Source: Haliotis rufescens
Taxonomy: Eukaryota
DNA length: 64,000 bases
Assembly (NCBI RefSeq): GCF_023055435.1
Contig: NW_025963790.1
Location: 496,001 to 560,000 of the forward strand
Direction of reading: 5' to 3'
In this document: piece by piece, positions 1-64,000 of the stretch
Layout: each line of letters starts with the position of its first letter
How positions within the stretch are numbered: the stretch's first letter is position 1
Made by a program: the position numbers and the translations under genes
Notes under the pieces: model-generated
Seen by the model: only the letters and a program-made list of their open reading frames with translations
What the model was told of the DNA's origin: nothing
Database searches by the model: none

Positions 1-1476
1 TAACATTTGAGAACCTATAAATGATCCCTGAATGAGTATGTGTCAACAAGAGAATACTTATCTTGTTCCCCTTTTCTCGCCACCAGTTAAGAGAACAATA
101 GAAGAGGGTCCTGATGGGGTATACTGTTTAGCGCAACTGTTTTTTGTCTAAAAGATATGATGAATCTAATCTTATTGATTCTAATAAGCACTCTGTCTTG
201 AATGTTTTATTGAGAGAGTGATTTAATGTTGATTCATTGATTGTATTAGAAACTTGGAAATGTAAAGTTATATATTTGGGATGTATGTCGATTTGACAGT
301 TTGCTAAAGACTGAAATGCATTGTATATTGTGTATCGCCATGAAAATAATTGTTTAGGCTGCTGTCTTTATTGTGTGACAATGCATTGTTAGATATGGTT
401 GAGTGTTGTGAAACCGACACAACAGATTTACTGAAAATGGACACATGAGGTCTTGTTCAAACAGGTTTATCCATAAAGGCACGTTTGCTCACCTTCAAAA
501 GCTGTATCCACCTACATTCATAACCAGAGGTGATGACACCCCTTTCTAAGGTTACAAAAACAACAGTACTATGTACATTATGGGAAGAAGTTGGTATGTA
601 CTATTCAAGTATTTTGTTATGAATGGTGATGTTAATATTTTATTCCAAAGTATTTTGACTTTGTGTGGATCGACACATGCTCTGAGTAAAAGCATATGTT
701 TGAAGTTATATGGTATCTTCAGATGATATTGTGACTGAAGAGGTAAGTACAGGTTTGAGTGAATAAGGCATCAAAGCAAGCTTTCCAAGTGGAATGGCAC
801 AGGATTTATTACACTGTGATCTTAAATGTACACTGTTTCCTCATACTGTTGGAATTTAGAACTTTTTTCTGATGATATGCCTTCAAGTTTTTGTTGCAGC
901 TTTTTTGAAGTATCTTTTTCAAATTGATTACTTACTGTGTGAAGTCTTAATCTGAAGCTGATTTACAAACATAAATGAAATCTAATATACACTGTATGAC
1001 ATGTTATGACCGATTCCAATAATTCAAACTATTGAATGACATTTTGCACATTGTGACACTTGGAACATGTATGTTCCCTTGTAGTGTTAATGACAGAACC
1101 ACTCTGGTACCACCTATATACTTTCATTTTCGGCCTCTGTTGTAAGAATGCATTTTTTCGCGATATTTTGGCAATAATATGTTTTGTATCATTCGCCAAG
1201 AAATGGACTAGCTGATATTTTTGCAACCCTTGATGCTGAGCTGTTTTTACTTATCTTGAGTAGAGTAATGATTCTGTTAATGCATATAGCCTCAAGTTTA
1301 CTCGAGTAGGAGAATAGGAGATATATCAGTGACGCATCCTACAGGCTCCGTTCTGGACTTTGTTTTGAAACTTCAAATGATTGATGGCTTTGGTAAGCAT
1401 GAAAGTTACTGGAGAAAGCTTTATAGGTATTGCTTCTGTAGCAGGGCAAAGAGGCGCCTCAAAGATGACACATATA

Positions 1477-1548
1477 ACCTCTTTGGTTATGTGGACAAGG
1501 CGTCTGACCTTGGATCAGAAGTTCCGTGGTTTGAATCCCATCATGGAA
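1477..1548 (+). pseudogene. Degenerate tRNA-Arg(TCG)-like sequence
   Basis: ggacaaggcgtctgaccttggatcagaag...ggtttgaatccc resembles the D arm, anticodon arm and T arm of eukaryotic tRNA-Arg-TCG. The anticodon loop, T loop and acceptor stem are mutated. Confidence 0.5.
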
Positions 1549-3292
1549 CTAGAAAGTTTTATGGCTGATGAATTTCAGTTTTTTTTGTGACAAACAAACG
1601 AAGGAGTAGAATGTCCATCTTAGATGACAGGTTAAGTTTCAAAAGTTTTTTATGAAGTTGAAAGTTGAATGAGTTGTTTAACATGAATACTACAAGCAAC
1701 CTGCAATTCTTGAACGGAGCCATTTTACCCATTGTGATATTCGCATTTGTAAGCTGGCTTTGCAGCTGAATTTTTTTTTGCATGTTACCATCTTTTCCCA
1801 TATGGATTCTACTGATGCACTTATATGTAAGCCAACCATTTGTATGATTCTTGGTCAAAATATGGCATGTGGTATAAAATCTATTGATGTATGCCAAGGA
1901 TGAAGTATTTTTTCAATACGAGTTGGCTGACTCCTGGAATATTTTGACTTGGTATGGGATGAAATATGGACAATATTGATATGTATGAGGGCTGACTTGC
2001 TAAATATTATGCTGTATCTTATGACATTTCATTGTATATGTGATATTAGTGGCAAAGCATCAAGGGTTAGGGTTTCTGACTACTCCTAATGAAACCATCG
2101 TTGCCATGGAATGCAGGTTGGTTCGCACGCATTTTACATGAACTTGCGGGCTATTGTCGGTTCTTGCTGGAGTTTTGGGTTATTGCCTTAGCGCCTTCTA
2201 CTTTCTGTGATGAATCTTATGGTCGCTCCAAATGCAGACATGTTTAGTCCAAGTGTTGGAAGCATACATGCTCATAACAGTTACTTGGTGATAATGGCGA
2301 CGTTTTGTTATTATTGAGAGTGCTGCAAAATTCTATCTGATGGCCTGTTACTGACTGATACTGATAGGCCCTGATTGAATCTAATTTATGTCTTCTGTTG
2401 GTGGTAAAACTGACTAAGTTGTGAAAAAACTATTAAAAATATTGAAATGACATCTTTTTGTGTTTGTGATTTTTCCTGAAAACGTTTTTCTCTGCACAGG
2501 TGCTGTTAATGATCAGCCTGGAGCTAGAAGATAGTAGTCTTGTTATATTCTATAATTATCAAGCAGTTTGTGAAGGATTTAATGAAACTTTGTGTGTCTG
2601 CTTTATGGTGGTGCTGAGAATGGAAACAGACCCCTTATGACCGATATACAAGATGTCATCTTTGTAAATTATGTTTGCAATTTTCACGAACATCCCCAGT
2701 AATTGTAATTTTGTTGAAACTTAGTACACATCATCCTGAGAGTGGGGCATTGTCGTTAGGTTGTGAGTAACCATCGTTAAGAGTCAGGGTCATTTATTAG
2801 GTTGTTCTGCTTTAATTTATTGTATTCTAAACCAACCTCGTGTTTGTATGACATGCATGTAAGAACCTATGCCCGTGTTTTCAACTGAAAAAAAAATGAT
2901 CGGATGAAATTAAGGGTCAAGGTAATTAAACCGGAAGTGCTTGTATCGTTTTTATTGTAGCTAGAGACATGGAACTTTCCATTTTAAAGTTATCTTGCAT
3001 TGGATATACGTTTTCCCAAACTGGAAGTGATGTCATTAATTCAGAAGGGCTTACTTTTGGTATTCAGGGGCACATGATTAAATTGTCCTGCATTTGACAA
3101 CATCCTGTGAGGTCAGCCATCACTTGATATGGTGCCAGGTTTTAGAAAATCACATGGGGAAGAGTAATGCATGGCATGATGGAACGCAATTCTAAGAAGA
3201 ATCTTTCTTTCTCTCAAATATGTATAATGATATGTGTACAATATGATTGTTGCTCGGCAACAATCAAAAGAAGCGTTGACCCATTTCTTTGT

Positions 3293-6200
3293 AGCGAGTT
3301 CTGTCTGTCGAGATGGAAGGGGAAGGGCCTGAAACATATGGCATGGCAGGAAATGTTAACAAATTTCCATGTAGCAAGGTCCGTGGGTTTAAATTTTAGC
3401 GATATCTGCATGTCTCATCAGATCTACTTCATTATATAATATTACAACAATGTAGCTTTTACTTTGAAGGGATAAATGATGAAAAAAATATTAATAACTT
3501 CAGCACTGCAGATATATTAATGTCAACAGTATCACATCACTATGATTGTGTCAACTTAATACCCCATGTTCCTTAAAAATAGTAAATGTTTCAGGAGGTC
3601 ATTGTTGTGAAAACATATTACTAGTGATGTTTTGATAATATGTTTGATTTCTACTTTTATATTACATAAATATTTAAATTGAAATGTGTCAAATCCTGAT
3701 TCCTGATTTTGAAGGTACCACATGCAAATTGCAATTTGTTTTGTCTTCTGGGTTACACGTGCACTTTATGACTGACAGTATTGCTACTTGCATGAATACG
3801 TTGTTATGCTACAAACTTTTTTGCGCCGTGTTGATCCTCTGGATCAAAGTTATCTTGTTAACGATCTTGATTATTGATCAGAGGTATGACCGCAACTCAT
3901 TTTCGACTAAGCGCCACAACTCGGGCAGTGTCGCCCTGTCTCGTGAGATCAATTAATTGTCTGAGGGGGAATCTCTGCTGTAAACTTTTCAATAAAAGAA
4001 AAGATTGAAGCATACTTTCTTAATTGTGTATGTATTTTGTGTGATCGATTATATTACGCAAATGTTAAGGGTAATGAAAAAAATAGTCTCTCGGTTTGTT
4101 TTGTCGTTTGAAACGACTTGGGTCTGTCTAGTCATATAACACACCTAATCTGCCTGTATATGGCAACGCTCACTAAAATCAAAACCGCACGAACACAAAA
4201 ACGTAAACAAAAATTTTAAAATCTATTTATGACTCACATTTAAACGGCTACAAACCAGTGCCTGATCAAAATGAAAAAAAAAAATGTAATGGGGTTTGTA
4301 AAGGAAAACTTGCTATTCTGTCACACTTCAGCATATTGTTACAGATCATTTATACAATATTTATGTCTACGTGCATTTTATGTTTCTTTACCAATCTGGT
4401 CATATATAATTTACGTCTCCTGTCCCCACGAGTGTCAATAAGAATAATTCCAATTTGATGTCTACATATTCAGTATTACCTGCTTCCCCGATATACATTT
4501 CACTGGACTCGGGCTTCCGACCAGAAATAACCGACCGTCAACCAAGCCTACTGTCAAATGTACCACCAGATAATGTCGGTGTTCATAGATGTCACTGTCA
4601 ATCGTCGCCACTAATAAATATGATGACTTGCCCCTGCACAAAGTCGCGTTTTTGTCATGACGTCTTGCCTCTTAATGCCTAAACAGGAAATATGTAACAC
4701 ACATTAAAAAAACAACTAAATGCAGCATGTGTCCCCTTTTCGAAAATTATCTTTTCAATAAAAAGTTGTGAAATGGCGTTTACGCCGCGATCAAGATTAT
4801 TAGACTTCAATAGCGACATGCATGCGTGCATGCGTCTCTGTGTGTTACTTGTATTAGCCCGACTAATCCCGACTTAATAGTACTAGCCCATTGAGATAGC
4901 ATGCAGCATTTAATTGAATACTCCACTAAGACAGTGTACTGACGCCGAGCCGACCAATTCTAGTTTTAGCCCCGAAATGCCGAGCGCCAGGCAAGGTAAC
5001 AAGTACCATCATTAAACGTCATTTGGTATGACGCGGTCGTGGATCGAACCCCGACCTCTACTACTAGACCACGGAATTTTTTTTAAAAGAAAGGGGGAAA
5101 GAAGACGTATGTTGCCAAGTGAATGACGTTACAAAGGAAATATAGTCCAAGAGATGGGAGCGATTTATTTCACCGAAGAGGTCCATACAAGTTAATGCTT
5201 GTATCCAGGACAAAATGGCTGGTTTTTTTCCAAAATGTTTGTCTTACAAAAATCTGATGGTCCATTTTCACACTAGTGGGCGCTAAAGTAATGACTCAGC
5301 ATTCTTTTTACATAATACTTCCTAAAAGTAAATGGATGTTTTCATCACAACTAATACTATTTTCTTTTAATTTTTGGTGTCAAAATAAAGAGAATACAAC
5401 AACCTACACAGTCATACACAAAACTTAAGCGTTCTGATATATTTCGGGTACAATAACCAATATTGACACTTTATGTTCATTTTCCTTCCTTCACATTAAA
5501 AACAAACATTGCATAAATTGTATTTTCTACAACAGAAATGTGTTAGAAATTAAGATAATATTTCTTAGCATTCCTTTAAATGTAATTTAAAGATTATTGC
5601 AAAATTAGTGACCATGGTCGTATTTTAAAAATTGACAAGGGAGAAAACTTCTTGCAATGGTATTCATAAAAGTTGTCATTTGGATACATTTTATGAAAAA
5701 TAAAACCATCTGAGATAAGAATCTTTAGTTGATGGGTAATAAAGAGCACAAAAACATTTCTCAATAAATGTCAATACAAAGAGGTATTTTACAGCAGCTT
5801 CGATTAGGAGATGAACCTACTGTGTTTTGAAATTTGATGTCCCACTGTAGAGTAGATACCTCTTCTTCTAATTTGGAACCGAGTGCTTTCCACAGTAGGG
5901 TTATCTCCATTCTACCATGAAGGCAACAACGCTTGGAAAACGGTGCTCTCTTGCAACACGTAACAATACAGGGTACAAAGGTTCGCAGTCTTAGAGCATT
6001 CTGAAAAAATGATCACAGGTAACAAATGTAACAATTATTTCTTAAGTTCAAGATTAAAAACACCATAATGTTGAGTATTTCAAAATAAGTGTTCAAAACA
6101 CATAGTTTTTCAAAAAGAAATTGACAAATAACCCTGCACACTTAGTCCAAAGATTGTGCACTGTTTGGACTCACCAAGTCATTTCTTGGAAATCCGCGAG

Positions 6201-7190
6201 AGAAGTCATTTCTTGGAATTCGAACATGCCATTTTAATTGATGGGGTGACAGGTTGTAGAAATAGTTTTTAAATGCTAAAAGAATATATTTCTTCAACAA
6301 ACTTAATGAATTAACATCATGATTGACATCATGAGCATCGATCCACGCAATTGGGATCGATGACATTTATCAACAAAGTCAGCGAGCCTGACCACCCGAT
6401 CCCGTTAGTCGCCTTTTATGACAAGCAAAGTCACCTTTTACGGCAAGTGTGGGTTGCTGAAGACCTATTCTACCCCAGAAACTTCACGGGTCTCAGCAGA
6501 TCTATGATGTGGTTCAACATTAACCTGTAGATTCACTGGGAATGAGCCTGCTGGTGCAATGTGATTACCAATGGAACTGGAGTATGAGTGAACAGCCGCC
6601 TTTTGGGGCTGCAGACTGTCAATTTGAAGTTTTCACAGATTCAATAAAAGCTTGAGAAAGAAAATTATGTGGACAGTTGTGGACCAGAAACAGTAGTTCG
6701 TGCGTGTTCTGAATTGAATCTCATGAAGTTTAATAAGTTGCTACGATTAAGTGTGCACTGACTTCAGTGATGTCGGGACATTGTTTTCACCTTTCGAAGG
6801 AAGCGAGAGAATCTAGGAGTGTTTTCCGATGGACTTTTAAATCCTCTACTGCCAAATCTTTACGGTGATGGTAGACGGAGATGGCAATGAATATTGATCA
6901 CAAAAAGGTTTGTAAACAACATGTCATGAAGAAAGTTTCTTCAAACATAATGTTATATTTTACTGTCACTGTCGGTTGTTTCAACAAGGAAATAGTCTGT
7001 TTCGATTCTGGTTCCTAACATTTCATAAACATTTCATTCGAATGGAAAATATATGCTTTCGTTAAATCTCGAAATGTCTTCAACAAGGCAGTCAGGGTTA
7101 CGTCCTAGAATGCCAAAAATATCAATCAAACGACCGTATTTCATCTATTAGACCCTAGGCCGTCTATTATTTTTGCGAGAGAGCCATTGA
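3293..7190 (+). repeat. Segmental duplication, copy 1
   Basis: Colinear with, and roughly 90% identical by eye to, 8408-13387. Confidence 0.93.
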
Positions 7191-7982
7191 CTCGGGGTGT
7201 ATTTGACACCTGGCTTGTATTTGAGACCCAGCAAGTAATAGAGGAAATATTGATACGTTTTACAGTTCATATGGAGGTGGTCGATCGGCAGCCATTTTTT
7301 ATAAATCGGTATGTAGGCTATCGATGTATTTATACCCACGTTTTTGTGTGAAAAGGCTTGATTTATTTGAAAGGGGTCTCTGTAGCAAAAAGGAAACCTT
7401 TTTAGCCAATCAGAATCAAGCATTCATCAATGTCATTGTAGAATTCAGGGTAAGCTACCATAACACCTGCGACATTTGGATGTGTCCAGTGCCAATATGA
7501 TATACCTAATAAACTGCATTCCTGTGCATAATAATGAACATTAATGAATCGAAAAAATAATATATGTATTTTCGTTCCCATTAATAATCATTTTAGCCAC
7601 TTGAATTACGAAAGAAACGAAATAGGAAATATATTGAAAATAAATGTGCTTTCATAAACTAGCGCTTATTATATAAAAAGCGCCGCCGTAGGCTTTATTT
7701 AGTAAACAAATATTAAAAACTCTCAACATCGCTGGGAGTTTTTCAATGACGTCTGCGTGTAGAGATAATAGATTACTGGGAGGAGTTTATGCCCACTCGA
7801 TGACCCCTGACGTCACAGGGCATTGTTTCGCCGATGTGACTGGCAACAAAACATTCGTAACAACTTGTGTTATTACGGGACAATAGAATAGCTTCCCTTG
7901 ATAAAGGGCAGTTACTCTGGCGGGCAGACCTTGCAATGTTTAGGTAATGTTTATGAGAGATGGGAAGAGTTTTTCGAACACA

Positions 7983-8172
7983 GAATTGAAGAATGACATT
8001 ACATGATAATGAGGTTATCACGCTTGTGTGTTTGGGGATGGTAAATATCCTGTATTAGCCAAGGTAGCCAAGCCTCCCAAAATACAATGTTAATTCCTAA
8101 TACCGGATATTTACCATTCCCAAACACACTCGCGTGATTACCGCATTATCATGTAATGTCATTCTTCAATTC
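7983..8172. repeat. Inverted repeat with 76-bp arms and a 38-bp spacer
   Basis: 7983-8058 versus the reverse complement of 8097-8172, about 90% matched. Confidence 0.88.
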
Positions 8173-8250
8173 GTGTGAGCAAAGTTACCTGGACAGAAGA
8201 GTAATATTGCTGACACCAGATACATTTGATGGAAGCATCTCTTGACAGAA

Positions 8251-8405
8251 TAGGGGGCACAGGTGGCACAGTCGTCTAAGGTGCCGCGATTCGCTGTGCA
8301 GGGTTGCGTCCTTGGGCACGCCAGAAACCTATGATTGTGGGTTCGAATCCCGGTTCGCCCCGATTATGTTTCTATGTTTGTCAGCACCATACCCGTGCTC
8401 GTGGG
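8251..8405 (+). mobile_element. SINE family B 5' half at the left junction of duplication copy 2
   Basis: Matches 18613-18766, then switches abruptly to the duplicated sequence. Confidence 0.82.
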
Positions 8406-8657
8406 ACAGTGAGTTCTGTTTGTCGAGATGGAAGGGGACGGGCCTGAAGCATACGTCATGGCGGGAAACGTTCACAAATTTCCACGTAGCAAGGTCCGTG
8501 GGTTTAAATTTTAGCGACAACTGCATGTCTCATCAGATCTACTTCATTATGAAATAATATGACTACAATGTAGCTTTTACTTTGAAGGGATTAACTATGA
8601 AAAAAATATTAATAACTTTAGCACTGTATATATATTAATGTCAACAGTATCACATCA

Positions 8658-9939
8658 TATACTTGTTAGCAGTCATTAACAAAAAAACAAAAACACAAGT
8701 AAACAAAAGTCTTTACGGCCATTTGTCATGCAACGCCTTTCAAATTTTCAACGTGAACGTGCCATCGGCATGTTGCAGACGGGAACGTCCGTAGCTGAAG
8801 TCGCAAGGACGAGGGGTTGTAGTCAATGGACTGTTTATGATTTACAGACGTGTCTACAGCAAACCGGTACAACCGCTGATCGCCCTCGGCCAGGTCGACC
8901 ACGTGTGACGTCACATGCAGAGGATCGTCAGATTGTCTTACGTCACCTCCGTAACCGATTTTTGACCGCTACATCAAGCAGAAATGAACTGTTTAGGGGT
9001 AGACTGAGTGCGCAAACTGTTTGAAACCATCTGAGAACTGCTCACCTTCAAGCACGACGGCCATACTGCGGGCCGATTCTGACTCAATAACACAGACGTC
9101 AACGTCAATTGTGGGCACAGCGACACTTACGATGGACTCAGAGGAATTGGAATCAAGTCGTCTTCAGTGATGAATCCCGATTTAATCTTCGATTTGCTGA
9201 TGGTAGGGCGAGGGTGTGGAGGCGCCGTCATGAACGTTACGCCCAGTGTTGTGTACAGGAAGTTGACAGATTTCGAGGCGGAAGTGTCATGGTGTGGGGT
9301 GCTCTCTGTGGCAATGCACGTTCCAGGCTTCTTGTCATCCATGGCAATCTCAACGCTGCTCCTTACCGCGAACAGGTACTGGCACCAGAACTTCTGCCTT
9401 TTATGGCAGCACATGGACCCGCTTTGATCTTCCAACACGACAATGCCAGACCCGACACGGCAATTTTGACAAGGAATTTCCTTCAGAATGCGGGAGTCAA
9501 CGTCATGGACTGGCCGTCAAGGTCTCCCGACCTCAATCCCGTCGAACACGTCTGGGAGGGTCTTTGCAGAAGTCTGCGCACTCTCCAGAACCAACCACAG
9601 AATTTGAAAGATCTTGGCACCATTTTGCAGCAACAATGGCGTCGTCTTCCCAATCATGTGTTCACAAGCATCATAAGGTCCATGCGGAGGCATTGTGTGG
9701 CAGTTGTCAACGCACATGGAGGCCATACACTCTACTGAACTTGTGTGCCATCAGATTCACGTGCTTGGGACTTATGATTTAAACTGTTGATGTTATTACC
9801 GAATACCGTAGATGCTTGGAACAAATTATGGTTACCACCGTTAATTAAAATCCTTCTTTGGACATTAATGATACATTTGTCCGTTGTATATCATATATGG
9901 GATTACTTTTAAAAATGTGAAGTTTTTAATTTGACTCAG
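8658..9939 (+). mobile_element. Tc1/mariner DD34E transposon, left end missing; transposase 8728-9738 has two in-frame stops
   Basis: HTH region with GRPR, then FSDESRF, FQHDNARP-34-SPDLNPVE. The right end (...tttgactcag|TA) has no inverted partner on the left. Absent from duplication copy 1. Confidence 0.92.
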
Positions 9940-12325
9940 TATATATTAATGTCAACAGTATCACATCACTATGATTGTGTCAACTTACTACCCCATGTTT
10001 CTGAAAAAAATAGTAAATGTTTCAGGAGGTCATTGTTGTGTAAACATATTACTAGGGTTGTTTTCATAATATGTTTGATTTCTTCTTTTATATTACAAAA
10101 ATATTTAAATTGAAATGAGTCGTTTCCTGATTTTGAAGGTACCACATGCAAATTGCAATTTGTTTTGTCTTCTGGGTAACACGTGCGCTTTATGACTGAC
10201 AGTATGACTACTTGCATGAATACGTTGTTATGCTACAAACTTTTTTTTTGCGCCGTGTTGATCCTCTGGATCAAAGTTATCTTGTTAAATTAACGATTTT
10301 GATTATTGATCAGAGGTATGACCGCAACTCATTTTCAACTAAGCGCCACAACTCGGGCAGTGTCGCTCTACGTCTCGCTAGATCAATTAATTCGCTGCAG
10401 GGGAACTCATTTCTCTGCTGTAAACTTTTCAATAAAAGGAGAGATTGAAGCATAATTTCTTAACTGTGTATGTACTAGTATTTTGTTTTGATCTATTATC
10501 TTACACAAACGTTAAGGGTAATGAAAAAATAGTCTCTCTGTTTGTTTTGTCGTTTGAAACGACTTGGGTCTGTCTAGTCATATAACACAAATGATCTGCC
10601 TGTATATGGCAACGCTCACCAAAATCAAAACCGCACAAACACATAAACGTCAACAAAAATTTCAAAATCTATTTATGACTCACATTTTAACGGCCACTAA
10701 CCAGTGCCTGATCAAAATGAAAAAAAAAATGTTAAGGGGTTTGTAAACTTGCTATTCTGTCACACGTCAGCACATTGCTACAGATCATTTATACAATATT
10801 TATGTCTACGTGAATTTTACGTTTCTTTACCAATCTGGTCAAATATAATTTACGTCTCCTGGCCCCACGAGTGTCAATAAGAATCATTCCAATTTTATGT
10901 CTTTTCTTTGAACATATTCAACATTATGTGCCCCGATATACATTTCACTGGACTCAGGCTTCGGACCAGAAATAACCAACTGTCAACCAAGCCTACTGTC
11001 AAATGTACCTCAAGATAACGTCGGTGTTCAAAGATGCCACTGTCAATCGCGCGATTAATAAATATGATGAATTGCCCCTGCACAAAGTCGCGTTTTGTCA
11101 TGACGTCTTGCCTCTTAATGCCTAAACAGGAAATATGTAACACACATTAAAAAAACTAAATGCAGCATGTGTCCTCTTTTCGAAAATTATGTTTTCAATA
11201 AAAAGTTGAGGTGAAAAGGCGTTTACACCGCGATCAAGATTATTAGACTTCAATAGCGACGTGCAAAAATCTGATGGTCCATTTTCACACTAGTGGGGGC
11301 TAAAGTAATAACTCAGCACTTTTTTACATTATACTTCCTAAAAGTAAATGGATGTTTTCATCACAACTAATACTATTTTCTTTTAATTTTTGGTGTCAAA
11401 ATAAAGAGAATACAACAACCTACACAGTCATACACAAAACTTAAGCGTTCTGATATATTTCGGGTACAATAACCAATATTGACACTTTATGTTCATTTTC
11501 CTTCCTTCACATTCAAAACAAACATTGCATAAATTGTATTTTCTATAACAGAATTGTGTTAGAAATTAAGATAATATTTCTTAGCATTCCTTTAAATGTA
11601 ATTTAAAGATTATTGCAAAATTAGTGACCATGGTCATTTTTTAAAAGTTGACAAGGGAGAAAACTTCTTGCAATAGTATTCATAAAAGTTGTCATTTGGA
11701 TACATTTTATGAAAAATAAAACCATCTGAGATAAGAATCTTTAGTTGATGGGTAATAATTTGAAACCGAGTGCTTTCCACAGAAGGGGTTATCTCCATTC
11801 TACCATGACGCTTTGAAAACAGTGCACTCTTGCAACACGTAACAATACAGGGTACAAAGGTTCGCAGTCTTAGAACATTCTGAAAAATGATCACAGGTAA
11901 CAAATGTAACAATTATTACTTAAGTTCAAGATTAAAAACACCATAATCTTGAGTAGTTCGAAATAAGTGTTCAAAACACATAGTTTTTCAAAAAGAAATT
12001 GACAAATAACCCTCCACACTTAGTCCAAAGATAAATGATTAAATCTCTACCAACCTGCTGTGCACTGTTTGGACTCACCAAGTCATTTCTTGGAAATCCG
12101 CGAGAGAAGTCATCTCTTGGAAATCGAACATGCCATTTCCATTGATGGGGTGACAGGTTGTAGAAATAGTTTTAAAATGCTAAACGAATATATTTCTTCA
12201 ACAAACTTAATGAATTAACATTCTACTATTTATTTTGCATGTGTAAGTTTTATTCGTTAGGTAGCAATTACTCCCAGTAAAAAATAATAAATCAAAATAA
12301 ACGCCTCTCCATCCCGAAGCAGATC

Positions 12326-12328
<3 letters not shown>

Positions 12329-12357
<29 letters not shown>

Positions 12358-12372
12358 TGTATGTATGTATGT
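12329..12372. repeat. (TATG)n microsatellite
   Basis: Read directly from the sequence. Confidence 0.95.
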
Positions 12373-12625
12373 TGTTTAACGCCACAATCGGCAATATTCC
12401 GGCTATATGACGGCGGTCTGTAAAATAATCGTGTCTGGACCAGACAATCCAGTGATTGACATCATGAGCATCGATCCACGCAATTGGGATCGATGAAATT
12501 TATCAACCAAGTCAGTGAGCCTGACCACCCGATCCCGTTAGTCGCCTTTTACGACAAGCATAGTCACCTTTTATGGCATGTGTGGGTTGCTGAAGACCTA
12601 TTCTACCCCAGAAACTTCACGGGTC
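12371..12625 (-). mobile_element. SINE family A (partial duplicate at 6321-6492)
   Basis: Reverse-complement match to the family consensus; the tail runs into (TATG)n. Confidence 0.85.
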
Positions 12626-13431
12626 TCAGCAGATCTATGATGTGGCTCAACATTAACCTGTAGATTCACTGGGAATGAGCCTGCTGGTGCAATGTGATTA
12701 CCAGTGCAACTGGAGTATGAGTGAACAGCCGCCTTTTGGGCTGCAGACAAGTCGGTTATTTGAGAGGAGGAATCTGCATGATTTGACTTGTCAATTTGAA
12801 GTTTTCACAGCTTCAACACAAGCTTGAGAAAGAAAATTATGTGGACAGTTGTGGCCCAGAAACAGTAGTTCGTGCGTGTTCTGAATTGAATCTCAACAAG
12901 TTTAATAAGTTGCTACGATCAAGTGTGCACTGACTTCAGTGATGTCGGAAAATTATTTTCGTCTTTCGAACGAAGCTAGAGAATCTAGGAGTGTTTTCCG
13001 ATGGACTTTTAAATCCTCTCCTGCCAAATCCTTACGGCGATTGTAGACGGATGGCATTGAATATCGATCACAAAAAGGTTTGTAAACAACATGTCATGAA
13101 AAAAGTTTCTTCAAACATTTTTTATAATGTTATATTGTCACTGTCGGTTGTTTCAACGAGGAAATAGTCTGTTTTGATTCCGGTCACCATTGAATGTTCC
13201 AAACAGTATCATAAACATTTCATTCGTATGGAAAATACATGCGTTCGTTAAATCTCGAAATGTAATCAATGAAGCAGTCAGGGTTGCGTCCTAGAATGCC
13301 AAAATGCCAAAAATATCGATATCAAACTACCGTAATTTCTTCTATTAGACAGTGGGCCGTCTATTAATTTTGCGAGAGAGCCGTTGAATTGGAAATATAA
13401 TATTATATATAATATATATATCGTATTGGAA

Positions 13432-15770
13432 ATGACAAAGTCGAGCGGTACATGATTGAAATACAGAACCGACAACAGAAAGAAGGCAAGTCGATACAGG
13501 ATCTTGGGCAAGCCATACGCCGCGTAGCTAATCTTGCATATCCTGGTGTGACTCAAGATTGTAAGATTGCTTGAAACGCAGTCATTTCAAATCCCGCCAG
13601 TTCCGCTGACAAAGAATAGATAATTCTTCTCAAGAAGTCGGGGAATGGTTTGTATATAGTTGTAAATATTGTATGGAGATCTGTCAAACTGTTGTTGGAT
13701 ACTGATTCCAAAGAGAATGTGACGTCTCAAGAACAGTATCTTACATTTACAGAGGGTCAGATGTGTCCTGAGTTATTAAATAAAGTACTGTCGGAAATGC
13801 TAGAAAACTGCTTTTTTGGCTTCATTTAATACATACGAGTCATAGGACTATTAAAAGAGCATATATCAAAATAACGAAATTGCCTTAATCTAGCCTGTCC
13901 TAACTGACACTGTGATTACCCTTAAAATGTACTTTTACAGGTAAAATGATGATCAACTTAGAAAATATTCGTGTGTTGGCATGCATGTATGAAATAGCCT
14001 ATAACCTGAGGTAATTGCCTGACACCTGTCCCGAGGTGTTGACCTCACGCCGTCCCGCGCATTCTCACATGTGCAAATGTCACAAAATATTGCTGTTATT
14101 GTACTTAATTGACATAGGCGTTGATCGGGTAGCAATTAAGGATATGTACTGCATTATATTAGGTTGGAAACATGATGGAATAGTTAAGAGCTATGAAACG
14201 GGATGAGTATTAGAAGGTTGCGGTTTTGGAATCCAGAAGTATTTCTTGTTCTACAGATAATGTCTTGAGGTAGCATTTATCTCCCGCTGATGACGTATAT
14301 GAATCTGTACTTTTGAATGTTGTGTTTTGTCATGCCATGAACCCTTTACACTTAGTCAAGATGGGCACAACAGGGTTCAGCTCACAATGTCTGACTGGCG
14401 TACGTAAGACAACGTGACCGTGTTGTGCCGCCAGTACACGTGTCCTGTATTTTACAGGGTTCTTATTTATCCGAATTTTCTCCATGATTTGAACTTTCGT
14501 TTCATATGACCTGAAGTAGACAATGTCCTAAATTCCTGTATGGCGTTATCTATGACAATGACACTGACGTTGGGCAATAGCTGAAGTTCCAACCAGTCTA
14601 TGAACACATCACCTCCTATAATTTCCTTATGAAAATCACCAGTTTTCTTTTTCGCTTCAAAAACTAGCACACATCCATCAATAAGCACCATGTCATTGCA
14701 GCGTGCAAAACAATGACAGGATTACCTTTACCTGATGGTCTATGGGTGCTTTTTGTCCATCTGCCGGTAGCAACATGTAGTCAGTGGAATGATTCATCAA
14801 GGTAAATTATCTGGACGCCCTGACTCTGATAGTTATGAATGGTTCTGAGATAATATGACCTCATAGACAGGATTGAATATTTTCACCTGAAAAGAGCTCG
14901 GTCATCGCCACGTGCAGTGTATCGATATCCCATCTCTCGGAGAGCAATAGTTAGTGCAGTTAATATTAATTGTATCCTTAATTCCTCCCAAATTTTACCA
15001 CAAGTCGTGGTTACCTGCTGCTCGTGAAGCTTGAACACTTTACGCCTAATCACCCTGTATCAAAGCTGTCTAATATCCTTTTACGTCCCGATTTTGTTTT
15101 TGAGACCACCCCTATACCTGTTTTGTTTTATTTATCACACCGTAGACTTGATGGTATGAATGGGAAACCATATAGCTTGGGCAGTTCGGTAATTCACCCT
15201 ATCTAAATTAATAAATGGTTTCCCTCTATCTCTCTAAAGTGTAAAGAACTTGCATGCATTTCCCAATAGGGACTCCATATCTTGTACCATGGTTATAGCT
15301 ATGCAAGTGTAATGTAACATGCATCATGGAAGCAATGTTAGATGTGTGTGATTAGATGTGTTTTGAAGACTACATTATTATCATTGTAACGGAGTCACGT
15401 GCGCATGTTTCTAAAGTCCGATTCAGACTGACATCATTCCTGTTTTCGTTCGAATTTGTCTCCTGTAAACTTGTCGATAGGATTCCTTGTGACTGAAATA
15501 CTTCAAACCACAGGTAGGTCGATCGGTAGTTACTCGATATTTCAATAACAACAGTCTGTGAAAAATTCTATCCTTTTTTAACAGGCAAAAAACAGTTTTC
15601 TAGCATTTCCGACAGTACGTTACCTACTTCTGACGAAGTGAAACATGCAAATGGAAGTAGTCTCAAGTTGTATGGCAGGACCAGGATGACGATTCAGGTC
15701 AAGACTGTCAGCAAACAAGTTGACTTCCTTGTAGCAGGCATCAGAGGGTCAGCTATATTGGGACTAGATT
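13432..15770 (+). mobile_element. Gypsy-type LTR retrotransposon relic (gag + aspartic protease), interrupted by a DNA transposon
   Basis: Gag-like DKVERYMIEIQNRQQKEGKSIQDLGQAIRRVANLAYPG (~13435-13550); protease GLYIVVNI...VKLLLDTDS (~13640-13710), resuming after 15617 as VKHANGSSLKLYG...VDFLVAGIRGSAILGLDL. Confidence 0.8.
13788..15615 (-). mobile_element. IS630/Tc1-superfamily DNA transposon with both TIRs and a decayed transposase
   Basis: TIRs ctgtcggaaatgctagaaaactg / cagttttctagcatttccgacag, each flanked by TA. Minus-strand motifs IIYLDES, PSGKG..IVLHA, GDFHKEI, VIVIDNA, VLRTPVRHCELNP. Confidence 0.88.
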
Positions 15771-15771
15771 T

Positions 15772-15970
15772 GTTTATTTTGTTTGTTGTAGCAGCAATAT
15801 TCCAGCTATATGACGGTCGTCTGTAAATAATCGAGTCTGGACCAGACAATCCAGTGATTGGTATCATGAGCATCGATCCATGCAATTGGGATCGATCACA
15901 TGCATCAACCAAGTCAGCGAGCCTGACCACCCGATCCCGTTAGTCGCCTCTTACGACAAGCATAGTCGCC
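15772..15970 (-). mobile_element. SINE family A, 5' truncated
   Basis: Family match; truncates the Gypsy protease relic. Confidence 0.82.
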
Positions 15971-16471
15971 TGGGTATCATGCAGAAAGTAGAGGTACTGT
16001 AAGTCCCCATGATCCCCTGCGAGGTACCCTAGCTTTGGTTACTGGTGGCCTATAGCTCGTATACATGATATTGTCATGCTCAAATATGTTTCATAAATTG
16101 TTTTTAAATATAATATGCTCAAATATGTTAAATGAATTGTTTTAAATATAACTTTACTTAAATGACTCAATTTCAAACATATTAAACTTGGTCTCGTCGC
16201 TATATGGCCGAAATAATGCCGATGCGACGTTAAATTTTAACTCACTCACTCTAAAATTACGATGTCAATTACTGGATTGTCTGGTCCAGACTCGATTTTT
16301 TACAGACCGCCGTCATATAGCTGGAATATTGCTGAGTGCGGCGTTAAACAACAAAAAACAAAAACAAAGTATGCCCCCAACAGTAGAGGTATTGATCGTG
16401 AAAAAGAAAGTCCCACTAACGTTTGTAAACCACACTACTTCTGATAATTGAAAACAGTTGAAATGAAACTA

Positions 16472-16676
16472 CAGTGGAATCTTTCCAAACGGACTTCTGT
16501 GTAATCGAAAGTTTAGGCAGAGGTCTGGATTGGTGAGAGAGAATGTAATAGAAAATTAGAATGCAATAGAAAGGGTGACAGAAATAATATTAGTTATCAT
16601 AGTTAACTCGGGATCGTTAATGTCGCATTGACAGAAATCCGGAATAGTCACAGTCCGGTTTTGTTAGATTCCACTG
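16472..16676. mobile_element. pogo/Tigger-like MITE
   Basis: TA|cagtggaatct ... agattccactg|TA. Confidence 0.65.
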
Positions 16677-16900
16677 TATGGCTGGCTGTTTTATGTCGTC
16701 AATGCAATGTGCATGTCGATTGTCAACAGAGCAGAACAGAACGTTTCACGCCGCGTTTTACGGCATATGAAGTACAACAAACTTGAACAAGTTCATAGAA
16801 CGTGAGTGAGTATGGTTTTATGCCGCCGTTAGCAATATTCCAGCAATATAACGGCGTGGTCACCCGAAATTGGCTTCACTCATTGTACCCATGTGACGTT

Positions 16901-16902
<2 letters not shown>

Positions 16903-16988
<86 letters not shown>

Positions 16989-17075
16989 CCCCACACACAC
17001 ATACACATGCGTACGCACACATACGTACATACACACACACACATACGTACACACACATGCGTACGCACGCACGCA

Positions 17076-17112
<37 letters not shown>

Positions 17113-17163
17113 ATGCGTACGCACACATACGTACATAGACACACACATACGTACACACACATG

Positions 17164-17229
<66 letters not shown>
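16903..17229. repeat. Compound (CA)n/(CT)n microsatellite
   Basis: Read directly from the sequence. Confidence 0.97.
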
Positions 17230-17230
<1 letters not shown>

Positions 17231-18463
17231 TAAAGCCGTTCAGCTATTTATTGTCTGTTTAGCAGGCTCAAATAAATCCCTTAAAGATTTGAACCAAGGT
17301 TTTGACTGATGGTGTTAAAACAAAAATAATAATCAGAATTAATTTCGGATTCGAAATACAATCAAGTGATCATGAAACGACAAAGAACGCAACAGGACGC
17401 AGCGAATCGTGCCACCCGTGCCCGGGCCAAGAGAAGAAATACACGAAGATCGTGTCTCAGTCACAGACAAGTTGTGACGTCGCTCCCAGTGGATTGGTGT
17501 CGCGGCAATGGTGCGAGTTTAAACCTCAGTGTGGGATGTCATGACAGTATGGGAGTATTTGAATAGATAAATATACCTGATCTCAATAGGGCTAGTTGCA
17601 ACAAGTACGTTGTCATTAAATTCACCCACCTTACCCAAGAAGGTGTTGATTCGATTGGTCAATGCTAATCCAATAATGAGTCGAGGCGTTTCTTCCTGGT
17701 TCGGTTCAAGTCGATCAGCGCTTTGACATTGTGGAGAAAATAGACTCGTTGAATATGATTTGAGGGTTGCTTGCATGTCATAAGTCAAGTACAAAGAAGT
17801 TCATGGGATTGCGTTACAGAGATGTAGGGTTTGGGAGATCTCGACCGTGTGTAGCAGATTGACGAGCGTGTAACAGAGCGACATAATAGGGTCTTTGTGA
17901 GTACAGACACCCGGAATCGGGGCAGTCGGTGGCGTCTCAGCCAAGTATTCAGGCCTCACTGTTTCCATTTTATCGTAAAGGCCTAGAGCTTTCCTCAGAA
18001 CTACCTATCTTTGGTAGGTCGAAAAAAAATAATTGTGTACCCTCATGTTTATGACTTTACTTTGTTTTATTGAAGTTGTTTTGTTGTATTGATGTAAGCA
18101 ATAAACCAGGCTAATGCTACATTAAGTGAACAATTTTAAATAATTGACATGTACACAACATCGCGTCGTTACCATACAGTGATGGAGTTTCTGCTTGTGA
18201 CACAGAATGCTTTGTTCATAGATAGTGTGTTCAATCATTTTTTTCATCAATGATCATATTCCTGTTTATCCCACTTAAAGCGGTCCCAGGTTTATATAGA
18301 TATATATATATATATATATACTGTCACAACGCAATGGACAGAGAACACATAGGTGGAAGCCAATAGGGACATGAAGCCAATTAAACAGTAAAAGTGATTA
18401 TTGCTTGATGAGTTCATAGTAGGCGGATGAGTATACATTGACAAGAATGTCCCCTACCCACAG

Positions 18464-18944
18464 TTGACGGTGGGTGGTCTGACTGGGAGGTAAGGGTGAC
18501 CGACTGTACGGCCTCGTGTGGAGGGGGGTTACAGGTGTACATCGAGACAAGGAGCTGCACCAACCCACCCCCGAGTCATGACGGAGCATCTTTCCAGGCC
18601 TTGAGGCTAAACGGGGCCACGGGTGGCCCAGTCGTCTAAGGCGCCGCGATTCGCTGTGCAGAGTTGCGTCCCTTGGGCACGCCAGAAACCTATGATTGTG
18701 GGTTCGAATCCCGGTTCGCCCCGATTATGTTTCTAGATTTGTCAGCACCATACCCGTGCTCGTGGGTTTCACCGAAGTGGTAAACGTCTGGGACCTGCGT
18801 CACTTCGGGCTTTCCTCCCACATTAAGGTGACACGCCGTGATATATCTGGAATACTGTTAAAAGCGGCGTTAAACCCAACTCACTCGCTCACTCACTTGA
18901 GGCTTAACAGCGCACTGAGGCTTGCTGTCTTGAACCATGCCAAG
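18464..18944 (+). pseudogene. Orphan TSP1 exon of a Pif-like paralog, frameshifted and split by a SINE
   Basis: cag|VDGGWSDWEVRVTDCTASCGGGLQVYIETRSCTNPPPSHDGAS/PGLEA[SINE 18613-18895]QRTEACCLEPCQ(G)|GTGAGA. Same phase 1-1 boundaries and W/C spacing as exon 34378-34560. Confidence 0.85.
18613..18895 (+). mobile_element. SINE family B (tRNA head, V-domain-like TTTCCTCCCAC core, (TCAC)n tail), full length with target-site duplication
   Basis: A box tggcccagtcgtctaagg and B box ggttcgaatccc; 13-bp TSD cttgaggct(a/t)aac. Other copies at 8251-8405, 20620-20750 (-) and 39391-39662. Confidence 0.88.
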
Positions 18945-19092
18945 GTGAGACACATGATTCTTAAAACGAATCGGTCTGTACAACGGTCACTCTCTATACC
19001 AGTTCCTTTGTTTACTGATAAGTTCATCGTAAAATATATCAATATCAATATTGTGTCAACGCAAAAGTCTCCTTGCTTTGTAATATGATGCT

Positions 19093-19820
19093 GACCCATG
19101 AAGATCCGGAGCAGAATAGGTCTTCAGCAACCCATGCTTGCCGACTATGCTTGTCGTAAGAGGCGACTAACGGGATCGGGTGGTCAGGCTCGCTGACTTG
19201 GTTGATTCATGTCATCGATCCCAATTGCGTGGATCGATGCTCATGATGTCAATCACTGGATTGTCTGGTCCAGACTCGATTATGTGCGACGTTAAACAAC
19301 AAAACAACCAACCATCTTACAGTATTTGGTCTTAAAGCGAATTTTCAAAATGAAAATCTTTTTAAACCTGTATTTAAAACTATCTGTCGTCGACACGTTT
19401 ATACCAGCGTCACAGGATTTCAGTCAGTTTCAGCATTAATTATAAGTCCCGTATACAGAAGGTGAAGCAATAAGGGAGTCTCAATTCCGAGTGGACCCGT
19501 GAAGAATAGGTCTTCAGCAACCCATACTTGTCGTAAGAGGCGACTAACGGGATCGGATGGTCAGACTCGCTGACTTGGTTGATGCATGTTATCGATCCCA
19601 ATTGCATGGATCGATGCCCGTTGTGTTAATCACGGGATTGTCTAGTGCCCGACCACTTGATCCCGTTAGTCACCTCATAGGACAATAATGGGTTGCAGAA
19701 GACATATTCTAACCCCACTTGACAATTAATTAATGAGCGAACCTTTAGACCCTTGAAGATCCGGAATAGAATAGGTCTTCAGCAACCCATGCTTGGCGTA
19801 CAAGGCGACTAACGGGATGG
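19093..19820 (+). mobile_element. Cluster of SINE family A copies and fragments
   Basis: Copies at ~19093-19310, ~19495-19640, ~19650-19710 (-) and ~19748-19820. Confidence 0.8.
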
Positions 19821-19829
19821 GCTGTGCAA

Positions 19830-20058
19830 GCCCACTGAGATACCATGTCACAATTTTGACATGAATACCCACACAGACACAACATACTGAATCTGAGCCG
19901 ACCAGTCCCTGTTTTAGCCACTTAATGCCGAGCGCCAGACATGGTAACACCAAGAAGTATAATCTGTTTACGTCTGTCGGTATGACGTGGCCGGGGATCG
20001 AACTACCGACGTATCTCTTTCTGGGCAAGCGCTCTATCCACTAGGCCACGGAGGCAGT
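19830..20058 (-). mobile_element. SINE family D (tRNA-derived, CORE-like body); second copy at ~4850-5075
   Basis: Minus-strand A and B boxes (gtggcctagtggatagagcg, gttcgatccccgg); body 'gagccgacca...aatgccgagcgccag' shared with 4940-5000. Confidence 0.72.
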
Positions 20059-20257
20059 TAAGAAACCAACACATGGAGCAATTAATTTGATTTAATCCAA
20101 ATAGTATTCAGACACAGAAAGAGAAGTGCTATCAAAGTGTACATGAATAGTATTATAAGATAAGAAAGAGAAGACATCTTCAAGTTGGTAATGACAGTTC
20201 AACATTTGGTGGCCATCAGTGCATATCGGCATGTGTAATTGTGCTTCCTTATCGTTG

Positions 20258-20299
20258 TTATAACCAGTTTAGGGTCGGCGTGCACATAAACACGTCTAC
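20258..20299 (-). pseudogene. Relic terminal exon of a Pif-like paralog (VDVFMCTPTLNWL*)
   Basis: gtgttccag acceptor, phase 0; resembles [14 protein letters not shown] of the intact gene. Short, so moderate confidence. Confidence 0.5.
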
Positions 20300-20519
20300 C
20301 TGGAACACCACATTCACATGGGTGACAATGAAGCCATAGAAAGTCATACGACGATCAGTGAACACTGGATAATTGCGCACTGAATTCTAAAATTATTTAT
20401 GAATTGCGTCGTGGTCTAAACGCCACTTGGTATTTTGTTCAATTACATCATGGCGAATTAACAAAATACCATTGACACGGGTAACAAATGAGAAATGTTT
20501 TGATTCTGAACGATTTTCT

Positions 20520-20584
20520 ATGAGGCCACGAAATGTCCCCCACACCGCTGTTGTACCGACAGCTGGTGCACGGGTTCACTGAAT
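20520..20584 (-). pseudogene. Truncated CBM14 exon start of a Pif-like paralog
   Basis: ctccttag acceptor (phase 1), then SVNPCTSCRYNSGVGDISWP, versus [19 protein letters not shown] in the intact gene. Confidence 0.75.
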
Positions 20585-20852
20585 CTAAGGAGTTAATAAA
20601 TCTATGGGCCTTTCAACCTTATGCAGGTACTGACACATCTAGAAACATAATCGGGGCGAACCGGAATTCAAACCCACAATCATATTTTTCTGGCGTGCCC
20701 AGGGACACAACGTATTGCGACGCCTTAGTCAGCTGGGCTCCCCGTGTCCCCTCTGGTCATCGATAGACTGGAGGATTATCAATAGTTTACAAGGTCACTT
20801 GCCTTTGCAGTCTATTGTGCCGCAATCCACATATGCCGTGTTGGTTCCGGGC

Positions 20853-21335
20853 CCCTTAGCGCTACGACTGTTGAAAGTCTATTTTAAAGTATGCGAGTTA
20901 CAGTCACCTTTGCGCCACGACTGTCGTAAGTCTATGTTAAAGCATGGGACTTACTGTCCCCTTAGCGCTACAACAGTCGTAAGCCTATGTTAAAGTATGC
21001 GAGTTACAGTCACCTTAGCGCTACAACAGTCGTAAGTCTATTTTAAAGTATGCGAGTTACAGTCACCTTAGCGCTACAACAGTCGTAAGTCTATGTTAAA
21101 GTATGCGAGTTACAGTCACCTTAGCGCTACAACAGTCGTAAGTCTAAGTTAAAGTATGCGAGTTACAGTCACCTTAGCGCTACAACAGTCGTAAGTCTAT
21201 GTTAAAGTATGCGAGTTACAGTCACCTTAGCGCTACAACAGTCGTAAGTCTAAGTTAAAGTATGCGAGTTACAGTCAACTTTGCGCCACGACTGTCGTAA
21301 GTCTATGTTAAAGTATTGGAGTTACAGTCACTTTA
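20853..21335. repeat. 53-bp minisatellite, ~9 units
   Basis: Unit ccttagcgctacaacagtcgtaagtctatgttaaagtatgcgagttacagtca. Confidence 0.95.
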
Positions 21336-21555
21336 GCCTGTATTATTTGCAACATTTATGTGTCTATACCATCTTTGGCTGATCACAAACAAGGAACAAT
21401 TGCTTACACTTCCAAGATCTCGTTCTCACATGTTATTGTCACACCACAAATACACAATACGACCGGCATCCCTGGAATTGGACGCGGGGAAATTAATTGA
21501 CAAGATCATATTTTTGCAAAATCAAAATATTTGGAAATAATGCCAATCATTATAG

Positions 21556-21697
21556 GTAGTTACTGTGGGTGTTGGTAACAGAGTTAACACGGAGGAGCTG
21601 ATGGGTATCGCATCGTATCCTGAGAATGTCAAAGAGCTCCCCAACTTTGACGAACTTCGTTCAAACATCGCACAGCTAGTACTGAAAGTTTGTATCG
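21556..21697 (+). pseudogene. 3' fragment of a VWA exon from a Pif-like paralog
   Basis: VVTVGVGNRVNTEELMGIASYPENVKELPNFDELRSNIAQLVLKVCI aligns ungapped (16/47 identical by my count) to the end of exon 32231-32773. It stops at the same splice position, with ATTAGT in place of a GT donor. Confidence 0.85.
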
Positions 21698-21827
21698 ATT
21701 AGTATTCGTCAATTATTGTGCCCTGAACGCTTTTCGTTTCTTGAAAACATTTTCATCGCAACTATTGTGACATGCTTTTAATGCCTTTCGTAGTTACTGG
21801 ACGTTGTGTAGCCGTGGTGTTTATATA

Positions 21828-21990
21828 GAGTGAGTGAGTATGGTTTTACGCCGCATTTAGCAATATTCCAGCAATATCACGGCGGGAAACATCAGAAATG
21901 GGCTGCACACATTGTATCCATGTGGAGAATCGAACCCAGGTCGTCGGTGTGACAAGCGAACGCTTTAACCACTAGGCTACCCTACTGTCC
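21828..21990 (-). mobile_element. SINE family C
   Basis: Reverse-complement match to 42716-42878. Confidence 0.85.
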
Positions 21991-22084
21991 ATGGACTCCC
22001 TGAGGTATGGGAGGCCAAACTTTGTTCAGATACATTGACAACTCGACAAGTGTGCCTAACTTTTGTGGTAAGACATCACGGCAA

Positions 22085-22830
22085 GAAGTAGACATCCCCA
22101 TGGGCAACAACTGTGCTCCCCTTCTTGTGGATCTGTTTCTTTATGCATATGAATCGGAATTTCTGCTCGGACATGCAAAGTCAAAACAAGGTCATTTAGC
22201 CAAGAATTTTAACTTAGGCTTCAGGTATATTGATGATCTGATATCGTTCAATAACCACCAAACAGTCAATTCCCTTCCACTGATTTACCCTCATGAACTA
22301 GAAAAAAAGGAGACAAGTGGGACCGCCTCATATGTTTCATATTTCGACCTATGCATAACGATTCAGAGTGACAAAACACTCTCCAGCCGCTCCAGCCTTT
22401 GGTGTTTATATTTCACAACGTTTGAGATACATACGAGCATGCTCTTTCCACCAAGACTTTTCTTCAGAACATTCAAGGCCCCAGTAAAGCTTTCAAAAAG
22501 TTTTATGGTAGACAAGTGCAGGATATTTCCAAACTTGACGCATCAATGACAAAAATGACTTGTACCATATGTTCCTGTGTTTTTTCAGGTGAACAATTGA
22601 CTTGCCTTTGCATGTGTTCGTAACATCAATGGCGTACATCAATGGAGCTGTCACAGACAAGATATTAGAACTGTGCTGTAATAATGTTATTTGAGGCCTT
22701 GTCAGTAGCAACAACTACAAACTTTGGATGACAGCTGGCTGAAACAGAATGGGTTTATTCCAATTCAGTTTCCTCTTTGTAAGTTTGTGCATTCTACCAA
22801 TGACAACATCACGCACTGACTTAACCCTCT
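22085..22830 (+). mobile_element. Penelope-like element reverse transcriptase fragments (last ~160 bp inverted)
   Basis: IPMGNNCAPLLVDLFLYAYE and [12 protein letters not shown]; minus-strand KFVVVATDKASNNII near 22680-22730. Confidence 0.8.
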
Positions 22831-23278
22831 CTGAAATACATTCAACACATATAAACATGTTTTGGACGGCTGAATACATCTAGATATATTGTACTCAAAC
22901 AGATTCATGTCCTGCCTGCTCACAATGGGACACATTGAAAACATGGTATTTCATTTTCAATGGATTTCTAATATAGGATTTTATTGCCAAAATCCTTTTG
23001 TAGAGGATATGGACAAATAAATAGGTCAACATAATGGTATGGGTTATAATGACATCGTGATGAATAGTGACGTAGTTTTACTGTTGTTGTTAAACGCCGC
23101 ATTGGTCTATCTAAATGGCGGCCGATCAATAGTTGACAACGCTGCTGTTGACTAACGATTGCATAACGTCCAAGCTGTGTCGGGTTATCATGACACGCAA
23201 CAATGTCACGGAGTCTTGCCACCCGTTCTATTCCGTCGCCTTGTACGACGCTGATATCAGACTATACGGAAATAAAAA

Positions 23279-23848
23279 ACCCGTGAAGATCCTGGGTAGA
23301 ACAGGTTTACAGCAACCCATGTTTGCCGCAAAAGGCGAATATGCTTGTCGTAAGAGTCGACTAACGGGATCGGGTGGTCAGACTCGTTGACTTGGTTGAT
23401 GCATGTCATCGTATCTTAATCGCGTGGAGCAATGCTCACGATGTCAATCACTGGATTGTCTGGTCCAGACTCGATTATTTACAGACCGTCGTCATATAGC
23501 TGTAATATTGCTGAGTGCGGCGTGAAACAAACAAACGGAAATCTAAAAAAACCATCAGACCTCTTTTAGGTGTAGTTTGGGTCCAATTGAGATGGAATCT
23601 TAGATGTATGTCTGCATCACACCTTTCGTGATTCAAAGTTGAGTGTGCTTGTCGTAAGAGGCGACTAACGGGATCGGATGGTCAGGCTCCTGACTTGGTT
23701 GATCGATGCCATTGTATCCCAATTGCGTGGATTGATGCTAATGATGTCAATCACTGGATTGTCTGGTCCGGACTCGATTATTTAGAAACCGTCGTCATAT
23801 AGCTGGAATATTGGTGAGTGCGGCGTCAAACAAACAAACAAACAAACA
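23279..23848 (+). mobile_element. Two SINE family A copies (23279-23535, 23646-23848)
   Basis: Family match; the first is flanked by ggaaat..aaaaaa direct repeats. Confidence 0.85.
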
Positions 23849-25752
23849 ATCATGAATGTAACTCTACTGGAAGTATTAACTTTTTTTTATAATTTACACG
23901 ACAAAAGACACCACCAAACGTCTTTCAACAGTCATTAGATGTACAATGTACCCTTGTGCACAATAATAATAAAAAAATATGTTTGAATTTATCATTCAGA
24001 AGGGAGAAATGTTGAGTTGAGAGGATAACATGTTTGAGTCAGTGACACCTTTTTGTCATTTTCTATAGAAGCACCTTGACACATTCCCCTCCAGGTTCAG
24101 TTTACAGATTGCAAGTGAACGATACAGCATTCATCGTTCAGAAAGTGTACCCATCGAATGCTGATTTCACGAACGGCGTTGATGGAAACTTATGTCTCGA
24201 ATATATTTAAGTATAATACGTCGACACCAGACAATAATAAGTCGCGATAATCGGCCGAAACAGATTCCATTATTATATTTTACATTCAGTTTTTTTAATG
24301 AATATAATACGTCAGCGTCCCGATTATCCGACGAAACAGATCCCATTGTTTGTAAAAGGCAAAATAGCAGGGGGAAATTATATGAATGAATCACTTAAAA
24401 TCAATTCTTACACCCGGCGAAAAGGGTACCAATGGACGATATTTTGTCGTATTAACATTTGCTTTGCGAGATAACTTCAATAAATATACTGCACTGATAA
24501 CGTAATAATTTCACCGTGACGTACAATGTATTTATAATGTGTTTTACATTAGGTGATCTGGTCTTTCTTCATGACTATCTTTGAAGACAAAATAACGGAG
24601 TGGGACTAATTTACTTACTGATAGAAACAACATTCATCAGTTGAACTAAACGTTTAAATAAATTAAAACCCGTTCAGTTTCGGTACAAATTTACAAACAG
24701 CAATACCACGGCAGAGACGAGGAACATCATGGCGCAAGCTCCTCTACAGAAATCTTTTGTATTACCATTAGTTCGTTGGATGCATTCTACGAATAACGCA
24801 ACTACACTTCACAAAGTTGGTCTGATAATAGGGATCTTTCAATAGTCTAAAGATACATGTTTTTCAAAGGAGACATTAACTACGCCTACGTTACGTAAAC
24901 GTGAGGGTCACTTCGTGCGCGTCATTTCTTACTTTCCACCCACTAGCGAGGTTTGGGTTAAACCCATTCTCTGAATTACTCACCTGTGAATACATCCTTT
25001 ATCTGTTCATGCTTTATGAGCGAATACGTCGATAGTGGCGTGGCGATATATATGCAGCAGCTATAAAAAGAAAGTTTTGTCCGATGTACCAGATTTCATA
25101 TCAGATATGCGTGATGATTCTTGTTATAATAATACACATGCAATCATACCAACTTTCCAACCATGGCGTGGCATTTTAAAATCATACTGCACAAAAAACA
25201 TTTTTTTTGTAAATATTTAAAATTGAAACTCTTACATTTACATCGTCGTTTTGTCGTAGGAAACGACGATGCAAATGAATGTTTGAAAACTGATTTATGC
25301 AGAGATTTCTATAGGATATGGAAAAGGTGTTGTCGCTTTGTTTGTATCATCATGTTCACATGAATCCAGCAGGTTTAGTGACATCCTGTTATGCTTGAGC
25401 ATAATTTGGAGAAGAATATTCCTCAAAATAATTTACGTCAGGTGTGATAAAACATAATTGATTCATTTGACAAAAAGGTGAACAGAATGTTGAGCTTAAT
25501 GTTGGCCTGAGTCACTCCAGGTTGTCTTCCCACGTACGCAGTGGTATCAAGAATGGCTAGTGTTTTTCAGGGAGATTATTGACTTGCCTAGACATGATTG
25601 TGTATATGAATCATAAATATGTGCTCATGAAAAAGTCGAAATTGTGCAATGGATTCTGCTTTAGTGGAGATTTCTTGTGATAATGGAAAGGATTTTGTCG
25701 CTTGTATCTGACTGAATGATACCGAGGAGTGTCGTCTATAAGTCTGTACAGT

Positions 25753-26910
25753 CGTTACGCTTCAATAGGCATGTAGACCTGTACACGACCATGTGTCATC
25801 TTGAATGTAAGGCCTCAGTAGGCATGTAGACTTGGACACGTCCGTGTGTCTTCTTGCACTCGACGTCTAAGTAGGCATGTAGACCTGTACACGACCGTGT
25901 GTCGTCTTGAATGTTACGCCTAAGTAGGCAAGTAGACTTGTACATGCCATTGTGTCTTCCTGAATTTTACGTCTAATTAGGCATGTAGACCTGTACATGT
26001 CATTGTGTCTTCATGAAAGTTACGTCTAAGTAGGCATGTAGACCTGGACGCGTCCGTGTGTCTTCTTGAATGGTACGTCTAATTAGGCCTGTAGACCTGT
26101 ACACGTCCGTGTGTCTTCTTGAATTTTACGTCTAATTAGGCATGTAGACATGTACACGTCATTGTGTCTTCTTGAATGTTACGTCTAATCAGGCATGTAG
26201 ACATGTACATGTCCGTGTGTCTTCTTGAGTGTTACGTCTAAGTAGACATGTAGACCTGTACACGTCCGTGTGTCTTCTTGAAAGTTACGTCTAATCAGGC
26301 ATGTAGACATGTACACGTCCGTGTGTCTTCTTGAAAGTTACGTCTAAGTAGGCATGTAGACCTGTACGCGTCCGTGTGTCTTCTTGAGTGTTATGTCTAA
26401 GTAGGCATGTAGTCCTGTACACGTCATTGTGTCTTCTTGAATGTTAGGTCTAAGTAGGCATGTTGACATGTACACAACATTGTGTCGTCTTGAGTGTTAT
26501 GTCTAAGATGGCATGTAGACCTGTACACGTCCGTGTGTTTTCTTGAATGTGACGTCTAATTAGGCCAGTAGACATGTGCACAACATTGTGTCTACTTGAA
26601 TGGTACTTCTAAGTAGGCATGTAAACTTATACACGTCCGTGTGTCTTCTTGAATGTTAGGTCTTAGTAGGCATGTAGACCTGTACACGCCCGTGTGTCTT
26701 CTTGAATGTTTCGTCTAAGTAGGCATGTAGACCTGTACACGTCATTGTGTCTTCTTGAACTCTACGTCTAAGTAGGCATGTAGACCTGTACACGTCCGTG
26801 TGTCTTCTTGAAAGTTACGCCTAAGTGGGCAGGTAGACATGTACACGTCAGTGTGTCGTCTTAAATATTACGTGTAATTAGGCATGTAGACATACAAGGC
26901 CGTGTGTCTT
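25753..26910. repeat. 53-bp minisatellite, ~22 units
   Basis: Unit gttacgtctaagtaggcatgtagacctgtacacgtccgtgtgtcttcttgaat. Confidence 0.95.
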
Positions 26911-28358
26911 ACACGTTAGGGTGCAGTAGGTAAGTAGGAGTGCGCTAATCTGTGTGTGAAGATAATTTAGAAACGGATACAAGCCTTTTGCGAACTCGTA
27001 TTGCATTTTTTGTGATAGACTTGCTGTTGTGAATCCCGTCCCCTCTTGTAGTCGTTTGTTTCATTGGAAATATAAGTAGGGGGCGTAGAACGGCTAGTGC
27101 TCATAAATTGTCAGACGTTTGAGATATCAACACTTCCACACTATCTAGCAACCATTTCACAATAATTTTAAAGAGTATTCGTTCCAAAACCACAGAAGCT
27201 ACATATAACATTTCCCGTAAAATATATATCATGGCAACTCACGGTGTATCTCGAGAAGACTCAATGCCTATTTATAATTTGTGTTTATTAAAAATATATT
27301 TGTGTGCTCTTCGTTGGTGATTTTATTTTTCCTTTTCTTTTAACATCTCTAGTTAAAATTCGTGTCGGGAGAGACAACATTAAATTCTGATAACTTCCCA
27401 CATCGTCCAAAGCCCATGAGATCAGATTTGTACAATTTGATCACGTTGTGAGTGGAGACGGATGTGTGAAGATTAGTGATATACAGATAATGTATCCTAT
27501 TATCGAGCTCAGATCCCATCCAATAACCCCATCCCCATCCCCTTTTGTTTTAAAACACTAATAACATTACCGTATAAAACAGAATTGGCGACACATTCTC
27601 AACAAGAACAACAATAAGAAATTCTATTCTCTGACGTTGAAGTTTTATATTGAAAAACGCAGATTGTTTCCCGAATAGTTTATTATTGCTTATTGAGTTA
27701 ATGCCCTTATGTTAATTAAATGCTGTGTACCCGCTATTAAATGACCTAGCGGTATCCACAGTGTTCGATAAATGGTGACCTGCTCTACCACTCACAAAGT
27801 TTTACATACAATTTTACGTGCCATTAAACACAGGATATGGTGAAGAACATGTTGAAAGAAAGGCAAAAGAGATGGGACATATGCAAAGTGAAGAGGGCAG
27901 AATGTATCTACTAAATCAAGGGTAGGTGTAGACAAATTGCAAAAGTAGCTTCTTTGGACACATTGTGTACTGTAAATGTTAATTAATTAAAACATTACAG
28001 ATATCACACGCCTGTGTGTTACTAATCTAGTCGCCATCTGAGTAATGAATGATTTTATTAGCAACGATCCACGCCGTAGAAGTCATCCAAATCAAGGAGC
28101 CTGACGAACTGGAACACACCAGCTTATATATTCCCTCGATATCAAAGAACATGCAAATTATCACAGTGAAATAGAGATAAAAAGATATTTCTACAGGAAT
28201 GTAGAACATGTTGCGTCAACAATGAGACCAAACAAATAAACAAATTAACAATAACTCTCACTGTCAGGCTATTGGGTTGCCTTCACGAACCAGAAAGTCG
28301 TTAAGCATGCGTGCGATGCTTTAAGAAATCAATATCATCAATTTATAAAGAACGTATC

Positions 28359-28389
<31 letters not shown>

Positions 28390-28412
28390 TGATGATGATG
28401 ATGATGATGATG
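28359..28412. repeat. (AAT)n(GAT)n microsatellite
   Basis: Read directly from the sequence. Confidence 0.95.
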
Positions 28413-29445
28413 TTGGACATAATCTCAATGTCAGTGTTGATTTTGTTGATGGTTCTGTACAGCTGGACGGTACAGAAATGAGTGTAAACCAAGCGAAGTG
28501 CCATATCAATTCGGCTCAGACTCAGTTTTCAAGGAGAGGCTATCTGAACGACCACTGCATCGCATTTATTTGCAGTGTGTTGAGATGGTAAGCAACCCCA
28601 AGAAGTGCTTCGCTTGGATGAAGTCGGCTGGCCTGAAAAGTGAACCAAAAGGCCTTCTATTCGCTGCTCAAGACCAGTCACTTCCTTCTCGAGACCGTGA
28701 AACCAAACGTGAATACGAAATGTAGATTATGCAATGAATTTAATGATACGGTCCAACACATTGTCAGTCGATGCAGATCTTTGGCACAAACACAATATCT
28801 TAAGCGACATGATGGAGTGTCTCGATCATTTTATTACCGTCTTCGCCTTGGTTGTTGTTTTGACACAGAGGTCCATCCACGGTACAACACAGAATATGTA
28901 GAGGGCGTCATGGAAAATGATAAAAACAAAATTTATTGGAATAGGCCAATATATAGCCTCGGACCTATCATGGCCAACAAACCTGATCTTGTCCTTTTCG
29001 ATAAATCCAGTGAAATCAGTTTTATTTTTGAGTTTTCTGTTCCTTTTGACACCAACGTGATTGACAAGATTCAGGAAAAAACATGGCAAATATGCGGACC
29101 TCGCTTTCGAAAAGTCACGCTAGCATCCCAAGTACCAAGTACGACGCCCCATTGTTCTTTGGTACCTCCCAATCTCTTGACTGAAGTTGGGAGAGTACCA
29201 GGGTTTGTTGCTAGGAATTCAGCCCTTCTAACAATCTGGGTAATGCAGAAGACTGCAATGTTGGGGAGTCTTCACATTCTCCGAAAAGTTCTTGGTGGGT
29301 TTGACTGGGTAGCGCTTTCTGGGAGAAGTCCGATTCGCCTGTAGAGGGGGCAAGGGCCCTGAGCTGATGATGAGCCAAACCAACCTGACTGTGCCAGGAT
29401 CACCCAATCCCTCTTTGCTACATTTTTTATTTTAATCTGTAAATG
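28413..29445 (+). mobile_element. 5'-truncated R4/Dong-like (restriction-like endonuclease) non-LTR retrotransposon
   Basis: LLFAAQDQSL; CCHC knuckle CRLC...VQHIVSRC; YLKRHD; NKPDLVLFDK...FEFSVPFD (PD-D endonuclease); MQKTAMLGSLHILRKVL. Flanked by TAA repeats. Confidence 0.85.
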
Positions 29446-29446
29446 A

Positions 29447-29820
29447 TAATAATAGTCAACTTCTGTCGCACATTATTCCATGCACAATGGATGCTCGAAG
29501 CGCACAATCACAATGAAAAAAGTTAATCTTGAAAGGCGATCAAGAAGCGAAGAGTTTTTAGGCAAAACTTGAGGAGTGAAAAGATTGTAGAGGTAGATTA
29601 TTCAATTCTGTGGCGGCGGCGAAAGAAAAAGACCGATGGCCATAATTCACAGTTTCAGTTGATGGATGACTCAAAAGTTGTTTAGATTCAGATCTCAGAT
29701 ATCTTTTGGGAGTGTATCTGGTAAGCAGGATACAAAGATTATGGAGCATCACCAGATAGGCATTATGTAACTTATCGACTGACTGGTAAGTACATGATAC
29801 TGTGATGATACTGTACCAAT
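29447..29820 (-). mobile_element. L2/CR1-clade LINE 3' end
   Basis: YTPKRYLRS...GHRSFSFAA..LNNLP C-terminal ORF2 motif, a short 3' UTR and a (TAT)n tail. Confidence 0.7.
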
Positions 29821-30004
29821 AACTAAACATGATGGATTTTAACAGACGGTTGTTTGCTCACCATTTAGGAGCTGGACATCATGTGCTATTACCTTTGCAA
29901 CACTGCTGTACCTGAGATCACGTTGTAGCTAAATGTGCGATAATGTAATCATGTCAGTCTTAAACAAAGCTACGAATATTACCTCACCTCTTGTGATATT
30001 TTAA

Positions 30005-30261
30005 GACTCGTGAAGATCTGGGTTAGAATAGGTCTTCAACAACCCATGCTAGCCGTAAAAGGCGACTATGCTTGTCGTATGAGGCGACTAACGGGATCGG
30101 GTGGTCGGGCTCACTGACTTGTTTGAAGCATGTCATCTCAGCGTGGGTCGATGCTCGTGATGTCAATCACTGGATTGTCTGGTCCAGACTCAATTATTTA
30201 CAGACCGCCGCCATATGGCTGGGATATTGCTGAGTTCCGCGTTAAACAACAAACAAACAAA
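30005..30261 (+). mobile_element. SINE family A (no tRNA head; GTCGTAAGAGGCGAC hairpin; (AAAC)n tail)
   Basis: ~260-bp interspersed repeat with about 18 whole or partial copies in the window. Confidence 0.88.
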
Positions 30262-31153
30262 GTAGTAGACATACAATTTTAAAATTTCCTGGGTCAGTTG
30301 CGCTTTTATTAAGTAACGGATGTCCTCTATGCCATCAACCTGTTAAAGTTTGTGTTCTCTTTGTCTAACTGATACTAGTCATACAGAATGCAGACGAATT
30401 ACAAAGGAAAGATTACACAGAACAGATACTGTTGAGTGATTGATGGTGATACATATCCGTCCTAGCATCTGCTAATTTGTATTCTTAAAATGTTTAATAA
30501 ACATTTAATAAAGTAATGTTTCAGATACTAGCGTCCATATATGTTTATGAATAGCATGACTCCAAAGCACTTTCAAGAAGAATCACATATTACTGCACAG
30601 AATAAACACCGGGTGTTCTCGAGACAGATTAACATTGATACTTCAGTACTGAGGCCATTTGTTCTCTGGGCCGGCATGTTCGCTATTTAATTGCACACAA
30701 ATTAAGAACAAACTATAAACGAGCTCCTGTCCCTTCAACACAAAGCTCATGCATTTAATCTGTCTGAACTTAAGATTGACACAAGGCGATCGGGGAACAT
30801 CAGCTAAACTTATTGCCTTCTTTAAATAACATTTGTATGAAGGATCTGATACTTTTTCAAGGGAGCTATTATGTTACGTTTAACTGCTTCACTTTTTGAT
30901 AGTGATTATTATTATTTGTAAGCACATTTCCTCGGAAGCCCCGAACAGGATGCAAAGTTACAATGTATTCCGAGGAGAACAATGAGAACAATGACGTTAC
31001 CACGAATTCAGTCTTCACGGCGTGCATTTTATTCCACTCGTGTATTTCTCACAAAGCAGAAGTCAAACGGGGTTACTTCCTCGTAAACGCATGAATGGAA
31101 TGATCTCATTCGGATTTTCCAGCATCAGATCCTATTTGTGACGAGCAGCGGTG

Positions 31154-31160
31154 TATATAA
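31154..31160 (+). promoter_or_regulatory. TATA box (TATATAA) of the Pif-like gene
   Basis: gtgTATATAAggg lies about 25-30 nt before a TCA initiator-like site and about 90 nt before a strong donor (G|GTAAGA at 31246). Confidence 0.65.
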
Positions 31161-31182
31161 GGGTGTCACTGTCATTTACTTC

Positions 31183-31245
31183 ACAGGGCCTGTGACCAGC
31201 GAGACCGTGACTGCAGAACCTGCCTGGCTAGACTATTTTTATAGG
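31183..31245 (+). other. Putative non-coding exon 1 (5' UTR); start approximate
   Basis: Lies between the TATA box and the GTAAGA donor at 31246. The next acceptor (ttttcgtttag, AG at 31665-31666) is 24 nt before the ATG. Confidence 0.6.
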
Positions 31246-31690
31246 GTAAGATTATTTAACAAATACACCTATATCTATCATAAATTCGAAAGATTTCATA
31301 ATCTGTAAAGTAACTGGTTTATATTTTACACGAAGAACTCTTAAATTATCACAATTCATATTCATACTCGCACTGGATTCACAGCAACGCGTTTCGTCAA
31401 TTTGCTTTGAGGTTTTATGGTGAATTCTGATATACTAATGTAAAGGTCAAGATCATCCGTTTCTCTTCTATTACTGTAGTGTATCCGTCACAGACAAACT
31501 AGAGTAGTATGAAAGAATCGGATGACCCTCAACGTTATTGAAATAGTATATACCAGTATTATATATATTCAATATTAATTATTAGACACGAAAATTTGTA
31601 ATGTTAATTGATTCAAATCAACTTAAGCTAAAAGACAGATAATGATGAAAATGTCTTTTCGTTTAGTATTTCATCAAGGGGCCAAGGAAA

Positions 31691-31757
31691 ATGAACTTTT
31701 TCGCGCTGTTTGCCTTTGTGGTCGGTGTAACCGTGACTACTGGCCAAACAACTCCTA
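31691..31757 (+). CDS. Coding exon 1: signal peptide [22 protein letters not shown]
   Basis: aaaATG context, hydrophobic core, small-residue cleavage site, phase-1 donor GTAAGT at 31758. Confidence 0.82.
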
Positions 31758-34700
31758 GTAAGTATTAACAGTAACTAAGTTATCTGTCCATAATTAGTAT
31801 GTCATCTGCCTATCCTTCTCCATCCATTCATCCTTCCAACCGTACTTCATGTGATACATGACTTTAATGAGATGAAGAGATTCGACCTGATAATGTCTTG
31901 TCATCACCTTGTTCCTCAAAGTGGTAAATGTCAAAGATTTCAACACTTTGGGTTTACCCTTTTCGCCAACACTTTGAATAACTGCTTTTCAGCAACCCAT
32001 TCATATACCTTTCACCACTATTTAGCGGTTTACTAACAATTGAATCTGTTTCGGCAGATAATCGAGACTGGTTAGTCTCTGGCGTGGACGTTATAGATTT
32101 CCTCTCATGACTTACACGCCATAATATATATTTGAAATAATGTTCACAGTGGCTTAAAAACAAACATATATATTTCTACTTGATGAAATAAACGTTTAAA
32201 CTATTTATTTATCATAATCGTTTTTTTCAGACTGCGCACGCCTGCTGGATGTGATCGCTGTTGTAGATGGTTCTGACAGCATCCAGGTGAATGATTTCGA
32301 CACTCTGAAAAACGCGCTTGTCAATCTGACGAACTTTCTTGATATTGGGACTGCAGGACCGATGTTCGGCGCCGTTATATATAGCTCTACCGTCACTGCT
32401 ACAGCTCCCCTCAGTACGGACAGTGCACTATTGCAAAGTCAGATACTGGCATTTGTCCTTCCACAGGACGGAACAAACACACACCTTGGAATCGCTGAAA
32501 TGACACGAATGATGCAGGAGTATGGTCGGAATGGTGTTCCCAAAGTTGGCATCGTCATCACCGACGGAAGGTCCAAAGACCCTGCAGCGACAATCGTAGA
32601 AGCTGCCAAAGCCAGAGCCAACGGTATCGAGATGCTTGCTATTGGAGTCGGTACTGTTATTGACATGTCGGAATTGAAAAATATTGCCTCATCTGATGAC
32701 CAAGTCAAGAGCATTTCCGATTTCAATGAAGTAAGCGCAAGCGTTCTGGATTTGGTGAAGTTAGTTTGCAAAGGTGAGACCACTGTAGTACAGACAATGA
32801 TTCATTAAAGCAGTGTCTTTATATTGGTTAGAATGGAGTGATATGATCATGCAGACTGTAAAGGCCATTCGTATGTTTGTTTCAGGAACAACCTTGTGAA
32901 TGCATGAAATGATCTTTCCCCATGGGCACCAATTGCGTTCCTCTTCTTGTTGATCTGTTTTTTTAGGCATATGAATCAGAATTTCTGCTCGAATTGGCAA
33001 AATCAATATAAGATAATTTGGCTTAAGCTTCAGGTCTATTGATGATCTGATATCGTTCAATAACCATCAAATAGCCAATTCCCTTCAACTGATTTACCCA
33101 TCTGAACAAGAAATTCATCTGCTTCATATTTAGATCGATGCATAAAGATTCAGAGTGACATCAACTTTCCAATCGTCAACTTTCCCTTTTTGTCTTGGAC
33201 ATTCCAAATTTGACGCACCAGTGACAAACATTATGTCTGATGCAATTCCCTATCTTGAGTCCCTTTGTACCCTGTGTTCACTCGTTTTTCGCGCGTGGCT
33301 ATTTGACTTGCCTTTGCATGTGTTTGTGACGGGTGCCACCGGTGTGGCAGGATACCCTCACCTTTTCGCGAACACCTCGTATCATCACTATTAGATAGCG
33401 ATTCATAAACACATGCTCATGACATAGTCGGGATTGTACAATCGAATCTAGCAGATATTTCATATGCATATCGAAAGGGTTTTGTTGCTTTTATTTATTG
33501 AATGTTGTCTAGAAGGCAGTATGTAAAAAATGAATGAATATTTTAATAATAGTTCATATTATTGACACTTTGGGCACAGAGCTTACACTGATTCTTGAAC
33601 AGAATAAATATGTTATGTAGAAAAGCCTGATATTACGTCACGCTCTGCAGAATTGAGAAGACGATCTTATGCTCCTGGAAATGCATTGTATCTGACATTG
33701 TGTCTTTTTGTCACACTATACACTACCATGCCATTTACGTAAATGTAAAGCTATATAACAATATAGTTGCATCAGACGTTTTTATCTAAATTAGGTGAAA
33801 GAGGTATCATATCTTTAATGTGAGATCACAAACACTGAAGGACAACTTCAACGTTGGCGGACTAACTCCTGAGGGTATAAAACGAACGACTACCCTAAGC
33901 ATGATACACTCTGTTTGTAGATTGACAGCGTTAATGCTGATTTTTAAATTACTTCCGCGTCTATTCGGCCTATTTTTATAATCACTTGATCGGGGGATTT
34001 AACAATGTATCACGGTCAGCGACATTTTGAAAATCTCTCTCGGTGATCGTGTCGGCTATGTTGATGTTCTGTTATAGACACAGTCAACGACTTACTGCAG
34101 TAATTCTTCCTAACAAAGCGACGTGTACATTGCTCATGAAATTATGACATAACCCCTGTGTACAATTAAGTACATTACTGGAGGGTAATTATCATTTTAC
34201 CAGCATATGGATCCCAATGTGCCTACGAGGCCACAGATACCATTCGATAATTTTACACATCCTACGGGAGAGCAGAAACAAATACCATGTTCCAAGTTCA
34301 TAAATTTGGCCCTCATTCTACGAAGGTAAAAAAACTCCTATATAGAAAGTGAAAGTCTATTCTATTGTTGGCTACAGTTGATGGAAACTGGACTGAGTGG
34401 ACGGTTACAACCGGTGCATGTTCAGCGTCGTGTGGAGGAGGATCTAGAACCATATCCAGGACCAGGACCTGCACCGACCCTGAACCCAGCAACGGCGGAG
34501 CGGACTGTGTGGGATCAGACAGAGAAGATTATACAGAGACTTGTAACACTGAATGTCCAGGTGGGAACCAATAAATATACAAAACACTGATTTAGATGTG
34601 TATACGTTTAAGTTCACTTTACATCTTAGATGGATACAAATATCAGAATTGAAAATAGAAATACGCCTGCATATGTGTCTGTCAAAGAAGTTATTATTGA

Positions 34701-37188
34701 AAAAGTATCAGATTGGGTATTTATGTTGTTTTACATTACTAAATCGTTTTTTAAAAAACAGTTTTCTTACTTCGATTTCAACCCCTCTTTGTTAAGATCC
34801 GAAAAGTCTCCACATGACCAGAAACAGACACATTGCATCAGATCAGTATCTGGTTTCATTCAACCATGTAAAATTTCTATATATTATATTATCTATATTT
34901 TCCAGTTGGTGATCCATGCGATGGGTGTCGGTATGACAATGGTGTGGGGTACATGCGTGACGAGACGGACTGTGCCCGTTATTACCAGTGCGTGCGACCT
35001 GGGACAACCGTTTCATCCCACCACAGGACCTGTCCCCCTGGTCTTTACTGGAACCAAGGAGTCCTGGTTTGTGATTGGCCGGCTAACGTCCAATGTACCG
35101 CAGGAAGTGTAGGTGCGTAGTTAAATTTTATCCTCCATTATTTAGCAAACTGCTGTGTTGAGTGTTGCCTTCCCGTAAGTAGTGCTGGCATCTAACTACA
35201 TTCACGAAGTGTCTATTCCGTAATACAGAAGAAGTATCTCCAAAATATTTATATGCGAACAGAAACCAATGAAGGTTGAAAACAAGAATCCATGGACATG
35301 TTCCAGGCAGGTCTAATATCAGGTTACAGAACATGAAACTCAATACTTTATATCAATGTAATTGCAGGAGTACTGCTGTCCGGCGTTAGGCAACAAACAA
35401 ACACTTACCTTTTCATGCAAATTGTGTGAATGGCGGGTGCTAACGGAAAAGCAGGAATGCTTACCCTCTACACGAACACCCGATGTTATCACTGATTTTC
35501 AGTGGTCCGTTCATTTTATATTCACAGCTATTTTTCTGTTATTGATTATAACTGTTTCGAGACTGGTTATTTTATGGCGTTGACTTTTTTATATTTAAAA
35601 CGAACAATGAACTTTGCATTTTGTAGAATTTTGTCATTTTGTGAAAATGATTTTGTCAGGTGTTTTTATTGCTTGTTTATGATGTGCAGCTGCCACAGCC
35701 TCCACAGTGCAAATTACCGTACCTTCAGCCTGCGATGGCTCAATCAGGGGTTCGTCTGGGGATCAGGCGAAGTATGAGAAACTTGACCATGGTATTTGGA
35801 CTGAAATGCCCTGTCCTCCAGGAACTACATACTCGAGCACCATTTGCACCTGCATCAGTGACGGGTTAATATTGGCAGCAGGTACGTCCGAACACTTCTA
35901 TATAAGTTGAAACTCCGTATGGAACCGTGAAGATACGGGGTAGAATAGGTCTTCAGCAACCCATGCTTGTTGTAAAAGGCGACTATGCTTGTCGTAAGAG
36001 GCGACTACCGGGTTCGGGTGATCAGGCTCGCTTACTTGGTTGATGCGTGTCATCGTATCTCAATTGCGTTAATCGATGCTCATGATGTCAATCATTTGAT
36101 TGTCTGGTTAAGACGCAATAATTTACAAACCACCGTCATATAGCCAGAATATTGCTGAGTGCGGCGTTAAACAACAAATAAAACTCCCTACTGGATTAAT
36201 TCAATTATGTGTTACCCTCAAGGTTATAAATAACCGAGTTAATAAAAATCGTTGTGCACTGGTGTAAATATCACATCACACGCACCAGTGTATTGTTTCC
36301 CTCACCCGGACGGCATTGTTGATGTCATTCGAATGTTATTGTGACGCAAGGACGGAATGACGTCACACTAGAAACGGCGTTAAAGCTTAAGATTGTTGAT
36401 TTTTGTTAAAGTTAGCGGGCGTGATCAGTGCATATTTCTAAAGAGGAGTTCAAACGGATTGCGAAATAATGGACCACAAGGAAAATTAAACTCGTGAGAG
36501 AAATTGTGTATTATCCTCGCTCTAGCTCGGGAAATACAAGAATTCTGACATTCGTTTCGTAAAATCAGCATGACACACATGCTCTTATAATAATCTCAAT
36601 TTGGAATCTTTCTTAATTTCAGGTTGTAAGCCTGACTTGTACCTCCCGTTCAACGGCACCGTCCAGGACTATTCCGGCTACAACGTCGCAGTTCAGAACG
36701 TTGGTGTTACTGCTGTCTCCGGCTATGGCATCTTCAACAACAACATCCAACTCCGCATCCTGCGTTTCTCCAACATGGATTTCGGCAACGTTCTGGTCAT
36801 CTCTTTCTTGTTCCGACAAACTCAGGCCACGAGCAAGGCTCAGGCTATCGTCACCAACGCCGACTGCGAGGAGGCGGGCAGCATCTACATCACCACCAAC
36901 ACGTCAACAGTCTCCTTCCGTGTCATCAACGACGGTAACGTCACACATGAATTGTCCGTGTCTTACTCAGTAAGTAAACAAAGCCAAATGCAGAGCCTTC
37001 AACAAGAATGTTATCTGTATCATACACAGTGGTTATGTCAGCCATGCACAGTTAAAAAGTAGCTAACTGATTGATGGGGGTCAGACATCAGCATTTTTCA
37101 TACAGTCCTCATAAAGAGATGAACCGTGCGCTGCTGAACACCTGAAATGGGTTTAAGGCTCTATGGACATTATATCTGTTGTATCACA

Positions 37189-37220
<32 letters not shown>

Positions 37221-39909
37221 CACGTAAAAACAACAAATGTAATGAGATAAAGGTGGAAACTAGGAAAGCCAACAGTAGACTTGATTCGTGTATTGTATCA
37301 ACATTCCGACAACCCCACACAGCTGTTCTTACAAACAAGTGATATACCTATCAAGCTATTGCTACTCAGCATGTACAAAACCAACCGCCGTCTCTTGCCC
37401 AGTATAAAGAGGGACCTTTGTTACATAAAAATTTATCTGTCGCTGTCGCATTTGATTCAGGTAATAATGATGAGTGCATTGCAAAGCTATTACTGGATAA
37501 AATGTGTTCGGGTTATTTATGTCGCAAATTTTAGTGAGTCCGTGATTAATAGTTTCTTATCTATTGCAGAACACCGCCGCCATGAACAGTGTCAAGTTGA
37601 CGGTAAACAATAACTTGATGAAAGCTGAAGTTAACAGTGCCTACGACCAAAGAACGTTCTCTGGTAAAACACGCAGGATATTCTAATATTACTGATCTAT
37701 GTTATTTCCCGGGGATTCTTAAATATATTGACATGTTGAATATACAATGAGCGAAACGTACCATTATCCTCGGTCCATGGCGGTACCACTGGGGCAGGAC
37801 ATATTCATGGTTTTGCCAACATTGGTATGATTGCTCTATTTTTGATAGTGATTCCTGAGTTTGTTGCTTCCATAGGCAAGCATGACTGTTCGTACCATAA
37901 GCCTGATGTTAATGTGATACATTGTATTGTGTAGCGACGATATCATCCCAGGAGGTTTATGGTAGATATTCAGAGACATATTCGGTCTGTAAATAATCGA
38001 GTCTGGGCCAGATAATCCAGTGATGGATATCATGAGCATCGATCCACGCAATTTTGGATACGATAACATGCATCAACCAAGTCAGCAAGCCTGACCACCC
38101 GATCTCGTTAGTCGCCTCTTACGACAGGCATAGTCGCTGGTGTCATAACAGATTTTCATTGATCCATACATATACTTATGACTGCTAGTTTGCCTTTGAC
38201 GCCCAATGGAATCTGTTTATTCCCTCGCATTGTCGTTTTATGTTTAAGATTTTAAGATTTTCAATATTGTTTCAATCTGAACACCCTTCTAGAAACCTAC
38301 TTTTCCGCCATATTGTTGTTTTCAGAGGGTTATTTGTAATCTCGAGCAGATTTAACTTAATATCTACAGTACCCCCGGTATGGTAACCTGTAATCGTCTT
38401 AACGTCTTAACCATAGTACTCAAAGGAATCAAACTGAATCATATCCACTGCAATATAACGTTGAGACTAGAGAATCGGGACTCATTGTTCTGTGGCGTTG
38501 CCGTTTTGAATGTCAATATGTCCGGGTTTAAATATCATAATGGTTGTGTAAATAGCTGTTACCAACCATAATGTTGATATTCGCATGACATATTGTATTG
38601 TGTAACGACGGACCTTTTCTGTATCTCCAGGCAACATCAGACGGAGCCAGTGTGCGATCCAAGTGGGTCATGGGAATGGTTATGACTTCTTCCGTGGTCA
38701 ACTTGATGAAGTAAGTTAACCACAGTGTTATATATGTTACAGTCTATGTGTAAGATGAATGAAATTTCCCGAAGGCAATTTGCAAAACGCCAAAATATTT
38801 AAGAATTTGTTTGTTTGGACTGGATAAAAGTTATAAAGGGTTAAATACATCACAACAGGCTAATAGTGCTGGGATTAGAAACTAAAAATTAAAAAAGAAA
38901 TTCCTTGAAAATACAGTGAAAATTTCAGCCATTTTATACGTTTTCTACAATTGCCCCTTGGAACATTTAACGTTAACACACGCATAATTGAGTTGTGTTC
39001 ACGTCGACCATCTTGTTTAGAGAGAAACCCCGTTAAACCGGAACCGCTAGTCCGCCGACTATACCTTCCAGTTGACTACTGTTTGAACGTCTATCTATTA
39101 CAAAAAGGCATTCTTCGCATCCATGATTCGTTCATCTGGAAATGTGTTTAATCGGGGACATTTCAATGGGAGCAGGCCCGGTTTGATCAACAGAGGTGGA
39201 TTAACAGACATGTTTATGTAATACTCATTCATACTTTATGGAATAGGCACATAACATGCAGATGCTTAACTATTCATGAACAATTCGACCTGAACTGTTA
39301 CAAAAACAGATGGTTTCAATATACGTGCGTAATAGTACCATGTAGGTGAGTGAGTGAGTATAGTTTAACGCCGCTATTAGCAACATTGCAGGGGCACGGG
39401 TGGCCTAGTCGTCTAAGACGCCACGAGTCGTTGTGCAGAGTGGCGTCCCTTGGTACGCAAAAAGCTATGATTGAGGGTTCGAATCCCGGTTCGCACCGAT
39501 TATGTTTCTAGGTTTGTCAGCACCATACCCATGTTCGTAGGTTTCACCAAAGTGGTAAACATCTGAGACCTGCATCACTTGGGGCTTTCCTCCCACATTT
39601 CGCTGACACGCCTTGATATAACTGGAATATTGTTAAAAGCGGCGTTAAACTCACTCACTGACTAGCAACATTACAGCAGCCGGGGCACCACACATTGTTC
39701 CCAAGCGGGAAGTCGAACCCGGGTCGTCGGCGTTACGAGCGAACACTTTAACCACTAGGCTACCCAGCCGCGTAGTTGTATCATGTAACTCTTAAGAAAC
39801 ACATGATCTACAATAAAATGAATTTATTTACGATTTTTTCATTCATTGTTTCATTCTGTTTCAGCTGAAGGTGTATACATGCATCCCTACCCCTCTGCTG
39901 ACCAAGTAA
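31691..39909 (+). CDS. Pif/BMSP-like secreted matrix protein (SP-VWA-TSP1-CBM14-CBM14-like-LamG), 585 aa; join(31691..31757,32231..32773,34378..34560,34906..35112,35690..35881,36623..36969,37570..37663,38631..38710,39865..39909)
   Basis: Manual splicing: every intron is GT..AG and the phases (1,1,1,1,1,0,1,0) join into one open frame of 1758 nt ending in TAA at 39907-39909. The domain order VWA + chitin-binding + LamG is that of the molluscan Pif/BMSP family. Confidence 0.88.
32231..32773 (+). CDS. Coding exon 2: von Willebrand factor A domain with intact MIDAS motif
   Basis: tttttttcag acceptor; [16 protein letters not shown]...GTNT...IVITDGRS...IGVG...ELKNIAS...VCK; donor G|GTGAGA at 32774. 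Confidence 0.95.
32915..33400 (+). mobile_element. Penelope-like RT relic in the intron after the VWA exon
   Basis: Nucleotide similarity to 22095-22620 (ccccatgggcaccaattg..., ttcaggtctattgatgatctgatatcgttcaataacc). Confidence 0.75.
34378..34560 (+). CDS. Coding exon 3: thrombospondin type-1 repeat
   Basis: VDGNWTEW...CSASCGGG...[19 protein letters not shown]...ETCNTECP; phase 1-1 exon with ctacag acceptor and GT at 34561. Confidence 0.92.
34906..35112 (+). CDS. Coding exon 4: chitin-binding type-2 (CBM14/peritrophin-A) domain
   Basis: [69 protein letters not shown]. This frame is not listed in the ORF track. ttttccag acceptor; GTGCGT donor at 35113. Confidence 0.92.
   Translation: MVIHAMGVGMTMVWGTCVTRRTVPVITSACDLGQPFHPTTGPVPLVFTGTKESWFVIGRLTSNVPQEV
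35690..35881 (+). CDS. Coding exon 5: degenerate second chitin-binding-like domain
   Basis: [64 protein letters not shown]; tgtgcag acceptor; GTACGT donor at 35882. Confidence 0.85.
35922..36183 (+). mobile_element. SINE family A, intronic
   Basis: Full-length family match. Confidence 0.87.
36623..36969 (+). CDS. Coding exon 6: laminin-G/concanavalin-A-like domain, first part
   Basis: [19 protein letters not shown]...[12 protein letters not shown]...QAIVTNADC...; tttcag acceptor; GTAAGT donor at 36970. Confidence 0.9.
37570..37663 (+). CDS. Coding exon 7: LamG-like domain, continued
   Basis: ctattgcag|[31 protein letters not shown](G)|GTAAAA; phase 0-1 fits both neighbours. Confidence 0.8.
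37983..38137 (-). mobile_element. SINE family A fragment, intronic, antisense
   Basis: Family match. Confidence 0.82.
38631..38710 (+). CDS. Coding exon 8: LamG-like domain, continued
   Basis: tctccag|[27 protein letters not shown]|GTAAGT; carries the typical LamG 'F.G.LDE' end motif. Confidence 0.88.
39391..39662 (+). mobile_element. SINE family B nested in an antisense SINE C (39345-39775), in the last intron
   Basis: TSD tagcaacatt(g/a)ca at 39378-39390 and 39663-39675. Confidence 0.85.
39865..39909 (+). CDS. Coding exon 9 (terminal): [14 protein letters not shown]
   Basis: ttctgtttcag acceptor, phase 0; completes the 'DE-L.VY.C' motif; stop TAA. Confidence 0.82.
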   Translation: MKVYTCIPTPLLTK

Positions 39910-40473
39910 AGCAGCTGGAGGATGTTGCCCTCACACTTTTAACTACTTCGTAGTAGCATATTTTACATCAATATGATTATATACCCAGTTAAACTACACG
40001 AACAGTGTAGTTTACATGTCCACTGTGTGTTGTACATAGTGCTATCTATATTTACTAATGCACAAACTATTACTTATAAGTTGTTCAATATTAAAGCGAT
40101 CTTGCAATACTTATCGTGTTCATGTCTGTTGTTAATAACATCTTCTAATGAATTGTTGGTTTACACAAATACATGATAATTACTTATGTCGTTCATGTTC
40201 GTAAACCAAAGCTGCATTTTCAATGTAGCATACATTTAAAGAAGCGATGTCACGTAACGGTCTTTAAGAAGGTAATACCATGCAAAACTATTGTTAACAT
40301 ACCACTGATCTGTGTTCGATTCAAGGACGAATGAGAAAAATGACACTTGTCGAAAAACCGTTCTTTCAAAACTTGAGGTAGAATATTTTTTTCATTCCAA
40401 ACTTTCAATATTGTTACGTGTTAACTCTCAGATCATCTGAATAATTGCGTAGGGAGGGAATGTGTGCAAGTGT

Positions 40474-40705
40474 GTTGTTTAACAGTGCACTCAGCAATTT
40501 TCCAGCTATATGACGGCGGTCTGTATATAATTGAATCTTGACCAGACAATTCAGTGATTGATAACATGAGCATCGATCCACGCATTTGGGATACGATGAC
40601 ATGCATCAACCAAGTCAGCGAGCCTGGCCACCCGATCCCGTTAGTCGCCTTTTACGGCAAGCATGGGTGCTTAAGACCTATTCTACCCCGGATCTTCACG
40701 GGTCT
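40474..40705 (-). mobile_element. SINE family A (single-hairpin variant)
   Basis: Family match. Confidence 0.87.
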
Positions 40706-41159
40706 CTCGACAGACAAAAAGATATTTATGAATTTCATTATCATATAAAACGTGAACGCTGGGGAATTATCAGTCTCAATTATCGCCCGAAACAGATTCC
40801 ATCGTGCGTAAAAGGATAAAAGAATGAAAAGATTACAAATGGAAAATCAGTGATGAAATGATAATACACTTTTCTCCCCATAACTGCTTCGCCTCTTATA
40901 ATCATGTGTTCGGTGCCAAACACTTCCCGCAAATATACCGGCAAAAGAATGTAATATTGAAAACCTATGTACACGCACGCAAGCACGCACGTCCACATTT
41001 TGTGTGTGCATTAATCAATAGCCCCCGAAAGAGACCATTATTCAAAAGTGACTTGACACTTTGCAAATATCTTTTATGATGGTGGAATAGAATGGGCTTT
41101 GAGAGGGAACATAGAACCGAGCTGATGCCTTTCTCTACCTTAAAAATCAACAAAACAAA

Positions 41160-42330
41160 GTGAAACATCATGTGGAAACGATGTGTAAAATATCAAGTAA
41201 TAAATACGACCATTTATATCCATTCCACTCTCCGCCAAGAGCTTGGTGAAGGTTCCTTCTGATTGATCACAATTACATACGTTTGTTTCGGCGAATGGTC
41301 GAGACTGGTTATTGGAAAATGGGAAAACTACTTTAAGGAACATAATCATGGGGATAGTATACTTATAGAACAAATGATGGTAGAACCATTATGGTTGAAT
41401 CATCAATATGAAAAGTCATTCTTAATTAAAACTTGGTTTCATCAACGAGTTCAATTTATAAGTGATATTTGTCATAACAAGTGTTTTTTTTTCATTTGAA
41501 GTACAAAAAGAAAGAATAAACATTAAATGGACTCAACTAGATAATCAACATCTTTTAAATAACATACCTAGACAATAGAGAGGAACAATTAGAGATCAAG
41601 ATTTTATTTTACACAACAAAGGTATCAACATTATTTGAATCTACTTTCTAGTACAAAAGCGTCTCGGATTTGGTAAGATAAACAAATTTGATAAAAATCT
41701 TAAGAAATGTGAAAATATATTATGTAAACAAATACAATGGAATAACGTATTTACCCAATTTAGAAAATCAATTAAATATGTGAAATTGTAAGAGTTCCAG
41801 TATAAATTCATACACAAAGCTATTTACACAAAAAAGAATTACTTAAGTTGAAATTGATTGATAACGATGAATACTCCTTTTGCAACTCTAATAGCGAAGA
41901 TCTTTTACATGTATATTGTGATTTTGAATGTGTTCGTGCATTTTGGATGCAAGGTCAGACATTTATAAGAAAGAATCCTTATACTTGATACCGCTTTTAC
42001 AAGATATACTATTGTCTTTGGACTTGATACTGATAACACTGTTGTGAAACATATTCTCCTAGCAGGTAAAAGATGTGTTTACGTCTCTAGCATCAAGCAG
42101 CAAAAGTCCTTTGTGACATTTTTAAAGGATGTCACGGACATTTGTAAAACAGAAAATATATGGCTTATGACAATTACACGCAATATTAATTTCACATAAA
42201 ATGGAAGTATTTGATAAACATTCTCTGTTTGATCAAGAATCACTTCATATTTTATTAATATATGTATAAAAACAAATTTTGTAACCACAGCAAACAATTT
42301 TATCTAATTTGATTCTGTTTTTAATGTCTT
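41160..42330 (+). mobile_element. L1/Tx1-clade LINE ORF2 3' relic
   Basis: EPLWLNHQ...WFHQRVQFISDI; FQYKFIHKAIYT; FCNSNSEDLLHVYCDFECVRAFW (zf-RVT-like). Confidence 0.72.
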
Positions 42331-42444
42331 CAAGTCAAGTATCCGATACCACTGATCGAAGCGCTCATAAAATATCACTACAATTCTGACTCCAATATAT
42401 ACTTGTTTATACGAACATATCAAATCCGACCATGTACAATTTAT

Positions 42445-42685
42445 GTTTGTTTGTTTGTTGTTTACGCCGCACTCCGCAATATTCCAGCTATATGACGGCG
42501 GTCTGTAAAATAATCGAGTCTGGACTAGACAATCCAGTGATTGACATCATGAACATCGATCCAGGCAATTGGGATCGATAACATATATCAACCAAGTCAG
42601 CGAGCCTGACCACCCGATCCCGTTAGTCGCCTTTTACGACAAGCATAGTCGCCTTTTACTGCAAGTATGGGTTGCTGAAGACCTA
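42445..42685 (-). mobile_element. SINE family A
   Basis: Family match. Confidence 0.85.
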
Positions 42686-42715
42686 TACAATTTAAGTAAT
42701 ATCACATGCACCTTC

Positions 42716-42878
42716 GGGGCGGTCGAGTAGCCTAGTGGTTAAAGCGTTCGCTCGTCACGCCGAAGACCCGGGTTCGATTCCCGACATGGGTACAATGTAA
42801 GCCCATTTCTGGTGTCCCCCGCCGTGATATTGCTGGAATATTGCTAAAAGCGGCGTCAAACCATACTCACTCACTCAC
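42716..42878 (+). mobile_element. SINE family C (tRNA-Asp-like head)
   Basis: tagcctagtggttaaagcgttcgctcGTCacgccgaagacccgggttcgattccc plus the shared tail and (TCAC)n. Confidence 0.88.
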
Positions 42879-44026
42879 ATGCACCTTCCTTTATATATTC
42901 ACTGCATACTATTGACATGTAATATAAACTGTTAAAAATATCTTTTGATTAGTTTCAACAAAATCAAAATGCACTGTCGTGTCTCTGGATTTTCTGATTC
43001 ATCGATCACATTGTCTGGTTTGTTTACAAGCCGCCGTTGAATGGAAGGATTGCCTAGGCAAATTGTGTGAATGGCGGGTGCCTTTCAACTCTCTAATGCA
43101 AGAGAATAACCTGTCTTGATTATCCTCCGAAACATATATCGTATGAAGTACAATAGCCTGACTCTGCACATAAGTACAACTTCAAAATAACTAGAATGCT
43201 GTTATTTATTTAAGTTTGTTGAGAAATATATTCAGCAAATCTTTGTTAGCATTTCTACAACCCGACATCCGTACAGTGGCATATGCCATGTTGATTTCCG
43301 AGAAACGACTAATTGAGTTCAAGCAGTGTAGTATACGCGTCAAAGTGAGGTGAAATTATATATTATATATACACTCACCGTCAAACAAAACGCGAACCAT
43401 AGAAACAGATGGAGAAGTATGAACTTTAAGAAGCCATGTTTGGCATCAAGTGGTACACATAGGAAACAACAGTTAGTCAAGTGTTACTACAGTTTCCTTA
43501 TTTTATCACGATATGCTGCAAGTGATTTCCAAAGAAAATATTATGTCAAAATTTGTCTCAAGCATCTCTATACACGGAGACAGCAACTGAGAGAACAGCG
43601 ACACCTGGTGACACCTGGCATGATCCCTGCAGCATAACGTGGTCAGAAGAACAAGGTCGCAATGCAGTATTCTAACTCGGATCAGGATTCAGCAGTGCCA
43701 TTTTGCCTCAAACGGGCTGTATGTTATCCCCTATTGTACGTTATCTGCTATTGATAAAGAACTGCTGCACCGACAAATTAAAACATGTCCGTCCGTAGCA
43801 TGAATATATAGGTTTTATGTGCGCGTCAGATGTACGCCACACGAGACGAGGTGAGATGAAGTTAACGTCGTTACAGTTCTATGCAGGTACGTAGCGACGT
43901 GCATGCACGTGTGGCTTGTGTGTGGTGTGTATGTGACTATATAATTATATATGGTGTGTATTTCGCATATTGTATATCCTAAATAACTTTTATTACAAAC
44001 GGTATTAAGGAGTGCATTAAAATATA

Positions 44027-45535
44027 CTCAACAACAAAAGTTCCTGTGACATCAATATTTTAGTGCATTTTTCAAACAAATAAAGTTTAGTTTTCAATAT
44101 TGTAGTACATGTATGGAATCAAGTCACAAAAACGCAACTGCTACAGAAAAGCATGCATTCCATGCAAAAGTTGACTTTTATGCAAGCCCCATGCATTTCA
44201 CTACCCAAGAATTGGTATAAACACATGTGCGTTAACGGGATTCGATATGCATTGTATAGCATCGTGCTGACAACAGCCACTCAGAAAAACAACAAAATTA
44301 CGCAATTATTCAACATTACGAAATGCCACGCCTGTCCGAAAATGAGCGTCTGCGAGCTATTGGTATGCTTGAAGTAGGATCGAGTCAACGTGATGTTGCA
44401 TGACAATTTAACGTCCACAGAAACACCAGTTGCTGTTTATAGCAACGTTGGCAACAGACGAATGCAGCCAGAGACCATCCTCGGAGTGGCAGGCCACGCG
44501 TAACCAATAATCGACAATAAAACTGGATTCGAACAACACACCTACGAAATCGATTCCAGCCAGCAATAGTGACTGCAAGAAGCATCCCTGGCCTTCGACG
44601 AATATCTTCACAAACCGTACGTCGCCGCCTCAGATGTGCAGGAATTGTCGCCAGAAGACCCGCCAGACGTCCCATTTTGACAGGAGACCACCGTCAAGCA
44701 CGTCTACAGTGGTGAAGACAGCGTCTACGCTGGACGGCCATGCAGTGGGAACAAGTTCTATCCACTAACGAGTCTCATTTTCACCTCAGCCACAGCGATG
44801 GGCGGATTCGAGTGTACCGACGTCGAGGTGAACGTTACGTCAATCAGAGTGTCATGGAAGAAGATCGTTTCGGGGGCGGCAGCGTTATGGTATGGGTTGG
44901 GATTACAGCAGGACAGAGGACTCCTTTGATAGTAGTAGAGGGAAATCCCAATGGACAGCGCTACCGCGACGAGATCATCGGCCCTGTTGTTCTACCGTTT
45001 TTGCGTCGTTAGGCCCAGGAATTACCTTTCAACATGACAACGCCCGGCCTCATATTACTCGACTTGTTCAGGTTTCTCTTCAACAAAACAACGTGAATGT
45101 CATCCCCTGGCCGGCTCGCTCCCCTGATCTCTCACCAATCGAGCACATGTGGGATGAGATGGATCGGCGCCTTCGACGTCAACCACGTGTTCCACAGACA
45201 CTCCAGGAACTTCGAAACATGTTCCAGCAGGAATGGACAGATATCCCACAGGACTTTGTGCGACGCCTGGTCCATTCGATGAGACGCAGATGTGTTGCTT
45301 ATATCGCAATCAGAGGTGGACACACACGCTATTGATTTGTAAATTGACACTTTTTGCATGTTTTTTTTTTTTCTATGAAATCACGCATTTTCTGAAGTCA
45401 CTATGGCAAATTACACCATTTTGAACACTTACAGGGGTCTTTTATCTGTTGCAAACCGTAATTGTTTCAGATTTGGTAAAAAACATAACTTTGCATTAAA
45501 TCTTATTCAGTGTCACAGGAACTTTTGTTGTTCAG
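44027..45535 (+). mobile_element. Full-length Tc1 DD34E transposon, inactive; transposase 44323-45335 has stops and a frameshift
   Basis: TIRs ctcaacaacaaaagttcctgtgaca / tgtcacaggaacttttgttgttcag with TA on both sides; MPRLSENERLRAIGML..., FQHDNARPH-34-SPDLSPIEHMWD. Confidence 0.95.
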
Positions 45536-45799
45536 TATATTTATGACACTTTAAGACGTATTCCTGTTATATCTTTACAATTTGTCCTTTCGTATATTAT
45601 AAATAACATTTATCACAAACAGCATTTTCGAGAGCAGTAAAATATTTTTTACACTGTGAGACGTATGCCTGTTATATCCTTGCAATTTGTCCTTTTGTTA
45701 ATTATGAATAATATTAAATAAAACGGTATGTAGGAGTGCAGTAAAATATGTATCACAGTTTAAGATGTATCCCTGTGTGTAACTGATCGTCGAAGACAG

Positions 45800-45965
45800 T
45801 GAGTGAGTGAGTATGGTTTTACGCTGCTTTTAACAATATTCCAGCAATATCACGACAAGAGACACCAGAAATGGGCTTCACACATTGTACCCATGTCGGG
45901 AATCGAACCCAGGTCTTCGGCGTGACGAGCGAACGCTTTAACCACAGGCTACCCGAACGCCCCGC
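45800..45965 (-). mobile_element. SINE family C
   Basis: Reverse-complement match to 42716-42878; partial copies also at ~16803-16895 and ~46348-46470. Confidence 0.85.
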
Positions 45966-47426
45966 GTGGAGGACGCGATGTAATGTAATCTTTGAGTAAA
46001 AGGGACATCGAAACAAGTCACTCCAACCTCGATTATCAGGTGTATGATAACTCCATTCTATTATATTAGTACCATGGATCCGCTCGTTGCCATCGTTACC
46101 ATTGCTTTGTTTTGGATGAAGTAATCATCTCAATGTTTCTCCTTTGTTGCGTCCCACAAAACTGTTCTCGCACATGAGGATGATTGGTAGACTATATTTC
46201 GAGTCGTGCCATTCGGATCTGATTCAAAGCGAGGCAATGTTAATGCGTGTATCTAGGCTATACTACTATAATGGAGGTAAATTAAGCTAGATACTTGGGG
46301 ATCGAGAAACTGGTGATTCGACTGCTTTCCGTGTTCGTACAATCCAAGTGAGTGAGTGAGTTTTGTTTTAAGCCGATTATAGCAATATTCCACCTATATC
46401 ACGTGGGCAATCAAACCCGGGCCTTCGGCGTGACGAGCGAACGCTTTATCCACAAGACCACCAAACCGCCCCTCTTGCCGCCCAAATAACTAGCGCACGC
46501 ATGAAGCAGACGCGCCGCTGATATCTTGGAATACAGTCAAACCAAATGCACTCACTCACTCACAACTGGTGTCTACACGAGTGATTGCATGTTCTTCTCT
46601 GCGCCACAGTCAGCAAAATTCCCAAAGTCTCAGGGCGATCTTTAAATCAACTACATTGGTAAGGCAGCCTAGTAACTGACAGCATGACAGTCGTACCACA
46701 ATCTGGCGTAGTGACATTACACACGCCCATAAGTTTTTTTGCATATCGCAAGACAGGACTTTTGTCTTGTTTGTAAACAAACACGCTTGATCTGAAATTA
46801 GAGCAGGCCGCACTGAGGTAATCCTTTCAGGAAGCTTTAAATATTAAGTTACATATTGACAATGAGGGGCATGATGTGATGTATCGCTTACTGTCCCTCG
46901 CTGACTTGGTTGATGCATGTCATCGTATCCCAATTGCGTAGATCGATGTTCATGATGTCAATCACTGGATTGTCTGGTCCAGACTTGATTATTTACAGAA
47001 CAACGTCATGTAGCTGGAACATTGCTGAGTGAGGCGTTAACAAACAAACAAACCAAATACTAGTAAAGAGCTCGGATCCAATGTAAAGTACACATAACAA
47101 TACATATCTTCAGCAAGGAGGCTTGTACATACCTTCTTTCGGGATATCACCTCGTTCACAGATTGGCTGGAGTAAGTGGAGTATGAATTGCAAGGAGCAC
47201 AGTGAGCACTGACGTCATTCAATTGTTATTATTAACCAACCATTCGTGAGTTTGGATAACCATAATACAAAGCTTACCATTTCAGCAGTAATCAACACGT
47301 GGTTTCAGAGATTTGATCTTGTCCCCATTTGTCAATATATATATTGAATATGTATTTTGAATATATATATTGAATATATATATATATATACTATGCAAAC
47401 AAAAAATGAAATATTTTGCTTTGAGG

Positions 47427-47685
47427 TTGGTTTGTTGTTTAACGCTGCACTCAGCAATATTCCAGCTATATGACGGCGGTCTGCAAATAATCGAGTCTTG
47501 ACCAGTCAATCCAGTGATCATTATCATGAACATCGATCCACGCAATTGGGATCGATGACATGCATCAACCAAATCAGCGAGCCTGACCACCCGATTCCGT
47601 TAGTCGCCTTTTACGACAAGCTTAGTCGCCTTCTATTGCAAGCATCGGTTGCTGAAGGTCTATTCTACCCCGGATCTTCACGGGT
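47427..47685 (-). mobile_element. SINE family A
   Basis: Family match; further partial copies at ~46896-47055, ~47860-47970, ~51340-51510 and ~57598-57830. Confidence 0.85.
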
Positions 47686-48084
47686 CGTTTGAGGTGGAAC
47701 TTCAGGATAATATGCCAATGTCTGGCAATGAAAGAACGTGATTTATGTGGCAAGAAGAAATAAAGCTCCCAAACACAACATTGTGACCGCCATGAAGCAC
47801 GTGACCATGTGACCTCGGACAGCATGTGAGTATGGTATGCCAGATTACCATTGCCTCTTCATGATGTTAATCACTAGATTGTCTGGTCCAGACACGATTA
47901 TTTACAGACCGCCGTGATAAAGCTGCAGTATTGCTGAGTGCGGCGCAAAAAAACAAACCAAACCAAACCAAAACCATTGTCTCTCAGACTCGGTTGTTAG
48001 CAGACGCATATTGTTTTCTTGGAACCAATCGCTCAAAGGCACTTTATAAAACACATTTAATCATTAAGGAAGCAACATCATTGA

Positions 48085-48845
48085 TCATGAAACGTCAGGC
48101 ACACGTCAGAATAGTGTTGCACAAACGCTGCATGTTTCTCAATCTGTCATCAGCAGATTGTGGGTCCTATACCAACGAAATCGAAACTCCGGCCAAGGAC
48201 AGATTTGTGAGAACGATGGCATCAAGGAATCGGCGTCAAACTGCCTCAAATAAGGGTCTAGTTGCAACAGGAAACTGTCGTCCACTTCTCGCTGTGTCAT
48301 ATGAATCAGAGACGTCAGTGGTGTAGGAAACGTCAGCACTAAGATAATCGACGTTGGGCTAATGTCATGTTTTCTTACAAATCGAGGTTCACTATCGACT
48401 TCCATGATCGAAAGATTCGAGTTTTGAAACGATCGAAAGAGCGTTTTGTGGACGTTTTGTGGACGTTAACATCTTACAGCAAGATCGTTTTAGGGTGGGT
48501 CCATATCATGGGTTGGTATCACAATGACTGGAAGAATTGCGTGCTCGGCACGTTTTATTTTTCAAGATGATCATGCACGTCCTTATCGTGCCAGGACTTT
48601 GTCCAAATTCCCAAAGCAAAACATCCATGTCAAGCCATGGCCAGCACTCAGTCCTGTCCTTTCCCCAATTGAACACACTTCAACGCTTTTACGTCAACGT
48701 CAAAATCCACCCACCAAACTCAATGCTGCTCTCACTGACGAGTTTAACAACATGTGTCAAGCTGACATTGGTCGACTTATCATAAGACTGCCTCGAAGAA
48801 TTCGAGCATGTTTGGCAATCAGAGGTGCTTTAACCGTATATTAGT
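48085..48845 (+). mobile_element. Heavily decayed Tc1 transposase relic
   Basis: FIFQDDHARPYRAR...WPALSPVLSPIEH...RRIRACLAIRGA and upstream KSRFTIDFHDRKIRV; many frameshifts. Confidence 0.8.
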
Positions 48846-49046
48846 GACGTTGGCTGCAACATGCAATTTATTTTCTTCAAATACTGATCACCTTCTCCCC
48901 AGCAGATATGATCATATCATTTCCATTTACCAATACCAGATAGATCAGAAGATCTGTCTTGATAATTTCCTATATCCCCTATGTTTCTGACATAGTTCAT
49001 GCGGGATACGAATAAGCTATTTTATTTACCGAGATCGAGAAAGTGA

Positions 49047-50813
49047 GGTAATACAGGTGATACAAGTAATACAGGAAACACAGGTAATACAAGTGATACA
49101 AGTAATAATGTAATGCAGGTAATACAGGTAATACAAGAATAACAAGTAATACAAGTAATACAAGTAATACAGGTAATACAAGTAATTCAAGTAATAAGGT
49201 AATGCAGGTAATACAGGTAATACAAGAATAACAAGTAATACAAGTAATGCAGGTAATACAAGTAATGCAAATAATACAGGTAATACAAGTAATACGGGTA
49301 GTGCAGGTGATACAAGTAATACAGGTAGTACAAGTAATACAGGGTGTACAAGTAGTATAGCTAGTGCAGGTAATACAAGTAGTACAAGTTATAATGTCAT
49401 ACAGGTAATACAGGCAATACAAGAATAACAAGTAATACAAGTAATAAGGCAATGCAGGGAATACAGGCAATACAAGAATAACAAGTAATACAAGTAATGC
49501 GGGTAATACAGATAATAGAAGTAATGCAAGTAATACAGGTGATACAAGTAATACAGGTAGTACAAGTAATACAGGTGATTCAAGGAATACAGATAGTACA
49601 GGTAATACAAGTAATGCAGGTTATACAAGTAATACAGGTTATACAAGTAATATAGGTAATGCAGGTAATACAAGTAACACAGGTGATACAAGTAATACAA
49701 CTAAAACAGGTGATACAACTTATACGGGTAATATAAGTAATAACGTAATGTATGAAATACTAGTAATAAGGTAATGCAGGTAATACAAGTAATAGAAGTA
49801 ATACAAGCAATACAAGTAATACAGGCGATACAAGTAATACGGTAATACGGTAATACAGGTAGTACAAATAATAAGGTAATATATGAAATACAAGTAATAA
49901 GGTAATGCAGGTAATACAACTAATACAGGTAAACAATTAATACAGGTGTTTCGAGTAATACAAGTCATACAAGTAATATAAGTAATATAGGTAATGCAGG
50001 TAATACACGTAATACAGGTAATACACGTAATGTAGGTGATACAAGCCATACAAGTAATACAGGTAATACAAGTGATATAGGTAGTGCAGGTAATACAAGT
50101 AATACAGGTAATACAATAAATAAAGGTAGTGCAGGTAATACAAGTAATACAGGTAATACAAGTAATACAGTTGATACAAATAATACAAGTAATGCAGGTA
50201 ATACCAGTAATATAGGTAGTGCAGGTAATACAAGTAATACAGGTAATACAAGTAATACAGTTGATACAAATAATACAAGTAATGCAGGTAATACCAGTAA
50301 TATAGGTAGTGCAGGTAATACAAGTAATGCAGGTGATACAACTAATACATGTAATGCAGGTTATACGGTGAATACAATTAATATTGGTAGTGCATGTAGT
50401 ACAAGTAATGCAGCTAATACAAGTAATGCAGGTAATACAAGTACTATAGGTAGTACATGTAATAGAAGTAATGCAGGTAATACAGGTAACACAAGAATAA
50501 CAAGTAATACAAGTAATACAGGTAATACAAGTAATTCAAGTAATAAGGTAATGCAGGTAATACAGGTCATACAAGAATAACAAGTAATACAAGTAATGCA
50601 GGTAATACAAGTAATGCAAATAATACAGGTAATACAAGTAATACAAGTAACACAGGTAATACAAGTAATACAGGTGATACAAGTAATACAAGTAACACAA
50701 GTAACACAAGTAATACATGTAATACAAGTAACACAAGTAACACAAGTAACACATGTAATACAAGTAATACAGGTGATACAAGTAATACAGGTAATACAGG
50801 TAATACAAGTAAT
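49047..50813. repeat. 9-bp minisatellite (GTAATACAR)n, ~1.77 kb
   Basis: Read directly; variant blocks recur (49120-49290 resembles 50475-50630). Confidence 0.96.
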
Positions 50814-52544
50814 GGGCCACACGTGCCTCCTGACTTTGCTGAATGCGTGCGACGTGGGGCGTTCCGCGAGCTTTCAGTCATTGTTCTGTCTGGTGTTTTT
50901 GTTGGGTGTTTACCGCAGTGAGCAATATTTCAGCTGTATCACGGTGACCTTTTTAACTTAAACCTGGGCCAAACAAACCATTGTTTTATGTAATGAATAA
51001 CGTCCCACGCCTTCGGGCTCCGATGAAACACTGTATAGCAACTCTTCCATGCCTGACTATCCGATCCAATTTGATTGCCTTTTACAACCAGAATAGGTTA
51101 TAGAGAATCTATATCAGAATTCCATGAGCATTAACAGCCTGTTGTGATGTACCTGATTCAGCTGGGTGCGGCGTTAAACAACATATGTTCCCTCGCTCAT
51201 GGAATTTTGGCGTTTTCTGGTGAAGTTGGACACACCGAAATGTATGTTGATTGCAATGAAACTTAAACTTCTACATGAGAAGAGGAAAGAACATTATTGC
51301 TGTGGGCTTGACAATATTGTGCTGTTTGTTGTACCAGGCGAGTTAGTGGATCGTGAGGTCAGGCTGGTTGATATGTTTGATATCGTGTTGTCGAATCCTG
51401 ACGTCAAGATTCGGTACGCATAAAATCAATCACTAGACTGTCTTTTCTAGATTTGATTGTTTACAGATCGACTTCGTATTGCTGGAATATTGCTGAGTGC
51501 GATGTTACAGTGTCACAATAGGTGAGGTGAAATAGGGTTTAACGTCGCGTCCAAGTTTATTGCACTTTTATAGCAACGTGTGTGTGGGTGTGGCTGCTTG
51601 TACTAGTCAGGACTAATGCTGATATTTTAGTAAGAGCGCACTGAGATACCCAGCCGTAGTTTAACAAGAATAAGACGTGACGGGATTTGACGTGTGGCGC
51701 AAATGGTGGCCATGTGGTTGCTGAAGACTAATTCTAACCCGGATCTTCACTGGTGTATTGTCACAAAGGATAAACGAGAAGCCTTGTGTTGACAAGTAAC
51801 TACAAAACCTTGGTCATACCTGGATCAGGTGTCACTACCTGGTAGCAACTTAAATATTCAAAATGTTCAGACTGACAGTTTTTCCTTCAGCAAACCAGCC
51901 AATACATATCTCCCGGGGAGAGAGGTCTTCATTCGCAACCGGATGCAGAAACATAAGCGGTTTATACGTTTAAAAAAATACAGATCGGGCGCTATTTGAT
52001 CGCATTGGTTTTGACAGGTGTGACAAATTGTAAATTTGTTATCTTCTTCAATGTATTTATCTAACAGCCACAGACAGATATGTGAGCAGCTGTGAAGGAA
52101 ACCTAAGTATAGTTCCTACAAGCATGTTCTTGTGAGTTTAGTTTTACAGATGGTAAGTGTACTATGTTGCTAATTATACAAGACACAACCACATGCATGT
52201 GCGTGTGTGCTTGTCTACGCGCGTGCTTGCGTACGTGAATGTTACATAGGTAGTACTTAAAGGCAAATGATATTCCCATTACATGGATGGACATTTCATG
52301 TGCATATGATGCGAGTCTCAAACGCGTTGAGGCACTGTACTGCCTGCCTTACGTAACAGCCGACTTCTCGTGAGGACTGGATGGTTAGACACATTGTGTG
52401 TCATTCAAGTATTACTGCGTTCGATGGTGGAGCTAATCTCCCGGGTTCGATTCCCGTCAAGGGTATCATGTGAGGTGCCAACTACTGGAGACCCCCTCCA
52501 TGATACTGAATAGCTATTGTGTCAAAAACTATACTCAACTACTG

Positions 52545-53300
52545 TCAACAGGCGACCGTGCTACAGTTAGAATATTGCTGTGTGCGGCGTCATGAAACCA
52601 CACTCAATCAATGACAACAGGCGACCGTGCTACGGTTAGAATATGCTCTCTTGGGCGTAATGAAACCACACTCAATCACTGACAACAGGCGACCATGCTG
52701 CAGTTAGAATATGCCGTCTGTGGCGTCATGAAACCACGCTCAATCACTGACAACAGGCGACCGTGCTACAGTTAGAATATTGCTGTCTCCTGCGTCATGA
52801 AACCACACTCAATCACTGTCATCAGGCGACCGTGCTACAGCTATGATATTGCTGCGTGCGGCGTCCTGAAACCACACTCAATCACAGACAACAGGCGACC
52901 GGGCTGCAGTTAGAATATGCTGTCTTGGGCGTCATGAAACCACACTCAATCACAGACAACAGGCGACCGGGCTGCAGTTAGAATATGCTGTCTGTGGCGT
53001 CATGAAACCACACTCAATCACAGACAACAGGCGACCGGGCTGCAGTTAGAATATTACTGTCTTGGGCGTCATGAAACCACACTCAATCACTGACAACAGG
53101 CGACCGTGCTACAGTTAGAATATTGCTGTCTGGGGCATCATGAAACCACACTCAATCACTGACAACAGGCGACCGTGCTACAGTTAGAATAGGCTGTCTG
53201 TGGCGTCATGAAACCACACTCAATCAATGACAACAGGCGACCGTGCTACAGTTAGAATATGCTGTCTGTGGCGTCCTGAAACCACACTCAATCACTGACA
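52545..53300 (+). repeat. 68-69-bp minisatellite, 11 units, derived from a SINE 3' tail
   Basis: Unit acaacaggcgaccgtgctacagttagaatattgctgtgtgcggcgtcatgaaaccacactcaatcactg. Confidence 0.92.
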
Positions 53301-53339
53301 GGGTGGTAGCAGTATCATGAGTCTTGGTAGACACAAGTA

Positions 53340-53860
53340 GTGGAATCATGAGAGCCTAGTCGACATTCCTTTTCTTGAACAACTGTGATGAAATGTTGTT
53401 CGCTTGGGAAATTGTGGTGGTGTTCCTCGAAGTTAAGATATTGTTAGACAGGTCGGGAAAATGATCCTTATCTGAAAATTTACTTTTATTTGAGGCATCA
53501 ATTCCCTTGTTTGCAAAATTCAAATTCAGAAACTTGTCGTATTTGTCAACTTTAGTGAAATCTGTTTCTGGTTCGGCCAATCATTTCAAAGCAATATCAA
53601 GAGCTATGCTGACCTATCAATGCTGCAGGCTCTTGCTGTTTCTAGACCCATCTGTTTGCAAAAGTCGTTTGATAAGAGCCCAGTGTAGCATTCCGGACTT
53701 TTAATAAGCACTTGCTTATGAATCACTATGACATAGTCATGATACAATGACATATGCAATAGTATTATCATTTTGTTTTGGAAACGTGACCCATAACCAA
53801 TCAAATTAATCTAGTTTCTTATCTAGTTAATTAAACCGTATCACAAATCTTATAGAAACA
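53340..53860 (-). mobile_element. Penelope-like element relic
   Basis: FLNLNFANKGIDA motif; nucleotide similarity to 61015-61500. Confidence 0.55.
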
Positions 53861-56800
53861 GATAATTTTGAACGAATACTGAACAAATAGTATATTATCT
53901 TGTGAGAACGTTACATTAGGAGAGATAGTTGGGCATTGATGATGTAATTAGTATCTGGGAAATAAGGGCAATGTGTTGCACTTCTTGACATGAGCTGCAT
54001 TGGCGGCCACTGTGATCTTTCTAGAAATTAAATGTTTACTTTTGTAGGAAAACAACTAAATACTTAAATGTTAAATAATTTTGGAGGAGAGTATTAACAG
54101 ACGGGCACCATCCACAATCAAGAAGAAAACATTTTTTATTCCATCAACTCTAACCTTTTGTATTTGTATTTAATAACTAAAACGTGATAAGAATTATGGT
54201 ACAATGTGATGTTTCATCCCAGAACATACTTCATATTCGTATAAGGCTTAGCTAAGGACAATTTGTATTTTTTTTGTACTCAATCTTCAAATTATCTCTT
54301 TACTTTCTAAAACTTTGACTTCAACGTTCACCCAAAGTGCGATGTCAAATTACAGATTCACCTTTACGTAAGTACGTGTGTTGCTTGGACAGCATGAAGG
54401 ACCCCAATCGTTACTGGTGGCACCCCCAACAACAATAAATTGTTGTTACGTTGTGTAATCTATTCGCGTCGTTTTCCCCTCGGTGTGATTACTTCAGTTT
54501 GGGTGGTTGAGTTCAGAATTTACTGCATCGTATCTTTACACTTGTGAGCAGTGCAAACTGTTAACAGTGCAAACAAACGTCCTGTTAGTGAAGGGCAATC
54601 TATCGCAGTGTGCCACATCTCAACAGTTGTGACGCACCGCCAGACAAAACACCAGGGTAAAGATATGGGTTGACCCTAGACTTCTTAGATACGGTGAAGG
54701 TGTTTAAATTTATGATGGGTCTGTGCAAGGTGGACAAACAATATGTGTAAAACTCTTGACAGAAAAGCGACAAGCCTGTATCGAGATTTTGAGCAAGACA
54801 TGTCTGTACATGGTTGTGTGATACCCGGAGTTGTTGAAGAAGATGTAACCCTGACTGTAAGTAATATGTGCTATTAGGTCGACTATTCTTTTAGTTCACT
54901 CTATTAGTGTATACACTTGTCTAGGATAACAAAACTACCTTTTTAGAGTTAAAATTTATCACTGATAGATCTATAACATTTCATATTGGGATATGGACTA
55001 AGTATTAAGTATTAATACTAAGTATTCAGTTCTTGCCAGGATGATTACTCACACTTTGTGGATTGTCGTGAATCGTCCTATACTAAATATGTATATGGAC
55101 CGACATAAATCCATGCAACCAAGAATTATAGACTAAACGTTAACGTTAAATAGTCAAAGATGTGGCGGTATATTTGAAACAAAAACACAATTCATTCCCA
55201 TTTTACAACATGTCGCATATATTTTGTTTATACGGAATGTGATTAGTGTCGAGTTTATCACGTCACTGCATTGCACTCATTCATAGTAATGCATTATCCC
55301 ATCAATGGAATGTCCTTGCACGTTAGAGGTTGTGGGAAATTGGTAAACGCGAACCCGTTTATTGAAATTAGGAACAAAACAGCACACCAACATAAAGTTT
55401 GATGTTCACATAGACAAACGTTATCTTCATGTGTGGTTTAAGATTTCTTTATAAAGGTAAATACTACTAATTTCATATATATGTGAAACCGTTAACACAG
55501 TAAATGGTTTAAGTGTTGATTTGGCGCAGTTGCTAACATTTACATCCTGAGCAATACAGTGCACACTCAACCCATTTAGATTAAATAATAGAGATGTCAG
55601 TATTACATACCTTAGGGAATGTCATTGATTTTTCCATACAGACTATTCGATATCTATAGGGACATAATTATTCATGTTATAAATCGATAAGTTGTAGTGT
55701 GGTCTTATAGATATATTTCAGTGCATCCCAAGTATTTTAACTAGTTCAGTTGTTAGTTTGACTACAATCATACCTAAATTAAAGAAATATTAATAACTGT
55801 TTAGCCACATTCAGAGTGATAGTTTTCTGTTGGGCCAACCAAAAGACTATCGGTACACAATCAGTACTTTAACTATCACCAAACCCTGCAGCAAATCTGG
55901 AGATTATACTTGTCTTTTTGACGAGTGTTGATACTTTTTGGTTACATGTAGGAATTTGAATCTCAACAGAGGACAACTCTCTTTGTTCTAACCCTATAAA
56001 TCCTAAAACCAGTGCATTGTTGGACACTCAGCCTTGGGGTTAACCATGAACAGATTATATAAAGATCAGCTCCTCAAGAGTTGCTAGGATAAATGTTGGA
56101 TTTCATACAGGCTAGACTTTGTACTTGTGGCTTAAAGTATGCACTTATTAAAATAACGTTCGATAATTTTGAGATAGATTTTGACTGCTAAGTTTTTGAA
56201 TACCACGTGAAATGTTAATATTTGGATAAAGATTTCTTATTTCAAACATCCTGTCTTATGATCTGTTACGGAAATTACTGAATAAACTTAGTTATCTCGA
56301 TGTAGGTAATCGGAAACAATACAGTTTTTGACCTGCAGTCCAAATGTTGCATTAACGATCTTCTTTGATCTACTTACCACATGATCCCTGAAATCCTTAA
56401 TTGGTGACAATAACGATTTAATGTCTTGAACAGCATTTCACTGACATGAGTACCACAACGTGTCAGCTAAATGTTTGAGGCAGCATTAAATTGTTTGAAG
56501 TCTAAGACATTTCATACCTGTGTTCAACCCATTAACACTTGGGTTTTGCTGACAGATCAAAGACTAAAATTGTGTTGCATCACCCATCAAACCAAACATC
56601 AGCACATCCTGGCTGCTAAGGGAGGCAACACTGCACAACGTGTGGCGGATTCTGCAACCAGAATGTGTTATTACTCCTAAACACAGATTCCCCCTCCCTC
56701 CACTTTTCATACACGAGTTCAAGTTGTTGCTATCATTGTGTTTGTTAATCCGAAAAACAATAACAGCAAAATAAACCAGTTCAGATTCTGAAGCAGCATT

Positions 56801-56879
56801 ACAGTTGATGCCACGTTGACTCTATATGGCAGATAAGACTATTGAACTCATACCAGCAGATTGGATGACAATTTGGATT

Positions 56880-57590
56880 GTGCAAGTGACCGCACCCAGA
56901 ACGAACAATTAATTACAGAACTACTCTCAAGGATTTCAAACTTTCCATGTAAACACAAGACATTATTTATTTTGGAAAATATGATCAGACAATATTTGAG
57001 CATGTGATCATTGCACATGTATAATTCTCGGAAACGAAGCCTAGAGTTATTTGAGATTGTGCAAATTGTTTCGAAGGAAAGGTATCACAATACTTTTAAG
57101 AAAAGCTTAAAAATAGCAAAAATTGCAAGTTTAGCTGGTGAGCAATACATATGACAAGTTTAGATGACATAGATTGAATGGTTTTCAAGTTATGGCTAGG
57201 AACACTTGTTTGTGAATACATCGGTTTTCTGAATAACTACATCTTGATGAATATTGACATTTTTAGAAATGAATACATCGAAATCGGAGCAATATCAGAT
57301 GTATTTGTTACTCACTGGTACACTGAAAAAGCACTTGGTCACAACAGCTTTCCATGACGCATATTCAAATAAATGCGACAAAACCCTCTCCACATTCTAC
57401 TGATTCATAATGATGAACATTGAGTAAACATAGCTCGGGCGGTGGGACCGCATGTATTATATGCTGATGCTATAAAATCAAATCGACAAAACCCTGTCCT
57501 CATTCGTAAGAAATATCTGCAAGAAGCAGAGTCGATTTTGTCAAAGGCATGTGCTTATGAATCACTATCAAATCGTGAAAAGGTTAGAGT
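56880..57590 (+). mobile_element. Possible Mutator/MULE transposase relic with a SWIM finger
   Basis: ERYHNTFKKSLK and C*CYKIKSTKPCPH motifs in broken frames. Confidence 0.35.
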
Positions 57591-57839
57591 ATCCTGCTTG
57601 TTGTTTGTTGTTTAACGAGTGCAATATTCCAGCTACATGACGGCGGCCTGTAATGATCGAGTCTGGACCTGACATTCCCATGATTGACCCCATGTGCATC
57701 GATCTACACTACCATGGGTTACGATGACATGCATCAACCAAGTTACAGATCTTGACCACCCGGTCTTGTTTGTCATGTTTGACAAGCATGATTTGCTGAA
57801 AACAAATTCTTGCCCGGATCTTCAAGGGACTCTAAAAAG

Positions 57840-58780
57840 AGACCAATGAGATTGCCAGTGGGGATGCCTACCCCCAATGTCTAACCCCAATATTTCCATA
57901 GATGTTATCAACGAAGAAGTCTAACATTTCACATTTTGTTTTCACAGTAAACCTTAGGTGACATTTGCTTTCATTTAAAAAAAATTGAAGTTAGATATGA
58001 AACTATATCTGAGGTCACCACATTGAGTTACAAATGCTTCATGGACGAAGGAATGAAGTTTTCCTGGTTGCAAAATATTCAGTCAAATTCTTGGCGTTTT
58101 TCAGAATCCACATGATATTCATTCCACTTGTCTCAAACAGGTTGTTGCAAATACAAATGAAGCTTTTCCTTGATTGTGTTAAGGATTATGGTTAATCTTT
58201 CAGACCCAGCAATGTATCTCTCTTTGTTCTGATTTGAATGGAGTTTGGGAATCCAGTACAACAGTCGAGTAGGTTTCAGTAAAAAAAAAAAAAGGAGATT
58301 GCACTCATGGGTTTGGGTTGATTTCTTCCGGCTTTGGATGACAGCTGGCTGGGACAGATTATTTTTTTGCCAATTCTGTTTCTTCTTTTTCATTTTGTGT
58401 ATTCTGTCAATGAAAGCATCACACACTGACTAAACCAACCCTGAAGACAGGTTCTTCTTCTCTTTCAATACATACAGGAACCATTGTTTCACAAAAATGA
58501 CCAGCCTCATGTCGTTCAATGCGGACTCATCTTCAGCTTTAAAATGTCTGTTTTCAACCACACATCATGGTGGTTCAAATGTCATGGAGTAAATCATCAG
58601 GTGAATTGTTAACATACTTACAGATCAGGGTTGTCATCTGGGTTCATACAATTTGTCATTGGTGCTGTCACTGTGAAAAGGTATTTTGGCAGCCATTAGG
58701 CAGTTACGAGTAATTGAAGTCATTCGGAATACGTTTTACTGTCACTTGGGAGTTATTTCAAACCACCTTGTACATAAGTA
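57840..58780 (-). mobile_element. Penelope-like RT relic
   Basis: LLYWIPKLH...KERYIAGS and a decayed DNI...GIP.G motif. Confidence 0.65.
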
Positions 58781-60594
58781 CAATACTCTTATTTAATACG
58801 ATGTGTTGAAAAATATATTAGTTACTCGTTTGTTGTCATTATTTCTGTAACCTATCACCCCACAATGAAAGCTGTCATGTGGATTTCTAAGAAAATGCTT
58901 AGTTGTGTCCAAGCAGTGCAATATATGCAACAGGTTATACTGATAAGTACATCCTGGGAATGTGGAACTCCTGCAGAGAACAGGTTGTTCAGTCCTAAGA
59001 AACATCTTACTTGGGGGTCAGTTGCCACAATTGTGAAGAGGCAAATATAATCGTGATGGCTTTCACAAATCGGTAAACAGTTGCTGGCTACATAGGTGTA
59101 CCAGTCTAGACATAATTATATATTGTGTAAGGGAAATAGTTATGATGATCAAACATCCACCTATTCAACATTGTTTTCGATTCATGTTCTTCCCTCTAAA
59201 AGAAACAGTTTGCAACTTGTAAATGTATGTCTACCTTATCAAAAGAGTTCACCCTGCCTTTCAGAGACTAGAAGGTGTATCTCTAACTGTCACTTTACCT
59301 TCCCCAATTTTATTCTTACAATAAAACCAAACCTTTGTTTCAAATGTAAAATGACCAAACAACAGGTAACTTTTTTTAACTTCATGACAGCACACAGTTG
59401 TTGTTCTTATTTACTTAAGAATTAATGTATGGCAAACAATATGGGATTATATACAAAATTGATTATTATCATATGATTACCTATGATTACCTGCTGGTTA
59501 GTATCCTTGATTTGTCAGTATTTTTGTCCTCTTCATGTATGTCATCAAAGTAGTAGATTCCATCTCTCATTACACCAAGCTCACTCACTGACTCCCTCAC
59601 AACTCAGCATCAGTTAATCATTTCAACCGTATTTAAGAAAAGACTTCAGGAGTAACATAGAGTACACTAGTGATAGGCTCTTAACATGGCAATTTATGCT
59701 CGCGTGTTATCCCTTTTACTTGCATTGCAAGTTAACAGAGGAATTGTGTGAATATATTAACAATGAATAGTGTCCAGACCACGATATATTTACGGGTACA
59801 TGTATGCATCTTATGGAAATAGTGTGGGCTTTTTTAAATGTATACGAAAGTATTGCGGCAGCTGTTTTGAGTTGCCAAAATAAAGAGGGGTTGTATATTG
59901 TAGAACTAGACGCATCATAATGGCAAACATACATAGCCACACCAAAAACGCTCAAAGTGTGAATAACTATTAAGGTACAGACTTAAAAATATGGACTTTT
60001 GAAAAGAACATTGGCGCCAACGTTGCAGTTTCAGTGTCTGTGTATTCTTCTTGGCTACTCTAAGGCAACTGGCCATGCACGTAACTGTGCTTTTGTCACC
60101 ATTTGAACACTTTTATACCTGTTATCTTCTCCACTAATGAGTCATCGTGCACCGACAGTGTTTGACGTTGCCCATACTATCGATCAGTGGAATTTGATAG
60201 AATTTAATAGATAATACTAAGAAACTATAACATGCCTTTCGCTTATATTATTTTACTTTGTATGTAGTCCTTAGGTGATTTGTTGAAAGCTCGTTCAAGA
60301 CAAGAGATTACCCAACGAAAATTGGTGACCTATGAGTAACAAATGCCCTGTTCAGTTGGCATTGAACATCTCGGGAATATCATATAGCCCAATGAAGATA
60401 TATATAAATAAAAGCGAGAAAAAACATTTCAATAATCATAATATCTATAAATTGTCAATGCAAGAGAATAGCCAATCTAGATTAACCTCTGAAACGATCC
60501 TTCCGACACCAGACATCTCTGCTAAAAGTCTATTGTACGATTTTGACTATATGTTTATGCGTCACTTCAAATAGTGATGATACCAATTTTGATG

Positions 60595-61560
60595 AAAAGG
60601 GTAAAGTATCCTGCCCCAATGGAGGCACCGTCACAAACACATGCAACTGCAAACCAAAATAGACTGGAGCTGCTGGATTATTTCACGACGACGTGAAGGG
60701 GAAGTTGACTGTTGGAAAGTTGAATACATCCCTTTGTCGTTCAGTAATGTGCAGTTTTTGGTGATATATAAAAACTGGTGTGGTTCTATTGGTCTCCCAT
60801 AAGTAAGTTTGCTGGACCATCTAATACATCTATCTTTGTGCGGAGTTTTATTGAGCCTTGGAATCCAGTACAAAAGATCTTTTGGCAGATCTGGTTGGAG
60901 GCTGCTGACGATATTTTGGTCCATATTCACAAAACGAACAAAGATTTTTTTGTCAACAAAAGGGAAGCCACCTGCAGGTTGGTGACAGTAGGATAAATCG
61001 TAGCAGAAACAAATAGTGGAATCATGAGCTACCAAGTCCACGTTGTGCAACTCATTTGTGTAACTAAACAACGAGGATAGGAAAAGGAAACTGTTGGTGG
61101 TTCCTGAAACTTGAAATATTGTGTGATATTTTGGGAAACTAATATTTTTCTCTATGTCTGGAAATGTTACTTAAAGTTAATGCATCGATTCCCTTGTTTG
61201 GAATTTTCAAATTCAGGAATGCCTGGTCTTTGTTTATTTTTTTGGAGTCTGTTTCTGGTTTGGCCAAACGTTTTCAAGAAGTATCTTGTCGATACTGTGT
61301 TCTCTTGTTGTGTTTAAACACATCCATCAGCAAAGGTTGGTCAAGTGTACGATTCCAGCTTTTTCATAAGCATGTGTTTGTGAATTACCACAAATAATCA
61401 GAGAATAGCGTTATCGTTTTGTTTGGGAAACCAGACTCATAATGAAAAAAAATAATCGTGTTTTCATAAAAGAAAATGAAAAACTATAAAAGTATCACAA
61501 ATCTCACTTAAGCAAACACTTTCTTTTGTCGAAAACTTAACAGATAGTATGTAATACTGC
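60595..61560 (-). mobile_element. Penelope-like element relic
   Basis: LLYWIPRLNKTPHKDR motif; its end matches 33310-33360 (tgcatgtgtttgtgacgg.tgcc...gcaggata). Confidence 0.65.
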
Positions 61561-62295
61561 AATAACCTTGCATCAGGGCAGAAAGATGAACACCGATATC
61601 GCAACTGTTATCATGGGAGTACTGACAAATGTGTTGTACATCATTTTTAAGTAATCATCACAATTGTCAACTACATATCGTTGCTATTCAAGCCTCCCGT
61701 AGTCCACGTGACCCAAATCCAACGTAGACTATGGCGTTGACTTATTTGTTCATAAACTGTAGCAGAATTATAACTTAAACTCACTCATTAGTGAGAGATA
61801 ATTTTATTTATTTCCTTATTTATTGTTTTTTCCTTGCCAAGCGAATATGAACACCCTTAGGAAGTGATATTTTAATTACTTGTGTTAATGATGCCAGCAC
61901 ACCATGACAACTTTGATTTTACTGTCATATTCCATGTCATCATGTGTCACCAAAGAAAGAAGTCGTTATTATCGGGTGATAAGTTATGATTTATTCGAAG
62001 AGTGGGACCTTTGCAGTATTTCGAAATATTGCATATCACGTCATTATTACCAACATGGTGAAGATACAGTTGGTAAGATACTAAATCCGTACGTCACACG
62101 TGTGTCGTACAAGGTTGAGCTCGTTTTATTAGTTTTGATTGGATAAATGTGACCTCTGTCACACCGGAACTACTTTTTTCATTCATAAAAAAAATCACGA
62201 GACGTCAATCACTTTTACAACTACAAGGTAGAACTGAAGTAATCTCGTGAAAGCGAGACACACTTACACACACTTTAGTTAAACCAAACAAGACA

Positions 62296-62575
62296 CCCAG
62301 CAAACAATTCTACGTTGTGACAACGTTGATTTGTCGTTGCTACAACGCTGTGATGCTAAGTTGTCACAACGTAAATATGTAGATTGGTTGCTACAGCGGT
62401 TTTTGGCTGCTACAGCGTTGTTCGTAACCCAAAATACAACCAAATTGAGACGTTGTCACAACGTCCATATTTTTACGTTGTTACAACGTTTAACCAACAC
62501 GTCGTGACAGTGTATGTCTTGCATACATATGGGCGACACTACAACCAATGCAGGACGTTGTTGCAATGTCCATAC
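62296..62575. mobile_element. Non-autonomous DNA transposon fragment with repeated ACAACGTT palindromic motifs
   Basis: Begins cccagcaaaca and has many acaacgtt/acgttgt units; no right TIR seen. Confidence 0.5.
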
Positions 62576-64000
62576 ATATTAACATATGTTTTATTCCTCA
62601 ATACCTTCCAGGCAGCCTGAATTTTTTGTACCAATCTAGTTAAGACATCAGGTACCAACCCTATCCATGAAACAGCAAGTCAATCAAATGCACTCTCTTT
62701 TGGCAGAGTACTATGGCATGGTTTGAATTATTTTCCAAAACAATTTTCAAGGTTATGTGCAAATTCTTCAAAACTTTTTCAACTCAATTAAATGATATTT
62801 GATTTTCCCACGAATTTGCAAAGTAAAAACTATCAGACAATAAGCCCTGCACAAATTGAAACATTTTTTTTCTTGGGCTTACCCGATACATCCATCATTG
62901 TGAGCCACACTTAGACCACCAGAATAGTCAATGCATGTGATGTCATATGATCCATTTCTTTGATCCATTAACAAATATGATGACAGCAACAAAATGACAA
63001 TAGAATTCTTGTTGAGGTGATCTTTATTTATTTGTTAAATGACAAGTCAGAACCTGGGCTGAGTGGCTGAGGAGTCATTTCAGTCTTCAAATGAAGAGTC
63101 AGAAGAGCTTAATCATAGGATGGTCTGCACCTGTATATGTTGTTTATTTAAGAATGTGATACTTTGTTGACATAACAAATAAATTGTTGCCTTCCCCCCA
63201 ATAATATATTGATGTCTGATGTCAGATACCGCACACTAATACACCAACCTCGACTCCATCACACCTCTCCTATTAGTATAAACGTGTTGTGATGAAATCA
63301 ACGGTAATTATTCAGTTATATATATTCAGAATATATATATATTCAAAAGCAGAAAAAAATACCATTCTGCTGTATCTCACTACCTAGTGATTTAAGTGAG
63401 TATGTTGGCTTAGATTTTAAAACCTGATGTGAAAAATATATAAATAAATGAAAAATATATTGCCAAATAAAATAAATAGTTCCAATGTTGGAAGCACGAA
63501 TGTTGAATATGAATTATGAATTGACCTCCCAATAGAAGTGTCAAAACTTTGGGGTATTTATTCTAATTAAAATTGTGATTATTATTTTTATAAATATACT
63601 TGCATTAGTATTTTCCATATCAATATGCATGGATGTTTATATATCTTCTAACATTTAAAAAGATAGAAACATTGTGAAAATTAACAAAATGCAATATATT
63701 GAGAATACCAGACGAAGTTGAAACAGCTCTGTAAATATTTATTGAAATACATTATTCACAATCGGACATGATTTCATGACCATTTCGTATCCTATCTCAT
63801 CCAATACGTACATTAAGTTTTAACCTTAACTTCCAGCGGTAGTTAATAATTCCTAAATCGATGTTCGGTGTCTTTCACTGTTGTCGGCAACGTCGCGAGT
63901 TTAGTTTTCGATCACCAAACAGTGGCCGTGGGATTGTGTTTGCTCTTATTGAAGAGGGATTGATGATGACATAGCAGCTTATTTATTTGTGTGAAATAAT

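What the first reader, a model, noticed from the sequence alone, without database searches (positions are those of the whole stretch)
18464..23630. Scrambled, partly inverted relics of a Pif-like paralog upstream of the live gene
Seen in sequence: four exon relics homologous to the intact gene, in an order no single transcript could have: TSP1 (+, 18464-18944), terminal exon (-, 20258-20299), CBM14 start (-, 20520-20584), VWA end (+, 21556-21697). They keep the same splice positions and phases as the live gene but are strongly diverged (VWA piece 16/47 identical). Inference: an old tandem paralog with the same architecture was broken up by inversions and deletions, or the pieces were carried in from another locus. 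The TSP1-Pif gene would then belong to a birth-and-death family with modules still being rearranged.
Basis: partly seen in the sequence, partly recalled or inferred. Interest (0 to 1): 0.72.

Follow-up and report, generated by a model that had tools for sequence, protein, structure and literature searches.

The report
Dead Pif-like gene debris in abalone
Four broken exon pieces upstream of an intact abalone Pif-like (shell-matrix-type) gene are remains of an old, now dead relative, and their odd order is most likely the join of two tandem copies with one small inversion and deletions, which is ordinary decay in a gene cluster.

Summary
The relics are real. The live gene (9 coding exons) encodes the 585-aa Haliotis rufescens 'protein PIF-like' exactly. 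TSP1 and VWA pieces score at HMM E 1e-12 and 2e-9. The CBM14 start beats 40 of 40 shuffles; the terminal exon is marginal alone. All match the abalone VWA-TSP1-CBM14-LamG family best. Corrections: the VWA piece starts where the live gene has no intron, its donor is lost, and the 'TSP1 exon' includes a ~285-bp repeat insertion. The pieces are not decayed copies of the live neighbour: silent sites are near saturation while Cys/Trp/Gly are kept, so the parent was a long-working paralog that died later. No intact parent was found. The order needs 3 inversions of one gene, but only 1 if it is the join of two tandem copies. Public DNA runs hold each piece, with breaks and indels that differ between animals; none bridges the repeats, so orientation between blocks is untested. 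Pif cluster turnover is already published for oysters. Earlier scan notes held nothing on this locus. Ordinary pseudogene debris; interest 0.22.

The parts
18464..18612 (+). TSP1 exon relic, 5' part (phase-1 acceptor); Cys lost and 1-nt deletion inferred near its end
   Evidence: family-type spacing without gaps
18613..18895 (+). SINE-like repeat inserted in the TSP1 exon; target-site duplication 18600-18612 / 18896-18909 (SINE label is inferred from its form and copy number)
   Evidence: 88.6% to 39391-39659 and 94.8% to 8253-8405; duplication D15
18897..18944 (+). TSP1 exon relic, 3' part with in-frame stop; intact GT donor at 18945
19503..19710 (.). two truncated copies of a repeat joined back to back at 19646/19647; a candidate inversion breakpoint, not proven
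   Evidence: inverted pair I2; self-BLAST
20258..20299 (-). terminal (LamG end) exon relic, phase-0 acceptor, stop at codon 14
   Evidence: alleles at 20280 and 20294 in other animals raise the family score from 19.9 to 22.4
20523..20584 (-). CBM14 exon start relic, phase-1 acceptor, cut after about 20 codons
   Evidence: allele 20564 (Ser to Gly, the family residue) in 3 of 4 runs and a 13-nt deletion at 20542 in 2 of 4 runs
20626..20751 (-). head half of the same SINE-like repeat, cut off at 20626; junction differs between animals
20854..21337 (.). 53-bp tandem repeat, 9.1 copies; blocks bridging by short-read contigs
21556..21697 (+). VWA C-terminal relic, 47 open codons; begins after an AG where the live gene has no intron; donor reads AT
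31691..31757 (+). live gene, signal-peptide-like first coding exon
32231..32773 (+). live gene, VWA exon
34378..34560 (+). live gene, TSP1 exon
34906..35112 (+). live gene, CBM14 exon
35690..35881 (+). live gene, second CBM14-like exon
36623..39909 (+). live gene, LamG-like exons 36623-36969, 37570-37663, 38631-38710, 39865-39909
   Evidence: Pfam Laminin_G_3 E 0.012, below cut-off

Best explanation
The four pieces are dead remains of an old abalone VWA-TSP1-CBM14-LamG (Pif-like) paralog lineage, and they likely mark the join of two tandem copies in which one small block was inverted and most of both genes was deleted. Shown: homology to this family, strands, splice signals, disabling lesions, long divergence from the live neighbour with conserved residues kept, and many paralogs listed on one contig in two species. 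Inferred: (1) the lineage worked for a long time as a separate gene; (2) it was duplicated head to tail, so the join read TSP1, CBM14 ... terminal exon, then VWA of the next copy; (3) a deletion brought the CBM14 start to within 221 bp of the terminal exon, and this block of at least 0.4 kb was inverted, with deletions on both sides; (4) repeat insertions and small indels went on eroding it and still differ between animals. The debris has no predicted function.
For: Order and sign are +2 -4 -3 +1 (VWA=1, TSP1=2, CBM14=3, terminal=4): 1 reversal from a tandem join, 3 from a single copy on either strand. CBM14 start and terminal exon keep their native order on the minus strand. Tandem context: P0001, P0003, P0006, P0158, P0159, P0161 are listed with one 927,538-bp contig length; P0002, P0005, P0008, P0160, P0069, P0168, P0021 with one 20,514,301-bp length. 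Long life under selection: 14 of 22 four-fold sites in identical residues differ (TSP1 plus VWA); neutral decay of the live TSP1 exon to 53 base differences gave 22 or more identical residues in 0 of 20,000 runs, VWA P 0.022. No intron or UTR likeness to the live gene in 10 comparisons (8 to 189 of 200 shuffles reach each score). Death: insertion, stop, inferred 1-nt deletion, lost donor; a 13-nt deletion in the CBM14 piece in 2 of 4 runs and a change of the first VWA base in 1 of 4.
Against: No breakpoint is resolved and no unrearranged copy is in hand. No contig bridges the repeats at 19093-20060 or 20626-21337, so the orientation of the blocks rests on the assembly alone. It is not shown that the four pieces come from one lineage; the VWA tree leaves the relic on a long branch in an open fork. 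The VWA piece starts at a site with no intron in the live gene, so it has either its own intron or a chance AG at a break. No signal-peptide or VWA 5' relic of a second copy was found. Three copies in alternating directions explain the order with deletions alone.
Confidence: 0.55

Rival explanations
1. No inversion: three paralogs in alternating directions (+, -, +) were each cut down by deletions, leaving TSP1 from the first, CBM14 start and terminal exon from the second, and the VWA end from the third.
For: Reverse tandem duplication is the route proposed for the bivalve Pif_LamG3 cluster (PMC10543319, passages read). The pieces match different family members best: VWA P0069, TSP1 P0008, CBM14 start P0009, though on short stretches.
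Against: Needs three copies and six or more large losses inside 3.3 kb. The survivors form a non-redundant, circularly permuted set, which a tandem join gives for free (weak: four of nine exons often do not repeat by chance).
Confidence: 0.2
2. The pieces were copied in from another locus, as templated insertions or through a circular intermediate, which would also give a permuted order.
For: No DNA likeness to the neighbour outside the TSP1 exon. Contigs branch at 20228 and about 20374 in three runs, with about twice the depth between, as if the terminal exon also sits in other flanks (depth is a weak measure).
Against: No close parent protein was found: best 56% by the word search, 0 of 8 candidates scored for the VWA piece, best 25/42 among 1,347 repeats held. 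The pieces lie 10-13 kb from a live family member in a cluster. One run (X2) has an unbroken contig 19921-20279, so the branch looks polymorphic, not fixed.
Confidence: 0.11
3. One gene copy was broken by three or more inversions, as the first reader's 'scrambling' implies.
For: Each exon type occurs once; back-to-back repeat halves at 19646/19647 and a cut repeat at 20626 could be breakpoints.
Against: Needs 3 reversals against 1. An inversion between the inverted repeat copies at 18613 and 20751 is excluded, because both halves of the TSP1 exon and both target-site copies stay on the + strand.
Confidence: 0.09
4. The pieces are real but their order or direction is an assembly error across repeats.
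For: In 3 of 3 organism-A runs the contigs leave the window sequence at 20623 and nothing covers 20626-20648. No listed contig spans the region.
Against: One organism-B contig follows the window across that junction (20565-20648, 4 differences; 25 letters checked past it, short of a formal bridge). Overlapping contigs join the CBM14 and terminal pieces as in the window. The live gene beside it is assembled to a perfect protein.
Confidence: 0.05

Closest known systems
Bivalve Pif_LamG3 gene cluster (PMC10543319; passages read)
   Same: Clustered VWA/chitin-binding/LG genes shaped by tandem and reverse tandem duplication, domain gain (SCR repeats) and VWA loss. The abalone family shows the same: VWA present or absent, 0-12 TSP1 repeats between VWA and CBM14.
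   Different: That paper describes live genes in bivalves; 'TSP' and 'pseudogen' do not occur in its main text. Here the inserted module is TSP1 and the object is dead debris.
Pif/BMSP family, PifCCP subfamily (PMC11291548; abstract, section 12 and passages read)
   Same: Secreted VWA + CBM14 + CBM14-like + LG layout with a repeated module between VWA and chitin-binding domains.
   Different: Sushi/CCP repeats in bivalves, TSP1 here; Haliotis was not among its sampled genomes and 'TSP' does not occur in its main text. Placement of the abalone VWA in its tree was not tested.
Haliotis laevigata nacre protein idb_25730 (PMC6003135; passages and supplement rows read)
   Same: Listed as VWA, TSP1, chitin-binding x2, ConA-like: the same architecture, found in nacre.
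   Different: Its listed peptide matches by eye the many-TSP1 member P0013, not the live gene in this window or the relics. Shell location of the window's gene is untested.
Deletion-flanked inversion (delINVdel) class of complex structural variants (PMC5338099; passages read)
   Same: An inverted block with sequence lost on both sides is the inferred geometry at 20228-20623.
   Different: Here it is old, in a pseudogene, inferred from exon order without an unrearranged reference, and may have formed in several steps.
Duplicated (unprocessed) pseudogene fragments in birth-and-death gene families (recalled, no call)
   Same: Splice sites kept, disabling lesions, position in a tandem cluster.
   Different: The parent lineage has no close living member in the proteins found.

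Membership tests
Pif/BMSP-like family (live gene) | VWA domain after a signal peptide | tested here: met
   PF00092 E 8.2e-26, residues 29-190; hydrophobic N-terminus seen in the sequence, no predictor run
Pif/BMSP-like family (live gene) | CBM14 domain(s) downstream of VWA | tested here: met
   PF01607 E 7e-13, 2 stretches
Pif/BMSP-like family (live gene) | C-terminal laminin G / ConA-like domain | tested here: inconclusive
   PF13385 E 0.012, 16.2 bits, under the 27.6 cut-off
Pif/BMSP-like family (live gene) | VWA falls in the Pif/BMSP clade of PMC11291548 | not tested
   reference sequences of that tree were not fetched
Pif/BMSP-like family (live gene) | Present in shell matrix or expressed in mantle | not testable with these tools
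   only a relative with the same architecture is reported in nacre
Pif proper (Pinctada Pif97/Pif80) | Acidic low-complexity Pif80 part behind a dibasic cleavage site (details recalled) | tested here: not met
   P0001 has no acidic low-complexity insert in its C-terminal half, by inspection
Duplicated pseudogene fragment (relics) | Best homology to a known gene family | tested here: met
   top 28 of 1,347 TSP1 repeats and the best 11 of 28 VWA ends are family members
Duplicated pseudogene fragment (relics) | Intron-exon boundaries kept (not a retrocopy) | tested here: met
   3 acceptors and 1 donor at live positions and phases; VWA donor at the live position but mutated; VWA 5' edge has no live counterpart
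Duplicated pseudogene fragment (relics) | Disabling lesions | tested here: met
   insertion, stop, inferred 1-nt deletion, truncation, lost donor; 13-nt deletion allele
Duplicated pseudogene fragment (relics) | Derived from the neighbouring live gene | tested here: not met
   14 of 22 silent sites differ; neutral-decay test rejects it for TSP1; no intron likeness
Duplicated pseudogene fragment (relics) | Not translated | not testable with these tools
   no RNA run was laid
delINVdel complex variant | Inverted segment with both flanking deletions resolved against an unrearranged allele | tested here: inconclusive
   geometry fits; branch points at 20228, about 20374 and 20623 seen, their other sides not shown

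The most novel reading that the evidence does not exclude
The locus is a live structural polymorphism: some abalone haplotypes carry this deep-branching Pif-like lineage in another, less broken or even intact form (the terminal exon sits in different flanks in three of the runs laid), so a shell-matrix-type paralog missing from all annotated proteomes found here would be present in some animals and shattered in others, with a TSP1-module family turning over within species.
Probability: 0.1. Interest if true: 0.55.

Novelty: new member of a known kind. Interest (0 to 1): 0.22.

Why it matters
Modestly. It records an extinct, long-diverged branch of an abalone Pif-like cluster and shows the death side of a family whose live members differ in VWA presence and carry 0 to 12 TSP1 modules. 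That TSP1-bearing cluster was not found described as a family in four literature searches, only as one nacre protein. The processes (tandem duplication, deletion, small inversion, repeat insertion) are well known, and Pif cluster remodelling is published for oysters. It would matter more if an intact form of the lineage segregates in populations.

Tried and rejected
No whole genome is held for this window, so genome-wide BLAST of the relics was not possible. Search for an intact parent: VWA piece, 8 candidates, none at E 10 or better; TSP1 piece, 15 of 15 candidates at 43-56%; representative search, only the best 150 of 1,420 hits listed and these are ranked by repeat number, so a single-repeat parent could be hidden; a family-alignment search timed out; Atlas gave an unnamed 49-aa cluster at 0.92 and VWA clusters at 0.89 and 0.86, leads only. 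These blanks are weak. Extra relics: a LamG-start look-alike at about 23625 (-) and a signal-peptide look-alike at 24730 (-) did not rise above controls; the ungapped scan has a noise ceiling of 29 and passed only the TSP1 piece and one repeat hit at 30.1 (my test of the 23625 candidate was in the wrong frame and is not used). The match of 24218-24428 to a live-gene intron is a repeat with further copies. A shared retroelement-like copy behind both VWA ends was weighed as a sign of common descent and rejected: copies are 75% alike while silent sites are near saturation, and flanks do not align. Inversion between the inverted repeats at 18613 and 20751: rejected (TSP1 halves not flipped). VWA tree: unresolved, 4 of 26 branches starred. 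No RNA holder was listed; no RNA run was laid. One search was swamped by repeats, so most joints and loose ends were not shown, 87 loose ends were not shown, among them those at the branch points. Of 24 runs listed, 6 were laid (X1, X2, X3, X9, X12, X13). In PMC6003135 files 13-27 of the supplements were not searched; they may hold the full idb_25730 sequence. Earlier scan notes: nothing by sequence or nearby; eight unrelated notes by words.
Full report
Setting. The window is abalone DNA. Nine exons from 31691 to 39909 (+) give a 585-aa protein identical to P0001, which NCBI names 'protein PIF-like [Haliotis rufescens]'. Pfam finds VWA (E 8e-26), TSP1 (5e-5), CBM14 twice (7e-13) and a weak laminin G (0.012, below cut-off). 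VWA, TSP1, CBM14 and CBM14-like are each one phase-1 to phase-1 exon, the layout that lets modules be duplicated or lost in frame (established knowledge, recalled).

The observation. TSP1 and VWA are clear: tblastn E 1.3e-10 and 7.8e-5, family HMM E 9.5e-13 and 1.8e-9, with reversed-window controls at 1.8 bits or less. The two short pieces fail ordinary searches (CBM14 E 0.2 and 0.074; terminal exon not found). I therefore scanned every AG on both strands with a family profile. The CBM14 start ranks 2 of 13,095 and no shuffle of 40 comes near (48.4 against 28.2). The terminal exon ranks 2 of 6,553, but 5 of 40 shuffles reach it, so it stands on its position 221 bp behind the CBM14 piece, its phase and its stop. 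Alleles in other animals help: the change at 20564 gives the family's Gly in 3 of 4 runs, and those at 20280 and 20294 raise the terminal score from 19.9 to 22.4. No fifth relic passed controls.

Corrections. The TSP1 interval holds a repeat of about 285 bp (18613-18895) between two copies of a 12-13-nt target site; without it the exon is 185 nt, against 183 in the live gene and 186 inferred from the 62-residue repeat of P0006, which points to a 1-nt deletion; the 3' part has a stop and an intact donor. The VWA piece begins after an AG at residue 157, where the live gene has no intron, and its donor position reads AT. So the claim of identical splice positions holds for three acceptors and one donor, not for all edges.

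Whose relics. Among 1,347 TSP1 repeats from the 210 proteins held, the top 28 are from the VWA-TSP1-CBM14-LamG family; 43 of the top 50 are, against 295 of all 1,347. For VWA the best 11 of 28 ends are family members, led by P0069 (H. cracherodii, 24/43), with the live gene at 16/46. The relics are not decayed copies of the neighbour. Four-fold sites in identical residues differ at 14 of 22. Random decay of the live TSP1 exon to the same 53 base differences never kept 22 residues in 20,000 runs and kept 10 of 12 Cys/Trp/Gly with P 1e-4; for VWA the test is weaker (P 0.022). Ten intron and UTR comparisons showed nothing above shuffles. The parent therefore worked as a separate gene for a long time and died later (inference). 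No close living parent turned up, which is weak evidence.

The family. Six proteins are listed with a 927,538-bp contig length in H. rufescens, the live gene among them, and seven with a 20,514,301-bp length in H. cracherodii; two more H. rufescens members are listed with a 61-Mb contig. The 19 members counted carry 0 to 12 TSP1 modules, 0 to 3 CBM14 starts, and VWA or none (some lacks may be partial gene models, and the pattern counts 4 TSP1 in P0003 where Pfam counts 6). The closest H. cracherodii protein, P0002 (91-96% identical), lacks the TSP1 module that the live gene has. This supports turnover of genes and modules.

The order. With VWA=1, TSP1=2, CBM14=3, terminal=4, the window reads +2 -4 -3 +1. 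A single copy needs 3 reversals. The join of two head-to-tail copies reads 2 3 4 1 and needs 1. In a tandem cluster this is the simplest history: one inverted block holding the CBM14 start and the terminal exon, with deletions inside and on both sides, like the delINVdel class named in PMC5338099 (passages). Three copies in alternating directions with deletions only is the main rival, since reverse tandem duplication is proposed for the bivalve Pif cluster (PMC10543319, passages). Breakpoints are not resolved. Back-to-back repeat halves at 19646/19647 and a cut repeat at 20626 are candidates.

Other animals. Of 24 runs listed, 20 hold the stretch or part of it and 11 hold half or more of its words, in 9 studies; one may be the source of the assembly. 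I laid 6. Contigs match the VWA piece (X1 21297-21717, 1 difference; X2; X3), the TSP1 3' half (X2 18884-19128, 0 differences), and, in an overlapping chain in X1, 19920-20623 with both minus-strand pieces. Organism B holds them too. No contig crosses the repeats between blocks, so direction between blocks is untested. Against a simple picture: X1, X3 and X9 all leave the window sequence at 20623 and go on for 96-110 other letters, while X13 (organism B) follows it for the 25 letters checked. In X1, X3 and X9 contigs also branch at 20228 and near 20374, with depth about double between (96 against 58 and 46; 92 against 34 and 63; 26 against 15 and 18), and X2 runs unbroken through 20228. Depth is no copy number. 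The pattern hints at another haplotype or copy with the terminal exon in other flanks; the letters were not shown. A 13-nt deletion inside the CBM14 piece occurs in 2 of 4 runs, as expected of unselected DNA.

What is known. The Pif/BMSP family is defined by VWA, CBM14 and LG domains, and one bivalve subfamily carries repeated CCP modules between VWA and CBM14 (PMC11291548; abstract, section 12, passages). A VWA-TSP1-chitin-binding-ConA protein is listed from H. laevigata nacre (PMC6003135; passages and supplement rows); its peptide matches P0013 by eye, not the window's gene. 'PIF-like' proteins are held distinct from Pif proper in PMC7850002 (passages). Four searches listed no paper on Pif-like pseudogenes or on a TSP1-bearing abalone cluster; I saw most hits only as listings, and the library lacks most subscription journals. 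SINE papers were seen as listings only, so the SINE label is my inference.

Verdict. Observation confirmed with corrections; interpretation partly supported. It is pseudogene debris of an old paralog lineage in a Pif-like cluster (about 0.9), most likely a tandem join with one inversion (0.55). New member of a known kind; interest 0.22. The bolder reading, that a less broken or intact form segregates, has about 0.1.

Noticed in passing
window 22095-22624 and 32917-33330: The only two window copies of a reverse-transcriptase-like repeat lie just behind the VWA relic and just behind the live VWA exon, same direction, 75% alike; flanks do not align, so independent insertion is likely, but the coincidence is unexplained.
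   Followed up: partly
window 20228-20374: Contigs of three runs branch on both sides of the terminal-exon relic with about double depth between; a fourth run does not branch at 20228.
   Followed up: partly
window 24730-24674 and about 25060-24984, minus strand: A signal-peptide-like 18-codon frame after an AG and a good start context, and upstream a TATA-like tract and a CAG/GTGAGT donor; may be the 5' end of another dead or unrelated gene. Not above controls for this family.
   Followed up: partly
window 22816-23002, 24462-24673, 24819-25042: A second form, 13-18 differences and 5-8 gaps per 180-230 nt, recurs in several runs: a deep allele or a duplicated segment.
   Followed up: no
window about 31154-31245: TATA-like tract and a probable non-coding first exon of the live gene with a GT donor at 31246 (seen).
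   Followed up: no
proteins P0001, P0002, P0003: The closest H. cracherodii protein lacks the TSP1 module of the live gene, and a 92%-identical H. rufescens paralog has three TSP1-TSP1-CBM14-CBM14-like blocks and no VWA.
   Followed up: partly
window 20854-21337 and 25766-26910: Two tandem arrays with the same 53-bp period but different units.
   Followed up: no
window 9091-9738, 44832-45335, 48494-48844; 28637-29344: Tc1-like DDE transposase remains (PF13358 for the first) and a non-LTR element end with a zf-RVT hit.
   Followed up: no
window 49048-50813 and 52526-53300: A 9-bp-period array of about 198 copies that yields false low-complexity ORFs, and a 68-bp array.
   Followed up: no
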